Positions 1 to 64,000 of a DNA stretch of 64,000 bases are shown here, piece by piece; positions within the stretch are counted from its first letter, which is position 1, and each line of letters starts with the position of its first letter. This stretch comes from Candidatus Woesearchaeota archaeon. Its GTDB lineage: Archaea; Nanobdellota; Nanobdellia; SCGC-AAA011-G17; GW2011-AR18. Under the pieces are notes generated by a model. That model did not search any database and was not told the DNA's origin. It saw only the letters and a program-made list of their open reading frames with translations. Made by a program: the position numbers and the translations under genes. The stretch spans positions 35,969-99,968 of the forward strand of contig JAGVZG010000003.1 of assembly GCA_018302765.1 (NCBI GenBank). Reading direction: 5' to 3'.

Positions 1-8
1 TAATAGCC

Positions 9-935
9 ATGCTGATAATCAGAAAAACAGCATACAAAGCTATTAAAAAAATAAAAGCTATAAATATGGATTTAAAAATAATAAAATTCTCATGGCCATT
101 ATTATTCACAGGTCTAGTATTCTCAATTACAGGATGGATAGACACATTGATGATAGCTTATTTTTCAACAGAAGAATTAGTTGGTCTGTACAATACAGCA
201 CTTCCAACTGCAGGCATAATTCTTATTACTCAAAGTTCATTTGACGGAGTATTTATTCCCATTATGTCAAGGTTATTTTCAAAAAAAGACTACAAAAACA
301 TAAAAGAAAATTACGAAAGAGTAACAAAGTGGATAACAATACTGACAATACCTTTATTCATGTCTATAATATTTTTCTCTAAGGGAATTATAAATATATT
401 ATTTGGAACGCCGTATCTAGAAGCATATAAGCCTACAATAATTCTTGCTGTGGGTTTTCTAATGGTTATGATTGTAGGTCCATGTGAAAATATGTTAAAT
501 GTAACTTTCAAAACAAAACTAAAAATGTATCTAAGAATAATAATGTTAATTATAAATATAATATTAAATCTTATACTAATCCCAAGATATGGAATAAGCG
601 GAGCTGCAATATCAACATCAGTAGCACTAACATTTTATAATATATGCTGTTTTATATATGTAAAAAATAAATTCAATGTTAATATTATAAAACTAAAAAC
701 AATTTCAATTATATTGGCCAGTGCATTATTGCCATTATTATTAAGTATTTTATACAACCCATTAAATAAGCTTGTAACAATGTCATTCATAATATTATCT
801 TTAATCTATTCAACAATAATAATCATACTAATGAAATACCTAAATAAAGAAGATATAATTATTATTTACGATATAGAAAAAAAATTAAACATAAAACACA
901 CAATAAGTTCAATATTAACAAAATACTCAAAGTAA
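9..935 (+). CDS. Wzx/MATE-like oligosaccharide flippase, C-terminal part (probably 5'-truncated by the window edge)
   Basis: Multi-TM protein with motifs typical of polysaccharide flippases (DTLMIAYF...GLYNTA; LNLILIPRYGISGAAIST); frame is open to the window edge. Confidence 0.8.
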   Translation: MLIIRKTAYKAIKKIKAINMDLKIIKFSWPLLFTGLVFSITGWIDTLMIAYFSTEELVGLYNTALPTAGIILITQSSFDGVFIPIMSRLFSKKDYKNIKENYERVTKWITILTIPLFMSIIFFSKGIINILFGTPYLEAYKPTIILAVGFLMVMIVGPCENMLNVTFKTKLKMYLRIIMLIINIILNLILIPRYGISGAAISTSVALTFYNICCFIYVKNKFNVNIIKLKTISIILASALLPLLLSILYNPLNKLVTMSFIILSLIYSTIIIILMKYLNKEDIIIIYDIEKKLNIKHTISSILTKYSK

Positions 936-938
936 TAA

Positions 939-1688
939 TCACTTAATCTTAGCAACAGCAATCCACTCATAAGGCTGCGAAGATGGTACAAGTTCTATTA
1001 ATCTAAGCAGTAAATATAAAGTATAAGTAAGTATTTTTATCTTGGAAAACTTAGAGATGAATTCCTGAACCTTAAAGTGGTTTATATTATTAACTAAACT
1101 AACAACAGTAAATTCATTATCTTCTAACTCTTTAATTATAGTTTTTTTAGTCCAGAATTCATCATAAACAGGCGAAGGATAATGTTTAGTATGCCACTTA
1201 TAAATAAACCCATTAGGAACGTCAAATATCAAATAACTATTTCTTGACATTAATTTCTTTATGCTTTTATAAAGAATTCTCCTTTTACTTATATCAAAGT
1301 GCCTAATAAATTTAAAGCTATAAACAAGATCAAATTTCTTGCCAATATTCATCTTAAAAACATCTACAACTTTCAAATTAAATCTGCCATTTAAATTAAC
1401 ATTAGCTATTTTCAACATTGCCTTGCTATTATCAACTGCTAATCCATACTTAAAACCATAAACATCTTTAGAAATCCTACCAGGACCTGTAGCAACATCT
1501 ATAACGCTGCTTATTTTTTTATCTCTAATGAATTTATTAATAAATGATATCTGATTGTGATGTATTAATCTCCCTAATGGCCTATTAAACCTGCTATTTA
1601 TATAGTCCTTAGCTAACTTCTCATTTTCATAGTACTTCTTTATTTCATTTACTGTTTTTTTCATCTTTAAATCCGAAAAATAATTCAT
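939..1688 (-). CDS. Class I SAM-dependent methyltransferase (likely start ATG at 1664)
   Basis: VIDVATGPGR motif I, AVDNSKAML, FDLVYS. Confidence 0.8.
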   Translation of the reverse strand: MNYFSDLKMKKTVNEIKKYYENEKLAKDYINSRFNRPLGRLIHHNQISFINKFIRDKKISSVIDVATGPGRISKDVYGFKYGLAVDNSKAMLKIANVNLNGRFNLKVVDVFKMNIGKKFDLVYSFKFIRHFDISKRRILYKSIKKLMSRNSYLIFDVPNGFIYKWHTKHYPSPVYDEFWTKKTIIKELEDNEFTVVSLVNNINHFKVQEFISKFSKIKILTYTLYLLLRLIELVPSSQPYEWIAVAKIK

Positions 1689-2358
1689 AAAGAACTTTTA
1701 AACCCCAAAGAAGATTAAAACCAATAAAGTAATACAATAAAAAATACTTCATAAAACCAGATAAAACAAATGAATCAATTATAGCAAATAAGAAAAAAAC
1801 ATTATGAAAATAAGGAATTAAAAACAAATTTTTATATGATCTAACTAATTTTTTCTTAAATGGAATTTTTGCAACATCTTTTCTAAAAGCCTTTTCAGGA
1901 TGGATTTTTACATCTTCTAATCTAACTAACTCCACCATAGAATAGCCAAAAATAGAAAAAACCCCAAAGAACAAAAATAATTTTGATTCTGTAGTCAAGA
2001 ATATGCTAAAAGTTAATGCAGATAAAGGTAATAAGTAAGATAACCAAGTAGAAATCCAATCAAAAAATTCTCCCCATTTAAGAGACTTTGTCTTATTATA
2101 TCTTGCAATCTCGCCATCCACATAATCCAATATTGCAGCTAATCCAAACAAAAATCCTCCTAACAAATAATTATTAAAAAAAATCAAAACAGAAGAAACA
2201 ATAACCAAGGAAGCCCAGAAAGCAGAAACTTGGTTTGCAGTTATTGGAGTATGAACCAAGACCCAGCTTATATAAGGTGAAATATATCTATAACCCATCC
2301 AGCTGACAGTAGGGGGTTGAACAATATTTTTATATTGCTTAAAACTTACCATAAACAA
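1645..2358 (-). CDS. CDP-alcohol phosphatidyl/phosphotransferase family membrane protein (likely start 2352)
   Basis: Family signature LDYVDGEIAR...GEFFD; ITANQVS. Confidence 0.85.
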   Translation of the reverse strand: MFMVSFKQYKNIVQPPTVSWMGYRYISPYISWVLVHTPITANQVSAFWASLVIVSSVLIFFNNYLLGGFLFGLAAILDYVDGEIARYNKTKSLKWGEFFDWISTWLSYLLPLSALTFSIFLTTESKLFLFFGVFSIFGYSMVELVRLEDVKIHPEKAFRKDVAKIPFKKKLVRSYKNLFLIPYFHNVFFLFAIIDSFVLSGFMKYFLLYYFIGFNLLWGLKVLYELFFGFKDEKNSK

Positions 2359-2371
2359 AACACAGTAAATA

Positions 2372-2393
2372 GTCTTTTAAAACTTATGAATTT
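2372..2393 (-). promoter_or_regulatory. TATA box with conserved upstream TTCATAA element
   Basis: Minus strand AAATTCATAAGTTTTAAAAGAC about 20 nt before ATG 2352; near-identical copies at 12541-12562 (+), 17153-17175 (-), 32249-32270 (-), 35436-35454 (+). Confidence 0.55.
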
Positions 2394-2411
2394 ACAAACT
2401 CAAAATATTAT

Positions 2412-3557
2412 TTAATAGATTTTCCTTAGCATAACTTCCAAAGCATCACGAGTAAGAACACGCGGATTATTTATAACTCTTTCAGGATTAAATCCTTCAT
2501 TTAATACAATATCAACGCCACTTTCAGTTACACCTAATTTTGATAATCTTCTTTCTAAACCTATTAAATCTAATAGACACTCAAGCTTATGTTTAACATA
2601 TAAACAATCTGTTGTATCAAACATTAAACAAAGTTCACCCATTGTATCTAAAACATAACTTATTCCTCTTTTGTCTTGAACTGTATCTTCTTCTACTGCC
2701 CCATTATAATCAAATATAGAAGGAAGAGTTAAAGCAACTGCATGACCATGCTGCACACCAAAATGTGCACTTATTGGATAAGAAACTGAATGAGGCGCAG
2801 TTGTTCTTGCTATATTTATTGCTTTCCCAGCAAGATTACTACCACAAGTCATAACTTCTCTGTGTTTGGCATATGGATTATTTACAACTTCATATAAAAC
2901 AGGCAAAATTGAAGTAATTGCATCACTGCTATATCTCTTAGATTCGTCAGTTGATCTCACTGACCAAAAAGCTTCAATAGCCTGAGCCAGAGCATCTATG
3001 CCTGTACAAGCAGTAATATAAGGATTTAAGCTTGAAGTAAGGCCTGGATCAATAATTGCAAATTCAGGAAAAACAATTTTATTATCTAATGAATACTTTT
3101 GCTTTTCCATATAAATAACAGCAAATTGTGTTGCTTCACTTCCAGTGCCTGCTGTAGTTGGTATAAGAATTTTAGGCAAACTTTTTCCTATTAGAGGAAT
3201 TTTTTTTGTGATTAAACTTTTATAATCATCAATTAATTGTGTAGATAAAACAGCAATGCATTTTGCAGTGTCTAAAACATTTCCACCTCCAATTCCAACA
3301 ACAACATCAGCTCCACTGCTGCGTGCAATAGAAACACCTTCTGCTATAGTACCAATATTAGGCAACGAAGAAGAAACAATAAAACGATTAACGTTATAAG
3401 GCGAAAGTAAAACATCAACAATTGGTTTAGCCCCACTAGCAACATAAGAAGTACTGCCTACAACAAGCATAACGTTTCTGCTGCCAAGAATATTTAAAGC
3501 TTTACTTAACTCTCGTACTTTCCCCCAGCCTTGATATTCAACAATTCCCAATTTCAT
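2412..3557 (-). CDS. Iron-containing alcohol dehydrogenase, probable phosphonoacetaldehyde reductase (PhpC-like)
   Basis: GIGGGNVLDTAK, IPTTAGTGSEAT, DALAQAIE, H...HG metal ligands; 4-nt overlap with ppd. Confidence 0.8.
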   Translation of the reverse strand: MKLGIVEYQGWGKVRELSKALNILGSRNVMLVVGSTSYVASGAKPIVDVLLSPYNVNRFIVSSSLPNIGTIAEGVSIARSSGADVVVGIGGGNVLDTAKCIAVLSTQLIDDYKSLITKKIPLIGKSLPKILIPTTAGTGSEATQFAVIYMEKQKYSLDNKIVFPEFAIIDPGLTSSLNPYITACTGIDALAQAIEAFWSVRSTDESKRYSSDAITSILPVLYEVVNNPYAKHREVMTCGSNLAGKAINIARTTAPHSVSYPISAHFGVQHGHAVALTLPSIFDYNGAVEEDTVQDKRGISYVLDTMGELCLMFDTTDCLYVKHKLECLLDLIGLERRLSKLGVTESGVDIVLNEGFNPERVINNPRVLTRDALEVMLRKIY

Positions 3558-4696
3558 CTCCTAAGAAAATCGCAGAAACGTTCTGTCAATTGATGAGGTG
3601 AAATTTTTTCTGTTATGCGGGACGCTTTAGGAATTTCAGAAGAAGAAACTTTTACATGTATAAAATTTGGGCCATCATTAATAAGAGATGTTTTAACAAG
3701 CTCAGATAATTTGCTAGCTGTCGTACAAAAAGCGCTGTTTCTGTAATCACAATTGAAAGCAACTTCTGAAAAATCAACAGTGCCTGACGTTGTTGGCTGA
3801 CCTCCTGTTGATTCATAAGATTCATTATCAATTACAATATGAACAAGATTTTTTGGTCTGTAGTGTCCTATTGAAGACATTACACCCATATGCATAAGCA
3901 AAGCTCCATCTCCATCAATAACAACAACTTTTTTATCTGTCGAACATGCTACGCCCAAACCTATTCCTGCTGCATGGCCCATTGATCCCTGCATATAAAA
4001 ATGAGAAGTTCTGTCCTGTATTGCAAAAAGCTCACGTGAACTAGTTCCAGTAGTTGAAATAACTACAACATCTTGATTAACAGAACCAACAATAGTACAT
4101 AGAGCTGTAGTTCTGCTCATTCTAAGCTTATATTCATTTTCAATAAATATATTCTTCCACTTATAATGAGGAATGTTAAAATGTCTAAAGGAATTTTCAT
4201 CATGTTCTAATACATCTTTTTTCACAACCAAAGCTACTAACTTTCTATTTTCAATAGACTCAGAATGAGCACGTTTAACACAGCCATAAGCATCAGTGTC
4301 ATTCTTAGGAAGATCATATGCAGAAATAGAAAGACTTTCAAGTATTTTACGCATTGCTTTTCCAATAATTTTATGTTGTGGTTCATCCTCTATACCATAA
4401 GCTCTTCCACTAATAAAAAACAACATTGGTATTCCAAAAGGTATGCACAATGAAGACAAAGGATTTATTGCATTTCCTAATCCAGAATTCTGCATTATAA
4501 CTACAACATTTTTTCCACCCAAATAAGCTCCTGCTGCAAAGCTTACAGCAAGTCCTTCATTAGGAGCAACAAAATAAAAAGATGTTTCATCTCTAGAAAT
4601 ATTATTTAATAATGAAATAAAGTAAGAACAAGGAACTCCAGAAAAAAAACTATAACCTTTCTCTTTTAATAATTTATATAAATCAATAGATTTCAT
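3554..4696 (-). CDS. ppd: Phosphonopyruvate decarboxylase (single-chain, TPP-dependent)
   Basis: FFSGVPCSY, NEGLAV, MQNSGLGNAINPL, EDEPQH, MQGSMGHA, DGDGALLMHMG, DNESYESTGGQPT; phosphonate cluster context. Confidence 0.9.
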   Translation of the reverse strand: MKSIDLYKLLKEKGYSFFSGVPCSYFISLLNNISRDETSFYFVAPNEGLAVSFAAGAYLGGKNVVVIMQNSGLGNAINPLSSLCIPFGIPMLFFISGRAYGIEDEPQHKIIGKAMRKILESLSISAYDLPKNDTDAYGCVKRAHSESIENRKLVALVVKKDVLEHDENSFRHFNIPHYKWKNIFIENEYKLRMSRTTALCTIVGSVNQDVVVISTTGTSSRELFAIQDRTSHFYMQGSMGHAAGIGLGVACSTDKKVVVIDGDGALLMHMGVMSSIGHYRPKNLVHIVIDNESYESTGGQPTTSGTVDFSEVAFNCDYRNSAFCTTASKLSELVKTSLINDGPNFIHVKVSSSEIPKASRITEKISPHQLTERFCDFLRR

Positions 4697-4697
4697 A

Positions 4698-6050
4698 CTA
4701 ATGCTTTCCTTCCTTATTGTACCAAGGAACTAATTCACCACAAACTCTTTCTAATCCACTTCTATCTAAAAGAGATAACTCATGCTGGGTATCTCCTGAT
4801 AAACGTCCGCCTATGCGCATAACTAATAATCTCCCAATTCCATTATCTGAAATAAAACGATGTTTCACACAAGGCTTCATATAAACAGAATCTCTAGGAT
4901 AAATATACTCATACTCCACTTGTCGATCATAACTAGATTCCCAACTAAGACCAACACGACTTTCACCAATATTGTAAATATATTGATGTCCTAAAGTTTT
5001 TAAGCTTGAAGTCTCACCTGGACGTACAGTAACTTCTAATCCTTTAGAATAAGGTAACTTAGGAGTAGAAGCAAGCTCAACAAAAGTATAAAGTCCACTT
5101 TCATCTGGATAATTCCATCTTCTAGCTTGCTCATAAGATAAATTAATCACAGGATCAGAACTTACTACAGGCATTAAATCTCTAACGCTAACACCTAAAA
5201 CTTTAGCAACAGATCTTAATTCATCTACAGTAGGAATAATATCTCTGCCATCTTCAATAGATTGCATATACTTTAAAGATAAACCAACTTTTTTAGCAAG
5301 TATGTCAAGAGGCATAGATAATTGTTCACGGAAAAACCTAATTAAAGATCCAGAAGCTCCTCCATCAGAATAATTAATTAAAAAATCAGAAGCAGAATTC
5401 AAACCTAAAACTGCTAATTCCTGCTGGGCATCACCCATTAACCTAACACCATAAGTCAAAGCAAGAATAACGCCAAGTTCTCTAGCTTCATTTTTACGAG
5501 TTGCAAAAGTATGGGGAATATAAGGTGTAATATACATTGAATCTCCTGTATTTGTCTGTACACAAAAACGTTTTCCTCCATGTTCATAATAAAAGTTAAC
5601 AGGTCCAATGAAGTATGTAAATTGATGTAAAAAATGCCCATTATTCCAGCACAGTTCTTCTGAATTAGGGTCATTATTATCAACAACTAGAAGTTCTTTT
5701 ATCCACTCTGGTCTAAAAAGAGAAGTCCTGCTCATTGCAGTGTCTCTGTATTCATAATAAGGTCTGCCTCCACGATCAAGAACACGAGAAGATCTTTCGC
5801 TTTGTTCATTAGTCATTATTAACGCACCACTACGAGCATCATCTTCAAAAACATAAAAATCCCTTATATTAACTGGCCAAATCTGAGATGCTTTAACAAT
5901 AAGTTCATGCGGTATTTCTTCTCTACCGTCAATATATCTCTGCAAAAGAGAAGTATCAATTCCTAATTCACATGCAGCAGTACTAAAATCACGTTTAAGG
6001 TCATTTAAAATGCCAAAAAAATTACGTCCCATTAATTTATTACTTAACAT
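4698..6050 (-). CDS. mpnS: Methylphosphonate synthase-like mononuclear Fe oxygenase (MpnS / class III HEPD family)
   Basis: Extensive recalled similarity to Nitrosopumilus MpnS: NFFGILNDLKR, WPVNIRDF, YYEYRDTAMS, WNNGHFLHQFTYFIGPVNFYY, NTGDSMYITPYIPHTF, MRIGGRLSGD. Start set at ATG 6050 with GGAGG SD; the ORF track extends it to 6119. Confidence 0.85.
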   Translation of the reverse strand: MLSNKLMGRNFFGILNDLKRDFSTAACELGIDTSLLQRYIDGREEIPHELIVKASQIWPVNIRDFYVFEDDARSGALIMTNEQSERSSRVLDRGGRPYYEYRDTAMSRTSLFRPEWIKELLVVDNNDPNSEELCWNNGHFLHQFTYFIGPVNFYYEHGGKRFCVQTNTGDSMYITPYIPHTFATRKNEARELGVILALTYGVRLMGDAQQELAVLGLNSASDFLINYSDGGASGSLIRFFREQLSMPLDILAKKVGLSLKYMQSIEDGRDIIPTVDELRSVAKVLGVSVRDLMPVVSSDPVINLSYEQARRWNYPDESGLYTFVELASTPKLPYSKGLEVTVRPGETSSLKTLGHQYIYNIGESRVGLSWESSYDRQVEYEYIYPRDSVYMKPCVKHRFISDNGIGRLLVMRIGGRLSGDTQHELSLLDRSGLERVCGELVPWYNKEGKH

Positions 6051-7782
6051 TCCCAACTCCTCCAAATTCAGCAACAGCAGCACAATAATTATCTGGAGAA
6101 TGTAATTCTCTCCATCCATGATTCACTTCAACACTTTTAACATTATAACCACGATCTATTATCTCTTGAATTACATCTGTCAAAGAAGCCTTGTAAATTG
6201 ATTCAGCTTCATGAAAATATCCGTCTATATACTTTCCCAAACAATCATGATAAACTTGCATTAAAGACTCTGCACCTCTTCTAGATAAATAAGTAATGCC
6301 TATAAACTCAGCACTCGCCTGTTCACAAGGAATTGATTTGCCTATTCTTAAAACACGATTTTCTGGTCTACGCAACTGTCTCAAACCTGAATTATTTGTA
6401 ACAACCAAATCTAACTTCGATTTATAGTCTGGCTCACGCAGACGATAAGAATTATCAGTAACAATAATAATATCACTATCTTGCCTTGAAGACAAAACTT
6501 TTTTAATAATTTCATCTGTAAATAAAATATCAGAGTAAACTATTAACAATTCATTATTAAATTCCTTTTCAGCACGTGCAAGTGTAGCCATTATTCCTTG
6601 ATCTTGCATACTTGCATCACAAAAACGAACACCTTGAACATAAAGTTTCTCTTCATGCTGGCCACGAATTACAACGCAATCGCTAATGCCAACATTCTTT
6701 AATGACTGAAGTTGATAATCAATAACTCTACCATCTCCAAATTGAAGAGAACTGCAAGGCTTATTAGAACACAAATCTCCTAAATTAGTATGCTTACCTG
6801 CTGCAGGAATTACTACTTTAACGCCATTTTCATAAGCCATTCCTCTGGTCTTTAAGTCATTAAATCCTACAACTTCAAAAATAGTTTTAACAGGAGTACA
6901 TAACCCATCTGCTTCTAAAGACCTTCCGTGCGCAAGAATAGATCTGGCAACGCCTTCCATACTTCTATGGGCAGCACGCAGCATATGGTTTGCATAAATT
7001 ACAACATTAAATCCTGCTTCTCTTAATTCATCTTCAGTAATAGAATTATAAGTAGTAGGAACACAAATAAGAGGTTTAAATACACCTAGCTCCCTACATA
7101 AAACATGATATTCTCTAGAAAAAGATAATACTTGGTCTGGCGTATTTTGATTAGAATGTATCATTACGCCATCAACACCTGCTTGAAGATAAATTCTAGC
7201 TCGTCCAACAGCGTCTTCTAAATCACGTCCTGCAATAAAACTTTCTATACGTGAAAAAATAAGTAAATCTTGACTTAGTCTATTATCAATACCCCTACGT
7301 AATTTAGCAGCAAAATCCTTAGGGTCTTCTAATACATGTGAAGAAGTTTTATCCAAACTATTACGTTTAGGCCAAACTTGATCCTCAACAATAACAGCAG
7401 AGACACCAAAATTAGTAAGACGCTGAAGCAAATAATCAAAATTATTAGAGTCTCCTCCAGTGTCCCCATCAACAATCAAAGGTTTGCGGGTTACATTTGT
7501 AATTTCAGCGACAGTTTCAATTCTGGAATCAAAACTCACTACTTGAACATCAGGCTGACCTTTTGCTGCTGAATCAGTAAAACTACTGACCCATATGCCA
7601 TCAAATTCTAATGCGCCATTAGAACCATCAATAATATCAACTGAAGCCTTTTCAGCCACTATTGCGCTTAAGCCATTATGTGCTTCTAAAACTCTTACAA
7701 ATCTACCATTATCAAACATAGCTCTAAGCAAACCTCTACGTTTCTCCGGAAGAATAACTTCTCTACTAGGCATTAGCATCAC
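6040..7782 (-). CDS. pepM: Phosphoenolpyruvate mutase fused to C-terminal nucleotidyltransferase (PntC/LicC-like)
   Basis: EAHNGLSA, DGIWVSS, VDGDTGG, EDQVWPKRNS, SRIES, MIHS, CVPTTY; C-terminal half VIPAAG...KP...YSDILF...EFIG...GWRE. Confidence 0.9.
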   Translation of the reverse strand: MMLMPSREVILPEKRRGLLRAMFDNGRFVRVLEAHNGLSAIVAEKASVDIIDGSNGALEFDGIWVSSFTDSAAKGQPDVQVVSFDSRIETVAEITNVTRKPLIVDGDTGGDSNNFDYLLQRLTNFGVSAVIVEDQVWPKRNSLDKTSSHVLEDPKDFAAKLRRGIDNRLSQDLLIFSRIESFIAGRDLEDAVGRARIYLQAGVDGVMIHSNQNTPDQVLSFSREYHVLCRELGVFKPLICVPTTYNSITEDELREAGFNVVIYANHMLRAAHRSMEGVARSILAHGRSLEADGLCTPVKTIFEVVGFNDLKTRGMAYENGVKVVIPAAGKHTNLGDLCSNKPCSSLQFGDGRVIDYQLQSLKNVGISDCVVIRGQHEEKLYVQGVRFCDASMQDQGIMATLARAEKEFNNELLIVYSDILFTDEIIKKVLSSRQDSDIIIVTDNSYRLREPDYKSKLDLVVTNNSGLRQLRRPENRVLRIGKSIPCEQASAEFIGITYLSRRGAESLMQVYHDCLGKYIDGYFHEAESIYKASLTDVIQEIIDRGYNVKSVEVNHGWRELHSPDNYCAAVAEFGGVGNVK

Positions 7783-7854
7783 TAAGTGATAAACAAAAAA
7801 GAGAACTTATAAAAAGTTTATGGTAACTAAAACCTGTATATTAAAGAATAATGT

Positions 7855-8595
7855 TTAATCATATTTTCCAAGAAAAGAATTAATTCTAATTCTAAACATA
7901 TCTCTCAAACCCTCAAATACAGTAGTTATTTTTACTCTTTCACTACCTACGTAATGCCACTTAACTGGAGCTCCAACAATTTTAAATCCCTTTTTCTTAG
8001 CTATGAATAAAGTTTCAATATCAAATCCAGGGTTTACAGCAGCTCTTTCAAGTTTGAAATCTTTCTTCCACCTTCGTAGCATTGAAGGAAATATGACCTT
8101 AATAGATTTTTTATTAAAAGCCTTAAACCCGCATTGTGTATCTTGGAAAGGTAAACCTAAAATAAGAACCCTTAAAACAACGTATCCATAAGCATACAAC
8201 TTTCTAATAAATGGTGCGCCTTTTCTACCTTTTCTTAAGCCTATAACCATATCATATCCTTTTTCAAAAATTGGAAAAAATTTTTCAACCTCGCTTATAG
8301 GCACAGCCTGATCCATATCAGTAAAAAGAGTTATGTCTCCACGGCTTGCAAGCAATCCAGTCATAACAGTTATTGCCTTACCACCATGTTCATTCTGTAT
8401 AAGTTTAAAATTCTTCTTATTAACAATATATTTTTTAACCAGAGAAATAGTGTTATCTTTAGACCCGTCATCAACTATTATCACTTCATAAGAATACCTC
8501 TTATTTTTAAAATAAGAAGCAACTTGTTCCAATACGTTTTTCCTTAAATTTTCTGCTTCATTATAAGCAGGTATTATCACTGACAGCTTTACCAT
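7855..8595 (-). CDS. GT2 polyprenyl/dolichyl-phosphate glycosyltransferase
   Basis: SVIIPAYNE, VDDGSKD, FTDMD, DTQCGFK, GFDIE. Confidence 0.9.
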   Translation of the reverse strand: MVKLSVIIPAYNEAENLRKNVLEQVASYFKNKRYSYEVIIVDDGSKDNTISLVKKYIVNKKNFKLIQNEHGGKAITVMTGLLASRGDITLFTDMDQAVPISEVEKFFPIFEKGYDMVIGLRKGRKGAPFIRKLYAYGYVVLRVLILGLPFQDTQCGFKAFNKKSIKVIFPSMLRRWKKDFKLERAAVNPGFDIETLFIAKKKGFKIVGAPVKWHYVGSERVKITTVFEGLRDMFRIRINSFLGKYD

Positions 8596-9841
8596 TTTTA
8601 ACAAAAGTATAAATTAGCATAAATATAAATGTTAGTACTATCAAAATAAGCAAAACAAATATCACCTGTAATAAACTGCTATGGTAAAAAACTAAAAGTA
8701 AAAATTCTAGTAATATTAATAATACCAAACCATAAACAAAATTTATTCTATTAACAGAAAGATTGTAGAAAGCAAGTAAATAAACATAAGAAAATATGCT
8801 CATCAAAAATGCAAAAATAGCTATGTATTTCGTAATAACAAGATAGCTTTTACCAAATAACACTAACACTACAAGTTTAGGGAATAATAAATAAACTAAA
8901 ATAATTCCTCCGCATAAAATAGAGACTAAAAATAAAGCTTTCTTCAATAAATGTAAGTTTTCCTTACCTAAAGCATGCATCTCAGCTACCTTGGGAAACA
9001 ATACAGAAACAATGGCAAATGAAACAAAAAATGCAATTCTTCCCAACAAAGCTGCTGCAGCATAATAGCCTGCAGTAACGTCATCAAAATAATACTTAAC
9101 TAGCATGACGTCTAAACTATAAAACAAAGTCAAAGACAGCAAAACAATAAAAACAGGCCAGGAATATTTATAAACAATTTTTGTATTTAATTTTTTATTA
9201 TATTTCTTAAAATAATTCCTTATTAGAAAAAAGCCAACTAAGAGTGAAATAATATAAGAACTAAATATTCCTAATGTTGCACCAAATACACCAAGTCCTA
9301 AAAATACAAGTATCAAACCAAAGCAAAATTTAACTATAGCTTCTATAATAAAATTATTGCCTAAACTTCTAAAGCTTTGCAGGCCCTGCAAAACCCCACG
9401 TACTACTGGCAACAAAAAAAGAGCCGGGATTGATATAGCAACAATAAATAAAACATTGATTGGAATCTTAAGATATTTGGATAAAAACAAGTAAGACAAA
9501 AAAACTAATACAGTAAAGGCACAAATACTTATCAAAAGTAATTTTCTGCTAGCTCTAACAAATAAATTACTTATGCTTTTATTATCTCCTTTTGCCTTAA
9601 ACATTGCCACAAATTTAGATATAGAAGTTTGTATAACATTAAAAGGAACTAACAAAATGTAAAATAATGATAGCACAACCCCTAAAATACCATAATCAGC
9701 AGGGCCTAAAACCCTTCCCATAACAAAATGATAAAGAAAACCAGCTAAATTCATAATCATTGTAGCTATAAAAAGAATAAAACTATCTCTAATCAAACTA
9801 TCTTCCTTAGTGTATTTAAAAAGTTTCCTTAGATAAGCCAT
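8561..9841 (-). CDS. Oligosaccharide flippase (Wzx-like)
   Basis: About 12 TM; RVLGPADYG, RGVLQG, LDVMLVKYYF, GYYAAA. Confidence 0.85.
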   Translation of the reverse strand: MAYLRKLFKYTKEDSLIRDSFILFIATMIMNLAGFLYHFVMGRVLGPADYGILGVVLSLFYILLVPFNVIQTSISKFVAMFKAKGDNKSISNLFVRASRKLLLISICAFTVLVFLSYLFLSKYLKIPINVLFIVAISIPALFLLPVVRGVLQGLQSFRSLGNNFIIEAIVKFCFGLILVFLGLGVFGATLGIFSSYIISLLVGFFLIRNYFKKYNKKLNTKIVYKYSWPVFIVLLSLTLFYSLDVMLVKYYFDDVTAGYYAAAALLGRIAFFVSFAIVSVLFPKVAEMHALGKENLHLLKKALFLVSILCGGIILVYLLFPKLVVLVLFGKSYLVITKYIAIFAFLMSIFSYVYLLAFYNLSVNRINFVYGLVLLILLEFLLLVFYHSSLLQVIFVLLILIVLTFIFMLIYTFVKNGKAVSDNTCL

Positions 9842-10833
9842 ATTAAACTACTAAAAAATAATTGAATTAATATCATAAAAAATACTATTTGTTTCTCTGT
9901 GAATTTCCCAGTTCTTGCAAAAACATGAGGAAAAGAATATATCTTATCATAATCTACTTTAACTTTGCCTTTGTAATAATAGCCATAACTCTGAGCCTTA
10001 AACCTGCTGCGTGCTTTAAGAACAAATTCGATAAAAAAAGGAATGGCACTAATAATTGCTGCTTTTTCTATATTCCCGACTATAGCAATAATAGCAATAG
10101 TTGCTCCTAATAAATAAGTCAATGAATCACCTGGAAGTATCTTGGCAGGACATTTATTATAAACATAAAAAGCAATTAAGGAAAAAAAAGCAACTAAAGC
10201 TATCAATGCTGCTATATATCTATTAAAATGATAAGCATATATTCCCAACATCCCAATATAAACTATAGCCATGCCAGTGCCAAGACCATTATAACCCTCC
10301 AACATATTTACCATGTTAGAAGCACCAACAACACCTATTGGAATAATAAATAAAGGATAAAATATCCCTATATCAACAACACTGAAAATAGGCAACCACA
10401 TCTCTGTATTTCCTGCATTAACAACCATTAAAGGGACAGCAGCAGTAAGAGTCAATAATGGCTTCTCCCACTGCTTCAAGCCTATTGAATAATCTTTAGA
10501 ACTTTTAATTACTAGATCATCTAAAAAACCAACTAGTGTTATTATAAACAAACTAACCATGCTAGCAAACAACAGCATTAGATTTCTATCAGTAGCCACA
10601 AGCCCAACTTTTCCCGTAACAAAAAAAGTTCTATAAAAAATAAACAGTAATAAACCAGAGAACACCCCAACAAGTACTGCAAGACCACCAGATATAGGAA
10701 CTAGTGGCTTGTCTTTTTTATTTTGATCTTTAACAACCAAACCTATTTTTACAAGATATTTTATTAACCAAGGTGTAATAAAATAAACTACAAGAAAACT
10801 TACAATGCCATAAGAAAAAATTGAATAATTCAT
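9829..10833 (-). CDS. MraY/AglH-type polyprenyl-phosphate HexNAc-1-phosphate transferase
   Basis: GGLAV, VGFLDD, NMVNMLEGYNG, ILPGDS. Confidence 0.85.
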   Translation of the reverse strand: MNYSIFSYGIVSFLVVYFITPWLIKYLVKIGLVVKDQNKKDKPLVPISGGLAVLVGVFSGLLLFIFYRTFFVTGKVGLVATDRNLMLLFASMVSLFIITLVGFLDDLVIKSSKDYSIGLKQWEKPLLTLTAAVPLMVVNAGNTEMWLPIFSVVDIGIFYPLFIIPIGVVGASNMVNMLEGYNGLGTGMAIVYIGMLGIYAYHFNRYIAALIALVAFFSLIAFYVYNKCPAKILPGDSLTYLLGATIAIIAIVGNIEKAAIISAIPFFIEFVLKARSRFKAQSYGYYYKGKVKVDYDKIYSFPHVFARTGKFTEKQIVFFMILIQLFFSSLIWLI

Positions 10834-10900
10834 TAAAGTATTTGAAAAATTGTCATATTAAAAACTTTGTGAATTTGTTATTATCTAAGCAAACAAAAAA

Positions 10901-12460
10901 TCAAAATTTAATGACTTCAACTTGCCCGAATTTTTTAGTATTGTTTGAGAAAGAATTAATAAAATCATTTTCCTCCTTGCTTAATTTTCTTGGAAAATCT
11001 CTGCTAACTCTGTCAAGTATTAAATAACCACTTGTATTATTGAGTTCAAAAATGTCTTTTACAAGAATATAATTAGGTCTTGTAACCCTGTAATCAAATA
11101 AACTTTTATAATCAACTATCCTCGAAGCTTCAAAAACATTAGGATTATTTGTCCCAGAATCACTTAATATATAATCAACAGACTGAAGTTTAAACTTATA
11201 AGGTATACCATAAGTTGCACCTGTTCCACCAATTTCTGAAATAGAAAAATAAAAACTAATTACAAAAAATAATTGCAAGATTACAAAAATAGCTAAAATC
11301 ACAGCCAATGCTAATCTAAAAACCTCTCTAATTCTATCCAATACAAAAATCAACCCTAAAGAAGATATAATAAAAATAACAGGAAATAAAACTATAAGAT
11401 TATGAGGCATAACGCTCTTATTTCTAATAATCATAAGAACTATAGGAACTAAAAACCATAAAGCTAACGTTAAATACCTAAAATCAAGATTTTTATATTT
11501 TTTATCATAGATATAATACTTAAAGAAATAAATAAAAAGCACTATAAATAAAATGGAAAATATAAAAGGTAAATAACTATAAATAAAATCAAAAAAACCA
11601 TTAAAAACCTTAAAGTCTCCAGTAAGATAACTTCCAAAATAACCGCTGGAAAATATAAAAGGCATTGCTATAGCATCTCTAAAATTAATTAAAACAGAAC
11701 TATCCCTTAAGGCACTTTTTGTATAATGGAGTACTGTAAATCCTTCATTTAACGGACTAGACCCAATAACATAACTATTTATAATAAAAGGAACAAAAGT
11801 TAAAATAAAAACCAAAAGACTAATACAAACCATTCTATAATCAAAACTAAATTTCAACTTAAGATAAAATAAAAATAAAGCAAGAAATACAACAAAATAT
11901 AATTGCAAACCAGCAGGATATGGGTGGGTAATAAAACCCAAAAATAAAGCCATAGGAACAAGCCATATCTGCTTCTTTTCCACAAGAACCTTAAATAAAG
12001 AAAAAAAGATAGGTATAATTAAAATAGGTAAATAATTAGGAGCCCAAGGATAATTTGAGTAAAGAATAACATGCCAAGGATTAATAGCATAAAGCAAAGA
12101 AGCCAAGACTGCAGCACGATTGGAGAAAAACCTATTGACAAAAATATAAGTAAATAAAACAGCAAGGCTATTTAATAGAGCCATGAACAAACCAGCAAAT
12201 ATATAATTTTTTGTAATTGTTCTAACCAAAGACAATAAATAAAAATGAAAAGGTCCAAAAGTTTGCTGTGTCCTGAATTCACCTTGTGTAGGTACCATTC
12301 CGCCTAAATAAAAATCTCCACTAGATATTTTATCAGCGTAATCCATTTGCTGAACAATATCTCCATCAAATAAAGTAAAATCCAAAAAACTAATTCGTAA
12401 AATAAAAGCAAGAAGAAATATTGCCAATGGGATTAAGAATTTTTTATGCTTTAATAACAT
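10901..12460 (-). CDS. GT-C fold (ArnT/PMT-like) glycosyltransferase
   Basis: N-terminal TM then acidic loop (FDGD), many TMs, soluble C-terminus; paralog of 21923-23389. Confidence 0.7.
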   Translation of the reverse strand: MLLKHKKFLIPLAIFLLAFILRISFLDFTLFDGDIVQQMDYADKISSGDFYLGGMVPTQGEFRTQQTFGPFHFYLLSLVRTITKNYIFAGLFMALLNSLAVLFTYIFVNRFFSNRAAVLASLLYAINPWHVILYSNYPWAPNYLPILIIPIFFSLFKVLVEKKQIWLVPMALFLGFITHPYPAGLQLYFVVFLALFLFYLKLKFSFDYRMVCISLLVFILTFVPFIINSYVIGSSPLNEGFTVLHYTKSALRDSSVLINFRDAIAMPFIFSSGYFGSYLTGDFKVFNGFFDFIYSYLPFIFSILFIVLFIYFFKYYIYDKKYKNLDFRYLTLALWFLVPIVLMIIRNKSVMPHNLIVLFPVIFIISSLGLIFVLDRIREVFRLALAVILAIFVILQLFFVISFYFSISEIGGTGATYGIPYKFKLQSVDYILSDSGTNNPNVFEASRIVDYKSLFDYRVTRPNYILVKDIFELNNTSGYLILDRVSRDFPRKLSKEENDFINSFSNNTKKFGQVEVIKF

Positions 12461-12578
12461 AAAAATAAAAATGCAAAAATATTTATAAATTATACTATTA
12501 AATTAACTATAACGACATACGTTATTCTAATCGATTAGGGTTCATAAATTTTATAAAGACCCATAAAAGCAAAACAAG

Positions 12579-13772
12579 ATGGATAAACTGGGGATAAATG
12601 GTGGAAGACCAGTTAGAGATAATTTTCTAGTCTTTGGAAAACCACATATTACTGAAAAAGACATAGAAGAAGTAGTAGACACTCTAAAAACAGGATGGAT
12701 TGGTTTTGGACCAAAATCAATAAAATTTGAAAATCTGTTCAAAGAATACATAGGAACAAAAAATGCTGTTAGTGTAAGCTCATGTACTGCTGCATTAGAC
12801 CTATCGCTAAAATTATACGGAATAAAAGAAGGAGATGAAGTTATAACAACGCCATTGACTTTTGCATCAACAGCAAATGTAATAGTACACAACAAAGCTA
12901 CACCTATATTCGTAGATGTAATAAAAGAAACACAGAATATCGATCCTAGAAAAATAGAAGAAGCAATAACTCCAAAGACAAAAGCAGTTATACCAGTACA
13001 TCTAGCTGGGAGACCATGTGATATTAAACAGATAGTAGAAATATGCGAAAAACATGGTTTAAAAATAATATGGGATTGTGCACACGCAATAGAAGCTGAA
13101 TACAGTGGGAAAAAAGTAGGTAGTTATGAAAACATATGTGCATTTAGTTTCTATCCTACTAAAAACATAACTACATGTGAAGGTGGAATGATAACTACAA
13201 ATGATGATGAAATAGCTAGGAAAGCAGAAGTATATAGATTACAAGGAATGAGTAGAGACGCATGGAAAAGATATAGTGAAGAAGGATTCAAACCTTATGA
13301 TGTAATAATGCCTGGTTTTAAATATAATATTACAGACTTACAAGCCGCACTGGGAATTAATCAGTTAATAGAAATAGAAGAGAAATGGAAAGTAAGAGAC
13401 AAAATATTCAAGAAATATAATGAAGAATTCTCAAAATTAGATTCTGTAATGACACCAGTAGAAGTCGAAGAGAAAAATAAACATGCTAGGCATCTTTACA
13501 CACTACTATTAAAAATTGAAAATCTAAGTGCTACAAGAAATGAAATATGTGCAGCCCTACAAGCAGAAAACATAGGATCAGGAATACATTTCATAGGACT
13601 AAATCTGACAAAATACTACAAAGAAAACCACAAATTCAAAAATTTGCCAAATGCAGGATATATATCTGAAAGAACATTATCACTTCCTCTGGCCTCAAAC
13701 TTAACTGAGAAAGATACAGATGATGTAATAGAAGCTGTAAAAAAAGTCATTAAACACTATGAAAGAAAATAA
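12579..13772 (+). CDS. DegT/DnrJ/ArnB family PLP-dependent sugar aminotransferase
   Basis: GDEVITTPLTFAST, PVHLAG, DCAHA, FSFYPTKNITTCEGG. Confidence 0.92.
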   Translation: MDKLGINGGRPVRDNFLVFGKPHITEKDIEEVVDTLKTGWIGFGPKSIKFENLFKEYIGTKNAVSVSSCTAALDLSLKLYGIKEGDEVITTPLTFASTANVIVHNKATPIFVDVIKETQNIDPRKIEEAITPKTKAVIPVHLAGRPCDIKQIVEICEKHGLKIIWDCAHAIEAEYSGKKVGSYENICAFSFYPTKNITTCEGGMITTNDDEIARKAEVYRLQGMSRDAWKRYSEEGFKPYDVIMPGFKYNITDLQAALGINQLIEIEEKWKVRDKIFKKYNEEFSKLDSVMTPVEVEEKNKHARHLYTLLLKIENLSATRNEICAALQAENIGSGIHFIGLNLTKYYKENHKFKNLPNAGYISERTLSLPLASNLTEKDTDDVIEAVKKVIKHYERK

Positions 13773-14487
13773 TATTGAACTAAGCCTAGTTATTGCCTGC
13801 TACAATGAAGAAGAAATAATAGAAGAAACACTGCCAAGATTAAAAAATTTCTTAGATTTAACCAACATTAAATACGAACTAATAATAATAGATGATAAAA
13901 GCAAAGATAGAACTGTAGACTTAGTAAACAAGATTATAAAAGACCATAAAAACACTAAATTTGTAGTACATAAAAATAATACAGGAAGAGGTGGTGTAAT
14001 AAAAGAAGGAATAAACCTAGCAAGTGGCAAATATGTAGGTTTCATAGATATAGACTTAGAAGTTCCAGAGCATTATATATTCCCAGCTATTATTTTATTA
14101 AGAAAAAAAAATGATGTAGTAATAGCAAGAAGATTTTATAAAATTAAACCATCAGCTTTACTAAGATGGTTTACAGGAACAGGTTATGTAGCCTTAATGA
14201 GAAATATAATAAAACTAAAGTTTACAGATACAGAAGCAGGCTTCAAATTCTTTAATAGAGAAAAAATATTGCCTGTATTAAAACTAACTGAAAATAACCA
14301 TTGGTTTTGGGACACAGAAATAGTAGCTATGAGTTACTTTAATAAACTAAAAATAGCAGAGTTGCCTGTTGTATTTATAAGAAGAGAGGATAAAACTTCA
14401 ACAGTTAAATTATTTAGTGATACTTATAAATATTTTATTAGTTTGATGAAATTCAGAAAAAGATTAAAAAAATTGGGTTATATATGA
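13759..14487 (+). CDS. GT2 glycosyltransferase (ArnC/DPM-like)
   Basis: VIACYNE, IDDKSKD, DIDLE, DTEAGFK, WFWDTE. Confidence 0.88.
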   Translation: MKENNIELSLVIACYNEEEIIEETLPRLKNFLDLTNIKYELIIIDDKSKDRTVDLVNKIIKDHKNTKFVVHKNNTGRGGVIKEGINLASGKYVGFIDIDLEVPEHYIFPAIILLRKKNDVVIARRFYKIKPSALLRWFTGTGYVALMRNIIKLKFTDTEAGFKFFNREKILPVLKLTENNHWFWDTEIVAMSYFNKLKIAELPVVFIRREDKTSTVKLFSDTYKYFISLMKFRKRLKKLGYI

Positions 14488-15029
14488 AGGCTATAAAAGA
14501 ATTAGGTATAAAGAAAATTTTTAGATATGCATCTAATAAATTATTAATTATTATTTATAATGGTTTAATATTTCCGCCACTAAAAAAAACTTTTCTGAAG
14601 TTAATGGGAGCAAAGATTGGTAATAACGTTGTATTAGAAAATGTAAAATTCTTTAATTTATATAGAACAGGTATAAAAGGACTGAATATAGGGAATAATT
14701 GTTTCATAGGAGAAGAGTGTCTACTAGACATGGCAGGAAATATTACACTAGAAAAAAATGTAACATTGGGAGAACGTATTGTAGTATTAACTCACATGAA
14801 CGTTGGCTATAAAGACCACCCTTTGCAAAAATATTACCATTCTATAACTAAAGATGTAACACTAAGAGAAGGATGTTTTATAGGGACAAGTTCAACAATA
14901 CTAGCAGGGATTACAGTAGGAAAATGTTCTCTGGTTGCAGCAGGAAGTATAGTAATAAAAGATGTTAAGCCATATACTGTTGTAGGGGGCAACCCTGCAA
15001 AAGAGATAAAGAAAATCAAACCCTCATAA
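14484..15029 (+). CDS. Hexapeptide-repeat (LbH) acyltransferase
   Basis: IGNNCFIG, VGKCSLVAAGSIVIKDV, VGGNPAK. Confidence 0.9.
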   Translation: MKAIKELGIKKIFRYASNKLLIIIYNGLIFPPLKKTFLKLMGAKIGNNVVLENVKFFNLYRTGIKGLNIGNNCFIGEECLLDMAGNITLEKNVTLGERIVVLTHMNVGYKDHPLQKYYHSITKDVTLREGCFIGTSSTILAGITVGKCSLVAAGSIVIKDVKPYTVVGGNPAKEIKKIKPS

Positions 15030-16049
15030 TTTTAATTTACTATAATAATTATCATAATAATCTTTAAAGCTTCTATTTTTAAGTTTCTTCCACCAGTCAG
15101 GATTATTTTTATACCAAAGTATTGTTTCTACAATGCCTTCTTCAAAATTTATTTTAGGCGCCCAACCCAATTCATTTTTTATTTTTGACCACTCTAATGC
15201 ATATCTTCTATCATGGCCTGGCCTGTCCTGAACATACTGCTTAAGGGTTTCTGGCTTATTCAAAGTCTTCAATATTATAGCTGCTATTTCCTCAATACTT
15301 TTCTCTACGCCAGTACCAATGTTATAAGATTCCCCGACTTTGCCATGTTGCAAAATTAAATCAACAGCAGCACAATGATCTAATACATATACCCATTCTC
15401 TCTTATTTTGGCTGCTCTTAAACAAAGGCAAGGATTTATCTTCCAAAGCATTTGTTACAAACAAAGGAATTAATTTTTCTGGATACTGATAATGGCCATA
15501 ATTATTACCGCAATTACTTATAGTAATAGGCACTCCAAAGGTATGATAATAAACCCTAACAACATGATCTGCAGCTGCTTTTGAAGCATTATAAGGAGTT
15601 CTAGGTTTGTAAGGAGAACTTTCAGTAAAAATATTAGAATCATTTAAATCTAAATCACCAAAAACCTCACATGTAGAAATATGATGAAATCTTTTTATGC
15701 CGAATTTTTTGCAGACTTCTAAAAGATTTTGTGTTCCTAGCACATTAGTCTCAAGAAAAATCCTGGGATTTAATACTGCCCTGTCATTATGCGACTCAGC
15801 TGCAAAATTCACAACAATATCTGGTTTAAATTCCTGGAAAATGCTGGAAACTAATTCAAAATCTCCTATATCTCCTTGAATAAATTTATACCTATTAATA
15901 CCATTTATATCACTCAAATTATCTAAGTTACCGCAATAAGTTAAAGCATCAAGATTAATGATGAAAACATCATCATATTTATCAAGCATATATCTAATAA
16001 AATTACTGCCAATAAACCCACAGCCGCCAGTAACTAAAATAGTTCTCAT
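15024..16049 (-). CDS. rfbB: dTDP-glucose 4,6-dehydratase
   Basis: TGGCGFIGSN, DALTYCG, FAAESHND, PYNASKAA, NNYGHYQYPEKLIP, DRPGHDRRY. Confidence 0.93.
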   Translation of the reverse strand: MRTILVTGGCGFIGSNFIRYMLDKYDDVFIINLDALTYCGNLDNLSDINGINRYKFIQGDIGDFELVSSIFQEFKPDIVVNFAAESHNDRAVLNPRIFLETNVLGTQNLLEVCKKFGIKRFHHISTCEVFGDLDLNDSNIFTESSPYKPRTPYNASKAAADHVVRVYYHTFGVPITISNCGNNYGHYQYPEKLIPLFVTNALEDKSLPLFKSSQNKREWVYVLDHCAAVDLILQHGKVGESYNIGTGVEKSIEEIAAIILKTLNKPETLKQYVQDRPGHDRRYALEWSKIKNELGWAPKINFEEGIVETILWYKNNPDWWKKLKNRSFKDYYDNYYSKLKL

Positions 16050-17134
16050 AATTTCAACTCCGAATTCTCGCCTAAAACAAAAACACCGCCTTTAGGTACA
16101 GAATTTTTTCTTGATATTATTTTAGAATGTTTACCAATCAAACTATGAATAATTTTCTCACCGTTCTCAAGATCTACTGTTGTATTTCCTATAATAATAG
16201 AAGATTCAATTTCTCCGCCTTTTATTTTGCAGTTATCTCCTATTGAAGTGTAAGGTCCAATGTAAGTATTTGGTCCTACTTCACAATTATTACCTATAAC
16301 AACAGGCCCTTTTACATAGCAATTCTCATGAATAATTGTATTCTCACCAACGCCAACCTTACCAAGTACTTTAGAGTCAGCAGAAATATTGCCTTTAATT
16401 TCAGGAACTATATCCATAAGAACCATATAATTTGCATTCAAAATTGCTTCTGCTGTCCCAGCGTCGTCCCACCATCCTTGCACTTTGTGGCAAGTTACTA
16501 TTTTATCTGGATCATCAACTAGCAGCTTAATAGCATCTGTAATCTGTAGTTCTCCACCTTTGCCTGGCTTTATTCTCTTTATAGCATCAAAAATATCTGA
16601 AGTAAATATATAAATTCCAGTAATAACGTAATTGCTTTTTGGATTTTCTGGTTTTTCCTCAACATGCACTACATTGCCTAATTCATCAAATACAGCAACG
16701 CCAAACTTCTGTGGTTGATCATGTTTCGCTAATAATAAACTACAAATAGGTCTATCTTTTTTAAAGTTCTCAACAAAAGACTTAATACCTGATTTAATCA
16801 TATTATCTCCAAGATAAACAACAAAATCTTCACCACCCATAAAACCCTCAGCAATTCCAATTGCATGAGCCAGACCCCTAGGAGCATCCTGTTCTATATA
16901 AGTAACTTTAACTCCCCAATTACTACCATCACCAACAGAATTCACAATAGAAGCAATTCTATCTTTATCATAACCAACAATAATTCCTATTTCTTTTATG
17001 CCTGCATTAGCTAAATCTTCCACTACATAATGTATAACTGGTTTGTTTGCTATAGGAATTAATTGTTTAGCTCCAGTATGAGTTAAAGGTCTCAGTCTTG
17101 TAGCTAAACCTCCAGCCAAAATCAAACCTTTCAT
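16046..17134 (-). CDS. rfbA: Glucose-1-phosphate thymidylyltransferase, long form with C-terminal LbH
   Basis: LAGGLATRLRPLT, KQLIPIANKP, YIEQDAPRGLAHA, YLGDN, EEKP, GELQITDA, WDDAG. Confidence 0.9.
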   Translation of the reverse strand: MKGLILAGGLATRLRPLTHTGAKQLIPIANKPVIHYVVEDLANAGIKEIGIIVGYDKDRIASIVNSVGDGSNWGVKVTYIEQDAPRGLAHAIGIAEGFMGGEDFVVYLGDNMIKSGIKSFVENFKKDRPICSLLLAKHDQPQKFGVAVFDELGNVVHVEEKPENPKSNYVITGIYIFTSDIFDAIKRIKPGKGGELQITDAIKLLVDDPDKIVTCHKVQGWWDDAGTAEAILNANYMVLMDIVPEIKGNISADSKVLGKVGVGENTIIHENCYVKGPVVIGNNCEVGPNTYIGPYTSIGDNCKIKGGEIESSIIIGNTTVDLENGEKIIHSLIGKHSKIISRKNSVPKGGVFVLGENSELKL

Positions 17135-17222
17135 AAGAAAAAACACTAAAAAGGGCTTTTAAAATTTATGAATTTAAAAATCATTATACTGTAAAACAAC
17201 AGTTTTATAATAATAGAAAATA

Positions 17223-18197
17223 TTATGGCCTCAAATCTTCAAGATTTATTTTAGTACCTAATTCAAAATCAACAGGTACTACTTCATATCTTTTATTATT
17301 AAGAACATCCACTGCTACATTATAACTTGCAGAATTACATACTCTTAAATGTTGAAGTAAAACTGCTATAAAATCATCATTTATACCAAGTCTACCTGTG
17401 TGTGGATTTTCCCCAAATTGCATACCAAGACTATCTTTTGGTAATTTTTCTTTTTGCACATCTATTAAATCAAATAATGAAATAATAGAATCAGGAGTAT
17501 CCTCTACAAAATTTATTAAATCATCCAAGACAATACCTTCTGCTGAGCTTGATTTTTGACGAAGTCTAAGTAAATCAGAAGAACTATGAGACAATTGAGT
17601 AAAGAAATTTACTGGTAAATCAAATGAAAGATCATAACATTTTGAAGCCCCTAGCCATTTCATGGTAAATGAATCTTCTGGTATTCTCAGTTCCCTGCCT
17701 AAATAAAAACTAATAACGTCATATGGATCAGACCTATTTAATGGAGTAAATCCACCTTCTGTTTTACGCCCCCTAAAATGAACCCCATACCCTCCAGCGC
17801 AAGTATAAATTCCTGGACCATGTGGCAAATCTTTTTCTCTTCTTAAAGCAACTATCAAACCATCACTAGTCCTATTAATAGATTCTGTACAAAGAGCATT
17901 AAATCGTGAATCGATAAGTTTTCTATTAGCAAAGCCTGCTCTTGCATGACAGATATGTTCCACGTAATCAACATAGCCTGTTTCAAATTTAACTCTTCCT
18001 TGCTCTGGTGTTTCTATGGATAAAACATTAAACATTTGTCCTGAAGTAATTTTTGGATCTAAACCTGCACGTTCCCTAATTATTTCTTCTCTCAAACCCT
18101 TAGTATAATCAATACGAACAGAATTGTCATGAATGCATTCCACATTTTCCCTTTGAATATTACCTGTGTTTAAAAGATATATTCTAGATTTTACCAT
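17223..18197 (-). CDS. Hypothetical protein, possible divergent Nudix fold (NUDT22-like)
   Basis: Segment TSDGLIVALRR...GPGIYTCAGG resembles the region preceding the Nudix box; the canonical Glu-rich box is not evident. Confidence 0.4.
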   Translation of the reverse strand: MVKSRIYLLNTGNIQRENVECIHDNSVRIDYTKGLREEIIRERAGLDPKITSGQMFNVLSIETPEQGRVKFETGYVDYVEHICHARAGFANRKLIDSRFNALCTESINRTSDGLIVALRREKDLPHGPGIYTCAGGYGVHFRGRKTEGGFTPLNRSDPYDVISFYLGRELRIPEDSFTMKWLGASKCYDLSFDLPVNFFTQLSHSSSDLLRLRQKSSSAEGIVLDDLINFVEDTPDSIISLFDLIDVQKEKLPKDSLGMQFGENPHTGRLGINDDFIAVLLQHLRVCNSASYNVAVDVLNNKRYEVVPVDFELGTKINLEDLRP

Positions 18198-18328
18198 TTT
18201 AATTAAAATAATAAAAGAAAAATTTATATAGCTTCCTTTTTCCCTTTATCATTATTTAAAAATTCTTACTTCAATTACCTAGAAATATAATGAAAACATC
18301 AAAACCAGTACAAATAAAAACTCCAAAA

Positions 18329-19042
18329 TTAATCTAATCTTCTCAAAACAACAAGCTTAAACCATTGTTTTCCTAAGCCAAAAAGTGTCTTAATAATTCT
18401 TTTAGGTCTAAAAAATTGTGACTTACCATAAACTCTAGGATAATGATGCACAGGGACATTTTTTATAGTAAACCCAGCTGTCTGTATTTTTCTCATCATT
18501 TCAGTGCATATCAAACCTGTACTCTCAGTCAACTTAACTTTATCAAATACTTTTCTATGCATTAATCTAAAATCACAATCTACATCTTTAACCTTAAGAT
18601 TAAATAAAAATTTCACAGAATGCTGATATATTGAGCCTAATAATTTTCTATAAAAAGGATCATTCCTCTTCATTTTATAGCCATTAACCACATCATATTT
18701 ATTGATGTATGGCACCAACTTCACTAGTTCCTTAACGTCATATTGTGCATCTCCATCTGTGTAAAAAACTAAATCTTTTGTAGAATTATTAAATCCGCTT
18801 CTAAGAGCACCACCGTAACCTTTATTCTTTTCATGATGTATTACTTTAACATGTTTATCTTTCTTAGCTATAGAATCAGCAATTTGTCCTCCTCTATCAG
18901 GACTACAATCATCAACAATTATTATTTCATAGTTATTAGTTATTTTCGTCAACACTTCTGTTAGTCTGTTGTACATTAATTCTATTGTTCCTTCATCATT
19001 ATAAGAAGGAAAAAAAGTAGATATGCTTTGGTTTATTTTCAT
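18329..19042 (-). CDS. GT2 glycosyltransferase (ArnC/DPM-like)
   Basis: FFPSYND, VDDCSPD, NKGYGGAL, YTDGDAQY, DVDCDFR. Confidence 0.9.
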   Translation of the reverse strand: MKINQSISTFFPSYNDEGTIELMYNRLTEVLTKITNNYEIIIVDDCSPDRGGQIADSIAKKDKHVKVIHHEKNKGYGGALRSGFNNSTKDLVFYTDGDAQYDVKELVKLVPYINKYDVVNGYKMKRNDPFYRKLLGSIYQHSVKFLFNLKVKDVDCDFRLMHRKVFDKVKLTESTGLICTEMMRKIQTAGFTIKNVPVHHYPRVYGKSQFFRPKRIIKTLFGLGKQWFKLVVLRRLD

Positions 19043-20143
19043 CTATTTCAAAGAACTATAAGCATTTATAAACCTAATTATTTCAGCAACTTCTTCATCA
19101 GTCAATTCAGGAAACATAGGTAAAGATAATATTTCCTTAGAATATTCCTCGGTTTTGGGAAGATTAAATCTTCTATCAAAATTCTTAAGATAGTATTCTT
19201 GTAGGTGATTTGGAATTGGATAATGTATTAAAGTTTGTACTCCTTTGGAAGTTAAATAATTCATTAAGCCTTCCCTGTCTCTATGTCTTATTACAAATAG
19301 ATGAAATACTTGGTCTGAATTTTCCGCGTCTAATGGAAGAACAACATCTTTATTATCTTTCAAACCTTCAAAATACATTTTAGCAATTTCAGACCTTCTT
19401 GAATTCCATTTATCTAAATATTTTAATTTTAAATTTAATATAGCAGCCTGAATTTCATCCAGTCTACTGTTTATTCCCTCAACAACTTGATAATACCTTT
19501 GCTTCTGTCCATAATTTCTCATTAAAATAAGCTTTTCATATAATTCAATATCATCAGTAACAATCATACCTCCATCTCCAAAAGCACCAAGATTCTTACT
19601 AGGATAAAAACTAAAGCAACCTAAGCCACTAATCGGAACTTTATTTCCTTTATACATTGTACCATGAGACTGCGCGCAATCTTCAATAATTTTCAAATTA
19701 TATTTATTTGCAATTTCAACAATAGGATCCATATCAGAAGCATTACCATATAAATGAACTGGCAATATAACTTTCGTCTTGTCAGTAATATTATTCTCAA
19801 TTTGAGAAGTATCCATTGTATAGTTATCACCTATATCAACAAAAACAGGTTTAGCATCAATAGCATAAATGGCTGATATAGTTGGTATTGCAGTGAATGA
19901 AACAGTTATGACTTCATCTCCCGGCTTAACATTACATAATTTTAAAGCAAGTATAAGAGCATCTGTACCAGAATTAACACCAACGCCATATTTCTTACCA
20001 CAATAATTTGCAAAACTATTCTCAAACTGTTTAACTTGATCACCTAAAATATACATCCCACTGCCAAGTACATTTAATAAATGTTTATCAAGTTCGTCCT
20101 TAATAGACAAATATTGCCTTTTTATGTCGCCAAAAGGAATCAT
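19043..20143 (-). CDS. DegT/DnrJ family sugar aminotransferase
   Basis: NSGTDAL, PGDEVITV, PVHLYG, EDCAQSHG, SFYPSKNLGAFGDGG, NSRLDEIQAA. Confidence 0.93.
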   Translation of the reverse strand: MIPFGDIKRQYLSIKDELDKHLLNVLGSGMYILGDQVKQFENSFANYCGKKYGVGVNSGTDALILALKLCNVKPGDEVITVSFTAIPTISAIYAIDAKPVFVDIGDNYTMDTSQIENNITDKTKVILPVHLYGNASDMDPIVEIANKYNLKIIEDCAQSHGTMYKGNKVPISGLGCFSFYPSKNLGAFGDGGMIVTDDIELYEKLILMRNYGQKQRYYQVVEGINSRLDEIQAAILNLKLKYLDKWNSRRSEIAKMYFEGLKDNKDVVLPLDAENSDQVFHLFVIRHRDREGLMNYLTSKGVQTLIHYPIPNHLQEYYLKNFDRRFNLPKTEEYSKEILSLPMFPELTDEEVAEIIRFINAYSSLK

Positions 20144-20145
20144 TT

Positions 20146-21135
20146 TTAAAAATAATGTTCCTCCTTTCCTTTAAAATATTCTAGTGTTCTTTTAACTCCA
20201 TCTTTAAAACCTGTTTTTGGTTGCCAACCCAATACATTCTTAATTTTAGATATATCTAAATAAGTATCACCTACGTTAATTTTCTTTCTTTCATCTGGAA
20301 AAGGAACTAATTTATAAGAACCTTTACCGCTGACATCAATTACATCTTTAGCCATATCCAAAAGTGATTTATAATTTGTATCACCAAGATTAAAAATTTC
20401 TCCATGTAATTCTGATGCACCACCAATCAACAAAGCATCAATAACATCATCAACAAAATTCAAATCTCTAAGTTCAGCGCCATTACCATAAACAGTTATA
20501 TCTTTCTCTTCCATAGCTAATCTTACAAAAGTAGGAACAAGTTGCTTTAAATGTAACTTCATACTTTGTTTAGGACCATAAGTATTAGTTAATCTAAATA
20601 TTAATGACTTAATTCCATAAACATTATCGTATAACAAAAGATAATTTTCCGCAGCAATTTTATTTATAGCATTGACATCTGGTGGATTTAAACCATGTTT
20701 TTCATCTACCGGAAGATAATTTGGTTTTCCATATACTTGTCTGGTTGAAGTAAATATAATTTTAGTATTTTTATTATTAATTTTGCATGCATTCAAAATA
20801 TTAATAGTGCATAAAACATTAACATCTAAATCTAATTTGGGATTAGACATAGAAATTCCATGTACAGTATTTCCTGCCAAATGAAATATTAAATCTTTAT
20901 TTTGAACTGCAGTATCAGCAACTTTAGAGTCACATAAATCTCCTGCAATATATTCAAACTTACCTTCCACTTCTTCCAAATTTTTTTTATTTGCACTTGT
21001 ATTTTCAAGAAAAGAATCAACAACAGTAACATTGGCTCCAAGGCGTACAAGTTTACAAACCAAATTGCTTCCTATAAAACCATAACCACCCGTAACTAGA
21101 ATATTCTTATTTCTATAAAAACCATTGTGATCCAT
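20146..21135 (-). CDS. NAD-dependent sugar epimerase/dehydratase (extended SDR)
   Basis: TGGYGFIGSN, STRQVYG, NAINK, RLTNTYGP, RDLNFVDD; start placed at MDHNG. Confidence 0.88.
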   Translation of the reverse strand: MDHNGFYRNKNILVTGGYGFIGSNLVCKLVRLGANVTVVDSFLENTSANKKNLEEVEGKFEYIAGDLCDSKVADTAVQNKDLIFHLAGNTVHGISMSNPKLDLDVNVLCTINILNACKINNKNTKIIFTSTRQVYGKPNYLPVDEKHGLNPPDVNAINKIAAENYLLLYDNVYGIKSLIFRLTNTYGPKQSMKLHLKQLVPTFVRLAMEEKDITVYGNGAELRDLNFVDDVIDALLIGGASELHGEIFNLGDTNYKSLLDMAKDVIDVSGKGSYKLVPFPDERKKINVGDTYLDISKIKNVLGWQPKTGFKDGVKRTLEYFKGKEEHYF

Positions 21136-21188
21136 AAATCCAAAAAACCAAGTTAGCTTTATAAAGTTTATTAATAAGAAATCCATAG

Positions 21189-21926
21189 ATGGAAATAACA
21201 GAATATAAAAATATTTACGAACTTGAAGACGAGCATTGGTGGTATGCAGGAATGCGCCACATATTTATTACTACAATAAGATCTTATATAAAAAACAATG
21301 AAAAAATAAAAATTCTAGACGTTGGATGTGGAACTGGTTACAATATAAAAATCATGAGAAAATTTGGCGAAGTCTATGGAATAGACTATTCAAAAGAAGC
21401 AATAAAATTCTGCAAATTAAACAAAGTTAAAAATGTAAAAATAGCATCAGCAGAAAAAATTCCTTTTAAAGATAATACATTTGACTTAGTAACAAGCTTC
21501 GAAGTTCTATATCATAAAGGAATAAAAGATGATAACAAAGCATTACAAGAAATAAAAAGAGTATGTAAGAAAAATGGAATTATAGTAATAAGGCTTCCAG
21601 CATTTAATATACTAAAAAGAAAACATGATAATCAAGTGCACGGAATAAGAAGATATAATAAAAAAGCAATTATAAAGATGTGTAAGAATCTAAATATAAA
21701 AATAGAAAAAATAACCTACCTTAATGCACTACCATTTCTTCCATTAGTAATTATAGCTAGTTTAGAAAGAATATTTAATCCAAAAGTAGATTCAGATATT
21801 AAAAAAACTAATAAATTAATTAATAACATATTGAAATATTATTTATTATTAGAAGGAAAAATAATAAACAAAATTAATCTGCCTTTTGGAACATCTATAT
21901 TATTTATAGCAAGGAAAATGAATTAA
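21189..21926 (+). CDS. Class I SAM-dependent methyltransferase
   Basis: ILDVGCGTG, GIDYS, IPFKDNTFDLV. Confidence 0.88.
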   Translation: MEITEYKNIYELEDEHWWYAGMRHIFITTIRSYIKNNEKIKILDVGCGTGYNIKIMRKFGEVYGIDYSKEAIKFCKLNKVKNVKIASAEKIPFKDNTFDLVTSFEVLYHKGIKDDNKALQEIKRVCKKNGIIVIRLPAFNILKRKHDNQVHGIRRYNKKAIIKMCKNLNIKIEKITYLNALPFLPLVIIASLERIFNPKVDSDIKKTNKLINNILKYYLLLEGKIINKINLPFGTSILFIARKMN

Positions 21927-23389
21927 ATTTTCATAATGTACAACTTACCATGAAAATTCTTTATTTCATGCTTAGAAAAAAATTCACGTTCTTCTGAATT
22001 TAAACCTGAATAACCTACGCGGCTATAATTATCTAGTATAATAACACCGTTAGATTTTAATAAATCTTCATAATTATTTATGTATTTAACATCAACATCA
22101 TAATTTAAGTCATTAAATATTGATAGCATACCTAAATTACCATGTTTATAAAATATCACATTTCTATCATTTAAATCAATAATAAACTTAGCAGCATCTA
22201 ATTTATCTTTGTATAAAATACCGTAAGCACCATTAGTGCCACCATTATTATACAAAATGTATAAGTGATAAGAAAATAGAATAATATTAACTAATAAAAC
22301 AAATGCAAATAATGCATATAAAATGTTCTTAAATTTATATTTATCAATCAAATAAGAAAAACCAACGCCAGCAATAACAAAATTTATTGGATACAATATT
22401 AAAAAATAATGTGGCGAGACACTTTTACTTCTAATTATATATAAAAATATAACAAGCAATAAAGAAAACAGCAATAAAAAATATTTTTTATCTTTATATT
22501 TTTTAATAATAAAAACCAAGCCGAAAATAAATAATATACTTAAAATTAAAACACTTAAATAAATAAAGAAATTGAATATAGAACCATAAAAAACCTCTGT
22601 TCCATTGAAGTAATTAGAACTAAATGGAGTGATAATCATAAATGGAAAAACAATTGACTCAAATGCATTTGAAATAAAACCTGACTTAGTCTGAACAAAC
22701 CCATAAGATAATGATTTCCAAATAACATTCTCCCCGCTCATAAAACTATAAAATATTATTGGCAATAATGTTAAAATTAACAAAGAAACTCCTAAAATTA
22801 AATATTTCCAGAAATTTCTATCTCTAAAAAATCTTAAATAAAATAAGAAAAAAGGCAATAACAATAAAGCAGATATATGAAAATGAAGCATTAGACCAAA
22901 TGAAAGAAAAGAAAGTAAGGTAAATTTATACTCTTTTTTACAAACAACACTGAAAAAACTATAAAAGAATAATACAGATAAAAAAGGTATATAACTAGGG
23001 TTCCATACAGATCTGGAATAATATAAATGCCAAATTGAAGTTGCAAACAACAAAGAAGATACTACTGCTGCTTTGAAATTAAAAAACTTCCTTACAAAGA
23101 AAAAAGATAAAACCACTGCTAAAACATTAAAAAAAGCAATAAAGTAAACATGAATCAAGTAATTGCTGGATAACTCAGATAAAAAGTAATAAATATAATA
23201 AATAGCAGGACCAAATGTTTCAAATGTGTGGTAACCAAAAAGAATTGGATTGGAAAAACTTATAGATTTAGCAATATCAAAGAAAGAAACTGTCTCATGA
23301 TCAAAAACAGTTAAAGCTGGATAAATGAAACGTAAAATTAAAGACAAAGATACCAGAAACAGCAAAAAATACCATTCTTTTTTCTCCAT
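21923..23389 (-). CDS. GT-C fold (ArnT/PMT-like) glycosyltransferase
   Basis: FDHE loop, WHLYYSRSVWNPSY, many TMs; paralog of 10901-12460. Confidence 0.72.
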   Translation of the reverse strand: MEKKEWYFLLFLVSLSLILRFIYPALTVFDHETVSFFDIAKSISFSNPILFGYHTFETFGPAIYYIYYFLSELSSNYLIHVYFIAFFNVLAVVLSFFFVRKFFNFKAAVVSSLLFATSIWHLYYSRSVWNPSYIPFLSVLFFYSFFSVVCKKEYKFTLLSFLSFGLMLHFHISALLLLPFFLFYLRFFRDRNFWKYLILGVSLLILTLLPIIFYSFMSGENVIWKSLSYGFVQTKSGFISNAFESIVFPFMIITPFSSNYFNGTEVFYGSIFNFFIYLSVLILSILFIFGLVFIIKKYKDKKYFLLLFSLLLVIFLYIIRSKSVSPHYFLILYPINFVIAGVGFSYLIDKYKFKNILYALFAFVLLVNIILFSYHLYILYNNGGTNGAYGILYKDKLDAAKFIIDLNDRNVIFYKHGNLGMLSIFNDLNYDVDVKYINNYEDLLKSNGVIILDNYSRVGYSGLNSEEREFFSKHEIKNFHGKLYIMKI

Positions 23390-23437
23390 GAAATTAAATA
23401 AGTTCAGAAATATAAAAAGGTTTTTATATTTGGCACT

Positions 23438-24079
23438 ATGAAGAAAAACATGACTGAAATAAAAGACATAATAAAAGAGTACAAAGATATAAAATTAATA
23501 GATAAAATATACATGAAATTAAGATGGAGGTTATGTCCTTTTAATACAATAGAAGAAAAAACACCTAAAAAAGGCACAATTCTTGACCTTGGCTGCGGTT
23601 ATGGAATGCTAGCAAATCTTTTGTGTCTAAAGTCAAAACAAAGAAAAGTAATTGGTATGGACCTATCATCCAAGAGAATTAATACAGCAAAAAAAAGTGA
23701 AAGAAAAAATAAAAACCTAAAATTTATAGAAGCAGATATTACAAAATATAAATTGCAAAAATTCGATGCAATAGTTATGACAGATTTCTTGCATCATTTA
23801 AAATATGAAGACCAAGAAGACTTAATATCAAAACTATATGAAAAATTAAATAAAAATGGTAAGCTTATAATACTTGATATAGATAAAAGCATAAAACTAA
23901 AACATGCCTTTACTGTTTTACTAGACAGAAGTCTAAATTATGGTGAACAAGTATATTACAGAACAAAATATGATATGGTTTCCATGCTAGAAAAAAATAA
24001 ATTCAAAGTCATTAAAACTATAAGGGCTGATAAATATCTCCCTATGCCTGATATAATATTTATAGCAACAAGAAATTAA
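23438..24079 (+). CDS. Class I SAM-dependent methyltransferase
   Basis: ILDLGCGYG, GMDLS, DFLHH. Confidence 0.88.
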   Translation: MKKNMTEIKDIIKEYKDIKLIDKIYMKLRWRLCPFNTIEEKTPKKGTILDLGCGYGMLANLLCLKSKQRKVIGMDLSSKRINTAKKSERKNKNLKFIEADITKYKLQKFDAIVMTDFLHHLKYEDQEDLISKLYEKLNKNGKLIILDIDKSIKLKHAFTVLLDRSLNYGEQVYYRTKYDMVSMLEKNKFKVIKTIRADKYLPMPDIIFIATRN

Positions 24080-25578
24080 ACTTTATACAAACAAAAATTA
24101 CCGCTATTTTCTAAAAAATTTAAATTGCACTTACTAAATTTACCACAAGTCTCCCTGTATCCAATAACATGTGTTGTATTTAAAAACTTAATATCATGAA
24201 TAAATGAACCACAATCACTTAAATCAGATTTTTTAAGATTCTTAAAAGTATCAAAATAACTTGGTTCTTTTAACTCAGGATACCACCCATAAGGTGTAGA
24301 AAGGCCATAATAAATAGGAACATAAGAATAAATAGCCTTTGCATAAATAGTTCTTGGATAATCTCCAAACATTAAGAAGCTTCCATTAAATTTAGAAAAC
24401 AAGCCTTCCAACTCAAGATTTGCTTTATCATTTGGTACTACAAAACTTGGGGTATGTAAAATATTTATAGTAATACTAATCAAAGCTAAAAAAACCAAAG
24501 CAAATGGTAAAATTTTAACTACTTTAATGTCTATTTTACTATAATCTATTTTAAAAAAGAAAAACAAAGAAAAGAACAAGAAAAACGGTAGATAGGGATC
24601 TGGAAATATGTTTCTAAAAACAGGTATAAATGGAGTTAACCTAAAAAGATATAAAATACCTAAAATAACAACAGGAGCAAAAAAATATATCTCATTTCTA
24701 GGTTTATTATTGGAAGACCAATAATAATAAAATAATATAAGAAAAGCCAATGGAAATAAAAATGCAGCCAAATTAGTTAATATAAGATCACTTCTAAACT
24801 GCCACAGCCAAAGATTTTGTGTCAAAGCAGGAATGGCGCTAGATACAAAAACAGATTTTATAAAAGGAACAAACCAGAAAGATGTCAGCAACGAAGAAGC
24901 CAAAAAATAAAATGCTACAAGTATTTTTTCCTTCTTTGGTTTTATAATAAACAAACCTAAAAATAATAAAGAAGATATTACAGCTATGCTTAAATAAGAC
25001 AATAATATCAAACTATAAGAAGGGATTATAAACAAAGACTTCCAGTCAAGCTTCCTCTCTCTGTAATACAAGATTAAAAAAGAAAATAGCAAAAACCAAA
25101 CCCAAGTAAATAATTCATGGACTCTTCCAAGCCTAATAAAACTACCAATAGACAAAGCATTCATAAACATAAATGAAAAAAAAGCAACTCTTTGAAGTTT
25201 AGAAAGCCTAAAGCGCTTGCCTCCGAAGTATATAACTAAAAAAGCAAGAACAAAAGACAAAACCATAGTAAAGTATGTCGCAATTTTTACATCGCCAAAT
25301 AAATAATAAAAAGGTAATGCAAATAAAAACCATCCAGGTGGCGTGAAGCTAAAAGATATAAAACCATTATACCAGTATTGGCAAAAATTTAGAAAACCAC
25401 ACTCACGTAAAAAAAATAACTGTGCCATATAAGAACTTATATCGTTAACATAATCCCTAGGAAAATAAAACAACAATTGTGATTGATCTACAAGTCTATA
25501 TAAAAAATAAATAGACATTACAAATATAGGCAAGTAAAGCCAGCCATCTCTGAAAAGAATTTTAAGTTTTTCTCTCAT
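24076..25578 (-). CDS. Multi-TM membrane protein, probable GT-C fold (YfhO/PTPS-related type)
   Basis: NDISSY...YWYNGF...FTPPG early loop, about 11 TMs, GWYPE; glycosylation context. Confidence 0.5.
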   Translation of the reverse strand: MREKLKILFRDGWLYLPIFVMSIYFLYRLVDQSQLLFYFPRDYVNDISSYMAQLFFLRECGFLNFCQYWYNGFISFSFTPPGWFLFALPFYYLFGDVKIATYFTMVLSFVLAFLVIYFGGKRFRLSKLQRVAFFSFMFMNALSIGSFIRLGRVHELFTWVWFLLFSFLILYYRERKLDWKSLFIIPSYSLILLSYLSIAVISSLLFLGLFIIKPKKEKILVAFYFLASSLLTSFWFVPFIKSVFVSSAIPALTQNLWLWQFRSDLILTNLAAFLFPLAFLILFYYYWSSNNKPRNEIYFFAPVVILGILYLFRLTPFIPVFRNIFPDPYLPFFLFFSLFFFFKIDYSKIDIKVVKILPFALVFLALISITINILHTPSFVVPNDKANLELEGLFSKFNGSFLMFGDYPRTIYAKAIYSYVPIYYGLSTPYGWYPELKEPSYFDTFKNLKKSDLSDCGSFIHDIKFLNTTHVIGYRETCGKFSKCNLNFLENSGNFCLYKV

Positions 25579-25616
25579 AAATTAATAAAAGAAATATCAT
25601 TTATAAATATAACTGA

Positions 25617-28256
25617 CTAAAACTGAGTAAGTGACAAATCAGGAAATTCTCTTCTTGTATAATAATTATACTCACTTTTATCCAAACTAAAACCATCAGG
25701 ATAATTAACTTTCCATATTTTTATAGGACCAAGGCTTCTTCCATTGTACAAACCTAAAGGAATATTTGAACTATCATCGTAAACCAAATTGAAATATTTA
25801 CTATCTTGACCAAATAAATATAATCTAGCAAACATAGATTCAGATACTCTTCTAGAAACAAAAATAGCTGCTCCTAGTCTATTAAGCTGATTTCCCTGCA
25901 CGGCAGGAATTACCTTTATGCAACCGCCATAATCATAAGTACCAAAATAATATAATTTGTCAATATATACACACTTAACGGTTAACTGCAACTGCTCCCC
26001 TTGTGACTGCAATACAATTTTAGGTTGCATTACAGAAGCAGAAACAACATTACCTTCGTTATCAACAGTGTTAACTAAAGGAATTAAAGCACCTATAATA
26101 GCTGTACCTTTTGGATAAACTTTACTATTATATACAAAATCTTCATCCAAAGGATAGCCACCTGTGTAAACTAACAAAGTACCGTTTCTAGTTTCCTTAG
26201 ATAAAGAAGAATCTAATCCCATATAAGTAAGGTAAGAATATCTATCAAAATTTTTATCAGAACCTATCAATGAATAAGCAGAATATTTTCCAACTTCGTC
26301 ACCTATAATCAAAAGATAACTTACATTATGTGCATATAAGAAACCTAGAGCATCGCTGTCATTAGGCGCAGTCAAAACATTTCTAGCAGTTAAATAATTC
26401 CACCATCCAATCCTATTGCCGCCATCAGTAACAGTAGTCCTCTCAAATCCAGATTGAACCCAATAACCATAATCCCACCAGTGATTAAAAACAGCATCTT
26501 TAGGAGTGTTCTCTCTAACCCATTTGCCAGCACTCTGCCATTGTGAATGATAAGCAGGACCACTAAATTTAACTTGATTATAAGAGCTTTGAATGTCTTC
26601 AAAAATAATACCTTTGGCAAAAGAGAAAGGATTAAACAAAACAAATACAAATAATATCACTGCCAGATATTTTAATAAAGTATATTTTAAGCTCAGACAA
26701 TAATCCACAATATAAATCAAAGCAAATGATGAAAAAATAACCACAAAAGTAGATAGCTCAAAAAATAATCTTATAGCAGAGGTGCCTCCAACAATATTTA
26801 TCAAAGCAATCACTAAGATAAAAGTGTAACGTGGGTCTAATTCTATTGTAAATATTGTGCTGCTGATGCCGGCTTCATAATAATTTTTAACATAGTAATA
26901 TAAAGTATAACCAACCAATACAATAATAGAACCATAAAAAAGAATATTAGACAATAAGCTCTTTCCATTCAGTATACTGCCCTCTGAGTATTTAGAAAAT
27001 ATAAAAGCCAAAACACAAGTAACATAAACATAAAACAATTTCTTATAATCCTTAAGATGTTTTACTAATTTATATAAAAGTATTATTAAGCCTATAATAA
27101 ATAACCATACAAGAAGCCAGCCAAAAGAAGAAAACCAATCAATGACAAAAATTCTTCTATTCTCAGCAACTGTAGATGCCCACCTATTACCAACAAAAGC
27201 GCTGGAGAAAATACTGAAAAATCCCCTTATCATAGCCATGAAAAAATCAAAGCCAAAAAAAGAAATTAAAAATAATACACTAAAGACAATAACAAGAAAA
27301 AAAGCAGCAAAACCTTGCGGGACTTTTGTTAATAATTTCTGAATAAACTTATTATGTTTAATAGACTTAATATTGAATAATAAATAAGCACATAAAGTCA
27401 AAAATACAATAGTAGCAGGTAGACTGCTGGTGTGGTCAGATAAAAAACGATTTAATGTTAATTTTCCAGTTCCCAACAACACAGAAAAATTAACCAAATA
27501 CCAAGTTGAATAAACATATATATCACTCTTCTTGACACTATCAAGCAAAATATGAATCAAAGTGAATATACCAACAATCATAAAAAATATTGCCATATTG
27601 CCTGCAGTATTATAACCAAGAATACTAGTAAATGCAGCACAAACTCCAAAAATAATATTATTTCTAATTTTTTTAGATTGCCATGCGACAATGAAAAAAT
27701 ACAGTGTCATGAATATAAACATAATACCAAGTATATCGTGATCAGAAGAAATGCTTCTATACAAAAAAGTAGGAACTGTAACTAAGAACAAAGAAGATAA
27801 TAAAGCAACCCTGTAATCAAACAATCTTCTGACAAATAAAAATAAAAACAAAGCAGCAATTACTGTAGCTACAGTAGGATATACTACATCTGCAAATTCT
27901 ACAGTAAAAGAAGGAACAAATACATGCACGATTTTATACATATAAGCAACAAAATAAGAAGTAAAAACACCAAAATCAATATTCACACCTAAAGGATAAT
28001 TTCTCATTACATCAACTGCATAAAGCCTACCATGTTCAGCAATATACTGAGCATACCTCAAAAACAAAGTTGAATCAAGCTCTAAAGAAATATATCTTCC
28101 TGTAGTAGCATCCCTAAGCAAACCCCAATTCTGAGAACGAATAAAGTAAGCAAGCCACAAAATGGCAATTAATAATATATACTGTATCAAGTTCTTCTTT
28201 TCTTTAACAAATTTAATTATTTTCTCTTTCCTAGCTTCTAATTCTTTATTGTTCAT
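25617..28256 (-). CDS. aglB: Archaeal oligosaccharyltransferase AglB (STT3 family)
   Basis: WWDYG motif, ELD, DHD, TVAE (TIXE-like) loop, many TMs plus soluble C-terminal domain. Confidence 0.93.
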   Translation of the reverse strand: MNNKELEARKEKIIKFVKEKKNLIQYILLIAILWLAYFIRSQNWGLLRDATTGRYISLELDSTLFLRYAQYIAEHGRLYAVDVMRNYPLGVNIDFGVFTSYFVAYMYKIVHVFVPSFTVEFADVVYPTVATVIAALFLFLFVRRLFDYRVALLSSLFLVTVPTFLYRSISSDHDILGIMFIFMTLYFFIVAWQSKKIRNNIIFGVCAAFTSILGYNTAGNMAIFFMIVGIFTLIHILLDSVKKSDIYVYSTWYLVNFSVLLGTGKLTLNRFLSDHTSSLPATIVFLTLCAYLLFNIKSIKHNKFIQKLLTKVPQGFAAFFLVIVFSVLFLISFFGFDFFMAMIRGFFSIFSSAFVGNRWASTVAENRRIFVIDWFSSFGWLLVWLFIIGLIILLYKLVKHLKDYKKLFYVYVTCVLAFIFSKYSEGSILNGKSLLSNILFYGSIIVLVGYTLYYYVKNYYEAGISSTIFTIELDPRYTFILVIALINIVGGTSAIRLFFELSTFVVIFSSFALIYIVDYCLSLKYTLLKYLAVILFVFVLFNPFSFAKGIIFEDIQSSYNQVKFSGPAYHSQWQSAGKWVRENTPKDAVFNHWWDYGYWVQSGFERTTVTDGGNRIGWWNYLTARNVLTAPNDSDALGFLYAHNVSYLLIIGDEVGKYSAYSLIGSDKNFDRYSYLTYMGLDSSLSKETRNGTLLVYTGGYPLDEDFVYNSKVYPKGTAIIGALIPLVNTVDNEGNVVSASVMQPKIVLQSQGEQLQLTVKCVYIDKLYYFGTYDYGGCIKVIPAVQGNQLNRLGAAIFVSRRVSESMFARLYLFGQDSKYFNLVYDDSSNIPLGLYNGRSLGPIKIWKVNYPDGFSLDKSEYNYYTRREFPDLSLTQF

Positions 28257-28257
28257 G

Positions 28258-29109
28258 TTAAAATATTAAAGGCGTTATAAACACTTCTACAAATGCACCT
28301 ATGAATAATAAAAATATCGCTATTGCAACTAAAAAAATTGAATCTTTTATTATTCTTTTAAGCTTCATCATTCTCACTCCTTTATTAACTATTGCCATGG
28401 AAATTATACCACCAGCTAAACCTCCTATAAAATAAGCAGCAATCTCAAATACTCCATGCAGCATATATCTTAATAACCCGGTCACAAATAAATTAAAATG
28501 TACAGCTACATTGTTAAAGCCCAACAAAGTTGCATATTTTGCAAGACTATTTCTTACATAAGTACCTATAGCAGCACTTATTACAGAAGCATTCCAAGCA
28601 AGTACAAATATAGCGCCTGCACCAAAAAATACAGCAAATAATAAACAAAAAAACAAAACCTTCAAATTATTTAATAATATTGTAGCAAAAGTATCAACTG
28701 AAACAATACTTCCACTAACTTGATTTGCATTTATTCTTTCTATAGTTGATAATTGCAAACTAAACACTTCAGTTACAACTCTCTCAGGAAATAAAATATA
28801 GAAAAGAGAAAACCCTATTACTAAGCCAAAAAACAAATACATCAAAAACGTTATGACTTTGCCATGTTCCTTAAGTAGCCATAACTCATTATCAGTCCTG
28901 AACTCCTCCTGCTCCTCGCTAATTAAAGTAAGATACATTAATGGTGTTGTCATCAAAACAACAAGAAATACCATAACAAGCCCGGTATATTCTGGAAATA
29001 TCCAAAGACTAAAAGCTATTGAAAAAAAGGCAAATAACAAACCAAAAAACAATAATCTTGCTGGGTGCCTCTTTGCATCCCAAGGTTTCACTAAGTCCTC
29101 AAAAACCAT
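28258..29109 (-). CDS. SpoIIM (stage II sporulation protein M)-like membrane protein
   Basis: ILLNNLKV, NASVI, HGVFEIAAY, AFVEVFITP. Confidence 0.8.
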   Translation of the reverse strand: MVFEDLVKPWDAKRHPARLLFFGLLFAFFSIAFSLWIFPEYTGLVMVFLVVLMTTPLMYLTLISEEQEEFRTDNELWLLKEHGKVITFLMYLFFGLVIGFSLFYILFPERVVTEVFSLQLSTIERINANQVSGSIVSVDTFATILLNNLKVLFFCLLFAVFFGAGAIFVLAWNASVISAAIGTYVRNSLAKYATLLGFNNVAVHFNLFVTGLLRYMLHGVFEIAAYFIGGLAGGIISMAIVNKGVRMMKLKRIIKDSIFLVAIAIFLLFIGAFVEVFITPLIF

Positions 29110-29230
29110 GAAAAAAAGTTAACTCTGCAGTTTAAATAACTTTCCAAAAGTTGTTGTATCTGTTAACTAAATAAATAAAAACCATGCAGAAATTGGCAAG
29201 ATTTAAAAGTACAAAGTCTTATTCCAATAT

Positions 29231-30010
29231 ATGAAAATTAAAGACCTAAAAAAATATTATTCAGAAAAAACATTAGAAGATTATAGAGTAGATTACTTAT
29301 ATCATAACATAACAGAAGTCATTAATCAGGTAATAAGGGTAAAAATAATAAAAGAATTTTTTGGAAAATACTTAAAGCCATCAAACAACAAAGTTCTTGA
29401 CTTAGGCTGTGGAAATGGAAATGATATTATAAATCTCAATAAGACCTACAGTAAAAAGATAACGAATTTTGTTGGTGTTGACTTAGGCAAAAAAACCATA
29501 GAGTCCTTAAATTCAATGAATATAAAAAACTGCAAATTTATTGTTGGTGATATAGAAAACTTAAATCTTGGTGAAAAATTTGACATTGTATTATCTAGTG
29601 AAGTTGCAGAACACTTAGCTAATTTTGAGGGTCACTTAGATACTATAAAAAAACATTTGACACCAGGTGGCTATTTAATACTATCAACACCAAATGAAAA
29701 ATATCTGATGAAAGATATTTACAAACTGCTAAGATATGTCTTTAAACCTAAATCAATTGAAAAAGTAAAAGAAAAGCATGTTGATGAAGAAGATGAGGAA
29801 CACATAAATGTAATGCCATATAATGTATTAAAAGAAAAACTAGAAGCTAAAGACTTTGAAATAATAGATAAAAAAAGAACAATGATTATGTTTGGAGCAG
29901 ACTATGCAGAGCCTTATTATGGCATAATTGCATTTATAGATAATATATTGCCTAAAAAAATCATGTATTTAGGAAATGGTGTAGTAATTGCAGCTAGAAT
30001 AAAAAAGTAA
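29231..30010 (+). CDS. Class I SAM-dependent methyltransferase
   Basis: VLDLGCGNG, FDIVLSSEVAEH, LTPGGYLILSTPN. Confidence 0.88.
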   Translation: MKIKDLKKYYSEKTLEDYRVDYLYHNITEVINQVIRVKIIKEFFGKYLKPSNNKVLDLGCGNGNDIINLNKTYSKKITNFVGVDLGKKTIESLNSMNIKNCKFIVGDIENLNLGEKFDIVLSSEVAEHLANFEGHLDTIKKHLTPGGYLILSTPNEKYLMKDIYKLLRYVFKPKSIEKVKEKHVDEEDEEHINVMPYNVLKEKLEAKDFEIIDKKRTMIMFGADYAEPYYGIIAFIDNILPKKIMYLGNGVVIAARIKK

Positions 30011-30036
30011 ATAAATATTTCTACTGTTTAATATGT

Positions 30037-31155
30037 ATGAAAATAACTTTTATAACGTCATTCTTTTATCCTATAGAAGGAGGGATGGAAAAACACGTTC
30101 AATACCTTGCTGAAGAATTAATTAAAAAAGGACATAAAGTAGAAGTTATAACATCTAATTTAAGCAGGGAAGGAAGAATTAACAAACCAGAAGAAATATA
30201 CAAAAAAATAAATATAAGAAGAGTTAAAGTATTATTCAAGATAGGTGACTTTGCATCATTCTTTCCAGGCGTATTCAATATTGTAAGAAAATCTAAGTCT
30301 GATATTATTCACATACACGCATATAGAAATCCACATAATGCAGCCTGCCTATTTACTAAAAAACCAACAGTTCTAACACCACACTGGCCAAATTATCCAG
30401 GACAAAGAAAAAAATGGCTGGAAATAGCAGCAAAGATATTTGACAAGACAATAGGAAAAATAATACTAAAAAGATTTAACAGAATACTGGCAGTAACAAA
30501 ACCGGAAATAGAATGGCTGGAAAAAGAACTCAACGTTCCTAATAAAAAAATTCGTTTATTACCTAATGGAATTCCAAAAGAACAATTGAAAAAAAGAGAC
30601 GAAAATAGATTCAGGCAAAAACATAGAATAAATAAAAATGAAATCATCGCAATGTACTTTGGTAGGCTTCATAAAAGCAAAGGTGTTGATCTTGTAGTTA
30701 GATCTGCACAATATTTCCCAAAAGTTAAATTTGTAATCATGGGAAATGGACCTGAGCTAAATAATCTAAAAAAACTAGCTAAAAATACTAAAAATATAAA
30801 ATTCATATATGGAAAGATAACAGATGAAGAAAAAATGGAGGCGTACAGTGCAGCCGATATTTTTATACATCCTAGCCATTATGATGCCTTTGGTATAACA
30901 GTACTGGAGGCATTCTCTCAAGGTTGTGCAGTTATAACATCTGACCAAGGAGGTCTACCCTGGGTTGTAGACAATGCAGGGCTAATATTTAAAGACAACA
31001 ATCTAGAAGACCTAAAAGATAAAATATCAGAATTAATACAAAATAAAAAATTAAGATTAGAACTTCAAAAAGAGGGAAGAGAAAGGGTTAAAGAATTCAC
31101 TTGGGATAAAATAGCAAAAGATCTGGAAAAAATCTACAAAGAATTATTAGATTAA
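30037..31155 (+). CDS. GT4 (GT-B) glycosyltransferase
   Basis: GGMEKH, FGRLHKSKG, PSHYDAFGITVLEA. Confidence 0.9.
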   Translation: MKITFITSFFYPIEGGMEKHVQYLAEELIKKGHKVEVITSNLSREGRINKPEEIYKKINIRRVKVLFKIGDFASFFPGVFNIVRKSKSDIIHIHAYRNPHNAACLFTKKPTVLTPHWPNYPGQRKKWLEIAAKIFDKTIGKIILKRFNRILAVTKPEIEWLEKELNVPNKKIRLLPNGIPKEQLKKRDENRFRQKHRINKNEIIAMYFGRLHKSKGVDLVVRSAQYFPKVKFVIMGNGPELNNLKKLAKNTKNIKFIYGKITDEEKMEAYSAADIFIHPSHYDAFGITVLEAFSQGCAVITSDQGGLPWVVDNAGLIFKDNNLEDLKDKISELIQNKKLRLELQKEGRERVKEFTWDKIAKDLEKIYKELLD

Positions 31156-32229
31156 TTTCTCATAAACATTCCAAGTTCCCTGAGCGCATTTCTTCCATGT
31201 GAATCTTTGCGCATTCTTCAATCCTTTTTTTACAAGACTATCTCTAAGTTTCTTATCATCTAAAACATTTTTCACTTTCGCATATAAATCATCAACACTA
31301 GTAGGGTTTACTAATAAAGCAGCATCTCCAAGAACTTCAGCTAATGAAGTAGCATTAGAACTTACAACAGGACAGCCTGAAGCCATTGCTTCTATAGGAG
31401 GCAGACCAAAACCCTCATAAGAAGATGGAAAAACAAAAACATCTGCAGCGTTGTACCAATCTGCCAAAACTTTCTCATCTACAAAAGAAAATAACTTAAC
31501 ATGATCTCTAAGACCAAGCTTATTAATTAAGTCCAAAGTTCCTTGTGTATTATAACCAATCCTGACAAACAACAAATTATTATAGTGCCTTCTGAGTTTA
31601 TCAAAAGCACCTATAATAACTGGAATATTCTTTCTAGGTTCATCAACAGTTACATGTAAAATAATTAATTTGTTATTAACTCCTAACTTTTTTCTTATAC
31701 TATTTTTATTTCTAGGATAAAACACATCGTGAGAAATTCCGTTATAAACTACATGTATTTTGTTCTCTTTAATACCTAAATACTTAATAATATCCTTTTT
31801 GGTATTTTCAGATATTGCTATTATCTTATCTGCATTCCTGCTGTACCTTATTATTCTTCTGAAAACAATATTTCTAAAAGAATTCTTGACAACATTAGTA
31901 AATGGAACCAAATCATGTATCGTAACAATAGTCTTTTTTGACTTATCCAAGTGCTTCATATACATGGAAGTCCCTTGATTGGTAAAATGATATAAATTAT
32001 AATACTTAGGAATTTTCCTTGGATAATAAAAATAATCATTAAACAACTGCCTGAAAACAGGAAGTCTCATAGGCCATATCTTCTTGACATTAGGATCATT
32101 AAAAGTCAGGTCATCATAATGTGTATAAAATAAATCAACATCTTTTTTTTTCATTGATTTAAATTCCTTCAAAATCTTAAAAGCATATTCCCTACTCGGA
32201 TTAAAAGAATTGAACATTGCTACTTTCAT
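31147..32229 (-). CDS. GT4 glycosyltransferase (WbdM/MtfB-like)
   Basis: [32 protein letters not shown]. Confidence 0.92.
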
Positions 32230-32280
32230 AACACAACTTAAAATAATAACTTATATAAAAGTTATGAATAAACAAAAAAT

Positions 32281-33447
32281 ATGAAAATTGGATTTGTTGT
32301 AACTTATTTTTATCCATTCAAAGATGGCACTGAAAATAATTGTTTATACCTAGCCAGAGAGTTAGCTAAAAAGCATGAAGTTCATATTTTTACATCTGAC
32401 AGAAGAGAAGGAGTAGTTGTAGAAAATAAAGAGGAAGAATTTCAAGGCTTGCATATTCATAGATGCAGAACAATATTCAGATATAGATATTACATGGTAT
32501 TTGATATTGATTTCATTCCAAAGATAATGAAATACAAATTTGATATACTTCATGTTCATAGTATTGGTTTTCTACAGCAAGATATCGCAGTTGTATTAAA
32601 AAAGATATTTACGAACACAAAAATAGTTAACACACCACACGGCCCTTTCTTGGCAAATGAAAATTACTCCATTCCTATAAAGATTGCAAGAACAATATAC
32701 AAGTTAATAGAATACCCAATAAATCATTTCTTTTATGATGCTTCTATAGATGTCAATTCTACACAAAAAATTTGGATGGTAGAATACGGTTTTAAAGAAA
32801 ATAAAATAAAATTTAATCCTGATGGTGTGCCTAAAGACAGGCTTAGAAAAATAGAAAACAAAGAATTCATAAAAAAATATAATCTAAAAAACAAATTTGT
32901 AATTTCATCATTAGGGAGACTATTGCCATACAAAGGTTTTGATCAGATTATAAAAGCCCTACCATCAATAACAAAAAAGCATCCAAATGTTTTATATTTA
33001 TGCATGGGTGACGACAGGGGGGATCTAAAAAGACTAAAATCTCTGGTAAAAGAAAACAAAGTTGAAAAATATATTTTATTCTTAGGTGAAGTTTCAGAAG
33101 ATGATAAATTAAAAGCCTTGGATGCATCAGAAATATTTCTATTTCCAAGCGAGCCAGGAACAGAAGCATTTGGCATAGTAACACTTGAAGCCATGCTCAG
33201 GAAAAATGCAGTAGTTGCAAGTAATACTGAAGGAAGTTTATTTTTAATAGAAAAAGACAACGGCTTTATATTTAATTATGGAAATACAGAAAAATTAGCA
33301 GAGTATGTAAATCTGCTAATTGAAAATGAAAAATTAAGAAAAAGTATGCAAGAAACAAACTATAATAAAGCTAAAAATTACATAAATGAAAACATAGCTT
33401 GGGATCCACTAGAAAAAATTTACTTAGAAGTCCTAAACAAAAAATAA
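32281..33447 (+). CDS. GT4 glycosyltransferase
   Basis: LGRLLPYKG, EAFGIVTLEAM. Confidence 0.9.
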   Translation: MKIGFVVTYFYPFKDGTENNCLYLARELAKKHEVHIFTSDRREGVVVENKEEEFQGLHIHRCRTIFRYRYYMVFDIDFIPKIMKYKFDILHVHSIGFLQQDIAVVLKKIFTNTKIVNTPHGPFLANENYSIPIKIARTIYKLIEYPINHFFYDASIDVNSTQKIWMVEYGFKENKIKFNPDGVPKDRLRKIENKEFIKKYNLKNKFVISSLGRLLPYKGFDQIIKALPSITKKHPNVLYLCMGDDRGDLKRLKSLVKENKVEKYILFLGEVSEDDKLKALDASEIFLFPSEPGTEAFGIVTLEAMLRKNAVVASNTEGSLFLIEKDNGFIFNYGNTEKLAEYVNLLIENEKLRKSMQETNYNKAKNYINENIAWDPLEKIYLEVLNKK

Positions 33448-33813
33448 TTATTTGTAACTATGATTAACAGAAGCAATACACTCATTGCAGTTCTTTTCAA
33501 CACAGCCTTTGTAAGTAAGCTTGTTCTTTACACTCCATTGCTTAACAGTATTAAATATTAACATTAAATCATTTCCTTTTTCTGTCATAGAATATCGAAC
33601 ATTAATTGGTTTTTCCTTAATCACTTGCCTAGAAACAAGGCCTTTATTTACAAGTTCACGCAGCCTATATGATAAAATCCTGTTTGTTGATACTTTTAAT
33701 TTCTTGTTAAGCTGGTTAAAATTAAGTACTTTATTAAAATATAATTCCTGCATGATTAAGATTGTCCATTTTTTGCCCAATAAATTCTGAATTTGAAATA
33801 ATTCACATGTCAT
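33448..33813 (-). CDS. HxlR/DUF24 (MarR-like winged helix) transcriptional regulator
   Basis: C...LLGKKWT, FNQL, LSYRLRELVNKGLV.R, VRYSMTEKG; N-terminal Cys and C-terminal CxxxxCxxC. Confidence 0.88.
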   Translation of the reverse strand: MTCELFQIQNLLGKKWTILIMQELYFNKVLNFNQLNKKLKVSTNRILSYRLRELVNKGLVSRQVIKEKPINVRYSMTEKGNDLMLIFNTVKQWSVKNKLTYKGCVEKNCNECIASVNHSYK

Positions 33814-33833
33814 AAGTATAAAAAAGTATACTT
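33814..33833. promoter_or_regulatory. Palindromic operator candidate AAGTATA-N6-TATACTT
   Basis: Perfect 7-bp inverted repeat abutting the HxlR start codon in the divergent intergenic region. Confidence 0.55.
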
Positions 33834-33870
33834 AATTTATAAATATTGCTTATTACCGTTTGCTTTCTAT

Positions 33871-35382
33871 ATGGAAAAAGGATTAAGTGTTTTAAGAGAA
33901 GTTCCTCAGTGCAAAGTACCAATAACTCCAGAATTGGAAAAATTGCTTCATCCAGATCTATTTATGAAAGAACCAATATTTACAAGAAGATTAACGCCTC
34001 CAGAAGAAGGAGAAAAAGTCTATGCATTAACTCCAGAAGATATAAAGGGTATAAGAAACTTAAGAGGTTCTGTTGTTGATCTGCATCCAGGAATGGGTGG
34101 TGTAGCTCCAGAAAGAATCATTGGTATGATAGAAAGTGGAACTAAACTAACATCCCTAGATTTCATGCTGACTAAAAATTGTAATTTTGCGTGCACATGG
34201 TGTTTTGCTTCATCTGGTCCAGAACAAAGAGAATACTTGCCATTTAGAATTCTAGAATCAACTACAAAAGAAGCTGTTGAACTTGGCGCAACACTTTTTG
34301 TGCTTACAGGCGGTGAGCCGCTAATGTATAAAGATAAAGAATTAGGATCTCAAAGAAGCAGAGGAGATCATTTCTTTAGAGTTGTTGAAATGATAAGAAA
34401 AACTGGAAGGCCTTATGGAAAAGAAATTAAAATTTTAACTTTTGATGATGTAGCATTAATAACTCCAGAAATAGCAAACAGATTTGCTGAGAATGAAGTA
34501 GGTTTGTGTACAAAAGGAGATACATTAGAAGCAGAATTACAAGACTACAAAGTAAATCAAACTAGGGCATTTGATAAAATGCAGCAAGGTTACAGAAATC
34601 TAATTAACGTTGGTTATGGAAAAACTAAAAAACTTAGACTTGTAGTTAATTCTGTATTAGATCATACAACATTTGATGGAATGCTTGATCTACATATTTG
34701 GGTAACAGATAGAGGTTTTGATCATTCTATTGTTCCAGTACATTATTGCGGAAATGCAGAAAATGAAGACCAAGAAGCAGGTATACATTCCCCTCATGTT
34801 AAAGTATTATATGATCTAATTGCAAGAGTAGATGAAAAATTATATGATATAAAATGGAAGCCATGGGCAGCATTTACTTATAATAAAACATGTAACAGAA
34901 ACAGATCTGGTCTTCATATAAGAGCAAATGGTGATGTAACAGCCTGTTCAGAATCTCCAGGTAGAGAAGCAACAGATCGATATACTTTTGGAAACGTATT
35001 AGAAAGTGGATTTTCCTTAAAAGACCTTGTTGATAGTGAAAGATTAAGAAAATATAGAAAAGAATTTGCACAAGGCCATGGTACATATGTTTGCTCGCCT
35101 GATGTCTGTGACTTATATGCTAACAACCTATGTCAAGGTGGATGCGCTACAAGATCAGCATACTCAAGAGTAGACTACAATACTGGATTAATAACAAAAA
35201 ATGATGATCCTCATAGTTATAGTGAACACAGAGAAGATCCTCTTTGCCCAGCATGGACTGTATTAGCTATAAAACAAGGAATACTCAGAGAAGGTTTATT
35301 GGAAGAAATACACAATAGGATACTAAGAAAAAGCAAAAGAATTGATCCTAAAGAATTTCCCTTTGAAGCCTTAAATTACTGA
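33871..35382 (+). CDS. Radical SAM protein with SPASM/twitch-like C-terminal Cys domain
   Basis: CNFACTWC (CxxxCxxC), TGGEPL; C-terminal C...GDVTAC...GNV...CxxxxCxxxxxxxCxGGC...C. Confidence 0.88.
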   Translation: MEKGLSVLREVPQCKVPITPELEKLLHPDLFMKEPIFTRRLTPPEEGEKVYALTPEDIKGIRNLRGSVVDLHPGMGGVAPERIIGMIESGTKLTSLDFMLTKNCNFACTWCFASSGPEQREYLPFRILESTTKEAVELGATLFVLTGGEPLMYKDKELGSQRSRGDHFFRVVEMIRKTGRPYGKEIKILTFDDVALITPEIANRFAENEVGLCTKGDTLEAELQDYKVNQTRAFDKMQQGYRNLINVGYGKTKKLRLVVNSVLDHTTFDGMLDLHIWVTDRGFDHSIVPVHYCGNAENEDQEAGIHSPHVKVLYDLIARVDEKLYDIKWKPWAAFTYNKTCNRNRSGLHIRANGDVTACSESPGREATDRYTFGNVLESGFSLKDLVDSERLRKYRKEFAQGHGTYVCSPDVCDLYANNLCQGGCATRSAYSRVDYNTGLITKNDDPHSYSEHREDPLCPAWTVLAIKQGILREGLLEEIHNRILRKSKRIDPKEFPFEALNY

Positions 35383-35548
35383 AATCCTACAAAAACAATA
35401 TACTAATAGGTAGTAAAAATAAAAAAGACCAAAAGTTCACAAATTTTATAAGCCATTCTTTTACATTTAAATGTAGAAAATTACTGTTTTTAGATAAATA
35501 AGGCATAATAAAAGAAGCAAATCAAAAACAATAGTTAATTGAAATAAA

Positions 35549-36250
35549 ATGAAACTATTTATCAATACTGGTGGAAAAGGAACAAGATTGTATCCATTAA
35601 CAAAAGATATACCAAAACCAATGGTAAATATATGTGGAAAACCAATACTACACTATCTAGTAGACTGGGCCAAAAATAATAACATAAAAGAAATTATTAT
35701 GATGAATGGTTATAAAGCAGAAAAAGTAATAGAATACTTCAAAGACGGAAAAGAATTTGAAATTGATATAAAACATTCAAATGAACCACAGCCATTAGGA
35801 AGTGGGGGTGCAATAAAATTTGCAAAAAATTACATTGATGAAACATTTGTTTATATATCTGGCGACTTATTATGCGACATAGACTTAAAAAAAATCATAA
35901 AATTTCATAAAGAAAACAAAGGAGATATGACAATAACTTTATTTCAAACAGACCACCCACATGACTCAGACATAATTAAAATAGATAAAAACAATAAAGT
36001 AATAAAATTTATATCAAAACATGATAACCATGCAGGAGCAGGTAATCTATCTAACTCAGGATTATGCATAATAGAACCAAAAATAATAGAGTTAATGGAT
36101 AAAGAAATATTCACATTTGAAACAGAAATATATCCTAAAGCCATAGAGAAGAATCTAAGAATATTAGGTTACGTAACAAATGAATTTATAGAAGACATGG
36201 GAACACCAGAACGTTTTAAAAAATGCGAGGAATACTTTAAATCAAAATGA
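35549..36250 (+). CDS. Sugar-1-phosphate nucleotidyltransferase (HddC-like heptose-1-P guanylyltransferase)
   Basis: GGKGTRLYPLTKDIPKPM, EPQPLGSGGA, SGD, DMGTPE; operon with GmhA/HddA homologs. Confidence 0.8.
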   Translation: MKLFINTGGKGTRLYPLTKDIPKPMVNICGKPILHYLVDWAKNNNIKEIIMMNGYKAEKVIEYFKDGKEFEIDIKHSNEPQPLGSGGAIKFAKNYIDETFVYISGDLLCDIDLKKIIKFHKENKGDMTITLFQTDHPHDSDIIKIDKNNKVIKFISKHDNHAGAGNLSNSGLCIIEPKIIELMDKEIFTFETEIYPKAIEKNLRILGYVTNEFIEDMGTPERFKKCEEYFKSK

Positions 36251-37188
36251 GAATATTAGTTACAGGTGCAGGCGGAATGATGGGATGTCATATTCTAGAT
36301 TTTCTTACAGAAAAAAACCATGACGTATTAGGCATAGACTTTGTTCCAACAACAGATATAAGAGAATTAAATAAAAAAGCAGTTTACATGGAGTGCGATA
36401 TTAGAGATAGAAACAAGTTAACAAATATAATAAACCTATTCAAACCAGAAGCAATATGTCACCTAGCTGCACAGAGTTATCCTACAGTATCTTGGGATAG
36501 GCCTGAATTTACTATGGAAGTAAATGTTATAGGTACAATAAACCTCTTTGAATCTGTAAAAGAATTAAAATTAGATCCAGTGATATTAAACGCCTGCTCA
36601 AGTGCTGAATACGGTTATATTGATGAAAAAGAAGTTCCTGTAAAAGAATCTAGAGAATTAAAACCTTTACATCCATATGGTGTAAGCAAAGTTTCGCAAG
36701 AATTATTAGCTTATCAGTACTTTCAAAACTTCAAAATTAGGAGTATATCAGCAAGGATATTTAATACAACTGGTCCTAAAAAAATTAATGATGTTTGTTC
36801 AGATTTTACAAAACAAATTGTTATGATAGAAAAAGGATTGCAAAAACCAGTAATGCATGTAGGAAACCTAAACACAAGAAGAGCAATCACTGATGTAAGA
36901 GATATGATAAATGCATTCTGGCTGTTATTAGAAAAAGGAAAATATGGAGAAGCATATAATATAAGCGGAAGCAAAGCATATCTAATCAAAGACATACTAG
37001 AAATACTAAAATCATTGACAAATGTAAAATTTGAGATTTATCAAGATCCAAAATTAATGAGACCAACAGATGAACCAATAATTTATGGAGATTCATCAAA
37101 AATAAAAGCAGATACAGGTTGGGAGCAAAAAATACCCATAGAAAAAACACTAAAAGATATGCTTGAATATTGGAGGAAGAAATTATGA
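36247..37188 (+). CDS. GDP-sugar 4,6-dehydratase/reductase (Gmd/Rmd/WcbK-like)
   Basis: TGAGGMMG, HLAAQSYPTVSW, SSAEYG, PYGVSK, GNLNTRRAITDVRD, RPTD. Confidence 0.85.
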   Translation: MRILVTGAGGMMGCHILDFLTEKNHDVLGIDFVPTTDIRELNKKAVYMECDIRDRNKLTNIINLFKPEAICHLAAQSYPTVSWDRPEFTMEVNVIGTINLFESVKELKLDPVILNACSSAEYGYIDEKEVPVKESRELKPLHPYGVSKVSQELLAYQYFQNFKIRSISARIFNTTGPKKINDVCSDFTKQIVMIEKGLQKPVMHVGNLNTRRAITDVRDMINAFWLLLEKGKYGEAYNISGSKAYLIKDILEILKSLTNVKFEIYQDPKLMRPTDEPIIYGDSSKIKADTGWEQKIPIEKTLKDMLEYWRKKL

Positions 37189-38186
37189 CTATTATAAGAA
37201 GTAGGTCACCCCATAGGATAGAATTTTGTGGTGGTGGGACAGACGTACCTGAATACTATAAAAAAAATGGGGGCTTTGTAATAAATGCAGCAATTAACAA
37301 ATATTCATATGTAAGCCTTCACCCATATGATGAAGGTATAAAAATTACTTTAGAAAACAAAAATACTGTAGAATTTCCAAATTTAAAGAGTATAAAATTT
37401 GAAGGGGATTTTGATTTAGTAAAGGCTATAATAAAAAAATTGCAAATAAATAACAAGGAAATATTCCTAAGAAATGATATCTTACCAAGCAGTGGATTAG
37501 GGACAAATGCGGCAATTGCAACAGCAGTTATAGGAGTAATATACAAATTAAGAGAACAAACATTAGACAAAAAAGAAATAGCAGAAGCCGCTTATGAAAT
37601 AGCCTCAAAAGAATTAGGAATTTATGGAGGAAAACAAAACCAATATTCTTCAGCATTTGGAGGAATAAATTCAATAGAATTCAAAAAAGATGGAGAAGTA
37701 ATAGTAACACCTCTAAAAATTAGCAAAAACACATTAAGAGAACTGGAAAAGCACCTAGTCTTAGTTTATGTAGGAAAAAGAATAAACCCAAATGAAATAC
37801 TAAAAAAACAAGAAAAAGAAAGTCTGCAAAATAATAAATTAGAAGATCTAGATAAACTAAAATATATTGCAATGGAAATGAAAGATGTTCTGGAAAGTGG
37901 AGACACAATAAAATTTGGAAAACTAATGGATAAAGCATGGAACATAAAAAAAGTATTTAATCCGAATATTTCAACACAATATATAGAACACATATATGAA
38001 ATAGCAAAAAAAAATGGAGCAATAGGTGGAATGATAAATGGTGCTGGTGGGGGTGGTCATATACTATTTTACGCTGAACCAAATAAAGAACCGCTGCTTG
38101 TAAGAAAACTTCAAGAAAATGGAGCAAGAGTTTTAGATTTTAGTTTTGACTTGGAAGGCCTAGACGTGTGGGATACTACAAAATGA
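37185..38186 (+). CDS. GHMP kinase, HddA-like (D-glycero-D-manno-heptose-7-P kinase family), divergent active site
   Basis: RIEFCGGGTDV, SSGLG, GGKQNQY, GAGGGG; ATGA overlap with the upstream gene. Confidence 0.8.
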   Translation: MTIIRSRSPHRIEFCGGGTDVPEYYKKNGGFVINAAINKYSYVSLHPYDEGIKITLENKNTVEFPNLKSIKFEGDFDLVKAIIKKLQINNKEIFLRNDILPSSGLGTNAAIATAVIGVIYKLREQTLDKKEIAEAAYEIASKELGIYGGKQNQYSSAFGGINSIEFKKDGEVIVTPLKISKNTLRELEKHLVLVYVGKRINPNEILKKQEKESLQNNKLEDLDKLKYIAMEMKDVLESGDTIKFGKLMDKAWNIKKVFNPNISTQYIEHIYEIAKKNGAIGGMINGAGGGGHILFYAEPNKEPLLVRKLQENGARVLDFSFDLEGLDVWDTTK

Positions 38187-39823
38187 TAATGAAAGAAAAA
38201 ATAAAAAAAGACCTAATTGAAAGTTCCTTTGTAAAAATGAAATTAGCAGAAGAATGTATAGATCAAATTGAATTAGCAACAAAATGGATACTAGAATCCT
38301 ATCAAGAAGGTGGAAGAATGGTGTTATTTGGAAACGGAGGCTCAGCCGCAGATGCTCAGCATATAGCTGCAGAATTCGTAAATTACTTCAGAATACCTTC
38401 AAGGCCAATGGTTGACTGTTTATCATTGACAACAAATACATCTATACTAACAGCAATAGCAAATGATACAAGTTATGATAATGTATTTGCAAAGCAAATT
38501 GAATCTTTAGTAAACTGTAAAGATGTAATACTTGCTTTAAGTACAAGTGGTAATGCAAAAAATGTAATCAAAGGCATAGAAATGGCTAAAAAAAGAGGCG
38601 CAAAAACAATACTTCTTACAGGACAAAAAGGAGGAAAAGCTGCACCATTAGCAGATTTATCTATAAAGGTTCCATCAAATGACACACCAAGAATACAAGA
38701 GTCCCACATTGCAATAGGACATATAATATCAGATATAGTAGAATACGAACTCTTCAAAGACTACTTAGAAAAAGACCCATTAGATATAAAAGAAGCAGAA
38801 GCAAGCGCGCCTGTAAGGATACACTTAGGAGAAGGTGGAGACACAGATTACTACGTAGAAAAATTAGGGTGGGGATGTATAGTAAACGCAACACTAGAAT
38901 CACACAGATACAAATGTACTATAAAAAAATTAGAAAGTACAAATGAAATAAAAGTTATAATAATAAATTCTTTCTATGAGAACAAAGATTATAATAAGGC
39001 TAAGAAAGAATATATAATAAACAACGTTAAAGAAAAAGCAAAAGAAGACATAATAGCAGCAACAATACTAGAAGTATTCCCTGATTTTAAAGGAGAAATA
39101 CTAATTGAAAGTAATGTTCCAGAAGTTAGTGGACTAGGTGGATCCTCTTCTCTCTCAGTAGCACTAATTAATGCTTTATTTAAAATTAAAGGAAAAGAAC
39201 TGCCAACACCAATAGAATGTGCATATTTATCTTACCATATAGAAAGAGAACTAATGATAATTAAAGGAGGCTATCAAGACCAGTTTGCAGCTGCATTTGC
39301 TAATGGATTTAACTATATGGAATTTAAAAAAGTCAGTAAGAACAGAAAAGTTGATGTAACAGTTTTACCTTTGAATATTAAACCTGCAATATTAGAAAAA
39401 ATAGAAGAAAGCTTGCTCCTATTTTACTTAGAGAGTAGAGAAATACAAGGAAGTAATATACACGAAGAGCAAGAAAATATATTAACAAAAAATGAAGAAG
39501 AGGTTACGAATCTTCGTCTCGAAAAAAGAGAAAATATTTTAGATATAAGAGATACATTACAACATGGAGACCTAGAAAAACTTGGTAAATTACTAGTTAA
39601 AGATCATGAACTAAAGAAAAAAGTAAGTCCAAAGTTCATTAATAAACTTACAGAAGATGTTTACTGCAGTGCATTAAATATGGGTGCTTATGGTGGTTCA
39701 GTTTGTGGTGCAGGATCTGGAGGTTGCATAGTATTATTTTGTAATAAAGAAAAAAAACAAAGCATAATTAACGTTGTAGAAAGTAAGGGTGGAGTTTATC
39801 TACCATGTAAAATTATAAAATAA
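38183..39823 (+). CDS. Fusion: phosphoheptose isomerase GmhA (SIS) + HddA-like GHMP kinase
   Basis: N-half FGNGGSAADAQHIAAE, TAIAND, LSTSGN, RIQESH; C-half APVRIHLG.GGDTD, SGLGGSSS, GGYQDQF, GAGSGG. Confidence 0.88.
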   Translation: MIMKEKIKKDLIESSFVKMKLAEECIDQIELATKWILESYQEGGRMVLFGNGGSAADAQHIAAEFVNYFRIPSRPMVDCLSLTTNTSILTAIANDTSYDNVFAKQIESLVNCKDVILALSTSGNAKNVIKGIEMAKKRGAKTILLTGQKGGKAAPLADLSIKVPSNDTPRIQESHIAIGHIISDIVEYELFKDYLEKDPLDIKEAEASAPVRIHLGEGGDTDYYVEKLGWGCIVNATLESHRYKCTIKKLESTNEIKVIIINSFYENKDYNKAKKEYIINNVKEKAKEDIIAATILEVFPDFKGEILIESNVPEVSGLGGSSSLSVALINALFKIKGKELPTPIECAYLSYHIERELMIIKGGYQDQFAAAFANGFNYMEFKKVSKNRKVDVTVLPLNIKPAILEKIEESLLLFYLESREIQGSNIHEEQENILTKNEEEVTNLRLEKRENILDIRDTLQHGDLEKLGKLLVKDHELKKKVSPKFINKLTEDVYCSALNMGAYGGSVCGAGSGGCIVLFCNKEKKQSIINVVESKGGVYLPCKIIK

Positions 39824-39828
39824 AGAAT

Positions 39829-40677
39829 TTACAGAAAACGATGCAGTATATCTAATATTCCTCTTCCATATGGCTTATCAGCTATAAAGCCATTTGATGT
39901 ATCATGAACTGCCTCTTTTAATTTTTGATTCGCATTTGAAGGTACACCTTGATAATTAGTTTCAGCTAAAAGAGCTGTGTCGCTATGATAACTATCCCCT
40001 ATGCCTAAAGCATTTTCTTTTGACAAATCATACAACCCTAAAATGTGTCTTGTAGCGTAACCCTTGTCTACTTTCAAACTTATATCAAGAGCCGAAGCTG
40101 AAGGTACAACTTTTACATTTCCAGAAGCTAATATGTCGCTTATTTCTGAAGTTAAAAACCTCTTTTCTATGGCTCGCCATAAATCATGTCCTGAAACAGG
40201 TGGAGAATCAAATGGTAAAATCTCAAAAGTCAACAAAGTCTTCCTATCTGATAGCCTTCTAAGATTATCCTGACTTATTCCTAAATCATCTGCAAGAACA
40301 TTTTCATCTATAGTACCATACCATTGTCTCAATTTATCTAGTATGGGTTGAAGGTATGCCAATGATTTTTCCTTTTGAATTAACAAGTAAGACTCTCCAG
40401 TCAATGGATTATATATTACATTACCATTTTCAAAAGCAGAAAAACCATTAATCCCAGCAATTTCAGCTATTCTAATGCCGGAAGAAAAAGACCTAGTAGT
40501 ACAAATAGAAAATATTACATCTGGATGATTTAACAAAAAATCCCTTATCGCTTGTAAGTCCTTAATGTGAGGATCTAAGTCTTCTAAAAGTGGAGGCTTA
40601 GTTTTATCTTCCTTAACTAAACAACCATCAACATCACTAATAATAATTTTAACAGGCATTGTTTTCAAAATTATCAA
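39829..40677 (-). CDS. HAD hydrolase (Cof/subclass IIB-like)
   Basis: SDVDGCLV, CTTR, ENG, DKG, GIGDSYHSD. Confidence 0.82.
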   Translation of the reverse strand: MIILKTMPVKIIISDVDGCLVKEDKTKPPLLEDLDPHIKDLQAIRDFLLNHPDVIFSICTTRSFSSGIRIAEIAGINGFSAFENGNVIYNPLTGESYLLIQKEKSLAYLQPILDKLRQWYGTIDENVLADDLGISQDNLRRLSDRKTLLTFEILPFDSPPVSGHDLWRAIEKRFLTSEISDILASGNVKVVPSASALDISLKVDKGYATRHILGLYDLSKENALGIGDSYHSDTALLAETNYQGVPSNANQKLKEAVHDTSNGFIADKPYGRGILDILHRFL

Positions 40678-40731
40678 AAAGGTTAAAAAGGTTTTGCCAT
40701 ATTAATTAAGGACATAAAATACAACACAAAG

Positions 40732-41274
40732 ATGAAAGTAGCATTTTCAGGTGGAGGAGGAACTGGCAAAACTACACTAATAAAACATATTAGTAGCCAT
40801 TTACCAAATTATACTATAATTCATGACTATATTGACCATGAATTAAGATTATTAGGACTAAGTAGTCCAAAACAATTATCAGACATACAAGCAAGACAAG
40901 TACGTCTAAGGGCATTAGGAAAAAAAATCAAATCTGAATTAGAAACACCAAATTTTTTATCAGATAAAAGTGTAGTAGATTATTACGCCTATTGGTTAAT
41001 ATGGACTATGGCTGGAGCAGCTCATGAAGAAAGTCAAAGATTTGAAGAAACAGTAAAAAGCCATGTAAGAAATTATGATTTAGTGATTATACCACAATAC
41101 GGTAGATTTGAAATCGCAGATAATGGTATAAGGACCACAAATCATTTTCATCAGTTTAGAGTTCATGCATTAATTAGGGGAATTTATGGAGAATTAAATA
41201 TACCTACAAAAGAATATAGTCTAAATTTAAAAGACTCACCAGAAAAAGTTATTGAGGATTTAAGAATAATATGA
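40732..41274 (+). CDS. P-loop NTPase/kinase (NadR/AAA_28-like)
   Basis: FSGGGGTGKTT, SDKSVVDYYAY, YDLV, DNGIR. Confidence 0.75.
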   Translation: MKVAFSGGGGTGKTTLIKHISSHLPNYTIIHDYIDHELRLLGLSSPKQLSDIQARQVRLRALGKKIKSELETPNFLSDKSVVDYYAYWLIWTMAGAAHEESQRFEETVKSHVRNYDLVIIPQYGRFEIADNGIRTTNHFHQFRVHALIRGIYGELNIPTKEYSLNLKDSPEKVIEDLRII

Positions 41275-41867
41275 AGATACTATTATTTGACTTAGGCGGA
41301 GTTTGTTTAAGTAATCACTGGAGTAAAGAACAAAGAGAAAAATTTTCTAAAGAATTCAACTTAAACTTTGAAGAAATGGAAAATTATCATATAAAAAATG
41401 TTAAAGAAATAAATACTGGAAAACTAGATGAAAAAAGTTATTTTAAAAATCTATTCACAGAACAAAAAAAAGAACCAAAAATTGAAGAAGCGATAAATTT
41501 CACAAGAAAAAATAACTATGAATTTAAAGATGTTTTACAATTTATCAAAGAACTTAAAAGTAAATATAAAATATTTGCTTTGACAAATGAAATAAAAGAA
41601 GCAGCAGATTTTAGAATAGAAAAATTTAAACTTAAAGAATACTTTGATGAAATCTTTGTGTCATCATATATTGGTATGGAAAAATTTAATGAATCTAAAA
41701 TATATAAATACGTAATAAAAAAATTAAATGCAGAAGCAGAGAATATTATATTTGTAGATGATAAAGAAAGCAATTTAATCCATGCAAAAGAATTAGGAAT
41801 AAAAACAATACATTTCAAAAACTTAACACAATTAAAAGAAGATATAAAAAACATAGGAATAGAATAA
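41271..41867 (+). CDS. HAD phosphatase (subclass IA-like)
   Basis: FDLGGV, LTN, IFVDD...N...A. Confidence 0.82.
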   Translation: MKILLFDLGGVCLSNHWSKEQREKFSKEFNLNFEEMENYHIKNVKEINTGKLDEKSYFKNLFTEQKKEPKIEEAINFTRKNNYEFKDVLQFIKELKSKYKIFALTNEIKEAADFRIEKFKLKEYFDEIFVSSYIGMEKFNESKIYKYVIKKLNAEAENIIFVDDKESNLIHAKELGIKTIHFKNLTQLKEDIKNIGIE

Positions 41868-41901
41868 AAAGCCTTAAAAATTATTTAATTTAATTAATTT
41901 C

Positions 41902-42789
41902 ATGATATCAATAGTAATAACCTCATTTAAAGAACCTAAATCAGTAAAAAAAGCCATAGAATCAATTATTAAAAATAAAATAAAGGAAAAATATGAATTG
42001 ATAATTGTGGCACCTGACAAAGAAACAGAGCAAGTAGTAAAAGAATTCTCAAAGAAAAATAAAAGAATAAAATATTTTAAAGACCCTGGAAAAGGCAAAA
42101 GTTTTGCATTAAACCTAATCTTCAAAATATTAAAAGGGGATATTTGGATATTCACAGACGGAGACGTATATATAAGTGATAATGCAATAAATGAAATAAC
42201 AAATAAATTCAAAGATCCATTAGTAGCTTGTGTTACAGGAAGGCCGGTGCCAACAAACTCAAAAAAAACAATGCTCGGCTTCTGGGCCCATTTGCTGTAT
42301 GACGCGGGTGCACACAAAATAAGAAAAGAGCTCAATGAAAAAGATCAGTTTTTAGAATGTTCAGGCTACTTATTTGCATTCAGAAATAATATAACAAAAA
42401 ATATCCCACTAAATGTAGCAGAAGATACAATAATTCCTTACCTAACAATGAAGAAAGGTTATAAAGTTAGATATGCTGAAAAAGCATTAGTTTACGTAAA
42501 AAATCCAACAACAATTGGAGATTTTATAAAACAAAGAAAAAGAACAGCAAAGGCACATGAAACTCTAGAACAATATTCCCCATTTTTTCCAAAAGTTAAA
42601 TCTCTTAGAAATGAAATAATAAAAGGAACAATTCCTGCATTAAAATATCCTAAAACAATAAAAGAATTATTGTGGACTTCTTTATTATTTTTTACAAGGT
42701 TTTATATATGGGTACTTGTTAAATTAGAAGATAGATTATTAAAAAAGAGATATACAGATGCATGGGAAAGAATAGAAACCACTAAATAA
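41902..42789 (+). CDS. GT2 glycosyltransferase
   Basis: SIVITSFKE, GKS.ALN, FTDGD, VAED, QRKR. Confidence 0.85.
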   Translation: MISIVITSFKEPKSVKKAIESIIKNKIKEKYELIIVAPDKETEQVVKEFSKKNKRIKYFKDPGKGKSFALNLIFKILKGDIWIFTDGDVYISDNAINEITNKFKDPLVACVTGRPVPTNSKKTMLGFWAHLLYDAGAHKIRKELNEKDQFLECSGYLFAFRNNITKNIPLNVAEDTIIPYLTMKKGYKVRYAEKALVYVKNPTTIGDFIKQRKRTAKAHETLEQYSPFFPKVKSLRNEIIKGTIPALKYPKTIKELLWTSLLFFTRFYIWVLVKLEDRLLKKRYTDAWERIETTK

Positions 42790-44270
42790 TGAAAATTGAT
42801 AAAATAAAAGAGTGGATAAAAGATAAGCATAATTTAATTTTTCTTGCAGTTTTATTTCTAGGCATTATAATAAGATTGTATTATTTAATAATTACCAAAA
42901 ACCAGCCTTTATGGTGGGATGAAGCTGAATACCTATTAATGGCAAAATATTTTGCAACTGGAGACTTATTTATGAATCTTTTTGCTTCAAGACCATTATT
43001 ACTGCCCTTATTCTTTGCATTTTTAATGAAAATAAATCTAGGATATGAAATAATTTACAGAATAATAGAAGTTATAATATCATCAATAGGTTTATTATTC
43101 GTTTATCTAACAGCAAAAGAATTATTCAATAAAGAAACAGGAATTATAAGCACGTTATTTTTATCTGTATTTTATTTGCATATATTTTATACATCAAGAA
43201 TTTTATTAGATAGTATAGCTCCAACTTTCTGGGTATTGTCTGTTTATTTTTTTACTAAGGGATATATAAAAAAAAAAGAAAATAAAAGTTTTTACCTATC
43301 AGCATTTTTTGGTGCATTAGGAGTATTTCTATACAATCAGACAATAGCTTTATTCATTATATATTTAGTATTCCTATTGATAACAGAAAAATTAAACCTG
43401 TTTAAAGAAAAAAGGTTTTATATTTTTGGATTAATAGCTTTTATAACATTCCTGCCAACATTTATTCTAAATAAAATTCTATATAATAACACAATAGAAT
43501 TCATAAAAAAAGGAATAAGTACTGGAGATGTATTGACTGCAAATTATCCAGAAAATATTTTAACATTCATAAAATATCTTCCAGCCTATTTAGATGCTTT
43601 GCTTTTAATAATTTTTATATTTAGTGTAATAATTGTATTCTATAAATTAATAATTGGAATAGATTTGGTAATTAAAACCCCAGATCAAGAGACAAAAAAA
43701 TTATTATTCCTATTTCTTTGGTTAGTTTTATCATTCTTAATAATAATAAAAATAGTTGGGCATTTCGAGGATAGATATATTATGCCAACATTCATACCTT
43801 TATTTATTATAACAGCACTAGGAATATACAAATTAAAAGAATATTTAATAAAAATTACAGACAAAAGAATAGTTTTTGCAATAATTATAATTCTATTACT
43901 ATTAATATCATTTACCCAAATAAAAAAAGCAGATAATGCAATAAATGGAAAAAAAGATTCATTCTTACAGCTTAAGCAAGCAAGTTTATGGATAAAAGAA
44001 AACTCAAACCCAGGGGATAGATTATTGACAAGCAGTTCACCAATGACGTTGTATTACTCAGAAAGAAAAATAGTAAACCTACCAGAAAAAGAAGAAGAGC
44101 TGATGTCTCTAATAAAAAAAGAAAAACCTAAATTTTTAGTATTGTCTGCATTCACAGGAAACCCAAATTACATAAATAATCTGCAAAAATACCAAATATT
44201 TAAACCAGTACAAGTATATAAATCAGGAGAAGCAACACTATTAATAATATTCGAAATAAAATATGAATAA
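42789..44270 (+). CDS. GT-C (PMT/ArnT, GT39-like) glycosyltransferase
   Basis: PLWWDEAEY loop, SRPLL, FEDRY, many TMs. Confidence 0.8.
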   Translation: MKIDKIKEWIKDKHNLIFLAVLFLGIIIRLYYLIITKNQPLWWDEAEYLLMAKYFATGDLFMNLFASRPLLLPLFFAFLMKINLGYEIIYRIIEVIISSIGLLFVYLTAKELFNKETGIISTLFLSVFYLHIFYTSRILLDSIAPTFWVLSVYFFTKGYIKKKENKSFYLSAFFGALGVFLYNQTIALFIIYLVFLLITEKLNLFKEKRFYIFGLIAFITFLPTFILNKILYNNTIEFIKKGISTGDVLTANYPENILTFIKYLPAYLDALLLIIFIFSVIIVFYKLIIGIDLVIKTPDQETKKLLFLFLWLVLSFLIIIKIVGHFEDRYIMPTFIPLFIITALGIYKLKEYLIKITDKRIVFAIIIILLLLISFTQIKKADNAINGKKDSFLQLKQASLWIKENSNPGDRLLTSSSPMTLYYSERKIVNLPEKEEELMSLIKKEKPKFLVLSAFTGNPNYINNLQKYQIFKPVQVYKSGEATLLIIFEIKYE

Positions 44271-45162
44271 GGATAAAATGTTAATTATAGGATGCTCAAA
44301 TTCAAAACAGCTCACTAGGAAAATTGCAAATAATTTGAATGTTGCTCACTCAGATTTAACTGCCAAGCACTTTCCAGATGGAGAACTTTATGTTAAATTT
44401 GAAACAAATCCAAAAAATAAAGAAGTCGTATTAGTACAATCATTTTACCCAGCAAACGAGGCAATATTAGAAGTTTTATTAGCAGCTTATACAGCAAAAG
44501 ACTTAGGTGCAAAAAAATTAAAATTAGTTGCACCATATCTAGCATATATAAGACAAGACAAAAGATTTACTCCTGGAGAAGCTATTTCAAGCAAGATAAT
44601 TGGAAAACTCTTTGACGTATTTGATGAAATAATAACAATAGATCCACACTTACATAGATTCAAATCATTAAAAGAAGTTTTTCATACGCAAACAAAAAAA
44701 CTTATTAGCAACAAACTAATAGAAGAATTTATTTTAAAAAACTTCAAAAATCCTGTTATTATAGGCCCTGATGAAGAAAGCTATCAATGGGCTAAAGAAA
44801 TAGCACTAGAAATAAAAGCTCAAGCAGCAATACTAAAAAAAAGAAGATTATCTCCAAGAAAAGTCAAAATAACTATAAAATCACCTGTAGGAATAAAAAA
44901 TAAAGACATTGTAATAATTGATGATATTTTGTCAACAGGAAAAACAGTTCTAGAAACAATAAACTACATAAAAAAACAAGATCCTAAAACAATAAATGTC
45001 ATTGCAATACATGGAATATTCGCAGACAAAGTAACCTACAACAAAATAAAGAAAAATACCAGTATGATTATCACAACAAATACTATAGAAAATATGCATT
45101 CTAAAATAGATGTATCAAGACTAATTGCAGATTCTCTGAAAACAAAAACCAAAGATATTTAA
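44263..45162 (+). CDS. prs: Ribose-phosphate pyrophosphokinase
   Basis: HFPDGE, PYLAYIRQDKRF, IDPH, GPDE, IIDDILSTGKT, HGIF. Confidence 0.92.
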   Translation: MNKDKMLIIGCSNSKQLTRKIANNLNVAHSDLTAKHFPDGELYVKFETNPKNKEVVLVQSFYPANEAILEVLLAAYTAKDLGAKKLKLVAPYLAYIRQDKRFTPGEAISSKIIGKLFDVFDEIITIDPHLHRFKSLKEVFHTQTKKLISNKLIEEFILKNFKNPVIIGPDEESYQWAKEIALEIKAQAAILKKRRLSPRKVKITIKSPVGIKNKDIVIIDDILSTGKTVLETINYIKKQDPKTINVIAIHGIFADKVTYNKIKKNTSMIITTNTIENMHSKIDVSRLIADSLKTKTKDI

Positions 45163-45188
45163 ATAAACAAAAAACAACTAAATATAAG

Positions 45189-45527
45189 ATGCAAAAGAGT
45201 TATGAAGTATTAGATAAAATAAAAGAATTAAGAAATCTAAGTAATGAAATAGAGAAAAGATTAGAAAAAGATGGATTAAGTATAACTAATATTCCAAAAG
45301 AACAGTTATTTAATCATAATATAAAAAATATTATTGGTGCTATGGAAGGTTTGCTAAGAAATGAACCTCAAGAAAGGCATGTAATAAGATTGGAAAAGGA
45401 AATACCAGATGCCTACAATAATATAAACAAAATAAAAGAATCAGCACCAGGAAGATTAAATTCTGTACATTTAGACAATATTAAAGATTTGGTAACTTTC
45501 TTAGAAAAAGCATATCCAAGATTATAA
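45189..45527 (+). CDS. Hypothetical protein
   Basis: 112-aa ORF co-oriented with neighbours; no motif recognised. Confidence 0.55.
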   Translation: MQKSYEVLDKIKELRNLSNEIEKRLEKDGLSITNIPKEQLFNHNIKNIIGAMEGLLRNEPQERHVIRLEKEIPDAYNNINKIKESAPGRLNSVHLDNIKDLVTFLEKAYPRL

Positions 45528-45565
45528 AAAACAATAAATATAAATAAATTCAAAATTATACCATT

Positions 45566-45838
45566 ATGATAATAAAAATTTTAGCACTTGCAGATATATT
45601 AACAATAATATCATTACTGGGAGTAAGCCTATTACCGCAAAAATTAGTTCTGGCAATGGCCATTTATCTAATGTTAAAAGGCCTTGTATTTATATTGATA
45701 GGAAGTTTATTTCCGAACTTTATTGATATGCTGTGTGGTTTTTACATTATATTCGCTGCATTTGGAATAACTCATTGGATACCAACTGTAATAGTAATAC
45801 TATTTATAGGTCAGAAAGCATTTTTTTCTCTAGTCTAA
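45566..45838 (+). CDS. Small membrane protein
   Basis: 90 aa, almost entirely hydrophobic. Confidence 0.6.
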   Translation: MIIKILALADILTIISLLGVSLLPQKLVLAMAIYLMLKGLVFILIGSLFPNFIDMLCGFYIIFAAFGITHWIPTVIVILFIGQKAFFSLV

Positions 45839-47941
45839 AATTTTATCAACCAATTCAGCTTTCTTTATTTCATATGTTCCGCAATTCTCAGACTGCATTA
45901 ATTTAACAGCATCTAGGATTTTCAGTCTCTTCTTAAACATAGGACAGTCTAATACTAAAGACTCAGCTTCACCGCCCTCAAAAGCAACATTAAGATGATT
46001 TTTTTTATTTATTTCCTGTAATTCAGCAATTAAATCAGCATCTAATTTTCTTCCTAAAAAAGATTCATTTAAACCATCTGCAGCAACGTGAACCAAAATA
46101 ACTTCAAAGTCATTTGATATTATCTCATTAAGTAAAGTAAGCTGGTCTTTATGCCACAAAGGTGTAAAAACCTTCAAACCTAATTTAGTTGCAATGCTTT
46201 GTACTCTTTCTCTTTGATAATTGGAAAATAAAGCACCTAAAACTATTCCCTCAATAGAATACCCTCTTTTAGCTCTAATAATTGCATTTTCCAAATCTAA
46301 AAGCTCTTCTTCCTTATTTCCAGAACTGTTATGCATTATCAGAGGGATATTTAATGCCTCTGCTTGCAACTCAACCATATCAACATTTGGCGTATGATAC
46401 ATATAAGAATCTTTATTCTTACTCTTAATAGTTACCAAGCACTTAATGTCATAATTTTGCTTCTTCATAATATACATAGCATAACAGCTGTCTTTACCAG
46501 AACTAAATAAAGCAGCAAGTTTTACATTACCTTCATTAAAAAAACTAGCTAAGTAATCAGACTTTGTATTAAACTTACTAGAAAGCTTGTCAATCGCCTT
46601 TAAAAAATTACTTCCATATTGTGCAGCTATTTTTTTCCTGAAAGCAAACTTATTAGGCAAACCCATATCATTTGCAATATCTCTTAATATAATTTTGCTG
46701 CTATTGTCATTAATTTTATATTTCCCATCTATACCTAAAGCAAAATCAATTAATTCTAAATCCAAAAAAGGTACTCTTAATTCAATACCATTATACATAG
46801 TTACAACATCATCCCTGTACAAATCCCTCTCATAAATATTCAGCAGCCCATAATAACATTCTTTATTTATATTAGTACTTCTCAAATGCCTCTCATAGCC
46901 AGCAAATAATTCCTCGCTTCCCAAACCAGAAAATATCACTTTAATACCATCTTCTCTTGCTTTCTTGCATGCAAAATAAAAAGGCAAAGCTACAGATATC
47001 TTAGTAACGTTATTTGACTCCACTAACTTACAAACAAAAGATAATTCTCTCTCAACGTCTTCTAAACCAACTTCAACAATTTCCAGATCTAAATCTAAAA
47101 ATCTACTAATTTCTTTTGCATATTCTAAATCCTTAGATTCTCCCAAACATGAAACATAAGAAAAATAACAAGTAAAATCCAAACCAAGTTTCTTTAAAAT
47201 CAAAGCTATAACAGCAGAATCTATTCCTCCAGAAAAAAGCAAACCAAATTTAACATCAGGAACTCTCTTTGATATGGAATTAATTAGATGTCCTGTAAGT
47301 TTATTTTTTAGAATCTTATAATCATCACTAATATTTTTATTAAAAATAGCAAACTCCCTGTTGATAAATTGCACATTCTTATCTTTAATATCATAAATCA
47401 GTAGCTCTCTAGGATTTAACTCAAAAACATCACTATAATTTAAGCCTCTCAAAACTTTTCTCTCAGAAGAAAATCCAAAACCTTTCTCCAAGCTGTACCA
47501 AACAGGTTTAACTCCAACTAAATCCCTAAATATAAACAACTTAGAATCAAAAAAATAAGCCCCTGCATAATCTCCATCAACTAATTCTAATGTTCTTTCT
47601 ACGCCAAACTTCTCCAGCAACAAGAAAAATAATTCAGCATCATTTTTTGCATTTACCTCATATTTCTCACACAAATCAACCCAATTATATATCTCGCAGT
47701 TTACAACAAAAACACCATTTCCAATAAAAGGCTGTTTAATCTTATCAACAACAGCATGAAGACAATGGCCCAAAGAAAAATCAGAATTATTTAATACAAA
47801 ATCGATTTTATCTGAGTAAAAAACATCTTTTCCATCAAATAAGCCATAACCGTCCTGTCCCCTATAACTAATTAAATTTAAACCTTTAACAACTAATTCA
47901 GTAGCATTCTCTAATCCAAAAAAACCAATTATTCCACACAT
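45830..47941 (-). CDS. Fusion: glutamine-hydrolysing asparagine synthetase B-like + diphthine-ammonia ligase (Dph6)
   Basis: MCGIIG Ntn start, YRGQDG, NCEIYN, FSGGIDS, SGLGSEELFAGY, ELRVPFLD; C-domain ALFSSGKDS, MYHTPN, YQRERV, TPLWH, FEGGEAE. Confidence 0.88.
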   Translation of the reverse strand: MCGIIGFFGLENATELVVKGLNLISYRGQDGYGLFDGKDVFYSDKIDFVLNNSDFSLGHCLHAVVDKIKQPFIGNGVFVVNCEIYNWVDLCEKYEVNAKNDAELFFLLLEKFGVERTLELVDGDYAGAYFFDSKLFIFRDLVGVKPVWYSLEKGFGFSSERKVLRGLNYSDVFELNPRELLIYDIKDKNVQFINREFAIFNKNISDDYKILKNKLTGHLINSISKRVPDVKFGLLFSGGIDSAVIALILKKLGLDFTCYFSYVSCLGESKDLEYAKEISRFLDLDLEIVEVGLEDVERELSFVCKLVESNNVTKISVALPFYFACKKAREDGIKVIFSGLGSEELFAGYERHLRSTNINKECYYGLLNIYERDLYRDDVVTMYNGIELRVPFLDLELIDFALGIDGKYKINDNSSKIILRDIANDMGLPNKFAFRKKIAAQYGSNFLKAIDKLSSKFNTKSDYLASFFNEGNVKLAALFSSGKDSCYAMYIMKKQNYDIKCLVTIKSKNKDSYMYHTPNVDMVELQAEALNIPLIMHNSSGNKEEELLDLENAIIRAKRGYSIEGIVLGALFSNYQRERVQSIATKLGLKVFTPLWHKDQLTLLNEIISNDFEVILVHVAADGLNESFLGRKLDADLIAELQEINKKNHLNVAFEGGEAESLVLDCPMFKKRLKILDAVKLMQSENCGTYEIKKAELVDKILD

Positions 47942-47992
47942 ATAAAAAACAGAATCAAAAAGATTTATAAATTATACACAGTTAATTAAACT

Positions 47993-48979
47993 ATGGAAAA
48001 GCAAGAGGTAAAGAAGTATCTAATAGTAGCAATTCTTCTGATAATAGCTTATCTAGCTTATTTAATAATAAAGCCATTTATAGCAGCAATATTAACAAGT
48101 TTTGTTCTTGCTTACTTATTCTTTCCTGTGCACAAAAAATTAACGAAATTAAGCAGAAGCGAGATAATAAGCGCAGCAATAACAACAATATTAGTCATAG
48201 TAGTAACACTTCTACCAACTATATATATCGCAAATTCCCTAGTCAAAGAATCACTAAATATTTACAGGGAAGGACTCATAGATGAAACAACAAAAAAACT
48301 TTCAGAAAGTATAAAAGAAAGCACATTAACTGAAATAATAAATACAACTCTTGATAAACTAATAACATATTCCAAGCAACAAGCAGCAGATTTTATATCA
48401 AAAATACCATCTAAACTATTTGACTTATTAATAACAGTGTACACAACATTTGCATTCCTTCTTCTAGGCAAGAAATTCGTAAATAAAACAAAACTTCTTC
48501 TACCTGTCAAGAAGAAAGATGAATTGATAAGCCACCTAGGTAATACAACTCATGCAATAGTGTATGGTATGTTTGTGACAGCAATAATAGAATTCATTCT
48601 CTCATTAATAGCGTTCAAGATAATAGGCACAAATGCAGCATTGTTACTTGCAATAATAATAGGTTTCCTTGCATTCATCCCGTTCTTAGGTCCAACAGTC
48701 ATATGGATACCATACGCAATAATTGAAATACTAAGAAACAACACAAAAAGTGCAATAGTATTAATTATATTAGGTATAATTTTATTTGTAATAGAAACAT
48801 TTGTAAAGCCTCATATAATAGGTGATCGTTCAAAATTGCATCCTGTAATTATTTTAGTAGGAACATTTGGAGGAATAAAATTATTTGGTTTTATAGGTCT
48901 AGTTATAGGCCCAATACTATTGTCTTCAATACTTGTAATAATAAGAGAATACTATCCAGAAGTTGAAAATGAAATTTAA
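47993..48979 (+). CDS. AI-2E family transporter
   Basis: PFI..., AFIPFLGP, KPHIIG, HPVIILVG.FGG. Confidence 0.88.
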   Translation: MEKQEVKKYLIVAILLIIAYLAYLIIKPFIAAILTSFVLAYLFFPVHKKLTKLSRSEIISAAITTILVIVVTLLPTIYIANSLVKESLNIYREGLIDETTKKLSESIKESTLTEIINTTLDKLITYSKQQAADFISKIPSKLFDLLITVYTTFAFLLLGKKFVNKTKLLLPVKKKDELISHLGNTTHAIVYGMFVTAIIEFILSLIAFKIIGTNAALLLAIIIGFLAFIPFLGPTVIWIPYAIIEILRNNTKSAIVLIILGIILFVIETFVKPHIIGDRSKLHPVIILVGTFGGIKLFGFIGLVIGPILLSSILVIIREYYPEVENEI

Positions 48980-50450
48980 ACCTAAAATACTACAAATAGC
49001 AACGAAGGGACCATTAATAGCAATATTAAACAAAATAGATGTACAGCTGCTAAATCTTTCTGCATTAGATAGAATAAAAATAAAGAAAAAAGAAAAAAGA
49101 AAAGTAGTCGCAATAGACATTGCTTATGGAAAAAAAGAAGTTAGTCCTGGAGAAATTGGCTTGTTTCTGGACGTTGCAGAAGAGCTTAATATAAAAGAAG
49201 ATGATGAAGTTGAAGTTTCTCTAGAATCCAAACCAGAGTCACTCCAGTACATAAAGAAAAAATTAGATAAAAAAGAATTAAGTAAAATAGAAATTGACAA
49301 GATAATAAAAGACCTCTTAGCAAATAAATTAACAGAGATTGAAGCAACTTATTTTGTTGCAGCATGTTATATAAATAAAATGAGCTTGGATGAATCAGCT
49401 TACTTAACAGAAGCAATTGTAAAAAATAGTGGAAGATTAAAATTCAACAAAAAGCCGATAGTGGATAAACACAGTATTGGTGGATTAGCTGGAAATAGAA
49501 CAACGCCAATAATAGTATCTATAGTTGCCGCAGCAGGTTTAACAATACCTAAAACATCTACAAGATCAATAACGTCTCCTTCTGGAACTTCTGATACTAT
49601 GGAAGTCTTAGCTCCGGTTTCACATTCAAAGGAAAAAATTATGGAAATTGTTAAAAAAACAAATGCATGCATGGTTTGGGGCGGCACTCTGGATCTGGCT
49701 TCAGCTGATGATAAATTAATACAACTGGAAAAACCATTAAGCCTGGATCCTGAAGGGTTTTTATTGGCAAGTATACTGGCAAAGAAATCTGCAGTTGATT
49801 CATCTCATATTCTAATAGATATACCGATTGGACGAGAAGCTAAAATAGAAAGCAAGAAAAGAGCAAAAGATCTTGCAAAAAAATTTATAACGCTCGGTAA
49901 AAAACTAAACATGAAGATAAAAGTAATAATTACAGATGGTTCTCAACCAATAGGCAATGGCGTTGGACCCGCTTTGGAAGCAAAAGATATATTATTAATC
50001 CTACAAAATCGAAATGGTCCTGAAGATCTGAAGAAAAAAGCAGTTTACATGGCAGGACTAATTTTCGAGATGGTTGGATACAAAAACGGATACAAAAAAG
50101 CATTGGAAATACTTGAATCTGGCAAGGCATATAAGAAAATGCAGGAAATAATAAAAGAACAAGGTGGCAATCCAAATATACAACCAGAAAATATTAAATT
50201 AGGAATATATCCATATACTTTCAGATCTAGAACTTCAGGAAAAATAAGTTATATTAGCAATAAGCTTATAACAAAATTAGCAAAAAGTGCAGGCGCTCCA
50301 AATAATAAAGGAGCAGGAGTATATCTGCATAAGAAATTAAATACAAAGATAAATGTAAATGAACCTTTATTTACAATATATGCAGAAAGCAAAGACAAAT
50401 TAACATTTGCGTTAAAAGAAAACTTAAACAATGTTATGAAAATAAGTTAA
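48963..50450 (+). CDS. AMP phosphorylase (archaeal thymidine phosphorylase family)
   Basis: N-terminal extension plus DKHSIGG, IPKTSTRSITSPSGTSDTMEVL, LASILAKK, QPIGNGVGPALEA. Confidence 0.9.
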   Translation: MKMKFKPKILQIATKGPLIAILNKIDVQLLNLSALDRIKIKKKEKRKVVAIDIAYGKKEVSPGEIGLFLDVAEELNIKEDDEVEVSLESKPESLQYIKKKLDKKELSKIEIDKIIKDLLANKLTEIEATYFVAACYINKMSLDESAYLTEAIVKNSGRLKFNKKPIVDKHSIGGLAGNRTTPIIVSIVAAAGLTIPKTSTRSITSPSGTSDTMEVLAPVSHSKEKIMEIVKKTNACMVWGGTLDLASADDKLIQLEKPLSLDPEGFLLASILAKKSAVDSSHILIDIPIGREAKIESKKRAKDLAKKFITLGKKLNMKIKVIITDGSQPIGNGVGPALEAKDILLILQNRNGPEDLKKKAVYMAGLIFEMVGYKNGYKKALEILESGKAYKKMQEIIKEQGGNPNIQPENIKLGIYPYTFRSRTSGKISYISNKLITKLAKSAGAPNNKGAGVYLHKKLNTKINVNEPLFTIYAESKDKLTFALKENLNNVMKIS

Positions 50451-50455
50451 TAATC

Positions 50456-51375
50456 TTATCGTTCATCAGAACGAACATATCTATTACACTCAATCACTGC
50501 AACCCTTCCATTATCAGATAAACCAACATTAGCAGGAAGTGCAGGAATATTAACTCCAACAAACTGACCACTATATCGTAGACTATAGCTGCCATCAAGA
50601 CATTCACTGTCCCCGTTAAGATATAACAAATAGCCTTGTGGTTGTTCTGGATTAAAGTCTTCGCTTCCAAACCTGTTTTTTACTCTAGTCTTTTTTCTAG
50701 AATCTGCATGATCATACATTTTTCTTACAAGTTCCTGTGCAGGAATTATTCCGCCAGCATAGGCTATAACTTGTGAATCACTAACTTTTCCATTTTCATA
50801 AACTAACATTCTTATAGGGCCATAGCCACTTTCTGTCCTTCTTGCAAGATTTAATGTCCTAACAACGTAATAATTTTGAAAATTACTAGGAGCACCTTCT
50901 CTTAAAAATTTCTCATAACCTAAAACAGGAACTTTCACCCCATTTGGCAATGTACTTTCATTAAGTAAAACATCTACAACACTATAACCAATAAATCATC
51001 AAGTATAACAGCGCCTGTTTTATTTAGTCCTATCTCCCTTTCTTTATTAGTGTCACCCTTACATAAATCTAAAGCCCTTCTAGTAACTTCAGGAGTCAAA
51101 ACACCCCAACCCTGTCTCCCACCATGGCCTGTCAAAACAACTGTTTCTCCCCTACTTGTATATTTGCCGTATCGATCAACCCCAACAATCTCCTCACTAT
51201 TAGCAATAAGATATTTAACATGGGGATATCTTCTTAATAATAAAGGCAGAGGAGCAACAAACCTATCGCCGCCAGAATAGTATTCACTAACTTCAGCCTG
51301 GGCAGCAGGAAGATCCTCACTGCCAAAACTGTCGCCTTTAACTTCATCTACAGTAACTGGTATTCTATTTATCAT
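50456..51375 (-). pseudogene. Single ~305-aa gene split by a 1-nt frameshift near 50990; C-terminus resembles DPANN DGR target (CLec-like) proteins
   Basis: Track ORFs 50974-51375 and 50456-50950 join if one T is added (LDD-FIGYSVVDVLLNESTLPNG); C-terminal PQGYLLYL...LDG...L...GQFVGV. Confidence 0.55.
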
Positions 51376-51389
51376 CTTAATAAAATCTT

Positions 51390-51415
51390 AACACCAATAT
51401 ATAAAAGTTGGTATT
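51390..51415 (-). promoter_or_regulatory. TATA box bracketed by an imperfect inverted repeat
   Basis: Minus strand AATACCAA-CTTTTATATA-TTGGTGTT ending 15 nt before the ATG at 51375. Confidence 0.4.
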
Positions 51416-51460
51416 TATAATGCTTTCAATTTATTTATTACTACAGAGTAACACTCAAAA

Positions 51461-52312
51461 TCAGTAAAGTATTCTGTAAAATACGTCAAATATGTTTTCA
51501 TCTGTGCCAACAACATAAAAACCTGCCTTTACCTTCTTGCACTCATTAAGTATTTTGCCTTGGTGCATTTCAAGCTGCTGAAAATATTTTTTCCTCAAAT
51601 AAGGATCTATAAAAGTATGTAGCCTAGCATCAGATTCTAAATCTATTAAATCAAAATCACCTTCTATATCTAAACTTCTTTCCAGATGATCAAGAACTTG
51701 AATTAACATTATCCTATTTTTCTTATATCTATGTAAAATATTCCTAATCTGCTCTGCATCATAAAAAAAATCAGATATAATTACAACTAGAGCACGAGAA
51801 CTTATCAGCTGCCTGTACTTAAGTAAAGACTTCTCAAAACTGCTAACTCCAGTGGCTTTTTTGCTATTAAGATAATTTAACATAGCAGCTATTTGCCCAA
51901 CTCCTCTTTTAGGTCTGAAGAAATCTAACTTATCATCAAAAGTTGTTAAAACAAACTTTTCATTATTTCTCAAAGCTATATGGGCAAAGCCCAGTCCTAT
52001 CATGGAAGCATATTCAAATTTCTTAACTTTGCTGCCAAAATCCATGCTGCCACTAAAATCAATTACAATATGAACTGTTAAATTTCTATCTTCTTCATAT
52101 CTCTTAACAAACAACTTGTCAGTCTTTGCATACACCTTCCAGTCTATATGTTTAAAATCATCGCCAAACACATAAGGAGAATGATCTTTAAATATCAAGC
52201 CTGAACCTGCAGATTCAGATCTTCTTTCGCCGACAAAACTAGAAGTTATTTTCTTATTTATTACTAAATCAAATCTGTCAAGCTGTTTAAGAAAATCAGT
52301 TCTTATAGCCAT
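51461..52312 (-). CDS. DUF58 protein (MoxR-associated, vWA-like)
   Basis: FKDHSPYVFGDDFKHIDWK, FVKRYEE, DFSGSM, IISDF. Confidence 0.9.
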   Translation of the reverse strand: MAIRTDFLKQLDRFDLVINKKITSSFVGERRSESAGSGLIFKDHSPYVFGDDFKHIDWKVYAKTDKLFVKRYEEDRNLTVHIVIDFSGSMDFGSKVKKFEYASMIGLGFAHIALRNNEKFVLTTFDDKLDFFRPKRGVGQIAAMLNYLNSKKATGVSSFEKSLLKYRQLISSRALVVIISDFFYDAEQIRNILHRYKKNRIMLIQVLDHLERSLDIEGDFDLIDLESDARLHTFIDPYLRKKYFQQLEMHQGKILNECKKVKAGFYVVGTDENIFDVFYRILY

Positions 52313-52352
52313 TAAAATAAGAGATTAATATTACTTAATAAAAGTTGTCAAT

Positions 52353-53624
52353 TTATTTTTTCTTAATTTTATTAACAAAGTGTTTATAAGAAATAAATCC
52401 TAATTTTTCTTTTTCAGGAAGGATACAAATATTCATGTGATTATTAAATAATTCAAGAAATTCTTTTTTAGTTAATTCCAGATTGTGATTTTTGGAAATA
52501 AAATTATTTAATTTATTTGAACATATTTCTCTTTGCTTGGGATGAAAGTAACATTTTCTGAAGCAATGGACTTTTTTGTATTCTTTTATATGATAAATTA
52601 TATTTTTCTTTTTATTCTGATGTTTAATGCTCGCAAGAATGCAGTTTATTTCATTATAGGTTAAGAATTATCGTTTAATCTTATTTTTATTTCTTTAAGT
52701 GTGTCATTGTGGCTGTAAATTTTAGCTAAGATTTTCAATATTTTTGCTTTAGGCAAAACTTTCCAGACATTCAACTGTCCGTATTCGATCAATTTAGAAA
52801 TATGATCCCAAACAGTATTTTCCTTGACATTTCTTTGCTCTGTAATCTGCTTAACACTTAGTCCTTTCTTTAATAATTGCAAAGTCTTCTGTGAAGTAAA
52901 TTGATGATAACTTTCTTCTAATTTTTTTACAAAATTCTCATGCTTCTTTATATTCTCAATTTCATTATTCTTGTCAAAAGGAAAATAACTATTAAACAGC
53001 CTTGTTATGTGTCTTCTGTATTTGTAAGTATCTGCATGGGAGACATAGGTAATCCAGCCCTCAAATATTTCAACTATTTTTTCTCTTTTAAATAAACCAT
53101 TAATGTATTCTTGTTTCAATTTAATAAACATTTTTTCAAACCTCTGAACCTTCTTCTTTCTTAGTAGTTTATGGTAATAATAAATTCTAAATCCTAGAAA
53201 ATTTATCCCGTTGTCTAATTTAATTATTTTGGATTTATCAGGATGCAGTTTAATCTTTAGTTTATCATTTAAAAAATTGTTTATTAATTTTTTATATAAT
53301 CTTAAGAGTTTCTTATTCTCATGAAGAATTACAAAGTCATCAACATACCTTACGTAATATTTTATTTTTAACTTATGCTTGACAAACTGGTCTAGTTCAT
53401 TGAGATAAACATTGGCAAAGAACTGGGAAGTTAAATTCCCTAAAGGCATGCCAATTGTGCCGCGCCCCCCCCCACGTGTCGAGCGTACTGTGATTTTCAA
53501 GTATTTTTCTTATAAGCTCTAAAACACGGCTGTCATTTATCTTTTTTTTAAGAATAGAAATAAGTATCTCATGATCTACAGTTTCAAAATAATGTTTTAT
53601 ATCTGATTTAAAAAGAATATAAAT
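52353..53624 (-). pseudogene. Decayed DGR-type reverse transcriptase with C-terminal HTH and Cys/His-rich domain
   Basis: Three frames: KSDIKHYFETVDHEIL (about 53610-53475), GMPLGNLTSQFFANVYL and YVRYVDDF (track ORF 52661-53500), and an open 103-codon tail 52664-52353; RT domains 1-2 are missing. Confidence 0.85.
53465..53473 (-). repeat. G9 homopolymer inside the RT gene at the frameshift point
   Basis: Minus strand ACACGT-GGGGGGGGG-CGCGG; G8 or G11 restores the reading frame. Confidence 0.9.
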
Positions 53625-56183
53625 TCATTTCTTCAATAAAGATTTAATCACATCATCTTCACTCATGTTCTGCCTTTCAGCTTCAAAACTCAGTATTATT
53701 CTGTGCCTTAAAACAGGATAAGCCATTGTTTGTATATCTTCTTTACTTACATACTTCCTTCCATTCATTAAAGCTCTTGCCTTTCCAGCCATAATTAAAG
53801 ATATGCTTGCTCTTGGGCTCGCACCATATTCAATTAAGTCTTTCTTATTTCTTGTAGAAGTTACCAACTCAACAGCATACTTTTTTATATCATTAGCAAT
53901 AGGCACTTGCCTAACTAATTTCTGTAAATTAATAATCTCAGCAGCATTAAATATTTTCCTTACTTTTATATCTTCAAAAGTTAATTCAGTAAATCTATCT
54001 ACAATTTTCAGCTCGTCATCCAATTTAGGATAACCAATATTTATTTTAAATAAAAATCTATCAATTTGTGCTTCACTCAATTTAAAGACGCCCTCTTGTT
54101 CAATTGGGTTACCAGTAGCTAAAACAAAAAAAGGCTCTTCCAATTTATAAGTAGAACTACCAACAGTAACTTGCTTCTCCTGCATAGCTTCTAAAATTGC
54201 AGAATGCGTATTATGAGCAATTATTCCACCAGTACCGGCAACAAAAGAATGATTATTTTCTATCGTAAAATCATATAAATAATAATCTTCCTTTGGCTGT
54301 ATTATATCAATATTTTGAACAAAATCCACATAAAAATCTCCATATAAAAAAGACAAATCATATTTTTCTAAATCATAACCTTTCGCATTTAATTTAGAAA
54401 AAATATCAATCAAAATAGCCCTGCTATGTTTAGCTCGATTTTTTGGATTTTCTAAATTATGTGCATGCATACCTGTAATATTATAAAAATTAGAATGAGT
54501 TATATGAAATTCTTTTCGAATTTTCCTTAATAGACTATGCATACCGGGGAGACCGTCATTAAATTTATTAGTTATTCTATTAGTAAGTTTAATTAAATTA
54601 TCAGACTTAGTTTTTCCAAAAAACCCTATTTTATTAGCGAATTCATTAACAAAGGAACCATATATGGCTAAAACATAATAATGTTCTAAATTACCATTTA
54701 CTTTTCTACTTTCTTTTTTTATTCTACTTACTATACCAAATCTTAATAACATATAAGAAATTTTATTTATAACATCTAAACTTTTACTTGTTACATTAAT
54801 TGACTCATCTTTGACACAACCATCTCCTTCATAATACATTCGCAAGAATTCTTTAATTACATTATTATTAGCTTTTAATATAAATTCCGGTATAATTTTA
54901 GTCCCTGAAAGGGCTTCTATATTATAACCCATTACTGTAAGTATCTTATTCAAAGTTTTAGAATTAATTACTATTATTTTTTTACCATTCTTAGATTGAT
55001 AGATATTTTTATTATAACCAAACAATTTTAATAATAATTTTTGGAAATAATCAATTAATTTATGATCTTTCATATCTATAGATAACTCTCTACCATTATG
55101 ATAACCTTCAGAAATCAATAATCCAAAGAAATGTGCTAATTCTATAGTTACAACTCTTGGAAATTTTAAGTGTTTTACTTGACCAAATTGTTTTGCATTA
55201 ATAAAAAAAGAATCCTTTTGAATTTTAAAATTAAGATATGTGGGTTTCCGCCTAAATAAAGAGATAATTAAATTTTTATCATAATTATCTACATTAAGAA
55301 ATTTTATTATTTGTGTCAGGGTGTACTTGCTTTTTAATTTAACAACTTTATTAAATAACTTCCTCCTCCTCTCTATTTCAACTTTAACTTTATCACTTTC
55401 TTCAAAGTTTTCCTTAGAATACCTTATTTTATTGCTTCCTTTACTATAAGGCAAATATCTTGGGACAAGAACATTCATGCCTATTTTTAATGAATCAGCC
55501 TTTACAGTACTTATCTTTGTATCATTAAATGAAAAAAATGGATGTACTGGTGAAGTCTTTATTTTTCTTCCAGATTTTAGTTCTACTTCATATAATGGAG
55601 CATCTGTCTTCTGTTTATACAAATACTTAACAGGTTTCAATTCAATTTTACAATTTTTAGGATTAAATGAAGGAACTAAAAAATTCTCCTTAGGAACAAT
55701 AAATTCTTCATCCCTTCCTACAGGAATGTGTGCTTTACCATTGTATTGTTTAAATATATTTTCCATAGTTAATATTCTACCGTCACCAAGAGCAACACTT
55801 GTATCACCAGATAAGCACTTAGGAGTTGCCCTGTTAACTTCGTCTACTAAAACAACGTTTGCAAAAATAGGCCCAGGTTGAAATTTCAACTCTCTTTTTC
55901 CTTTGCTGTCGTCAATAACGTAAGTTCCGGTTATATCGCTAGGTAATAAATCAGGAGTGCCTTGGATTCTGCTAAATGTTAAATCCATTATATTTGACAA
56001 AGTCTTGACAAAAGTAGTCTTTGCTAAACCAGGGTAGCCTTCAACAAACACATGGCCATTACAAAGTAAAGCAGCCATTGCCTGTTCCATTACATCTTGC
56101 TGCCCTACCATAACTTTATCAATTTCAGAAAAAGCAACTTTAAACCTTTTTTGTAGCTCATCCATACTAACCATATTAATCAC
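53625..56183 (-). CDS. MoxR family AAA+ ATPase precursor containing an intein
   Basis: EGYPGLAKT Walker A, RIQGTPDLLPSDITG, DEVNRATPK | THSAILEAMQE, FFVLATGNPIEQEG, DRF, GASPRA. Confidence 0.93.
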   Translation of the reverse strand: MINMVSMDELQKRFKVAFSEIDKVMVGQQDVMEQAMAALLCNGHVFVEGYPGLAKTTFVKTLSNIMDLTFSRIQGTPDLLPSDITGTYVIDDSKGKRELKFQPGPIFANVVLVDEVNRATPKCLSGDTSVALGDGRILTMENIFKQYNGKAHIPVGRDEEFIVPKENFLVPSFNPKNCKIELKPVKYLYKQKTDAPLYEVELKSGRKIKTSPVHPFFSFNDTKISTVKADSLKIGMNVLVPRYLPYSKGSNKIRYSKENFEESDKVKVEIERRRKLFNKVVKLKSKYTLTQIIKFLNVDNYDKNLIISLFRRKPTYLNFKIQKDSFFINAKQFGQVKHLKFPRVVTIELAHFFGLLISEGYHNGRELSIDMKDHKLIDYFQKLLLKLFGYNKNIYQSKNGKKIIVINSKTLNKILTVMGYNIEALSGTKIIPEFILKANNNVIKEFLRMYYEGDGCVKDESINVTSKSLDVINKISYMLLRFGIVSRIKKESRKVNGNLEHYYVLAIYGSFVNEFANKIGFFGKTKSDNLIKLTNRITNKFNDGLPGMHSLLRKIRKEFHITHSNFYNITGMHAHNLENPKNRAKHSRAILIDIFSKLNAKGYDLEKYDLSFLYGDFYVDFVQNIDIIQPKEDYYLYDFTIENNHSFVAGTGGIIAHNTHSAILEAMQEKQVTVGSSTYKLEEPFFVLATGNPIEQEGVFKLSEAQIDRFLFKINIGYPKLDDELKIVDRFTELTFEDIKVRKIFNAAEIINLQKLVRQVPIANDIKKYAVELVTSTRNKKDLIEYGASPRASISLIMAGKARALMNGRKYVSKEDIQTMAYPVLRHRIILSFEAERQNMSEDDVIKSLLKK
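54210..55817 (-). mobile_element. 536-aa intein with LAGLIDADG homing endonuclease
   Basis: N-terminal CLSGDT, C-terminal YDFTIENNHSFVA..GIIAHN, +1 Thr; LLISEG and YYEGDG endonuclease blocks; removal leaves a 316-aa MoxR. Confidence 0.92.
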
Positions 56184-56965
56184 CTGCTTATTTGCTCAAA
56201 ATAATTTTTAACTAGCTTTTGGTTCTCCTTTGCAATTCTATCATTATAAGCTACATCATAACTTGTATATATCTCTTTTGGAAATATAGGGGCATTAAAA
56301 TCTTCCTTGCTAACTTGCTTTATATTATTTAAGTCAGCATCACTTTCTAAAGGCCTTATTATTAAACTTAATTCTTTAACTCCTAGTTTAGCTATAGACC
56401 TATTTCCAAGTATATCATCTAAGTTACCCTCAACATAACTCAAATTCAAATCCACAACATCTTGGCCAGCAAGTCTGATGTCAGTACTTCTAAAAGGAAT
56501 TACATTTCCAAGATTGAAATCAAAACTGACATTTAAAAAAGATGCAATTATAACTAATATTGATAATATTGTTAATAACAGCATCCTTATAGTTATACCA
56601 CTATAATCTATAAAATAAGCCATTCTGACTTTATTAATGTCCTTAAGAACATCTTCCTTCAAAGAATCTAAAATAGGATTAGTTCTATTGACATTATCAG
56701 CTACAGTTCTAAGTCTTTCATTAAGCTCAGGAACCTTATTCTCAACAACTGCATATTTATTCTTATAAATCACTCTGAAAATACTAAATCCCAAAAATAA
56801 CAATGAAGGAAGCAAAGCATAATAAATGCTAAAATCAAATATAACAGCAAACAAAAAAACAAAAACAAAAACAATAAGACTGTTCACAAGAGTGCTGCCT
56901 ACGTCTAATAAAGTAACATTTGTTTCCAGATCTTCCAAAACTTTACTAACAATTGGTGCCGCCAT
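56180..56965 (-). CDS. Hypothetical membrane protein of the vWA-MoxR operon
   Basis: Three predicted TMs; overlaps both neighbours. Confidence 0.65.
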   Translation of the reverse strand: MAAPIVSKVLEDLETNVTLLDVGSTLVNSLIVFVFVFLFAVIFDFSIYYALLPSLLFLGFSIFRVIYKNKYAVVENKVPELNERLRTVADNVNRTNPILDSLKEDVLKDINKVRMAYFIDYSGITIRMLLLTILSILVIIASFLNVSFDFNLGNVIPFRSTDIRLAGQDVVDLNLSYVEGNLDDILGNRSIAKLGVKELSLIIRPLESDADLNNIKQVSKEDFNAPIFPKEIYTSYDVAYNDRIAKENQKLVKNYFEQISR

Positions 56966-57395
56966 TCTTAAAACAGTTTATCCTCTTATCCAATTTTGTT
57001 ATTTTACTCTCTAAGTCTTCTATCTCCTCTTCCAGAGAATCAACTTTAAGTGTTAATGAATTAATTTTTTTATCACGTTGTGCAACATCTGCATTAAGTT
57101 TGTTAACCTGTGCATCTAAAGAATCTCTCTCATTTTTCAAAGTCTTATATTTGTCTCTTAAATCTGCTTCTTTTATATTTTTTAATTCAAGATCAGTAAT
57201 AGTCTTATTTAACTGCTTTTGAGTGCCTGTCAGGTTTTCAAATGTAGAGTTAAGTTCTGCAACCTTCTGCTGGTATTTTGTATTTATTTCTTCAAAATTT
57301 CTGCTAAATACTACTAAAAGCGAAACCATACATACTAACAGCAGAACTACTAATAAAAATACTTTAACTGTTAATTTATCTTTTATAAAATACAT
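56946..57395 (-). CDS. Membrane-anchored coiled-coil protein
   Basis: N-terminal TM, heptad-rich body, terminal C...C. Confidence 0.7.
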   Translation of the reverse strand: MYFIKDKLTVKVFLLVVLLLVCMVSLLVVFSRNFEEINTKYQQKVAELNSTFENLTGTQKQLNKTITDLELKNIKEADLRDKYKTLKNERDSLDAQVNKLNADVAQRDKKINSLTLKVDSLEEEIEDLESKITKLDKRINCFKNGGTNC

Positions 57396-57410
57396 AATAT
57401 TACCTCTTGA

Positions 57411-59789
57411 TTATATCACCTTGTGTACTACTAATCTTCTTATGCATACCTCTACTAAATACAATAATAAAGTGCTTAATAAAAATATCCATGAGTAACT
57501 TTTGTTTACAAGTATTTCTCTTCTTGACCTCTGTTTTATAAAATCAACAATGCCTCCAATATTGCCAGGGTCAAAAACCATGCCGCCAGTTGAATAAACT
57601 AAATTATTTAGGTTCTGGTTTGTTCCTATATCTATATATTCAGACTTATAATTAACAGCAAATACTGCATCCATAACTTTGCTAAATCCTAACTTATTAA
57701 TAGAAACCTTGCCTCTATAAAGATTTTCATCAAATTTATACAAAGCTACTTCTTTAGAGCTGGGCTGCACATCAGACTTGACTATAATCTCAATAGGTTT
57801 TCCTATTTCGCCATCACTAACGTCAATAAATCTGCTATTTTTTCTTTCAGGATCACCTATTACCCAGTTTCCTATGCGTGTCAACAAAAGAGAATTTTTC
57901 TTGTTTAATAATTCAAAGCCATAAACCTTGTAGTCTGTAGCCAAAGAAGCAACTCTACCAAGACCATATCTCCAAGAAAGAACTAATGACTCTCCTAAAT
58001 CAGTTGTAACCAATATTTTAGCTGTAGTTTTAGGAACTACTTGATTAAATCCATATACATTGGCACTTAAATCCAAGCCTTTCGTAATAAAATGATTTTT
58101 ATCAATAGAAACAACAGCAAAAACTCTTTTGCTCTCGCTTACTTCAGTTTCACCAAACAATAATTTTATTTTTTGGGAAGTATCTGGCTCAAAATAAATT
58201 CCATTTCCTTCATCAGCTAAAACTTGCATAAATGCTCTATCAGTGTCTCCTCCAACACCAACAGTATAAGTATTTATTCCCTGGCTTGCAGCATACTTTA
58301 CAGCGTTTAATGCCTTTTCTTTGCCCTGCGTATTTCCATCAGACAAAATAATTATATTTTTACTGCCGCCTGCGCCATGAAGAAGATCTATTGCTGCCTT
58401 CATGCCAACCTCTATGTCTGTTCCGCCCCCAAATTGCAATCTGCCTATCTTATCATACAAATCATTTCCCTGTTCTAATAAAGCTTTAAGTTCAGCAAGT
58501 TTGTAAGCAAAGCCGCTAAATGCAACAACACCGACACGATGAACAAGACTAAGATTGCTTAGCATACTTATAGCTAAAGCTTTTTCAACGTCAACTTTTT
58601 TATAGCCCCCAAATCCAATTCCAGTGCTGCCAGAAACATCAATAAGTAAAATAATATTTATATCTCCTCTCTTCTTCCCAGATTTGGCAACAAAAGCAGG
58701 CAATAATTGTTCAAACTTAGAGCCATTATAATTTCCTGAGTCATAAGAATTCCTTCCTCCTAATACAAATAAGCCACTGCCTTCAGAAACAAAACTAGAT
58801 AATTTGTCATAGTAAGGGTTAAGTTCATCTGCATGAATATCATCTATAAAAACAGCAGTATAAGGTTTTAAATCAACACCTAAGTTTTCAACTTTATCAA
58901 GATTGTACAATGGTTCAAATAACTGAACTAGTTCTTCATTCTTGCTAAGCAAAAGAACTTTCGGCTTCGGAACAACTTTGACTGTTTTATAAAAAATATT
59001 ATTCTGCTTAAAATAGTCATCAACTTCTAATTTAGCAGTTATTTCATGATATCCCTCATCAAAGCTATTTTTAAAAGTTATTTCTTCCCTGTCAACTAAT
59101 TGATCCAAAACTACTGTCGCATCAACGTGCACAATCAGTCTTGGTTTTCTTTTCTCTGTCTGCTTAACAACCACAGTAAAAGTATTCTCAGAGCCTGCAG
59201 TAGTTTTATCACTCCCATAAACTACAACAGAAGAATCATACTTGTCTGAAAAAATCCTTAGTGCACTTATGCTGGCATTCAAGCTGTTTGCCTGCACAAC
59301 AACATCTCCTAATTCTATCCCAGCATTATTATTGCCGTCACTTATCAATAAAATATTACTGTCTTTTTTAATATTTGATATAATTCCATCTCCAAGTCTA
59401 GATTCTTCACCGCTAGCTATAAAAGAAAATTCAACAGGAATTTTTTTCTCAAGTTCAGTCCTGAAACTATTAATGAAACTAAAATCAAATAATTCTATAG
59501 AAGTAGAATTATCTACTAAAATCGTAACTTTAGGATCGCCTTTGACTACTTTTGTAGTCTCAATATAAGGAGAAGCAAATGCAACCAAAAGCAATAATAC
59601 AATTACTGCTCTAGAAATAAAAATAAATATCTTTAATTTTTTCCTTTTCTTTTCATGCTCTTCGCCTAAGTACAATTTAACAAAGTTCTTTCTTAACAAA
59701 TAAATCCAAATAAAAGTTATAGGAATAACAAGCAAAAAAACATAAGGCCTCTCAAAATACTTAAATAAAAATCCAAATAAATCTATCAT
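57411..59789 (-). CDS. Membrane-anchored vWA protein with two vWA-like domains and a GATase1-like domain
   Basis: MIDAS-like DNSTS/SDG and DVSGS/GGTD/SDG; FVLGGRNSY; WRYGLGRV; N- and C-terminal TMs. Confidence 0.82.
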   Translation of the reverse strand: MIDLFGFLFKYFERPYVFLLVIPITFIWIYLLRKNFVKLYLGEEHEKKRKKLKIFIFISRAVIVLLLLVAFASPYIETTKVVKGDPKVTILVDNSTSIELFDFSFINSFRTELEKKIPVEFSFIASGEESRLGDGIISNIKKDSNILLISDGNNNAGIELGDVVVQANSLNASISALRIFSDKYDSSVVVYGSDKTTAGSENTFTVVVKQTEKRKPRLIVHVDATVVLDQLVDREEITFKNSFDEGYHEITAKLEVDDYFKQNNIFYKTVKVVPKPKVLLLSKNEELVQLFEPLYNLDKVENLGVDLKPYTAVFIDDIHADELNPYYDKLSSFVSEGSGLFVLGGRNSYDSGNYNGSKFEQLLPAFVAKSGKKRGDINIILLIDVSGSTGIGFGGYKKVDVEKALAISMLSNLSLVHRVGVVAFSGFAYKLAELKALLEQGNDLYDKIGRLQFGGGTDIEVGMKAAIDLLHGAGGSKNIIILSDGNTQGKEKALNAVKYAASQGINTYTVGVGGDTDRAFMQVLADEGNGIYFEPDTSQKIKLLFGETEVSESKRVFAVVSIDKNHFITKGLDLSANVYGFNQVVPKTTAKILVTTDLGESLVLSWRYGLGRVASLATDYKVYGFELLNKKNSLLLTRIGNWVIGDPERKNSRFIDVSDGEIGKPIEIIVKSDVQPSSKEVALYKFDENLYRGKVSINKLGFSKVMDAVFAVNYKSEYIDIGTNQNLNNLVYSTGGMVFDPGNIGGIVDFIKQRSRREILVNKSYSWIFLLSTLLLYLVEVCIRRLVVHKVI

Positions 59790-61555
59790 ATCTCACCTCT
59801 AAATTTAATATAAAATAATTCAAATAATATCAACAATAAAATCAGACTACTTAAATAAACAGCTAAATCATAATCTACATCACTCTTGATCTTATCCAAC
59901 TTTGCACTCGCAGTTTTTATATCGCTGGAAACATCAACAAAACTAATATCAGATTCTTTTTCATTTAATAAATTAATTGCAATAGGTTTACCATTTAAAT
60001 TATGCAAACCCTGTTTATCAAGAACAACAGTTTCATTAAGAAAACCAAATACGGTGCCGCTTTTTAAATTGACATTATTCAGGTCTTCCCTGCCTACCAA
60101 GAAATAAATCAAATTATTCCAAAAAACAGGATAGCCTGGAGTTAATTTAAAGTCACTTTCACTGTCTAAAATACCATAATAAACAACGCTGCCTCCTCCA
60201 ACCTTGAACAAGGAAACTAACCCTGTACCATTAACAGAAACTAAGTTAGTTCCATCAGCAGAATCTACATTAAAAATATTTTTTATAATCCCAAAATCAA
60301 TGTCTTTTGTAAATCTATTAATTTGCTGGACGTCTACCAAGCCACCACTAACAAATCCATTAAATCTAACTGGTAATAATCCTTCATAATTCATCTTATC
60401 TGAATCAGGCTGAGCAACAACTACAGCTGCCTTTCCTCTGTCTCTTACTTTTCTCATCACAGATCCAAAATTATCAACAACAAGTTTATTTTTATCAACG
60501 CCATCAAGAATATAAACATCGTATTCATCATCAGGAATTATAGGCGGCTCAGCAAAACTGACAACAACATCATCTATAGAAGTAAATGCCGCTTTCAAAA
60601 ATTTAGAAGGCTTATTGCTGATAAATAAGACTTTTATTTTATCTAAATAAGGTCTGGTAATTACAACTTCATTATCTGTTAAAAAATCATCTTGTTCAAT
60701 AATCTTAGCAATTGTTAAATTATCGTTTAAAGTAAAAACAAAAGGCTCAACACTTAAAGGTCCTATATGAATTTCACTCACTTCTTTATTTACTTTAAAG
60801 GAGATATCCTTAGCAATATTATTATAGTTCTTAAGGTACAGATTAACATCCTCACCCCTAATAATCATATCAACAATTCCCACATTACTTCTTAAATCTG
60901 TCTTTGTGTCTAAAAAATCTACATGAATGCCTCTGCTCTCTAATACATTTTTTGCAACGTCAGCACTAATGCCTTTGCTTACAATTAAATCGCTTACAAC
61001 AACTATTCTTCCCTTGGAACTACCAAGAATTTCTCCTCCTAAGCTTATAGCAGAAGCTATATCTGTAGTGTCATCTGTAGGCTGCAACCTATCTAAATAT
61101 CTTAAAAGAGAAGATCTACCAACACTCTGAAGCGCAACTACTGGATAGGATTTTAACAAAATCAAAGAGTTCTTAGACGTAGCTAAATCTTTTATTTTGT
61201 CCTTAGCTATCTCAAATCTTGTCATATTATTTGATTCTATAACTTTAGAGCTTGCGCTTACATCAAGTACGAAAACAATATTGCTAGAAACAACATCTCT
61301 ATTTAATACAAGAACTGGCTCTACTATGCTAAAAGCCAATAATAAAAATATCAGTAACTGGATAAAAAACAATAAATCATTCTGAAAATGTCTAAACAAA
61401 GATTGTGCTGTGCTTGTATTAACATTCTTCATAAAAAACATCAAAGAAGGTATCTTAAGTTTAGTTGGTCTTGGTTTTATTAAATATATTATTATCAAAG
61501 GAATTAAAGCAAGAAAAGTATACCACCCCAATATATTCCCAAATTTGAAAAGCAT
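59786..61555 (-). CDS. BatA-like N-terminal domain + vWA membrane protein
   Basis: LIPLIIIYLIKPRP...PSLMF, LDVSAS, TTDI, VSD; YPVFW; C-terminal TM. Confidence 0.82.
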   Translation of the reverse strand: MLFKFGNILGWYTFLALIPLIIIYLIKPRPTKLKIPSLMFFMKNVNTSTAQSLFRHFQNDLLFFIQLLIFLLLAFSIVEPVLVLNRDVVSSNIVFVLDVSASSKVIESNNMTRFEIAKDKIKDLATSKNSLILLKSYPVVALQSVGRSSLLRYLDRLQPTDDTTDIASAISLGGEILGSSKGRIVVVSDLIVSKGISADVAKNVLESRGIHVDFLDTKTDLRSNVGIVDMIIRGEDVNLYLKNYNNIAKDISFKVNKEVSEIHIGPLSVEPFVFTLNDNLTIAKIIEQDDFLTDNEVVITRPYLDKIKVLFISNKPSKFLKAAFTSIDDVVVSFAEPPIIPDDEYDVYILDGVDKNKLVVDNFGSVMRKVRDRGKAAVVVAQPDSDKMNYEGLLPVRFNGFVSGGLVDVQQINRFTKDIDFGIIKNIFNVDSADGTNLVSVNGTGLVSLFKVGGGSVVYYGILDSESDFKLTPGYPVFWNNLIYFLVGREDLNNVNLKSGTVFGFLNETVVLDKQGLHNLNGKPIAINLLNEKESDISFVDVSSDIKTASAKLDKIKSDVDYDLAVYLSSLILLLILFELFYIKFRGEI

Positions 61556-61667
61556 AACACTATAAGCCTCTTTTTATTATTTAAATCTTATTAAAAAACT
61601 AGAATCAAGCTAAAACCACTATTAATTTTCCATATAGTAAAACACATTAAAAGAAACATATAAATAA

Positions 61668-61880
61668 GTGTATCAATTCATATTATTTATGCAAAAATAT
61701 AAACATGTTATTTGGGAACTGGTTCTTATTCTCGCATCTGTATTGTTTTTTAGAAGCCTCTGGTTATTGATGGATAAATACCTTATTCATCCAAATGAAG
61801 ATTTTCTATTATGGTCTTCATTTATAGCAGGAATAATTCTTGCAGCTATTTCAATTCATATTTTAACCCATGAAAAATAA
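61668..61880 (+). CDS. Small two-TM membrane protein
   Basis: FFRSLWLLMDKY pattern, hydrophobic; GTG start or ATG at 61689. Confidence 0.55.
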   Translation: MYQFILFMQKYKHVIWELVLILASVLFFRSLWLLMDKYLIHPNEDFLLWSSFIAGIILAAISIHILTHEK

Positions 61881-61930
61881 ATACCTGCATAAATTATAGA
61901 ACTTATTCTAATTATCTAGCTAAGGAAAAA

Positions 61931-62060
61931 CGCCGCGAGCAGGATTTGAACCTGCAAGTCCTTTCGGACACCGGTTTACTTTGTACTTGGTTTGTATTCA
62001 AACTTTTTACTTAAAAATTTGATTCAAGACCGGCGCACTGCCGAGTTATGCGATCGCGGC
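61931..62060 (-). tRNA. tRNA-Ser(TGA) with 46-nt intron at canonical 37/38 (intron 61977-62022)
   Basis: Acceptor stem GCCGCGA/TCGCGGC, G73, anticodon stem CCGGT/ACCGG with loop CT-TGA-A|A, long variable arm GTCC-GAAA-GGAC, T arm GCAGG-TTCAAAT-CCTGC; CCA not encoded. Confidence 0.9.
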
Positions 62061-62092
62061 TTAAAAATAAAACAAGAATAAATTACTTAAAA

Positions 62093-62515
62093 ATCTACCG
62101 ATAATAACAGTAGATAGGAAATTGCAAAGTGGGAACTGAATGGAAAATCTCTTTGTTAGAAGGCTTAAAGTCCTTGTTTTCAAGGCATTGTAGTGCGAGA
62201 GCCTTCTGTTTTATTCTGTAATGTTGGATCATTCCATAGGTTTTCTCATCATATCTCTATTCTTAACCCTATAATTTTTATTTTTGAGCTCTCTGCTTCT
62301 GGATTATTCTGCCTTCTTAATTTGGCTTTAGCATTAAGAATCTCTCTGTTTTTCTTGGAATATTCTTGTTTTCTAGTTATTTTTACAAAACCACAACTGA
62401 AACTCCAGTTTTCTCTAAAATTTTCTTAAAAATCAATGAGAACTAAAGATAGAATTTTATTAATATAACTATTCTATCTCTTAAATCAATTTATTTTCCT
62501 ATCTACCGATAATAA
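62093..62515. mobile_element. Possible MITE/IS-like scar bounded by 15-bp direct and 12-bp inverted repeats
   Basis: ATCTACCGATAATAA at 62093-62107 and 62501-62515; GTAGATAGGAAA (62110-62121) inverted with TTTCCTATCTAC (62495-62506); broken ORF inside. Confidence 0.45.
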
Positions 62516-62521
62516 AATAAT

Positions 62522-63181
62522 TTAGAAAACACCTAACAAATTATAAGCAAATTTCTCACCAGCTTTTATAATGCCATTTCCTCCTCTCCCTTCAATTATA
62601 ATACAGCCATATTGAGAATAAACCTTGGTCTCATCACCAACTTTAATATAAACAACTGCAATATTATTAGTAACATTTGCGCAAGTTATTGGTAAAGTTT
62701 TATTCTCAAAACTAGTATTATAAACATTAGAAATGTCCAAATTGTAAATGCCAAAATTACCAGTAAGCATCTGCTCAAAAGCAGCAATTCCCAATACGGA
62801 ATCCGCATCAGTCATATTTGCCAATTCCACGTCCTGAGTAACGTACAGCTTCCTAATTCCTTTTGGCCTATTTAATTCAGAAATCAAACCAGGCTCTAAA
62901 TAAATTTCCTCTAAATCTTTTGGATGATTTCTAAAAGAATAAATATACTCTTGATCTTCTTGAAAAACGCTAACATGATAAAAAATAACACTTCCAACCT
63001 TAGATTTCCAAATCTTGTACTCTCCATTTTTTCCTTCGTAATTATAATAACCATTACTAAGATAAACCCTAACAAAATAGCCCACAAGTATAATTAAGAT
63101 AAGAACAACAAATATAACCAAAGCTACCCATAAAGTCTTTTTTTCTACTTTCTTACGTTTTTTATTTATTTTCTTAGTCAA
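62522..63181 (-). CDS. Hypothetical membrane-anchored protein (paralog-like to 63200-63817)
   Basis: Basic N-terminus, TM, YSFR..P..LE.I, LPITC...GCIIIEG. Confidence 0.7.
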   Translation of the reverse strand: MTKKINKKRKKVEKKTLWVALVIFVVLILIILVGYFVRVYLSNGYYNYEGKNGEYKIWKSKVGSVIFYHVSVFQEDQEYIYSFRNHPKDLEEIYLEPGLISELNRPKGIRKLYVTQDVELANMTDADSVLGIAAFEQMLTGNFGIYNLDISNVYNTSFENKTLPITCANVTNNIAVVYIKVGDETKVYSQYGCIIIEGRGGNGIIKAGEKFAYNLLGVF

Positions 63182-63199
63182 GTTCTACCACCTATAAAA

Positions 63200-63817
63200 T
63201 CACATAATATCAAGTAGACCATAAATAAACCTATTTATTATTATTGGTTCTTCGCCAAGTATAGCCTCAAGCACAAAACAACCACCTTCCTTATAAATCT
63301 CACTTTTATTGCCATTTCTTAAGTAAACAGAATCACTAGAACTACAATCAATTATTGGCAGATCTCCACAGCCTTTTTCTTTAATGCAAGCTAAAGAAGA
63401 TGGGATATTTTTAGAATAAAAAACCTGCCTAAGTCTTGCTAATTCCAGACTATTCTCAGAAAATTCTTCTGGGTTGAAAACAAGATAAACTTTCCTTAAA
63501 GAAAGTACATTGCTCAAATCTACAGTTTTTATAGCCTCCAATTCATTAGGACTGTACTCAAAACTATAGTCAACTCCATTCACTTTAACCAACCAAATTC
63601 CCTCTTTGTTAATTAGTTCATAGCCATTGTATTCCAAACTATCACTATTTATTCCATTATCGTTGCCCAGACCAACAGAAAATACAGAAAGTATCATAAT
63701 TAAAACAATTCCACCAACAACAAACAAAGCTATATTTCTCTTATTAAATAAACTGGTTTTTACCTCACTAATCGATTCAGTAGTGATTTTACTCTTGGAA
63801 AATTTTTTCTTTTTCAT
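63200..63817 (-). CDS. Hypothetical membrane-anchored protein
   Basis: Basic N-terminus, TM, YSFEYSPNELEAI, LPIIDC...GCFVLEA. Confidence 0.7.
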   Translation of the reverse strand: MKKKKFSKSKITTESISEVKTSLFNKRNIALFVVGGIVLIMILSVFSVGLGNDNGINSDSLEYNGYELINKEGIWLVKVNGVDYSFEYSPNELEAIKTVDLSNVLSLRKVYLVFNPEEFSENSLELARLRQVFYSKNIPSSLACIKEKGCGDLPIIDCSSSDSVYLRNGNKSEIYKEGGCFVLEAILGEEPIIINRFIYGLLDIM

Positions 63818-63871
63818 ATTCTAAATTTCAATCATAAAAACAATAAAAAACTTTCTAAAATATAAAGAATT

Positions 63872-63900
63872 AAAATAAAAAAGAAAAAAGGTTGTTAACC
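63872..63900 (-). terminator. Oligo-U type terminator candidate
   Basis: GGTT-AAC-AACC mini-stem followed by TTTTTTCTTTTTTATTTT right after the stop at 63903. Confidence 0.5.
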
Positions 63901-63902
63901 TT

Positions 63903-64000
63903 TTAAGCAACTGTTATGCCTGAAACAGTTAATGACGTTCCAGTAACAGTAACACTTGTCTTGTCTTTCAACTGTGCCTTGAATGCATCAGGATTCTTTA
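63903..64000 (-). CDS. 3' end of a gene running in from beyond the window, possibly an S-layer protein
   Basis: Open frame KNPDAFKAQLKDKTSVTVTGTSLTVSGITVA*; Thr/Ser/Val-rich beta-type tail and a strong terminator; S-layer identity is a weak recollection. Confidence 0.4.
   Translation of the reverse strand, partial: KNPDAFKAQLKDKTSVTVTGTSLTVSGITVA

Follow-up and report, generated by a model that had tools for sequence, protein, structure and literature searches.

A candidate phosphonyl transferase beside a methylphosphonate cassette in a Woesearchaeota-type DPANN archaeon

Aerobic methane production is believed to draw on methylphosphonate (MPn) esters, and we know of no mechanism in any producer by which MPn is attached to a macromolecule. 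The MPn cluster of Nitrosopumilus maritimus was reportedly described by Metcalf et al. in 2012 (ref. 36 in PMC8942020), and its MPn is believed to be carried as an ester on a polymer of the cell surface. The early fosfomycin pathway, comprising Fom1 (a cytidylyltransferase–PepM fusion), Fom2, FomC and Fom3, has CMP-2-hydroxyethylphosphonate (CMP-HEP) as a real intermediate (PMC6697681). The 'Burkholderiales_CDP-OH' or Group 1 phosphonolipid clusters of Yu et al. 2013, as far as they are cited in Li & Horsman 2022 (PMC8942020), have a seven-gene core of Ppm, Ppd, AEPT, an alpha-KG oxygenase, two PntCs (one of them Ppm-fused) and two phospholipid-synthesis genes (PMC8942020); a Nostoc/Burkholderia CDP-OH cluster appears in PMC5987646 (Fig. 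7). CDP-alcohol phosphotransferases (CDP-APs) carry the signature D1xxD2G1xxAR...G2xxxD3xxxD4, with eight 'absolutely conserved' residues of which D4 is the putative catalytic base, and a cytosine-binding motif, P(D/N)xx(T/S), at the start of TM1; a D-to-N change at D4 nearly abolished PIP synthase activity, leaving substrate binding unimpaired (PMC4634129).

The locus considered here lies at one end of the window (the whole stretch of 64,000 nucleotides that was analysed) and has the following features:

1..935, plus strand: 3' part of a Wzx/MurJ-like flippase gene (PF01943, PF13440, PF03023)
939..1688, minus strand: class I SAM methyltransferase, MT (PF13649, PF08241)
1645..2358, minus strand: P0001, a divergent CDP-AP with a predicted six-helix core (PF01066)
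2412..3557, minus strand: Fe-ADH, that is Pdh, phosphonoacetaldehyde reductase (PF00465, PF25137)
3554..4696, minus strand: Ppd, phosphonopyruvate decarboxylase (TIGR03297)
4698..6119, minus strand: MpnS, methylphosphonate synthase (PDB 6b9s match)
6040-7782, minus strand: PepM–NTP_transf_3 fusion, whole gene
6040..6849, minus strand: C-terminal NTP_transf_3 (LicC/PntC-superfamily) domain of the fusion gene (PF12804, residues 323-447)
6850..7782, minus strand: PepM domain of the same gene (PF13714 PEP_mutase, residues 20-283)
7855-8604, minus strand: GT2 glycosyltransferase, upstream flank of the cassette (Pfam)
8561-9841, minus strand: second Wzx-type flippase, upstream flank of the cassette (Pfam)

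All genes named in the initial annotation were located, namely a PepM–nucleotidyltransferase (NT) fusion and an Fe-ADH followed by a CDP-AP that overlaps a SAM MT and converges on a flippase; all but the flippase are on the minus strand, and the family matches of the cluster genes are strong and above chance. The MT and CDP-AP frames overlap by 44 nt (20 nt if the MT begins at its second ATG), and the 504-aa flippase gene, convergent with the MT, starts 579 nt before the window. The PepM–NT fusion, MpnS, Ppd and Pdh make up the methylphosphonate cassette (2412-7782).

Like the Group 1 clusters, the window combines a PepM fused to a PF12804 NT with Ppd and a CDP-AP, and the logic predicted in both is the delivery of a CMP-phosphonate to a membrane transferase. 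The predicted Group 1 product is AEP or 1-hydroxy-AEP (through AEPT and the alpha-KG oxygenase), whereas the window has Pdh and MpnS for MPn; AEPT and alpha-KG oxygenase are absent from 939-7782, and there is one CDP-AP at the locus. Further, the second PntC-type NT belongs to the Group 1 cluster but is unlinked in this genome (contig C11), the Group 1 hosts are Proteobacteria and cyanobacteria rather than a DPANN archaeon, and the CDP-AP of the window lacks the fourth Asp and seems older at its site than the cassette. The locus has Group 1 logic, not Group 1 membership. Since phosphonate papers already describe the combination of a PepM-fused NT with a CDP-OH transferase, the gain here is a refinement and not a new principle. 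The N. maritimus cluster shares PepM, Ppd, Pdh, MpnS and a nucleotidyltransferase with the window; in contrast, at the Nitrosopumilaceae loci examined PepM is unfused, Ppd is split, the operon includes a canonical stand-alone NT, and a CDP-AP is absent from the surrounding 10 kb. Fom1 likewise joins a cytidylyltransferase to PepM, but the fused domain is N-terminal and of the PF01467 type, as against C-terminal and PF12804 in the window, where a step resembling FomD or Fom4 is also absent; the fosfomycin pathway ends in an antibiotic, whereas a surface decoration is proposed here.

The cassette proteins were compared with their characterized families. The PepM domain matches PF13714 (E 1.4e-46), TIGR02320 (312.8 bits) and PDB 5unc (E 3.5e-45), and its motif reads EDQVWPKRNS as against EDKxxxxxNS in relatives. 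The product of 4698-6119, whose true start is probably the ATG at 6032, matches PDB 6b9s (E 2e-128), the N. maritimus MpnS structure, and is ~48% identical to Nitrosopumilaceae MpnS genes by tblastn. Born et al. in 2017 are said to have distinguished MpnS from HEPD by the 2-His-1-Gln iron site together with Phe162/Ile184 (N. maritimus numbering). In the 6b9s alignment, the equivalents of H148/Q152/F162/I184/H190 read HQFIH, whereas 6b9r, a HEPD, and 36 actinomycete-type loci have HQYGH, and these diagnostic residues mark the predicted product as a true MpnS rather than a HEPD. Ppd scores 360.2 bits against TIGR03297 (cut-off 312.5), while the best NCBIfam match of the Fe-ADH is the phosphonate-type TIGR03405, under its cut-off; the Fe-ADH is 42-47% identical to Pdh genes from other mpnS and HEP operons.

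The initial annotation assigned PntC-type activation of the phosphonate to the fused NT domain. A C-terminal NT domain is indeed present (PF12804, 37.5 bits against a gathering score of 27; LicC 1jyk, E 6e-6), but the N-terminal nucleotide-binding signature of the NTP_transferase superfamily, G-x-G-T-R ... P-K, is missing: LicC displays GxGTR...PK in the alignment to 1jyk, where the fused domain reads AAGKHTNLG...NKP. None of the six aligned PepM-fused domains has the signature Arg; in those of the window, L036 and L053 the PK is displaced or gone, and the Chloroflexota fused domains examined have Glu at the Arg position with PK retained. The 16 stand-alone NT genes aligned with them mostly retain both Arg and PK. 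Such a canonical NT is also present in this genome (contig C11, 4177-4965; motif AAGSSKRLRPLTENLPK), with 58% identity to the NT of the G048 mpnS operon. An NT of this C11 type was found within 10 kb at 30 of the 44 MpnS-type loci and at none of the 36 HEPD-type loci, which makes a canonical cytidylyltransferase a characteristic partner of MpnS. With a non-canonical fused domain as the only predicted cytidylyltransferase in the cluster, and the orthologue of the MpnS partner on C11, the activating enzyme is uncertain. The assays of Rice et al. were on Ari1348 and Tde1415 rather than on the Ppm-fused domains of the respective clusters (PMC6697681).

P0001 scores 32.5 bits against PF01066 over residues 40-150 (gathering score 22) and keeps seven of the eight signature residues (D78, D81, G82, A85, R86, G96 and D100), with Thr104 in place of the fourth Asp. 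Its cytosine-binding motif, A-N42-Q-V-S45, keeps the Asn and Ser, with Ala replacing the Pro that is found in P0005. The AF2 model (pLDDT 87.1, pTM 0.84) predicts a six-transmembrane-helix CDP-AP core resembling those of AF2299 and DIPPS, with Foldseek matches to AF2299 (E 5e-6, TM 0.65-0.68), IPCT-DIPPS 4mnd (TM 0.65) and PIPS 5d91 (TM 0.65). The two Archaeoglobus fulgidus proteins, AF2299 (4o6m/4o6n/4q7c) and IPCT-DIPPS (4mnd), are the best sequence and fold matches at about 20-22% identity; they share with P0001 the six-helix core, the D1xxD2GxxAR...GxxxD3 pattern and the N/S cytosine-binding motif, but in both of them the fourth Asp is present and the core is preceded by a cytosolic domain, where P0001 has Thr104 and no extra domain. 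The AF2299 structures represent CDP-glycerol chemistry and that of DIPPS CDP-inositol chemistry, both with soluble CDP-alcohol donors (in part after PMC4634129).

A housekeeping archaetidylinositol-phosphate or archaetidylserine synthase was rejected as an identity for P0001, both NCBIfam equivalog scores being far below cut-off (NF040950, 39.9 bits against 180; NF038087, 16.9 against 240). The genome holds two further CDP-APs (contigs C3 and C5), both with the canonical motif, which have higher scores on the AIP-synthase and PgsA/ClsA-type models and group outside the P0001 clade in our tree. By its sequence, P0001 is a third, divergent paralog distinct from these two housekeeping-type copies, in line with the separation on which the initial annotation depended.

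The Thr at D4 brings up an alternative in which the catalysis of P0001 is impaired and the protein is left as a remnant with a binding-only or regulatory role, with the cluster yielding free or differently processed MPn or HEP; mutation of D4 in a characterized family member does abolish activity with binding kept (PMC4634129). However, the replacement is conserved and clade-wide, the remaining seven signature residues and the N/S motif are retained, and the persistence of intact reading frames in thousands of clade members points to an altered mechanism rather than decay. We consider impairment most improbable.

In a tree of 99 CDP-AP rows, the P0001 clade (48 rows, 99% support) holds every non-Asp D4 variant, and about 2,000 representatives of it were found at E<=1e-10. 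Among the 150 best representatives, the D4 position carries His in 91, while Thr (8), Ser (6) and Gly (8) also occur there; the nearest homologues of P0001 have Thr or Ser and the majority of the clade has His. The tree also showed a marked bias in linkage, with 15 of the 17 PepM-linked CDP-APs falling inside the clade (15/48 rows inside versus 2/51 outside). Among 60 relatives, PepM was found only in G052, G032 and G048, and in all three of these relatives, from the Woesearchaeota order, a P0001 homologue lies 2-5 kb from it. A CDP-AP is present in 8 of the 44 MpnS-type loci, with His at D4 in six, and six or seven DPANN-type mpnS loci have a P0001-type CDP-AP. Four of these loci (L117, L120, L121 and L124) share an operon that runs CyTase-PepM, MpnS, X, Ppd, Pdh, cytidylate kinase and CDP-AP; a CMP kinase beside a transferase that releases CMP is consistent with CMP recycling. 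Pairing with PepM and with LicC/PntC-type or Fom1-type cytidylyltransferases recurs in the clade. The initial annotation expected co-occurrence with mpnS, and the recurrence of P0001 relatives beside PepM and mpnS in DPANN-type archaea means that a lack of co-occurrence can be set aside. The pattern, however, tracks PepM and cytidylyltransferases in general and not mpnS specifically: no CDP-AP was found within 10 kb at the Nitrosopumilaceae or Chloroflexota mpnS loci.

Several relatives keep the neighborhood of P0001 and lack the cassette. In L194, the closest relative locus, the Wzx (73% identity), GT2 (38%), CDP-AP (60%) and MT (63%) genes are contiguous and the cassette is absent. G057 and L069 have the CDP-AP/MT pair with an orthologous flippase convergent on it; there, an NTP_transf_3 gene accompanies the trio and PepM was not found (G057 being 100% complete). 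Again, L060 couples a 71%-identical C11-type NT with a Ser-variant CDP-AP, with PepM absent, on an 8.7-kb contig. GC content is 33-36% in the cassette genes and 25-28% in the CDP-AP, MT and flippase (genome 30.2%). Part of this gap may reflect membrane-protein composition alone. Because L194 and the complete G057 keep the CDP-AP/MT pair without phosphonate genes, and the cassette is GC-richer, the cassette was probably inserted beside a pre-existing pair; P0001 seems to be the older resident. Thus, the CDP-AP/MT pair pre-exists in glycan islands and is combinable with different head-group supply cassettes. MT homologues adjoin a CDP-AP in L194, G057/L033, L069 and the contig holding P0006 and P0021, but this arrangement is conserved only in the nearest relatives, and a CDP-AP occurs at just 2 of 18 loci of the wider MT family. 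That family follows glycan loci and not phosphonate genes, and the earlier placement of the MT in the phosphonate route is weakened.

These observations allow that the adjacency of P0001 and the cassette may be an insertion accident. The CDP-AP, MT and flippase would then be a resident glycan or lipid head-group system that is unrelated to phosphonate and works on an ordinary CDP-alcohol, such as the activated form of a phospho-alcohol supplied by the C11-type NT, beside which the MPn cassette landed by chance, with MPn attached by an unrecognized enzyme or another CDP-AP. The cassette-free flanks in L194, the PepM-less G057, L069 and L060, the GC step at the cassette borders and the presence of PepM within 10 kb of only 6 of 80 loci of P0001 relatives are all in keeping with such a system. 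Yet PepM linkage in the clade is far over background, the PepM-positive relatives of the order uniformly have a P0001 homologue beside PepM, and a CDP-AP ends other mpnS operons. Moreover, this 100%-complete genome has no other known CMP/CDP-head-group transferase family (no LicD, TagF-like, sulfatase, PF01663 or PF01467 genes were found), and insertion directly upstream of a compatible transferase may itself be a selected outcome. On balance, we hold such a phosphonate-unrelated system, with a chance landing of the cassette, to be possible but doubtful.

We instead read the locus as a mosaic, in which a complete cassette sits within an island of surface-glycan genes in this Woesearchaeota-type DPANN archaeon, between a Wzx–GT2 pair and a resident CDP-AP/MT/convergent-flippase module, and P0001 is a candidate phosphonyl transferase acting from a CMP-activated phosphonate to a membrane-bound acceptor; we put the probability of this reading at roughly 0.5. 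The link between P0001 and phosphonate is likely, short of proof, since the transferase and MT also occur without phosphonate genes. First, well-characterized families would convert PEP via phosphonopyruvate, phosphonoacetaldehyde and 2-HEP to MPn. Second, MPn or 2-HEP would be cytidylylated, likely by the canonical C11 NT, to which the divergent PepM-fused domain may contribute. Third, P0001 would move the phosphonyl group from CMP-MPn or CMP-HEP to a hydroxyl of the membrane-bound acceptor at the cytoplasmic face, with release of CMP. Fourth, the adjacent Wzx-type flippase would flip the product. The MT probably modifies the same acceptor or glycan, not the phosphonate. Transfer by the CDP-AP, as first annotated, gains from the PepM linkage of its divergent clade and loses from the missing fourth Asp and from the closest loci, which have the CDP-AP/MT pair without phosphonate genes.

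A sub-variant of this explanation, in which the acceptor alone differs, has P0001 making a membrane phosphonolipid by Kennedy-type transfer of a methyl- or hydroxyethylphosphonyl group to diether or diacyl glycerol. To our knowledge, all characterized CDP-APs build a lipid or a small solute and none a glycan, which favors this variant; DPANN archaea are generally thought to lack lipid synthesis of their own, which does not. Clusters with PepM, two PntCs and CDP-OH are predicted phosphonolipid makers (PMC8942020; PMC5987646), but the P0001 gene is set among GT2, GT4, two Wzx-type flippases and sugar-modifying genes, its relatives also adjoin PMT_2/GT-C enzymes and flippases, and its short six-helix architecture is one ascribed to CDP-APs with soluble acceptors (PMC4634129). 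A phosphonolipid product is, in our estimate, unlikely.

Returning to the candidate phosphonyl transferase, its locus and relatives give phosphonyl transfer in DPANN archaea a concrete and testable candidate—a CDP-AP clade with an altered catalytic residue. Tentatively, and with considerable doubt, the entire clade might be a dedicated small-head-group transferase family that uses a catalytic base other than Asp, receives CMP-phosphonates (of MPn, HEP or AEP) or small alcohols linked to CDP from a partner cytidylyltransferase and attaches them to polyprenol carriers or lipid-linked glycans. If so, the clade would supply the 'phosphonyl transferase' that the phosphonoglycan pathways of archaea and many bacteria are missing, and it would be the first branch of the CDP-APs to decorate glycans instead of building lipids. 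A pre-existing CDP-AP/MT pair with swappable supply cassettes also helps to predict surface chemistry in uncultured archaea.

The observations counted against our best explanation were Thr104 at D4, the EDQ in PepM, the non-canonical fused NT, the cassette-free loci and the GC step. Finally, Fom1-type PF01467–PepM fusions were found in G032, G052 and the L117/L120-type operons, and G032 also has a B12 radical-SAM gene.

The 1.02 Mb assembly (28 contigs, completeness 100%), of which the window covers C10:35969-99968, codes for the gene set described in the initial annotation: a PepM-fused nucleotidyltransferase, an Fe-ADH, and a CDP-alcohol phosphotransferase (CDP-AP) overlapping a SAM methyltransferase, all on the minus strand at 939-7782, with a flippase at 9-935 on the plus strand. 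A search of the assembly with the archaeal 16S model matched nothing. An AOA or SAR11 origin, which the low GC had suggested, was rejected: a search for archaeal AmoA, to which the control genomes could not respond either, gave no match, and the relatives are filed as Woesearchaeota or Nanoarchaeota. The genes are laid out as follows:

6040-7782, minus strand: PepM with a C-terminal NTP_transf_3 nucleotidyltransferase (NT) domain, in one gene
4698-6119, minus strand: bi-cupin/HTH oxygenase (MpnS)
3554-4696, minus strand: Ppd, above the cut-off of TIGR03297
2412-3557, minus strand: Fe-ADH (Pdh)
1645-2358, minus strand: CDP-OH_P_transf protein of 237 aa (P0001)
939-1688, minus strand: class I SAM methyltransferase (P0002)
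9-935, plus strand: 3' end of a Wzx/MurJ-like flippase of 504 aa, whose gene starts before the window

The overlap between the frames of P0002 and P0001 is 44 nt long, or 20 nt if counted from the second ATG. In the glycan island, a 519-aa ORF (10901-12460, minus strand) has no Pfam match at E<=0.001.

The genes from 2412 to 7782 form a phosphonate cassette. Its oxygenase matches the Nitrosopumilus maritimus MpnS structure 6b9s with an E-value of 2e-128 and features His/Gln/His together with Phe and Ile at the positions that tell MpnS from the 2-hydroxyethylphosphonate (HEP) oxygenase HEPD. Taken together, the five residues are HQFIH in 44 related loci, as opposed to HQYGH in 36 HEPD loci of the actinomycete type; by its sequence, the window enzyme is a true MpnS. 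The PepM motif at 7340-7400 is EDQVWPKRNS, as against EDKxxxxxNS in seven related PepMs. It retains the loop Lys and the Asn-Ser despite the EDQ, and would escape surveys that filter on EDK.

Going by the characterized families, PepM would convert PEP to phosphonopyruvate, Ppd would yield phosphonoacetaldehyde, Pdh 2-HEP, and MpnS methylphosphonate (MPn). The steps that we infer past MpnS would begin with cytidylylation of MPn or HEP by a stand-alone NT coded on another contig (C11), perhaps also by the PepM-fused domain. P0001 would then take the CMP-phosphonate as donor and, on the cytoplasmic face, transfer its phosphonyl group to a hydroxyl carried by a membrane-bound acceptor, releasing CMP; the convergent Wzx-type flippase would export the product. 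We place the probability of this route at about one half. The chemistry proposed for P0001 is the phosphonate analogue of CDP-alcohol transfer.

P0001 is one of three PF01066 proteins of this genome. The copies on contigs C5 and C3 have the full CDP-AP signature; their best-scoring models are of the PgsA/ClsA type for C5 and archaetidylinositol-phosphate synthase for C3, both below the equivalog cut-offs, and P0001 falls far under the cut-offs of the housekeeping synthases. Its top sequence and fold matches (AF2 model, pLDDT 87) are AF2299 and IPCT-DIPPS; the nearest solved members of the family bind small soluble CDP-alcohols. P0001 retains D78, D81, G82, A85, R86, G96, D100 and the Asn/Ser of the cytosine-binding motif, and has Thr104 at the position of the fourth signature Asp (D4). 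The eight signature residues have been termed absolutely conserved, with D4 as the putative catalytic base, and a D-to-N change there nearly abolishes activity (PMC4634129). An inactive P0001, as Thr104 might imply, is nevertheless quite improbable, since the replacement of D4 is common to its relatives. The position is occupied by Thr in its two nearest homologs (58-60% identity), by Ser in three related genomes (G057, G052 and G032) and by His in most other relatives; among the best 150 cluster representatives, 91 have His there, 11 retain Asp, 8 each have Thr and Gly, and 6 have Ser. The alignments thus indicate that the loss of D4 is not peculiar to P0001. A quick IQ-TREE search on 99 CDP-APs taken from the fetched loci gave a tree with many long branches, in which every non-Asp variant falls within one clade of 48 rows (SH-aLRT 99), with both housekeeping copies of this genome outside it. 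The His found in most of this clade could act as a base; Thr or Ser could not do so in the same way. A Rosetta-stone search of long representatives recovered no fusion of a CDP-AP with PepM or an NT, the fusions seen being to GINT1_N (P0050) and HAD (L146) domains.

We then considered the linkage of these transferases to phosphonate genes. PepM was found in only 3 of 60 relatives (G052, G032 and G048), and in all three a P0001 homolog lies 2-5 kb away from it. In G048 the genes for MpnS, NT-PepM-NT, Ppd, Pdh and CDP-AP follow each other in this order and in one direction. Across 80 loci from many phyla fetched as P0001 relatives, PepM occurs within 10 kb in 6 and a LicC/PntC-like NT in 12. Conversely, 8 of 44 MpnS-type loci have a CDP-AP within 10 kb, versus none of 36 HEPD-type loci, these co-occurrence counts coming from non-independent samples of loci fetched by similarity with related genomes included. 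A housekeeping enzyme that does not co-occur with mpnS, the outcome against which the initial annotation had set its proposal, is thus not what we found. Six of these eight loci are from MAG records titled Nanoarchaeota, Woesearchaeota or 'uncultured Methanosarcinales', and all six have the same Fom1-type PepM fusion; the eight also include the G048 operon (L153) and a gammaproteobacterial HAD fusion 8 kb off. In four of them (L117, L120, L121 and L124) the operon comprises CTP_transf_like-PepM, MpnS, a protein of 306-315 aa that matches no Pfam family, Ppd, Pdh, cytidylate kinase and CDP-AP. The kinase (in L120 at 14612-15406; PF02224, E 1e-50) is directly upstream of the CDP-AP, with equivalents in the other three. 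A CMP kinase next to a CMP-releasing transferase fits well with CMP recycling. The sole PF02224 match in our own genome is weak and below the cut-off (C11:19786-19887).

These observations bear on a second reading, namely that the CDP-AP module uses a different CDP-alcohol and that its adjacency to the cassette is accidental. The non-Asp clade holds 15 of the 17 PepM-linked CDP-APs in the tree, which argues against it, albeit with a count inflated because the sample was partly fetched via MpnS; upon removal of the MpnS-fetched loci, 7 PepM-linked rows are inside the clade versus 2 outside. In its favor, the module is found without the cassette. The closest locus compared, a 2.5-kb metagenome contig (L194), has Wzx, GT2, CDP-AP and methyltransferase genes back to back, with 73% (to the Wzx at 8561-9841), 38%, 60% and 63% identity, respectively, and no gene between GT2 and CDP-AP. 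Likewise, G057 (100% complete) and the locus L069 have the flippase/CDP-AP/methyltransferase trio along with an NTP_transf_3 gene, B12 radical-SAM genes and a PMT_2 enzyme, and the PepM query that we used found no PepM in either. On balance, we regard accidental adjacency as rather unlikely.

The same loci inform the history of the site. The five cassette domains have a GC content of 33-36% against 25-28% for the CDP-AP, methyltransferase and flippase genes (genome 30.2%); a search of the cassette borders for direct or inverted repeats, a possible insertion scar, gave only short chance-level matches. The simplest history suggested by this comparison is that the cassette was inserted between GT2 and a resident CDP-AP/methyltransferase module, which hence seems to predate it at this site. 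Alternatively, L194 may have lost the cassette rather than preserve the pre-insertion state.

As to activation, the fused NT domain is present as initially annotated and is atypical. It has AAGKHTNLG...NKP in place of the GxGTR...PK of LicC and the stand-alone NTs: the signature Arg is absent from all six aligned PepM-fused domains, and in the window domain and its closest two relatives (L036, L053) the PK is either displaced or gone. A canonical stand-alone NTP_transf_3 gene is found elsewhere in the genome (C11:4177-4965). Its product shares 58% identity with the N-terminal NT of the protein in the G048 mpnS operon, 71% with an NT near a Ser-variant CDP-AP (L060), and 40-46% with NTs abutting MpnS in gammaproteobacteria (Agarilytica, Marinicella) and Myxococcota MAGs (L145, L148, L149, L157). 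Since it is flanked by a ThiF-like gene on one side and a ThiI-like gene on the other, its assignment as a candidate MPn cytidylyltransferase is solely by orthology. NTs of this type occur within 10 kb in 30 of 44 MpnS-type loci versus none of 36 HEPD-type loci; they are directly adjacent to MpnS in 12 and share one stop-to-stop frame with it in 8 (L127, L131, L132, L133, L134, L139, L144 and L189, from Chloroflexota/Limnocylindria, Planctomycetota and an unclassified bacterium). A shared frame, which by itself does not prove fusion, suggests NT-MpnS fusion proteins in these eight loci; MpnS there might conceivably work on a CMP-linked substrate or hand over to one. Given this orthology, the NT-MpnS linkage and the atypical fused domain, the unlinked C11 NT is more likely the MpnS-partnering, MPn-activating enzyme of this genome. 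The enzymes tested by Rice et al. were Ari1348 and Tde1415 and did not include the Ppm-fused domains of the respective clusters (PMC6697681). A search of our genome for LicD, TagF-like, sulfatase, PF01663 and PF01467 genes as alternative transferases or activators found none; other, unrecognized transferases or a free product take up the remaining weight.

The methyltransferase, in contrast to its earlier placement in the phosphonate route, belongs to a family that has PepM as a neighbor in 0 of 18 loci and a CDP-AP in only 2 of 18, its usual companions being flippases, GT1 genes and B12 radical-SAM genes. We dropped a role as phosphonate O-methyltransferase, there being no informative PDB or NCBIfam matches and no PepM linkage.

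For the acceptor, the glycan island, the flippases and the PMT_2 neighbors in relatives would suggest a lipid-linked glycan or carrier. To our knowledge, all characterized CDP-APs make lipids or small solutes. The product predicted in print for PepM/CDP-OH clusters is a phosphonolipid (PMC8942020; PMC5987646). Whether the product is a phosphonolipid or a phosphonoglycan, both readings come under the main explanation. The logic of a PepM-fused NT with a CDP-OH transferase is already known from PepM-fused NTs and activation by PntC (PMC6697681), from the cluster type called 'Burkholderiales_CDP-OH' or Group 1 phosphonolipid (PMC8942020), and from phosphonate clusters of Nostoc and Burkholderia in which a CDP-alcohol phosphatidyltransferase is annotated (PMC5987646). 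The literature searched held no paper linking MpnS to DPANN archaea and no CDP-AP partner for MPn. Set against the published clusters, the MPn head group, the DPANN host and the altered catalytic motif appear to be new, as do the evidence for a module older than the cassette and the refinement of the NT that partners MpnS.

Several further features of the related loci deserve mention. First, DPANN-type mpnS operons have a conserved gene of 306-324 aa without a Pfam match between MpnS and Ppd, which is missing from the window cassette:

L120, 11383-12303
L117, 5138-6085
L121, 11307-12281
L116, 11350-12288

Second, the mpnS operons of L117, L121, L122 and L124, titled 'uncultured Methanosarcinales archaeon', differ very little in gene order and sequence from those in the Nanoarchaeota/Woesearchaeota MAGs L116 and L120; the taxonomic label of these four bins may be unreliable. 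Third, in G052 (L025, C5, 9399-11910) CyTase-PepM, Ppd and Pdh are immediately followed by two CDP-APs with a radical-SAM/SPASM gene between them; one of the CDP-APs has an aberrant motif in which the G2 residue is missing. Fourth, G032 (L026, C1:112000-130000) has at 4465-12966 a fosfomycin-like set of stand-alone CTP_transf_like, B12 radical-SAM, CyTase-PepM, Ppd and Pdh genes, after which come a Ser-variant CDP-AP and a PMT_2 (GT-C) enzyme; this set suggests Fom3-like C-methylation of CMP-HEP prior to transfer. Finally, a B12-binding radical-SAM gene lies just upstream of the window (C10:29742-35048), and at least 15 archaeal and bacterial loci have a homolog of it within 10 kb of a non-Asp CDP-AP, a recurrent partnership.

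What the first reader, a model, noticed from the sequence alone, without database searches (positions are those of the whole stretch)
2412..7782. Complete methylphosphonate biosynthesis operon inside an archaeal N-glycosylation locus
Seen: pepM-NTP transferase, mpnS-like, ppd and Fe-ADH in one tightly packed run (overlaps or 1-nt gap). Established: PEP -> phosphonopyruvate -> phosphonoacetaldehyde -> 2-hydroxyethylphosphonate -> methylphosphonate is the Nitrosopumilus maritimus route that feeds aerobic methane release through C-P lyase. Inference: a DPANN-like archaeon makes methylphosphonate-decorated surface glycan or lipid. I am not aware of this being described for this lineage, and it would add a new biological source of MPn.
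Basis: partly seen in the sequence, partly recalled or inferred. Interest (0 to 1): 0.92.

Follow-up and report, generated by a model that had tools for sequence, protein, structure and literature searches.

The report
Methylphosphonate synthesis operon in DPANN archaeon
A tiny (1 Mb) Woesearchaeota-type DPANN archaeon carries an intact four-gene pathway for methylphosphonate, the precursor of 'aerobic' methane, inside its surface-sugar gene island; the enzymes are known ones, but the host lineage and probable groundwater setting are not among the recognised producers.

Summary
On the minus strand lie pepM fused to a cytidylyltransferase (7782-6040), mpnS (6050-4698), ppd (4696-3554) and an Fe-alcohol dehydrogenase (3557-2412). 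They are joined by an 11-nt overlap, a 1-nt gap and a 4-nt overlap.

- **The oxygenase reads as MpnS.** It scores 432 bits against Nitrosopumilus MpnS (6b9s) and 284 against SaHEPD. It keeps the 2-His-1-Gln triad and the Phe/Ile product switch. It falls in the clade anchored by thaumarchaeal MpnS.
- **The host is DPANN.** The genome is 1.02 Mb, and its AMP phosphorylase is 82% identical to a Woesearchaeota protein.
- **The cassette is native but accessory.** Synteny and a near-identical second assembly cross both edges. It was found in 6 of 240 genomes of the order and not in two same-genus genomes.
- **Two caveats.** The only PepM has EDQ instead of EDKX5NS, a rare variant shared by three lineages. 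Activation as CMP-methylphosphonate and transfer by the adjacent CDP-alcohol phosphotransferase-like protein, which lacks the fourth Asp, are inferred.

I found no paper linking MpnS to DPANN. This scan had already noted MpnS in other DPANN genomes. I file it as a new member of a known kind, of moderate to high interest.

The parts
6040..7782 (-). PEP mutase (N-terminal, about residues 1-310) fused to a LicC/PntC-like cytidylyltransferase domain (about residues 320-580). The catalytic-loop motif is EDQVWPKRNS (nt 7386-7357) in place of EDKX5NS. The likely real start is the ATG at 7773 (577-aa form, P0414).
   Evidence: PF13714 E=1.4e-46, PF12804 E=3.6e-9, TIGR02320 312.8 bits (cut-off 319.55). 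Best PDB matches are PEP mutases 5unc and 1m1b, and LicC 1jyk for the C-terminal domain. It is the only PepM in the genome. EDQ occurs in 3 of the 120 nearest homologues.
4698..6050 (-). Methylphosphonate synthase (MpnS), 450 aa. Fe ligands are H139, Q143 and H180; second-sphere residues are F153 and I174 (codons at 5636-5634, 5624-5622, 5513-5511, 5594-5592 and 5531-5529).
   Evidence: phmmer against PDB: 6b9s MpnS 432 bits, E=2e-128; 6b9r SaHEPD 284 bits. Marker columns read HQFIH. Tree placement. GGAG lies before the ATG at 6050.
3554..4696 (-). Phosphonopyruvate decarboxylase (Ppd), TPP-dependent, 380 aa.
   Evidence: TIGR03297 equivalog at 360.2 bits, above the 312.5 cut-off. PF02775 and PF02776.
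2412..3557 (-). Group III Fe-dependent alcohol dehydrogenase, the inferred phosphonoacetaldehyde reductase that makes 2-HEP.
   Evidence: PF00465 E=2.7e-35 and PF25137 E=3.4e-29. The best NCBIfam hit is TIGR03405 Phn_Fe-ADH at 166 bits, below its cut-off. It lies directly downstream of ppd in the six DPANN-type contigs examined, L006, L008, L010/L011, L019, L020 and L028.
1645..2358 (-). CDP-alcohol phosphotransferase-like membrane protein, the candidate phosphonyl (CMP-MPn) transferase. Its motif is DYVDGEIAR-x8-GEFFDWIST, so the fourth Asp is replaced by Thr.
   Evidence: PF01066 E=1.4e-7. Aligned to AF2299, 4o6m. The fourth position is not Asp in all six cluster-linked orthologues checked.
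939..1688 (-). Class I SAM-dependent methyltransferase that overlaps the transferase gene by 44 nt. Its role is unknown (glycan or phosphonate O-methylation).
   Evidence: PF13649 and PF08241. A 62%-identical orthologue occupies the same position in L006.
7783..7854 (-). Intergenic region upstream of pepM, with a TTTATAA (TATA-box-like) element about 30 nt before the start. It is a candidate operon promoter, and the evidence is weak because the genome is AT-rich.
   Evidence: Read directly from the sequence.
7855..10833 (-). Upstream glycan genes: GT2 (8604-7855), Wzx-like flippase (9841-8561) and GT4 AglH/WecA-like initiating transferase (10833-9829).
   Evidence: PF00535, PF01943 and PF00953. 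The order is the same in L006, and GT4-Wzx is conserved in same-genus genomes.
3..935 (+). MurJ/Wzx-type flippase, cut by the window start. It bounds the cassette downstream.
   Evidence: PF13440, PF01554 and PF03023. A 67%-identical orthologue occupies the same position in L006.
25617..28256 (-). AglB/STT3 oligosaccharyltransferase with WWDYG at residue 593. It marks the island as an N-glycosylation locus.
   Evidence: PF02516 E=5.6e-19 and PF21436. WWDYG motif.

Best explanation
The run 7782-2412 (minus strand) is a functional methylphosphonate (MPn) biosynthesis operon of a Woesearchaeota-type DPANN archaeon.

**Steps backed by sequence evidence**
- The PepM domain converts PEP to phosphonopyruvate.
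- Ppd decarboxylates that to phosphonoacetaldehyde.
- The Fe-ADH reduces it to 2-hydroxyethylphosphonate (2-HEP).
- The 450-aa bi-cupin, a 2-His-1-Gln Fe(II)/O2 enzyme with the Phe/Ile product switch, cleaves 2-HEP to MPn plus CO2.

**Steps that are inferred**
- The LicC/PntC-like domain fused to PepM activates the phosphonate with CTP, giving CMP-MPn.
- The adjacent CDP-alcohol-phosphotransferase-like membrane protein moves the methylphosphonyl group onto a hydroxyl of a lipid-linked glycan or a lipid.
- The flanking Wzx-type flippases and AglB then display it on the surface.

The cassette is an accessory, probably laterally moved, module of a variable glycan island. The cell makes MPn but cannot use it, because it has no C-P lyase. 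It would therefore act as a source of MPn for other organisms.
For: **Enzyme identity**
- MpnS scores 432 bits against NmMpnS and 284 against SaHEPD. H148, Q152, F162, I184 and H190 are all conserved, as is the stretch that holds K28, R102, the YYEY tyrosines and N145.
- All 120 nearest homologues read HQF[I/V]H.
- Among the 50%-identity family representatives, 65 read HQFIH and 18 read HQYGH.
- The window's clade (support 1.0) is sister (0.962) to the clade that holds the thaumarchaeal anchors. The HEPD-marker sequences lie outside.
- The anchors were checked. P0023 scores 682 bits against 6b9s, and P0167 scores 387 bits against 6b9r.
- Ppd passes its equivalog cut-off.
- PepM is the only copy in the genome.

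**Operon and its conservation**
- The genes overlap or nearly abut.
- The set pepM-CyTase, mpnS, ppd, Fe-ADH and CDP-OH transferase recurs in six other DPANN-type contigs.

**Host and contig integrity**
- The genome is 1.02 Mb and 100% complete. Its relatives are 0.5-1.3 Mb.
- The AMP phosphorylase is 82% identical to 'Ca. Woesearchaeota'.
- L006 is syntenic from GT4 to the far flippase.
- An independent assembly is 99.986% identical over 7353 nt.

**Physiology**
- No PhnJ was found.
- An Fe/Mn SOD is present.
Against: - PepM has EDQ where every surveyed PepM filter expects EDK. Lys120 of the Mytilus enzyme is catalytically important (recalled from Liu et al. 2004, not re-read here). TIGR02320 falls 7 bits short of its cut-off.
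- The Fe-ADH does not reach any phosphonate-specific equivalog cut-off.
- MpnS needs O2, and no terminal oxidase (cytochrome bd or COX1) was found. Oxygen exposure of this organism is therefore unproven.
- The CDP-OH transferase lacks the fourth Asp of the family motif.
- The substrate of the cytidylyltransferase could be 2-HEP, as for Fom1, and not MPn.
- There is no biochemical evidence for any step.
Confidence: 0.75

Rival explanations
1. The pathway runs, but the group that is activated and attached is 2-HEP (Fom1-like cytidylylation giving CMP-HEP). MpnS then converts only part of the pool, or MPn is released free. The surface decoration would be HEP, or a mixture.
For: Other DPANN clusters carry the Fom1 architecture, an N-terminal CTP_transf_like domain fused to PepM. 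Some also have a B12 radical-SAM enzyme nearby, as Fom3 is in the fosfomycin cluster. The specificity of the NTP_transf_3 domain cannot be read from sequence.
Against: MpnS is strictly retained between pepM and ppd in every cluster, which argues that its product is the intended one. In N. maritimus MPn is found esterified to polysaccharide (Metcalf 2012, recalled). The window itself has no B12 radical-SAM enzyme next to the cassette.
Confidence: 0.15
2. The cassette is inactive or decaying in this genome. The K-to-Q change disables the sole PepM, or the organism lives without oxygen so MpnS never turns over.
For: EDQ replaces EDK. No terminal oxidase was found. The cassette is missing from same-genus genomes, so it is dispensable.
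Against: EDQ is shared by three lineages whose PepMs are only about 61% identical. In each, mpnS, ppd and adh downstream are intact. All six genes here are open and translationally coupled. Gln at this position is normal in the sister methylisocitrate lyases of the superfamily (recalled). An Fe/Mn SOD is present.
Confidence: 0.08
3. The oxygenase is not an MpnS in function. It would be an HEPD-like enzyme making hydroxymethylphosphonate plus formate, or it would give another product.
For: The Phe/Ile markers are spread over much of the family tree, including deep unstudied branches. Only the Nitrosopumilus and Pelagibacter enzymes have been assayed (recalled from Metcalf 2012 and Born 2017).
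Against: All five markers are present, and the protein scores 148 bits higher against MpnS than against SaHEPD. It lies inside the well-supported clade that contains the NmMpnS-type anchors.
Confidence: 0.05
4. The cassette does not belong to the archaeon. It would be a mis-binned or chimeric contig.
For: The cassette is 34.3% GC against 30.2% for the genome, which puts it in the top 2.5% of equal-sized windows. Its tetranucleotide distance is in the top 5%.
Against: It lies 38-44 kb inside a 100-kb contig. A second assembly is 99.986% identical across both edges. Another DPANN MAG shares the same flanks at 58-82% protein identity. The MpnS is less than 50% identical to the thaumarchaeal ones.
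Confidence: 0.02

Closest known systems
Methylphosphonate cluster of Nitrosopumilus maritimus and other ammonia-oxidising archaea (Metcalf et al. 2012; MpnS structure 6b9s/6b9t, Born et al. 2017)
   Same: It has the same four chemical steps (PepM, Ppd, Fe-ADH, MpnS). The Fe site and Phe/Ile switch are the same. The cluster is likewise associated with nucleotidyltransferases and surface-glycan genes.
   Different: MpnS is only about 47-48% identical. Here PepM is fused to the cytidylyltransferase and Ppd is a single polypeptide. In the Nitrosotenuis locus (L018) Ppd is split and the nucleotidyltransferases are separate genes. There the transfer candidates are sulfatase-family proteins, whereas here it is a CDP-alcohol phosphotransferase-like protein. 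The host is a 1-Mb DPANN archaeon without amoA (the amoA search rang in none of the control genomes, so that absence is not shown).
Class with SaHEPD (Streptomyces albus 2-hydroxyethylphosphonate dioxygenase, 6b9r)
   Same: It has the same bi-cupin fold with HTH-like domains, the same substrate (2-HEP) and the same 2-His-1-Gln triad.
   Different: SaHEPD-type sequences have Tyr/Gly where this protein has Phe/Ile. The score is lower, 284 bits against 432. They form a separate clade.
PntC / LicC-type phosphonate cytidylyltransferases and PepM-nucleotidyltransferase fusions (Rice et al. 2019, PMC6697681); Fom1 of fosfomycin biosynthesis
   Same: A PepM fused to a nucleotidyltransferase is the commonest logic of phosphonate tailoring. 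The C-terminal domain here matches LicC, 1jyk.
   Different: The characterised PntCs act on 2-aminoethylphosphonate and Fom1 acts on 2-HEP. Activation of MPn has not been shown for any of them. This cluster has no aminotransferase for 2-aminoethylphosphonate.
CDP-alcohol phosphotransferases AF2299 (4o6m) and IPCT-DIPPS (4mnd) of Archaeoglobus
   Same: It shares the membrane fold family and the D-x2-D-G-x2-A-R...G-x3-D part of the signature.
   Different: The fourth Asp is replaced by Thr here, and by His or Gln in orthologues. It has no cytoplasmic domain. The predicted donor is a CMP-phosphonate, not a CDP-alcohol.

Membership tests
Methylphosphonate synthase (MpnS, EC 1.13.11.73) | Full-length bi-cupin with two HTH-like domains, about 450 aa, alignable end to end with NmMpnS | tested here: met
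   Query residues 30-472 of the 473-aa ORF align to residues 16-455 of 6b9s at E=2e-128.
Methylphosphonate synthase (MpnS, EC 1.13.11.73) | 2-His-1-Gln Fe(II) triad (Nm H148, Q152, H190) | tested here: met
   H139, Q143 and H180 in 450-aa numbering.
Methylphosphonate synthase (MpnS, EC 1.13.11.73) | Second-sphere Phe162 and Ile184, which hold the Gln on iron and set the product (HEPD has Tyr/Gly) | tested here: met
   F153 and I174 are present. The marker string is HQFIH, against HQYGH in 18 HEPD-type representatives.
Methylphosphonate synthase (MpnS, EC 1.13.11.73) | Phylogenetic placement with assayed MpnS and not with HEPD | tested here: met
   FastTree places the window's clade as sister (0.962) to the clade holding anchor P0023, which scores 682 bits against 6b9s. 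HEPD-marker sequences lie outside. The root is not secured.
Methylphosphonate synthase (MpnS, EC 1.13.11.73) | Converts 2-HEP and O2 to methylphosphonate and CO2 | not testable with these tools
   This needs an enzyme assay with 31P NMR.
PEP mutase (PepM/Ppm) | Catalytic-loop motif EDKX5NS | tested here: not met
   The motif is EDQVWPKRNS. The NS is kept, but Lys is replaced by Gln. EDQ occurs in 3 of the 120 nearest homologues.
PEP mutase (PepM/Ppm) | Equivalog-level HMM score (TIGR02320) | tested here: inconclusive
   The score is 312.8 bits against a cut-off of 319.55. The next best family, phosphonopyruvate hydrolase, reaches only 148.6 bits.
PEP mutase (PepM/Ppm) | Genetic coupling to a phosphonopyruvate decarboxylase | tested here: met
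   ppd lies two genes downstream in the same operon.
Phosphonopyruvate decarboxylase (Ppd) | Equivalog HMM TIGR03297 above its cut-off, with both TPP domains | tested here: met
   360.2 bits against a cut-off of 312.5, with PF02775 and PF02776.
Phosphonoacetaldehyde reductase (PhpC/FomC/Pdh type Fe-ADH) | Group III Fe-ADH fold | tested here: met
   PF00465 and PF25137.
Phosphonoacetaldehyde reductase (PhpC/FomC/Pdh type Fe-ADH) | Equivalog HMM TIGR03405 above its cut-off | tested here: not met
   166.2 bits against a cut-off of 423.7. It is only 26% identical to the Nitrosotenuis cluster ADH. The function is assigned from conserved operon position.
CDP-alcohol phosphotransferase | Signature D-x2-D-G-x2-A-R-x8-G-x3-D-x3-D with all four Asp | tested here: not met
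   The first three Asp are present and the fourth is Thr. All six cluster-linked orthologues also lack it.
Archaeal N-glycosylation (Agl) locus | AglB/STT3 with the WWDYG motif, plus initiating GT4, flippase and glycosyltransferases | tested here: met
   STT3 domains and WWDYG at residue 593. GT4, Wzx and several GT2 are present.

The most novel reading that the evidence does not exclude
DPANN archaea of the Woesearchaeota/Nanoarchaeia are an overlooked, mainly non-marine (groundwater and freshwater) source of methylphosphonate. They would esterify it to N-glycans or lipids through a previously unrecognised branch of CDP-alcohol phosphotransferases that lacks the fourth Asp and uses CMP-methylphosphonate. 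Current surveys miss them for three reasons. The MpnS is annotated as an HTH regulator. Some of their PepMs carry EDQ and fail the EDKX5NS filter. KEGG-based searches lose divergent copies. This could supply the missing MPn source for oxic methane production in aquifers and lakes.
Probability: 0.35. Interest if true: 0.78.

Novelty: new member of a known kind. Interest (0 to 1): 0.6.

Why it matters
Methylphosphonate is the accepted substrate for methane release in oxygenated water, but its known makers are marine (Nitrosopumilus, SAR11).

- **Open question.** Studies of lakes and aquifers find abundant C-P lyase and little or no recognisable mpnS (PMC10734540, PMC11978286). One of them noted ppd genes resembling Woesearchaeota.
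- **New candidate source.** A complete, conserved MpnS operon in DPANN archaea would add a producer guild outside the ocean. These are organisms with 1-Mb genomes that nonetheless spend phosphorus on a surface decoration.
- **Blind spots in surveys.** The EDKX5NS filter used by PMC8942020 and PMC8931226 would reject this PepM. Public annotation calls these MpnS 'helix-turn-helix proteins'.
- **Oxygen exposure.** Because MpnS needs O2, the gene also marks oxygen exposure in a lineage usually modelled as anaerobic.

Tried and rejected
- **Read evidence.** No read-level continuity, expression or habitat data could be obtained.
- **rRNA and amoA.** The searches for an archaeal SSU rRNA gene and for amoA in the genome found nothing. 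The amoA control rang nowhere, so that absence is not shown.
- **Genome scan for relatives.** The search for related loci on genome contigs returned only one distant bacterial relative, a Balneolaceae at 41%.
- **Taxon names.** The listing of cluster members gave almost no taxon names.
- **Born et al. 2017.** The paper is not held, by DOI or as PMC5901744. Its residue numbering and its Y163F/G184I conversion are cited from memory.
An earlier scan note says a DPANN MpnS is listed in a 2025 paper's supplement. I searched the MpnS alignment supplement of PMC11978286 for six peptides of this protein and found none. That file is truncated as stored, so the result is inconclusive.
- **Direction of transfer.** I considered inferring it from the tree (DPANN as donor or recipient). 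I rejected this because the root is arbitrary and most tips carry no taxon label.
- **HGT from composition.** The GC and tetranucleotide deviation of the cassette is modest. I do not take it as proof of recent transfer.

Full report
**Observation**

ORF listing shows an unbroken minus-strand run.

| Window coordinates | Length | Identity | Evidence |
|---|---|---|---|
| 7782-6040 | 580 aa | PEP mutase domain plus MobA-like nucleotidyltransferase domain | PF13714 E=1.4e-46; TIGR02320 312.8 bits, 7 below its cut-off |
| 6119/6050-4698 | 473/450 aa | MpnS-like bi-cupin | see next section |
| 4696-3554 | 380 aa | phosphonopyruvate decarboxylase | TIGR03297 360 bits, cut-off 312.5 |
| 3557-2412 | 381 aa | group III Fe-alcohol dehydrogenase | PF00465 plus PF25137 |

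The junctions are an 11-nt overlap, a 1-nt gap and a 4-nt overlap. The real start of the second gene is the ATG at 6050, which follows a GGAG. This gives the 450-aa protein that public gene callers also predict.

**The oxygenase**

- Against all PDB sequences it scores 432 bits (E=2e-128) with Nitrosopumilus maritimus MpnS (6b9s/6b9t). It scores 284 bits with Streptomyces albus HEPD (6b9r), and only E=4e-5 with the HppE epoxidases.
- In that alignment Nm H148, Q152 and H190 (the iron triad) are all identical. So are F162 and I184, the residues that Born et al. 2017 showed to decide MPn against hydroxymethylphosphonate. That paper is not held, so this is recalled.
- The stretch containing K28, R102, the YYEY tyrosines and N145 is also conserved. 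In 450-aa numbering the markers are H139, Q143, F153, I174 and H180.
- All 120 nearest database relatives read HQF[I/V]H.
- In an exhaustive search of 1.84 billion cluster representatives the family has 184 members at E<=1e-30. Among 95 full-length representatives, 65 read HQFIH and 18 read HQYGH, the SaHEPD state.
- In a FastTree phylogeny the window groups with eight sequences (support 1.0). These include the same-family genome G019 and the MAG GCA_053531355.1. This clade is sister (0.962) to a clade that holds the other DPANN copies and the thaumarchaeal ones. Sixteen of the 18 HEPD-marker sequences lie in one separate clade.
- I checked the anchors. P0023 ('Thaumarchaeota') scores 682 bits against 6b9s. 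The HQYGH representative P0167 scores 387 bits against 6b9r and 282 against 6b9s.

By every sequence criterion available, this is an MpnS.

**The host**

- The genome is 1.02 Mb in 28 contigs and is estimated 100% complete. Its relatives at genus to class level are 0.5-1.3 Mb.
- The window's AMP phosphorylase is 82% identical to a protein of 'Candidatus Woesearchaeota archaeon'. The next named hits are Nanoarchaeia and Nanoarchaeota.
- A 130-nt intron-containing tRNA is present.
- 'DPANN-like' is therefore correct.
- A scaffold in another public assembly (ERZ28564302, name beginning ANAN16-1_SAMN03202995) is 99.986% identical over 7353 nt spanning window 1698-9050. The name suggests an aquifer data set, but I could not verify the habitat.

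**Is the cassette native?**

- It lies 38-44 kb inside a 100-kb contig.
- MAG GCA_053531355.1 (L006) has the same order: GT4, Wzx, GT2, pepM-CyTase, mpnS, ppd, adh, CDP-OH transferase, methyltransferase, flippase. The only extra is one nucleotidyltransferase gene. Protein identities run from 35% (GT2) to 82% (GT4).
- The two same-genus genomes keep GT4 and Wzx (72% and 64% identical) but have no cassette and no PepM. They are 73% and 87% complete.
- Across the order, 6 of 240 genomes have an MpnS. In an even sample of the phylum, 2 of 400 others do.
- The cassette is 34.3% GC against 30.2% for the genome, in the top 2.5% of equal-sized windows. Its tetranucleotide distance is in the top 5%.
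- The picture is an accessory module of a variable glycan island, probably moved laterally. It is not an assembly chimera.
- The nearest non-DPANN PepM-CyTase fusions are from Nitrospinota, at 54-58% identity among the named hits.

**Two irregularities**

1. *The PepM motif.* The motif is EDQVWPKRNS. Published surveys accept only EDKX5NS (PMC8942020, PMC8931226). Of the 120 nearest PepM-CyTase proteins, 117 have EDK. The three with EDQ are the window's own and those of L019 and L020. In both of those contigs the downstream mpnS, ppd and adh are intact. The closest full orthologue, L006, has EDK. This is the only PepM in the genome. I read EDQ as a conserved and probably functional variant, because Gln is the normal residue in the sister methylisocitrate lyases (recalled). 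It remains the weakest link of the 'complete pathway' claim.
2. *The CDP-alcohol phosphotransferase-like protein.* The 237-aa protein directly downstream (2358-1645) aligns to AF2299. It reads D-x2-D-G-x2-A-R-x8-G-x3-D-x3-T, so it lacks the fourth Asp. All six cluster-linked orthologues also lack it, with T, H or Q at that position, and one also has Glu in place of the third Asp. An earlier scan note said the same, and I confirmed it on independent loci.

**Mechanism**

- *Shown by homology:* PEP to PnPy to PnAA to 2-HEP to MPn.
- *Inferred:*
  - The fused LicC/PntC-like domain (1jyk E=5e-6) makes a CMP-phosphonate. This is the predominant logic of phosphonate tailoring (PMC6697681).
  - The D4-less transferase passes the phosphonyl group to a glycan or lipid hydroxyl.
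  - The island's flippases and AglB (WWDYG) display it on the surface.
- *Alternative:* The activated species may be MPn or 2-HEP, and this is open. Other DPANN clusters have the Fom1-type N-terminal cytidylyltransferase and sometimes a B12 radical-SAM enzyme.
- *Contrast with Thaumarchaeota:* The Nitrosotenuis cluster instead has separate nucleotidyltransferases, a split Ppd, and sulfatase-family proteins flanking mpnS. The DPANN version is thus a differently packaged relative of the known system.

**Physiology**

The genome has no PhnJ, so it is a producer and not a consumer. It has an Fe/Mn superoxide dismutase. No cytochrome bd, haem-copper oxidase or superoxide reductase was found. An O2-dependent enzyme in such a genome implies at least micro-oxic exposure.

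**Novelty**

- Full-text searches found no paper linking these terms:
  - 'methylphosphonate synthase' with DPANN or Woesearchae;
  - mpnS with Nanoarchaeota;
  - methylphosphon* with DPANN;
  - phosphonate with Woesearchae.
- The papers that surfaced do not report it either.
- Public records call the DPANN homologues 'helix-turn-helix domain-containing protein'.
- This scan has already reported MpnS in several other DPANN genomes. I could not confirm that for this protein.
- The chemistry and the enzyme families are known. What is new is the host lineage, the likely non-marine setting, and the packaging: the fusion, the EDQ PepM and the D4-less transferase.

I file it as a new member of a known kind, with interest 0.6.

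Noticed in passing
window 7357-7386 (-): The PepM catalytic loop reads EDQVWPKRNS and not EDKX5NS. The variant is shared only with two other DPANN contigs (L019, L020) among the 120 nearest homologues. The motif filter used in published phosphonate surveys would discard it.
   Followed up: yes
window 1645-2358 (-); L006 14399-15103, L008 15441-16169, L010 15578-16207, L019 5565-6269, L020 5568-6275: In every DPANN MpnS cluster examined, the CDP-alcohol phosphotransferase-like protein lacks the fourth Asp of the family signature (T, H or Q in its place). This looks like a distinct phosphonate-linked subfamily.
   Followed up: partly
window 53625-56183 (-): A MoxR-type AAA ATPase is interrupted by an intein with a LAGLIDADG homing endonuclease (PF14890, PF14528). 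It sits in a MoxR-DUF58-VWA/BatA gene set running from 51461 to 61555.
   Followed up: no
window 52661-53500 (-): A 279-aa ORF combines a partial reverse-transcriptase domain (RVT_1, C-terminal part only) with an HTH_40 domain. It is possibly a remnant of a retroelement.
   Followed up: no
window 61931-62060 (-): A 130-nt tRNA match (Rfam, 42 bits) was not found by ARAGORN. It is presumably an intron-containing archaeal tRNA.
   Followed up: no
window 45830-47941 (-): A 703-aa fusion joins a glutamine-amidotransferase/asparagine-synthase-like region to a diphthamide-synthase-type ATP pyrophosphatase domain (PF00733 plus PF01902).
   Followed up: no
window 48963-50450 (+): An archaeal AMP phosphorylase is 82% identical to a 'Ca. 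Woesearchaeota' protein. I used it here to name the lineage. It is part of the nucleotide-salvage route typical of DPANN.
   Followed up: partly
L026 (G002:C11) and L027 (G001:C16): Same-genus genomes conserve GT4 and Wzx, but different genes follow the GT2 in place of the phosphonate cassette. The swap point of the variable island therefore lies just downstream of the Wzx/GT2 pair.
   Followed up: partly
L006 18027-19457; L020 15429-16898; L010 11562-13100: Radical-SAM enzymes, with a B12-binding domain in L006 and L020, lie in or beside the DPANN MpnS clusters of other genomes. They recall Fom3 of fosfomycin biosynthesis. None is adjacent in this window.
   Followed up: no
family-wide (P0146-P0293): In the HEPD/MpnS family tree, the Phe/Ile 'MpnS' state is spread over most deep branches and the Tyr/Gly 'HEPD' state forms mainly one nested clade. 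Some proteins are fused to other domains, for example the 689-aa P0076 (NTP_transf_3) and the 759-aa P0087 (TauD).
   Followed up: partly
window 33871-35382 (+) and 38168-39823 (+): The same glycan island holds a radical-SAM/SPASM protein and a SIS-GHMP kinase fusion (sugar-phosphate isomerase plus kinase). Their roles were not examined.
   Followed up: no
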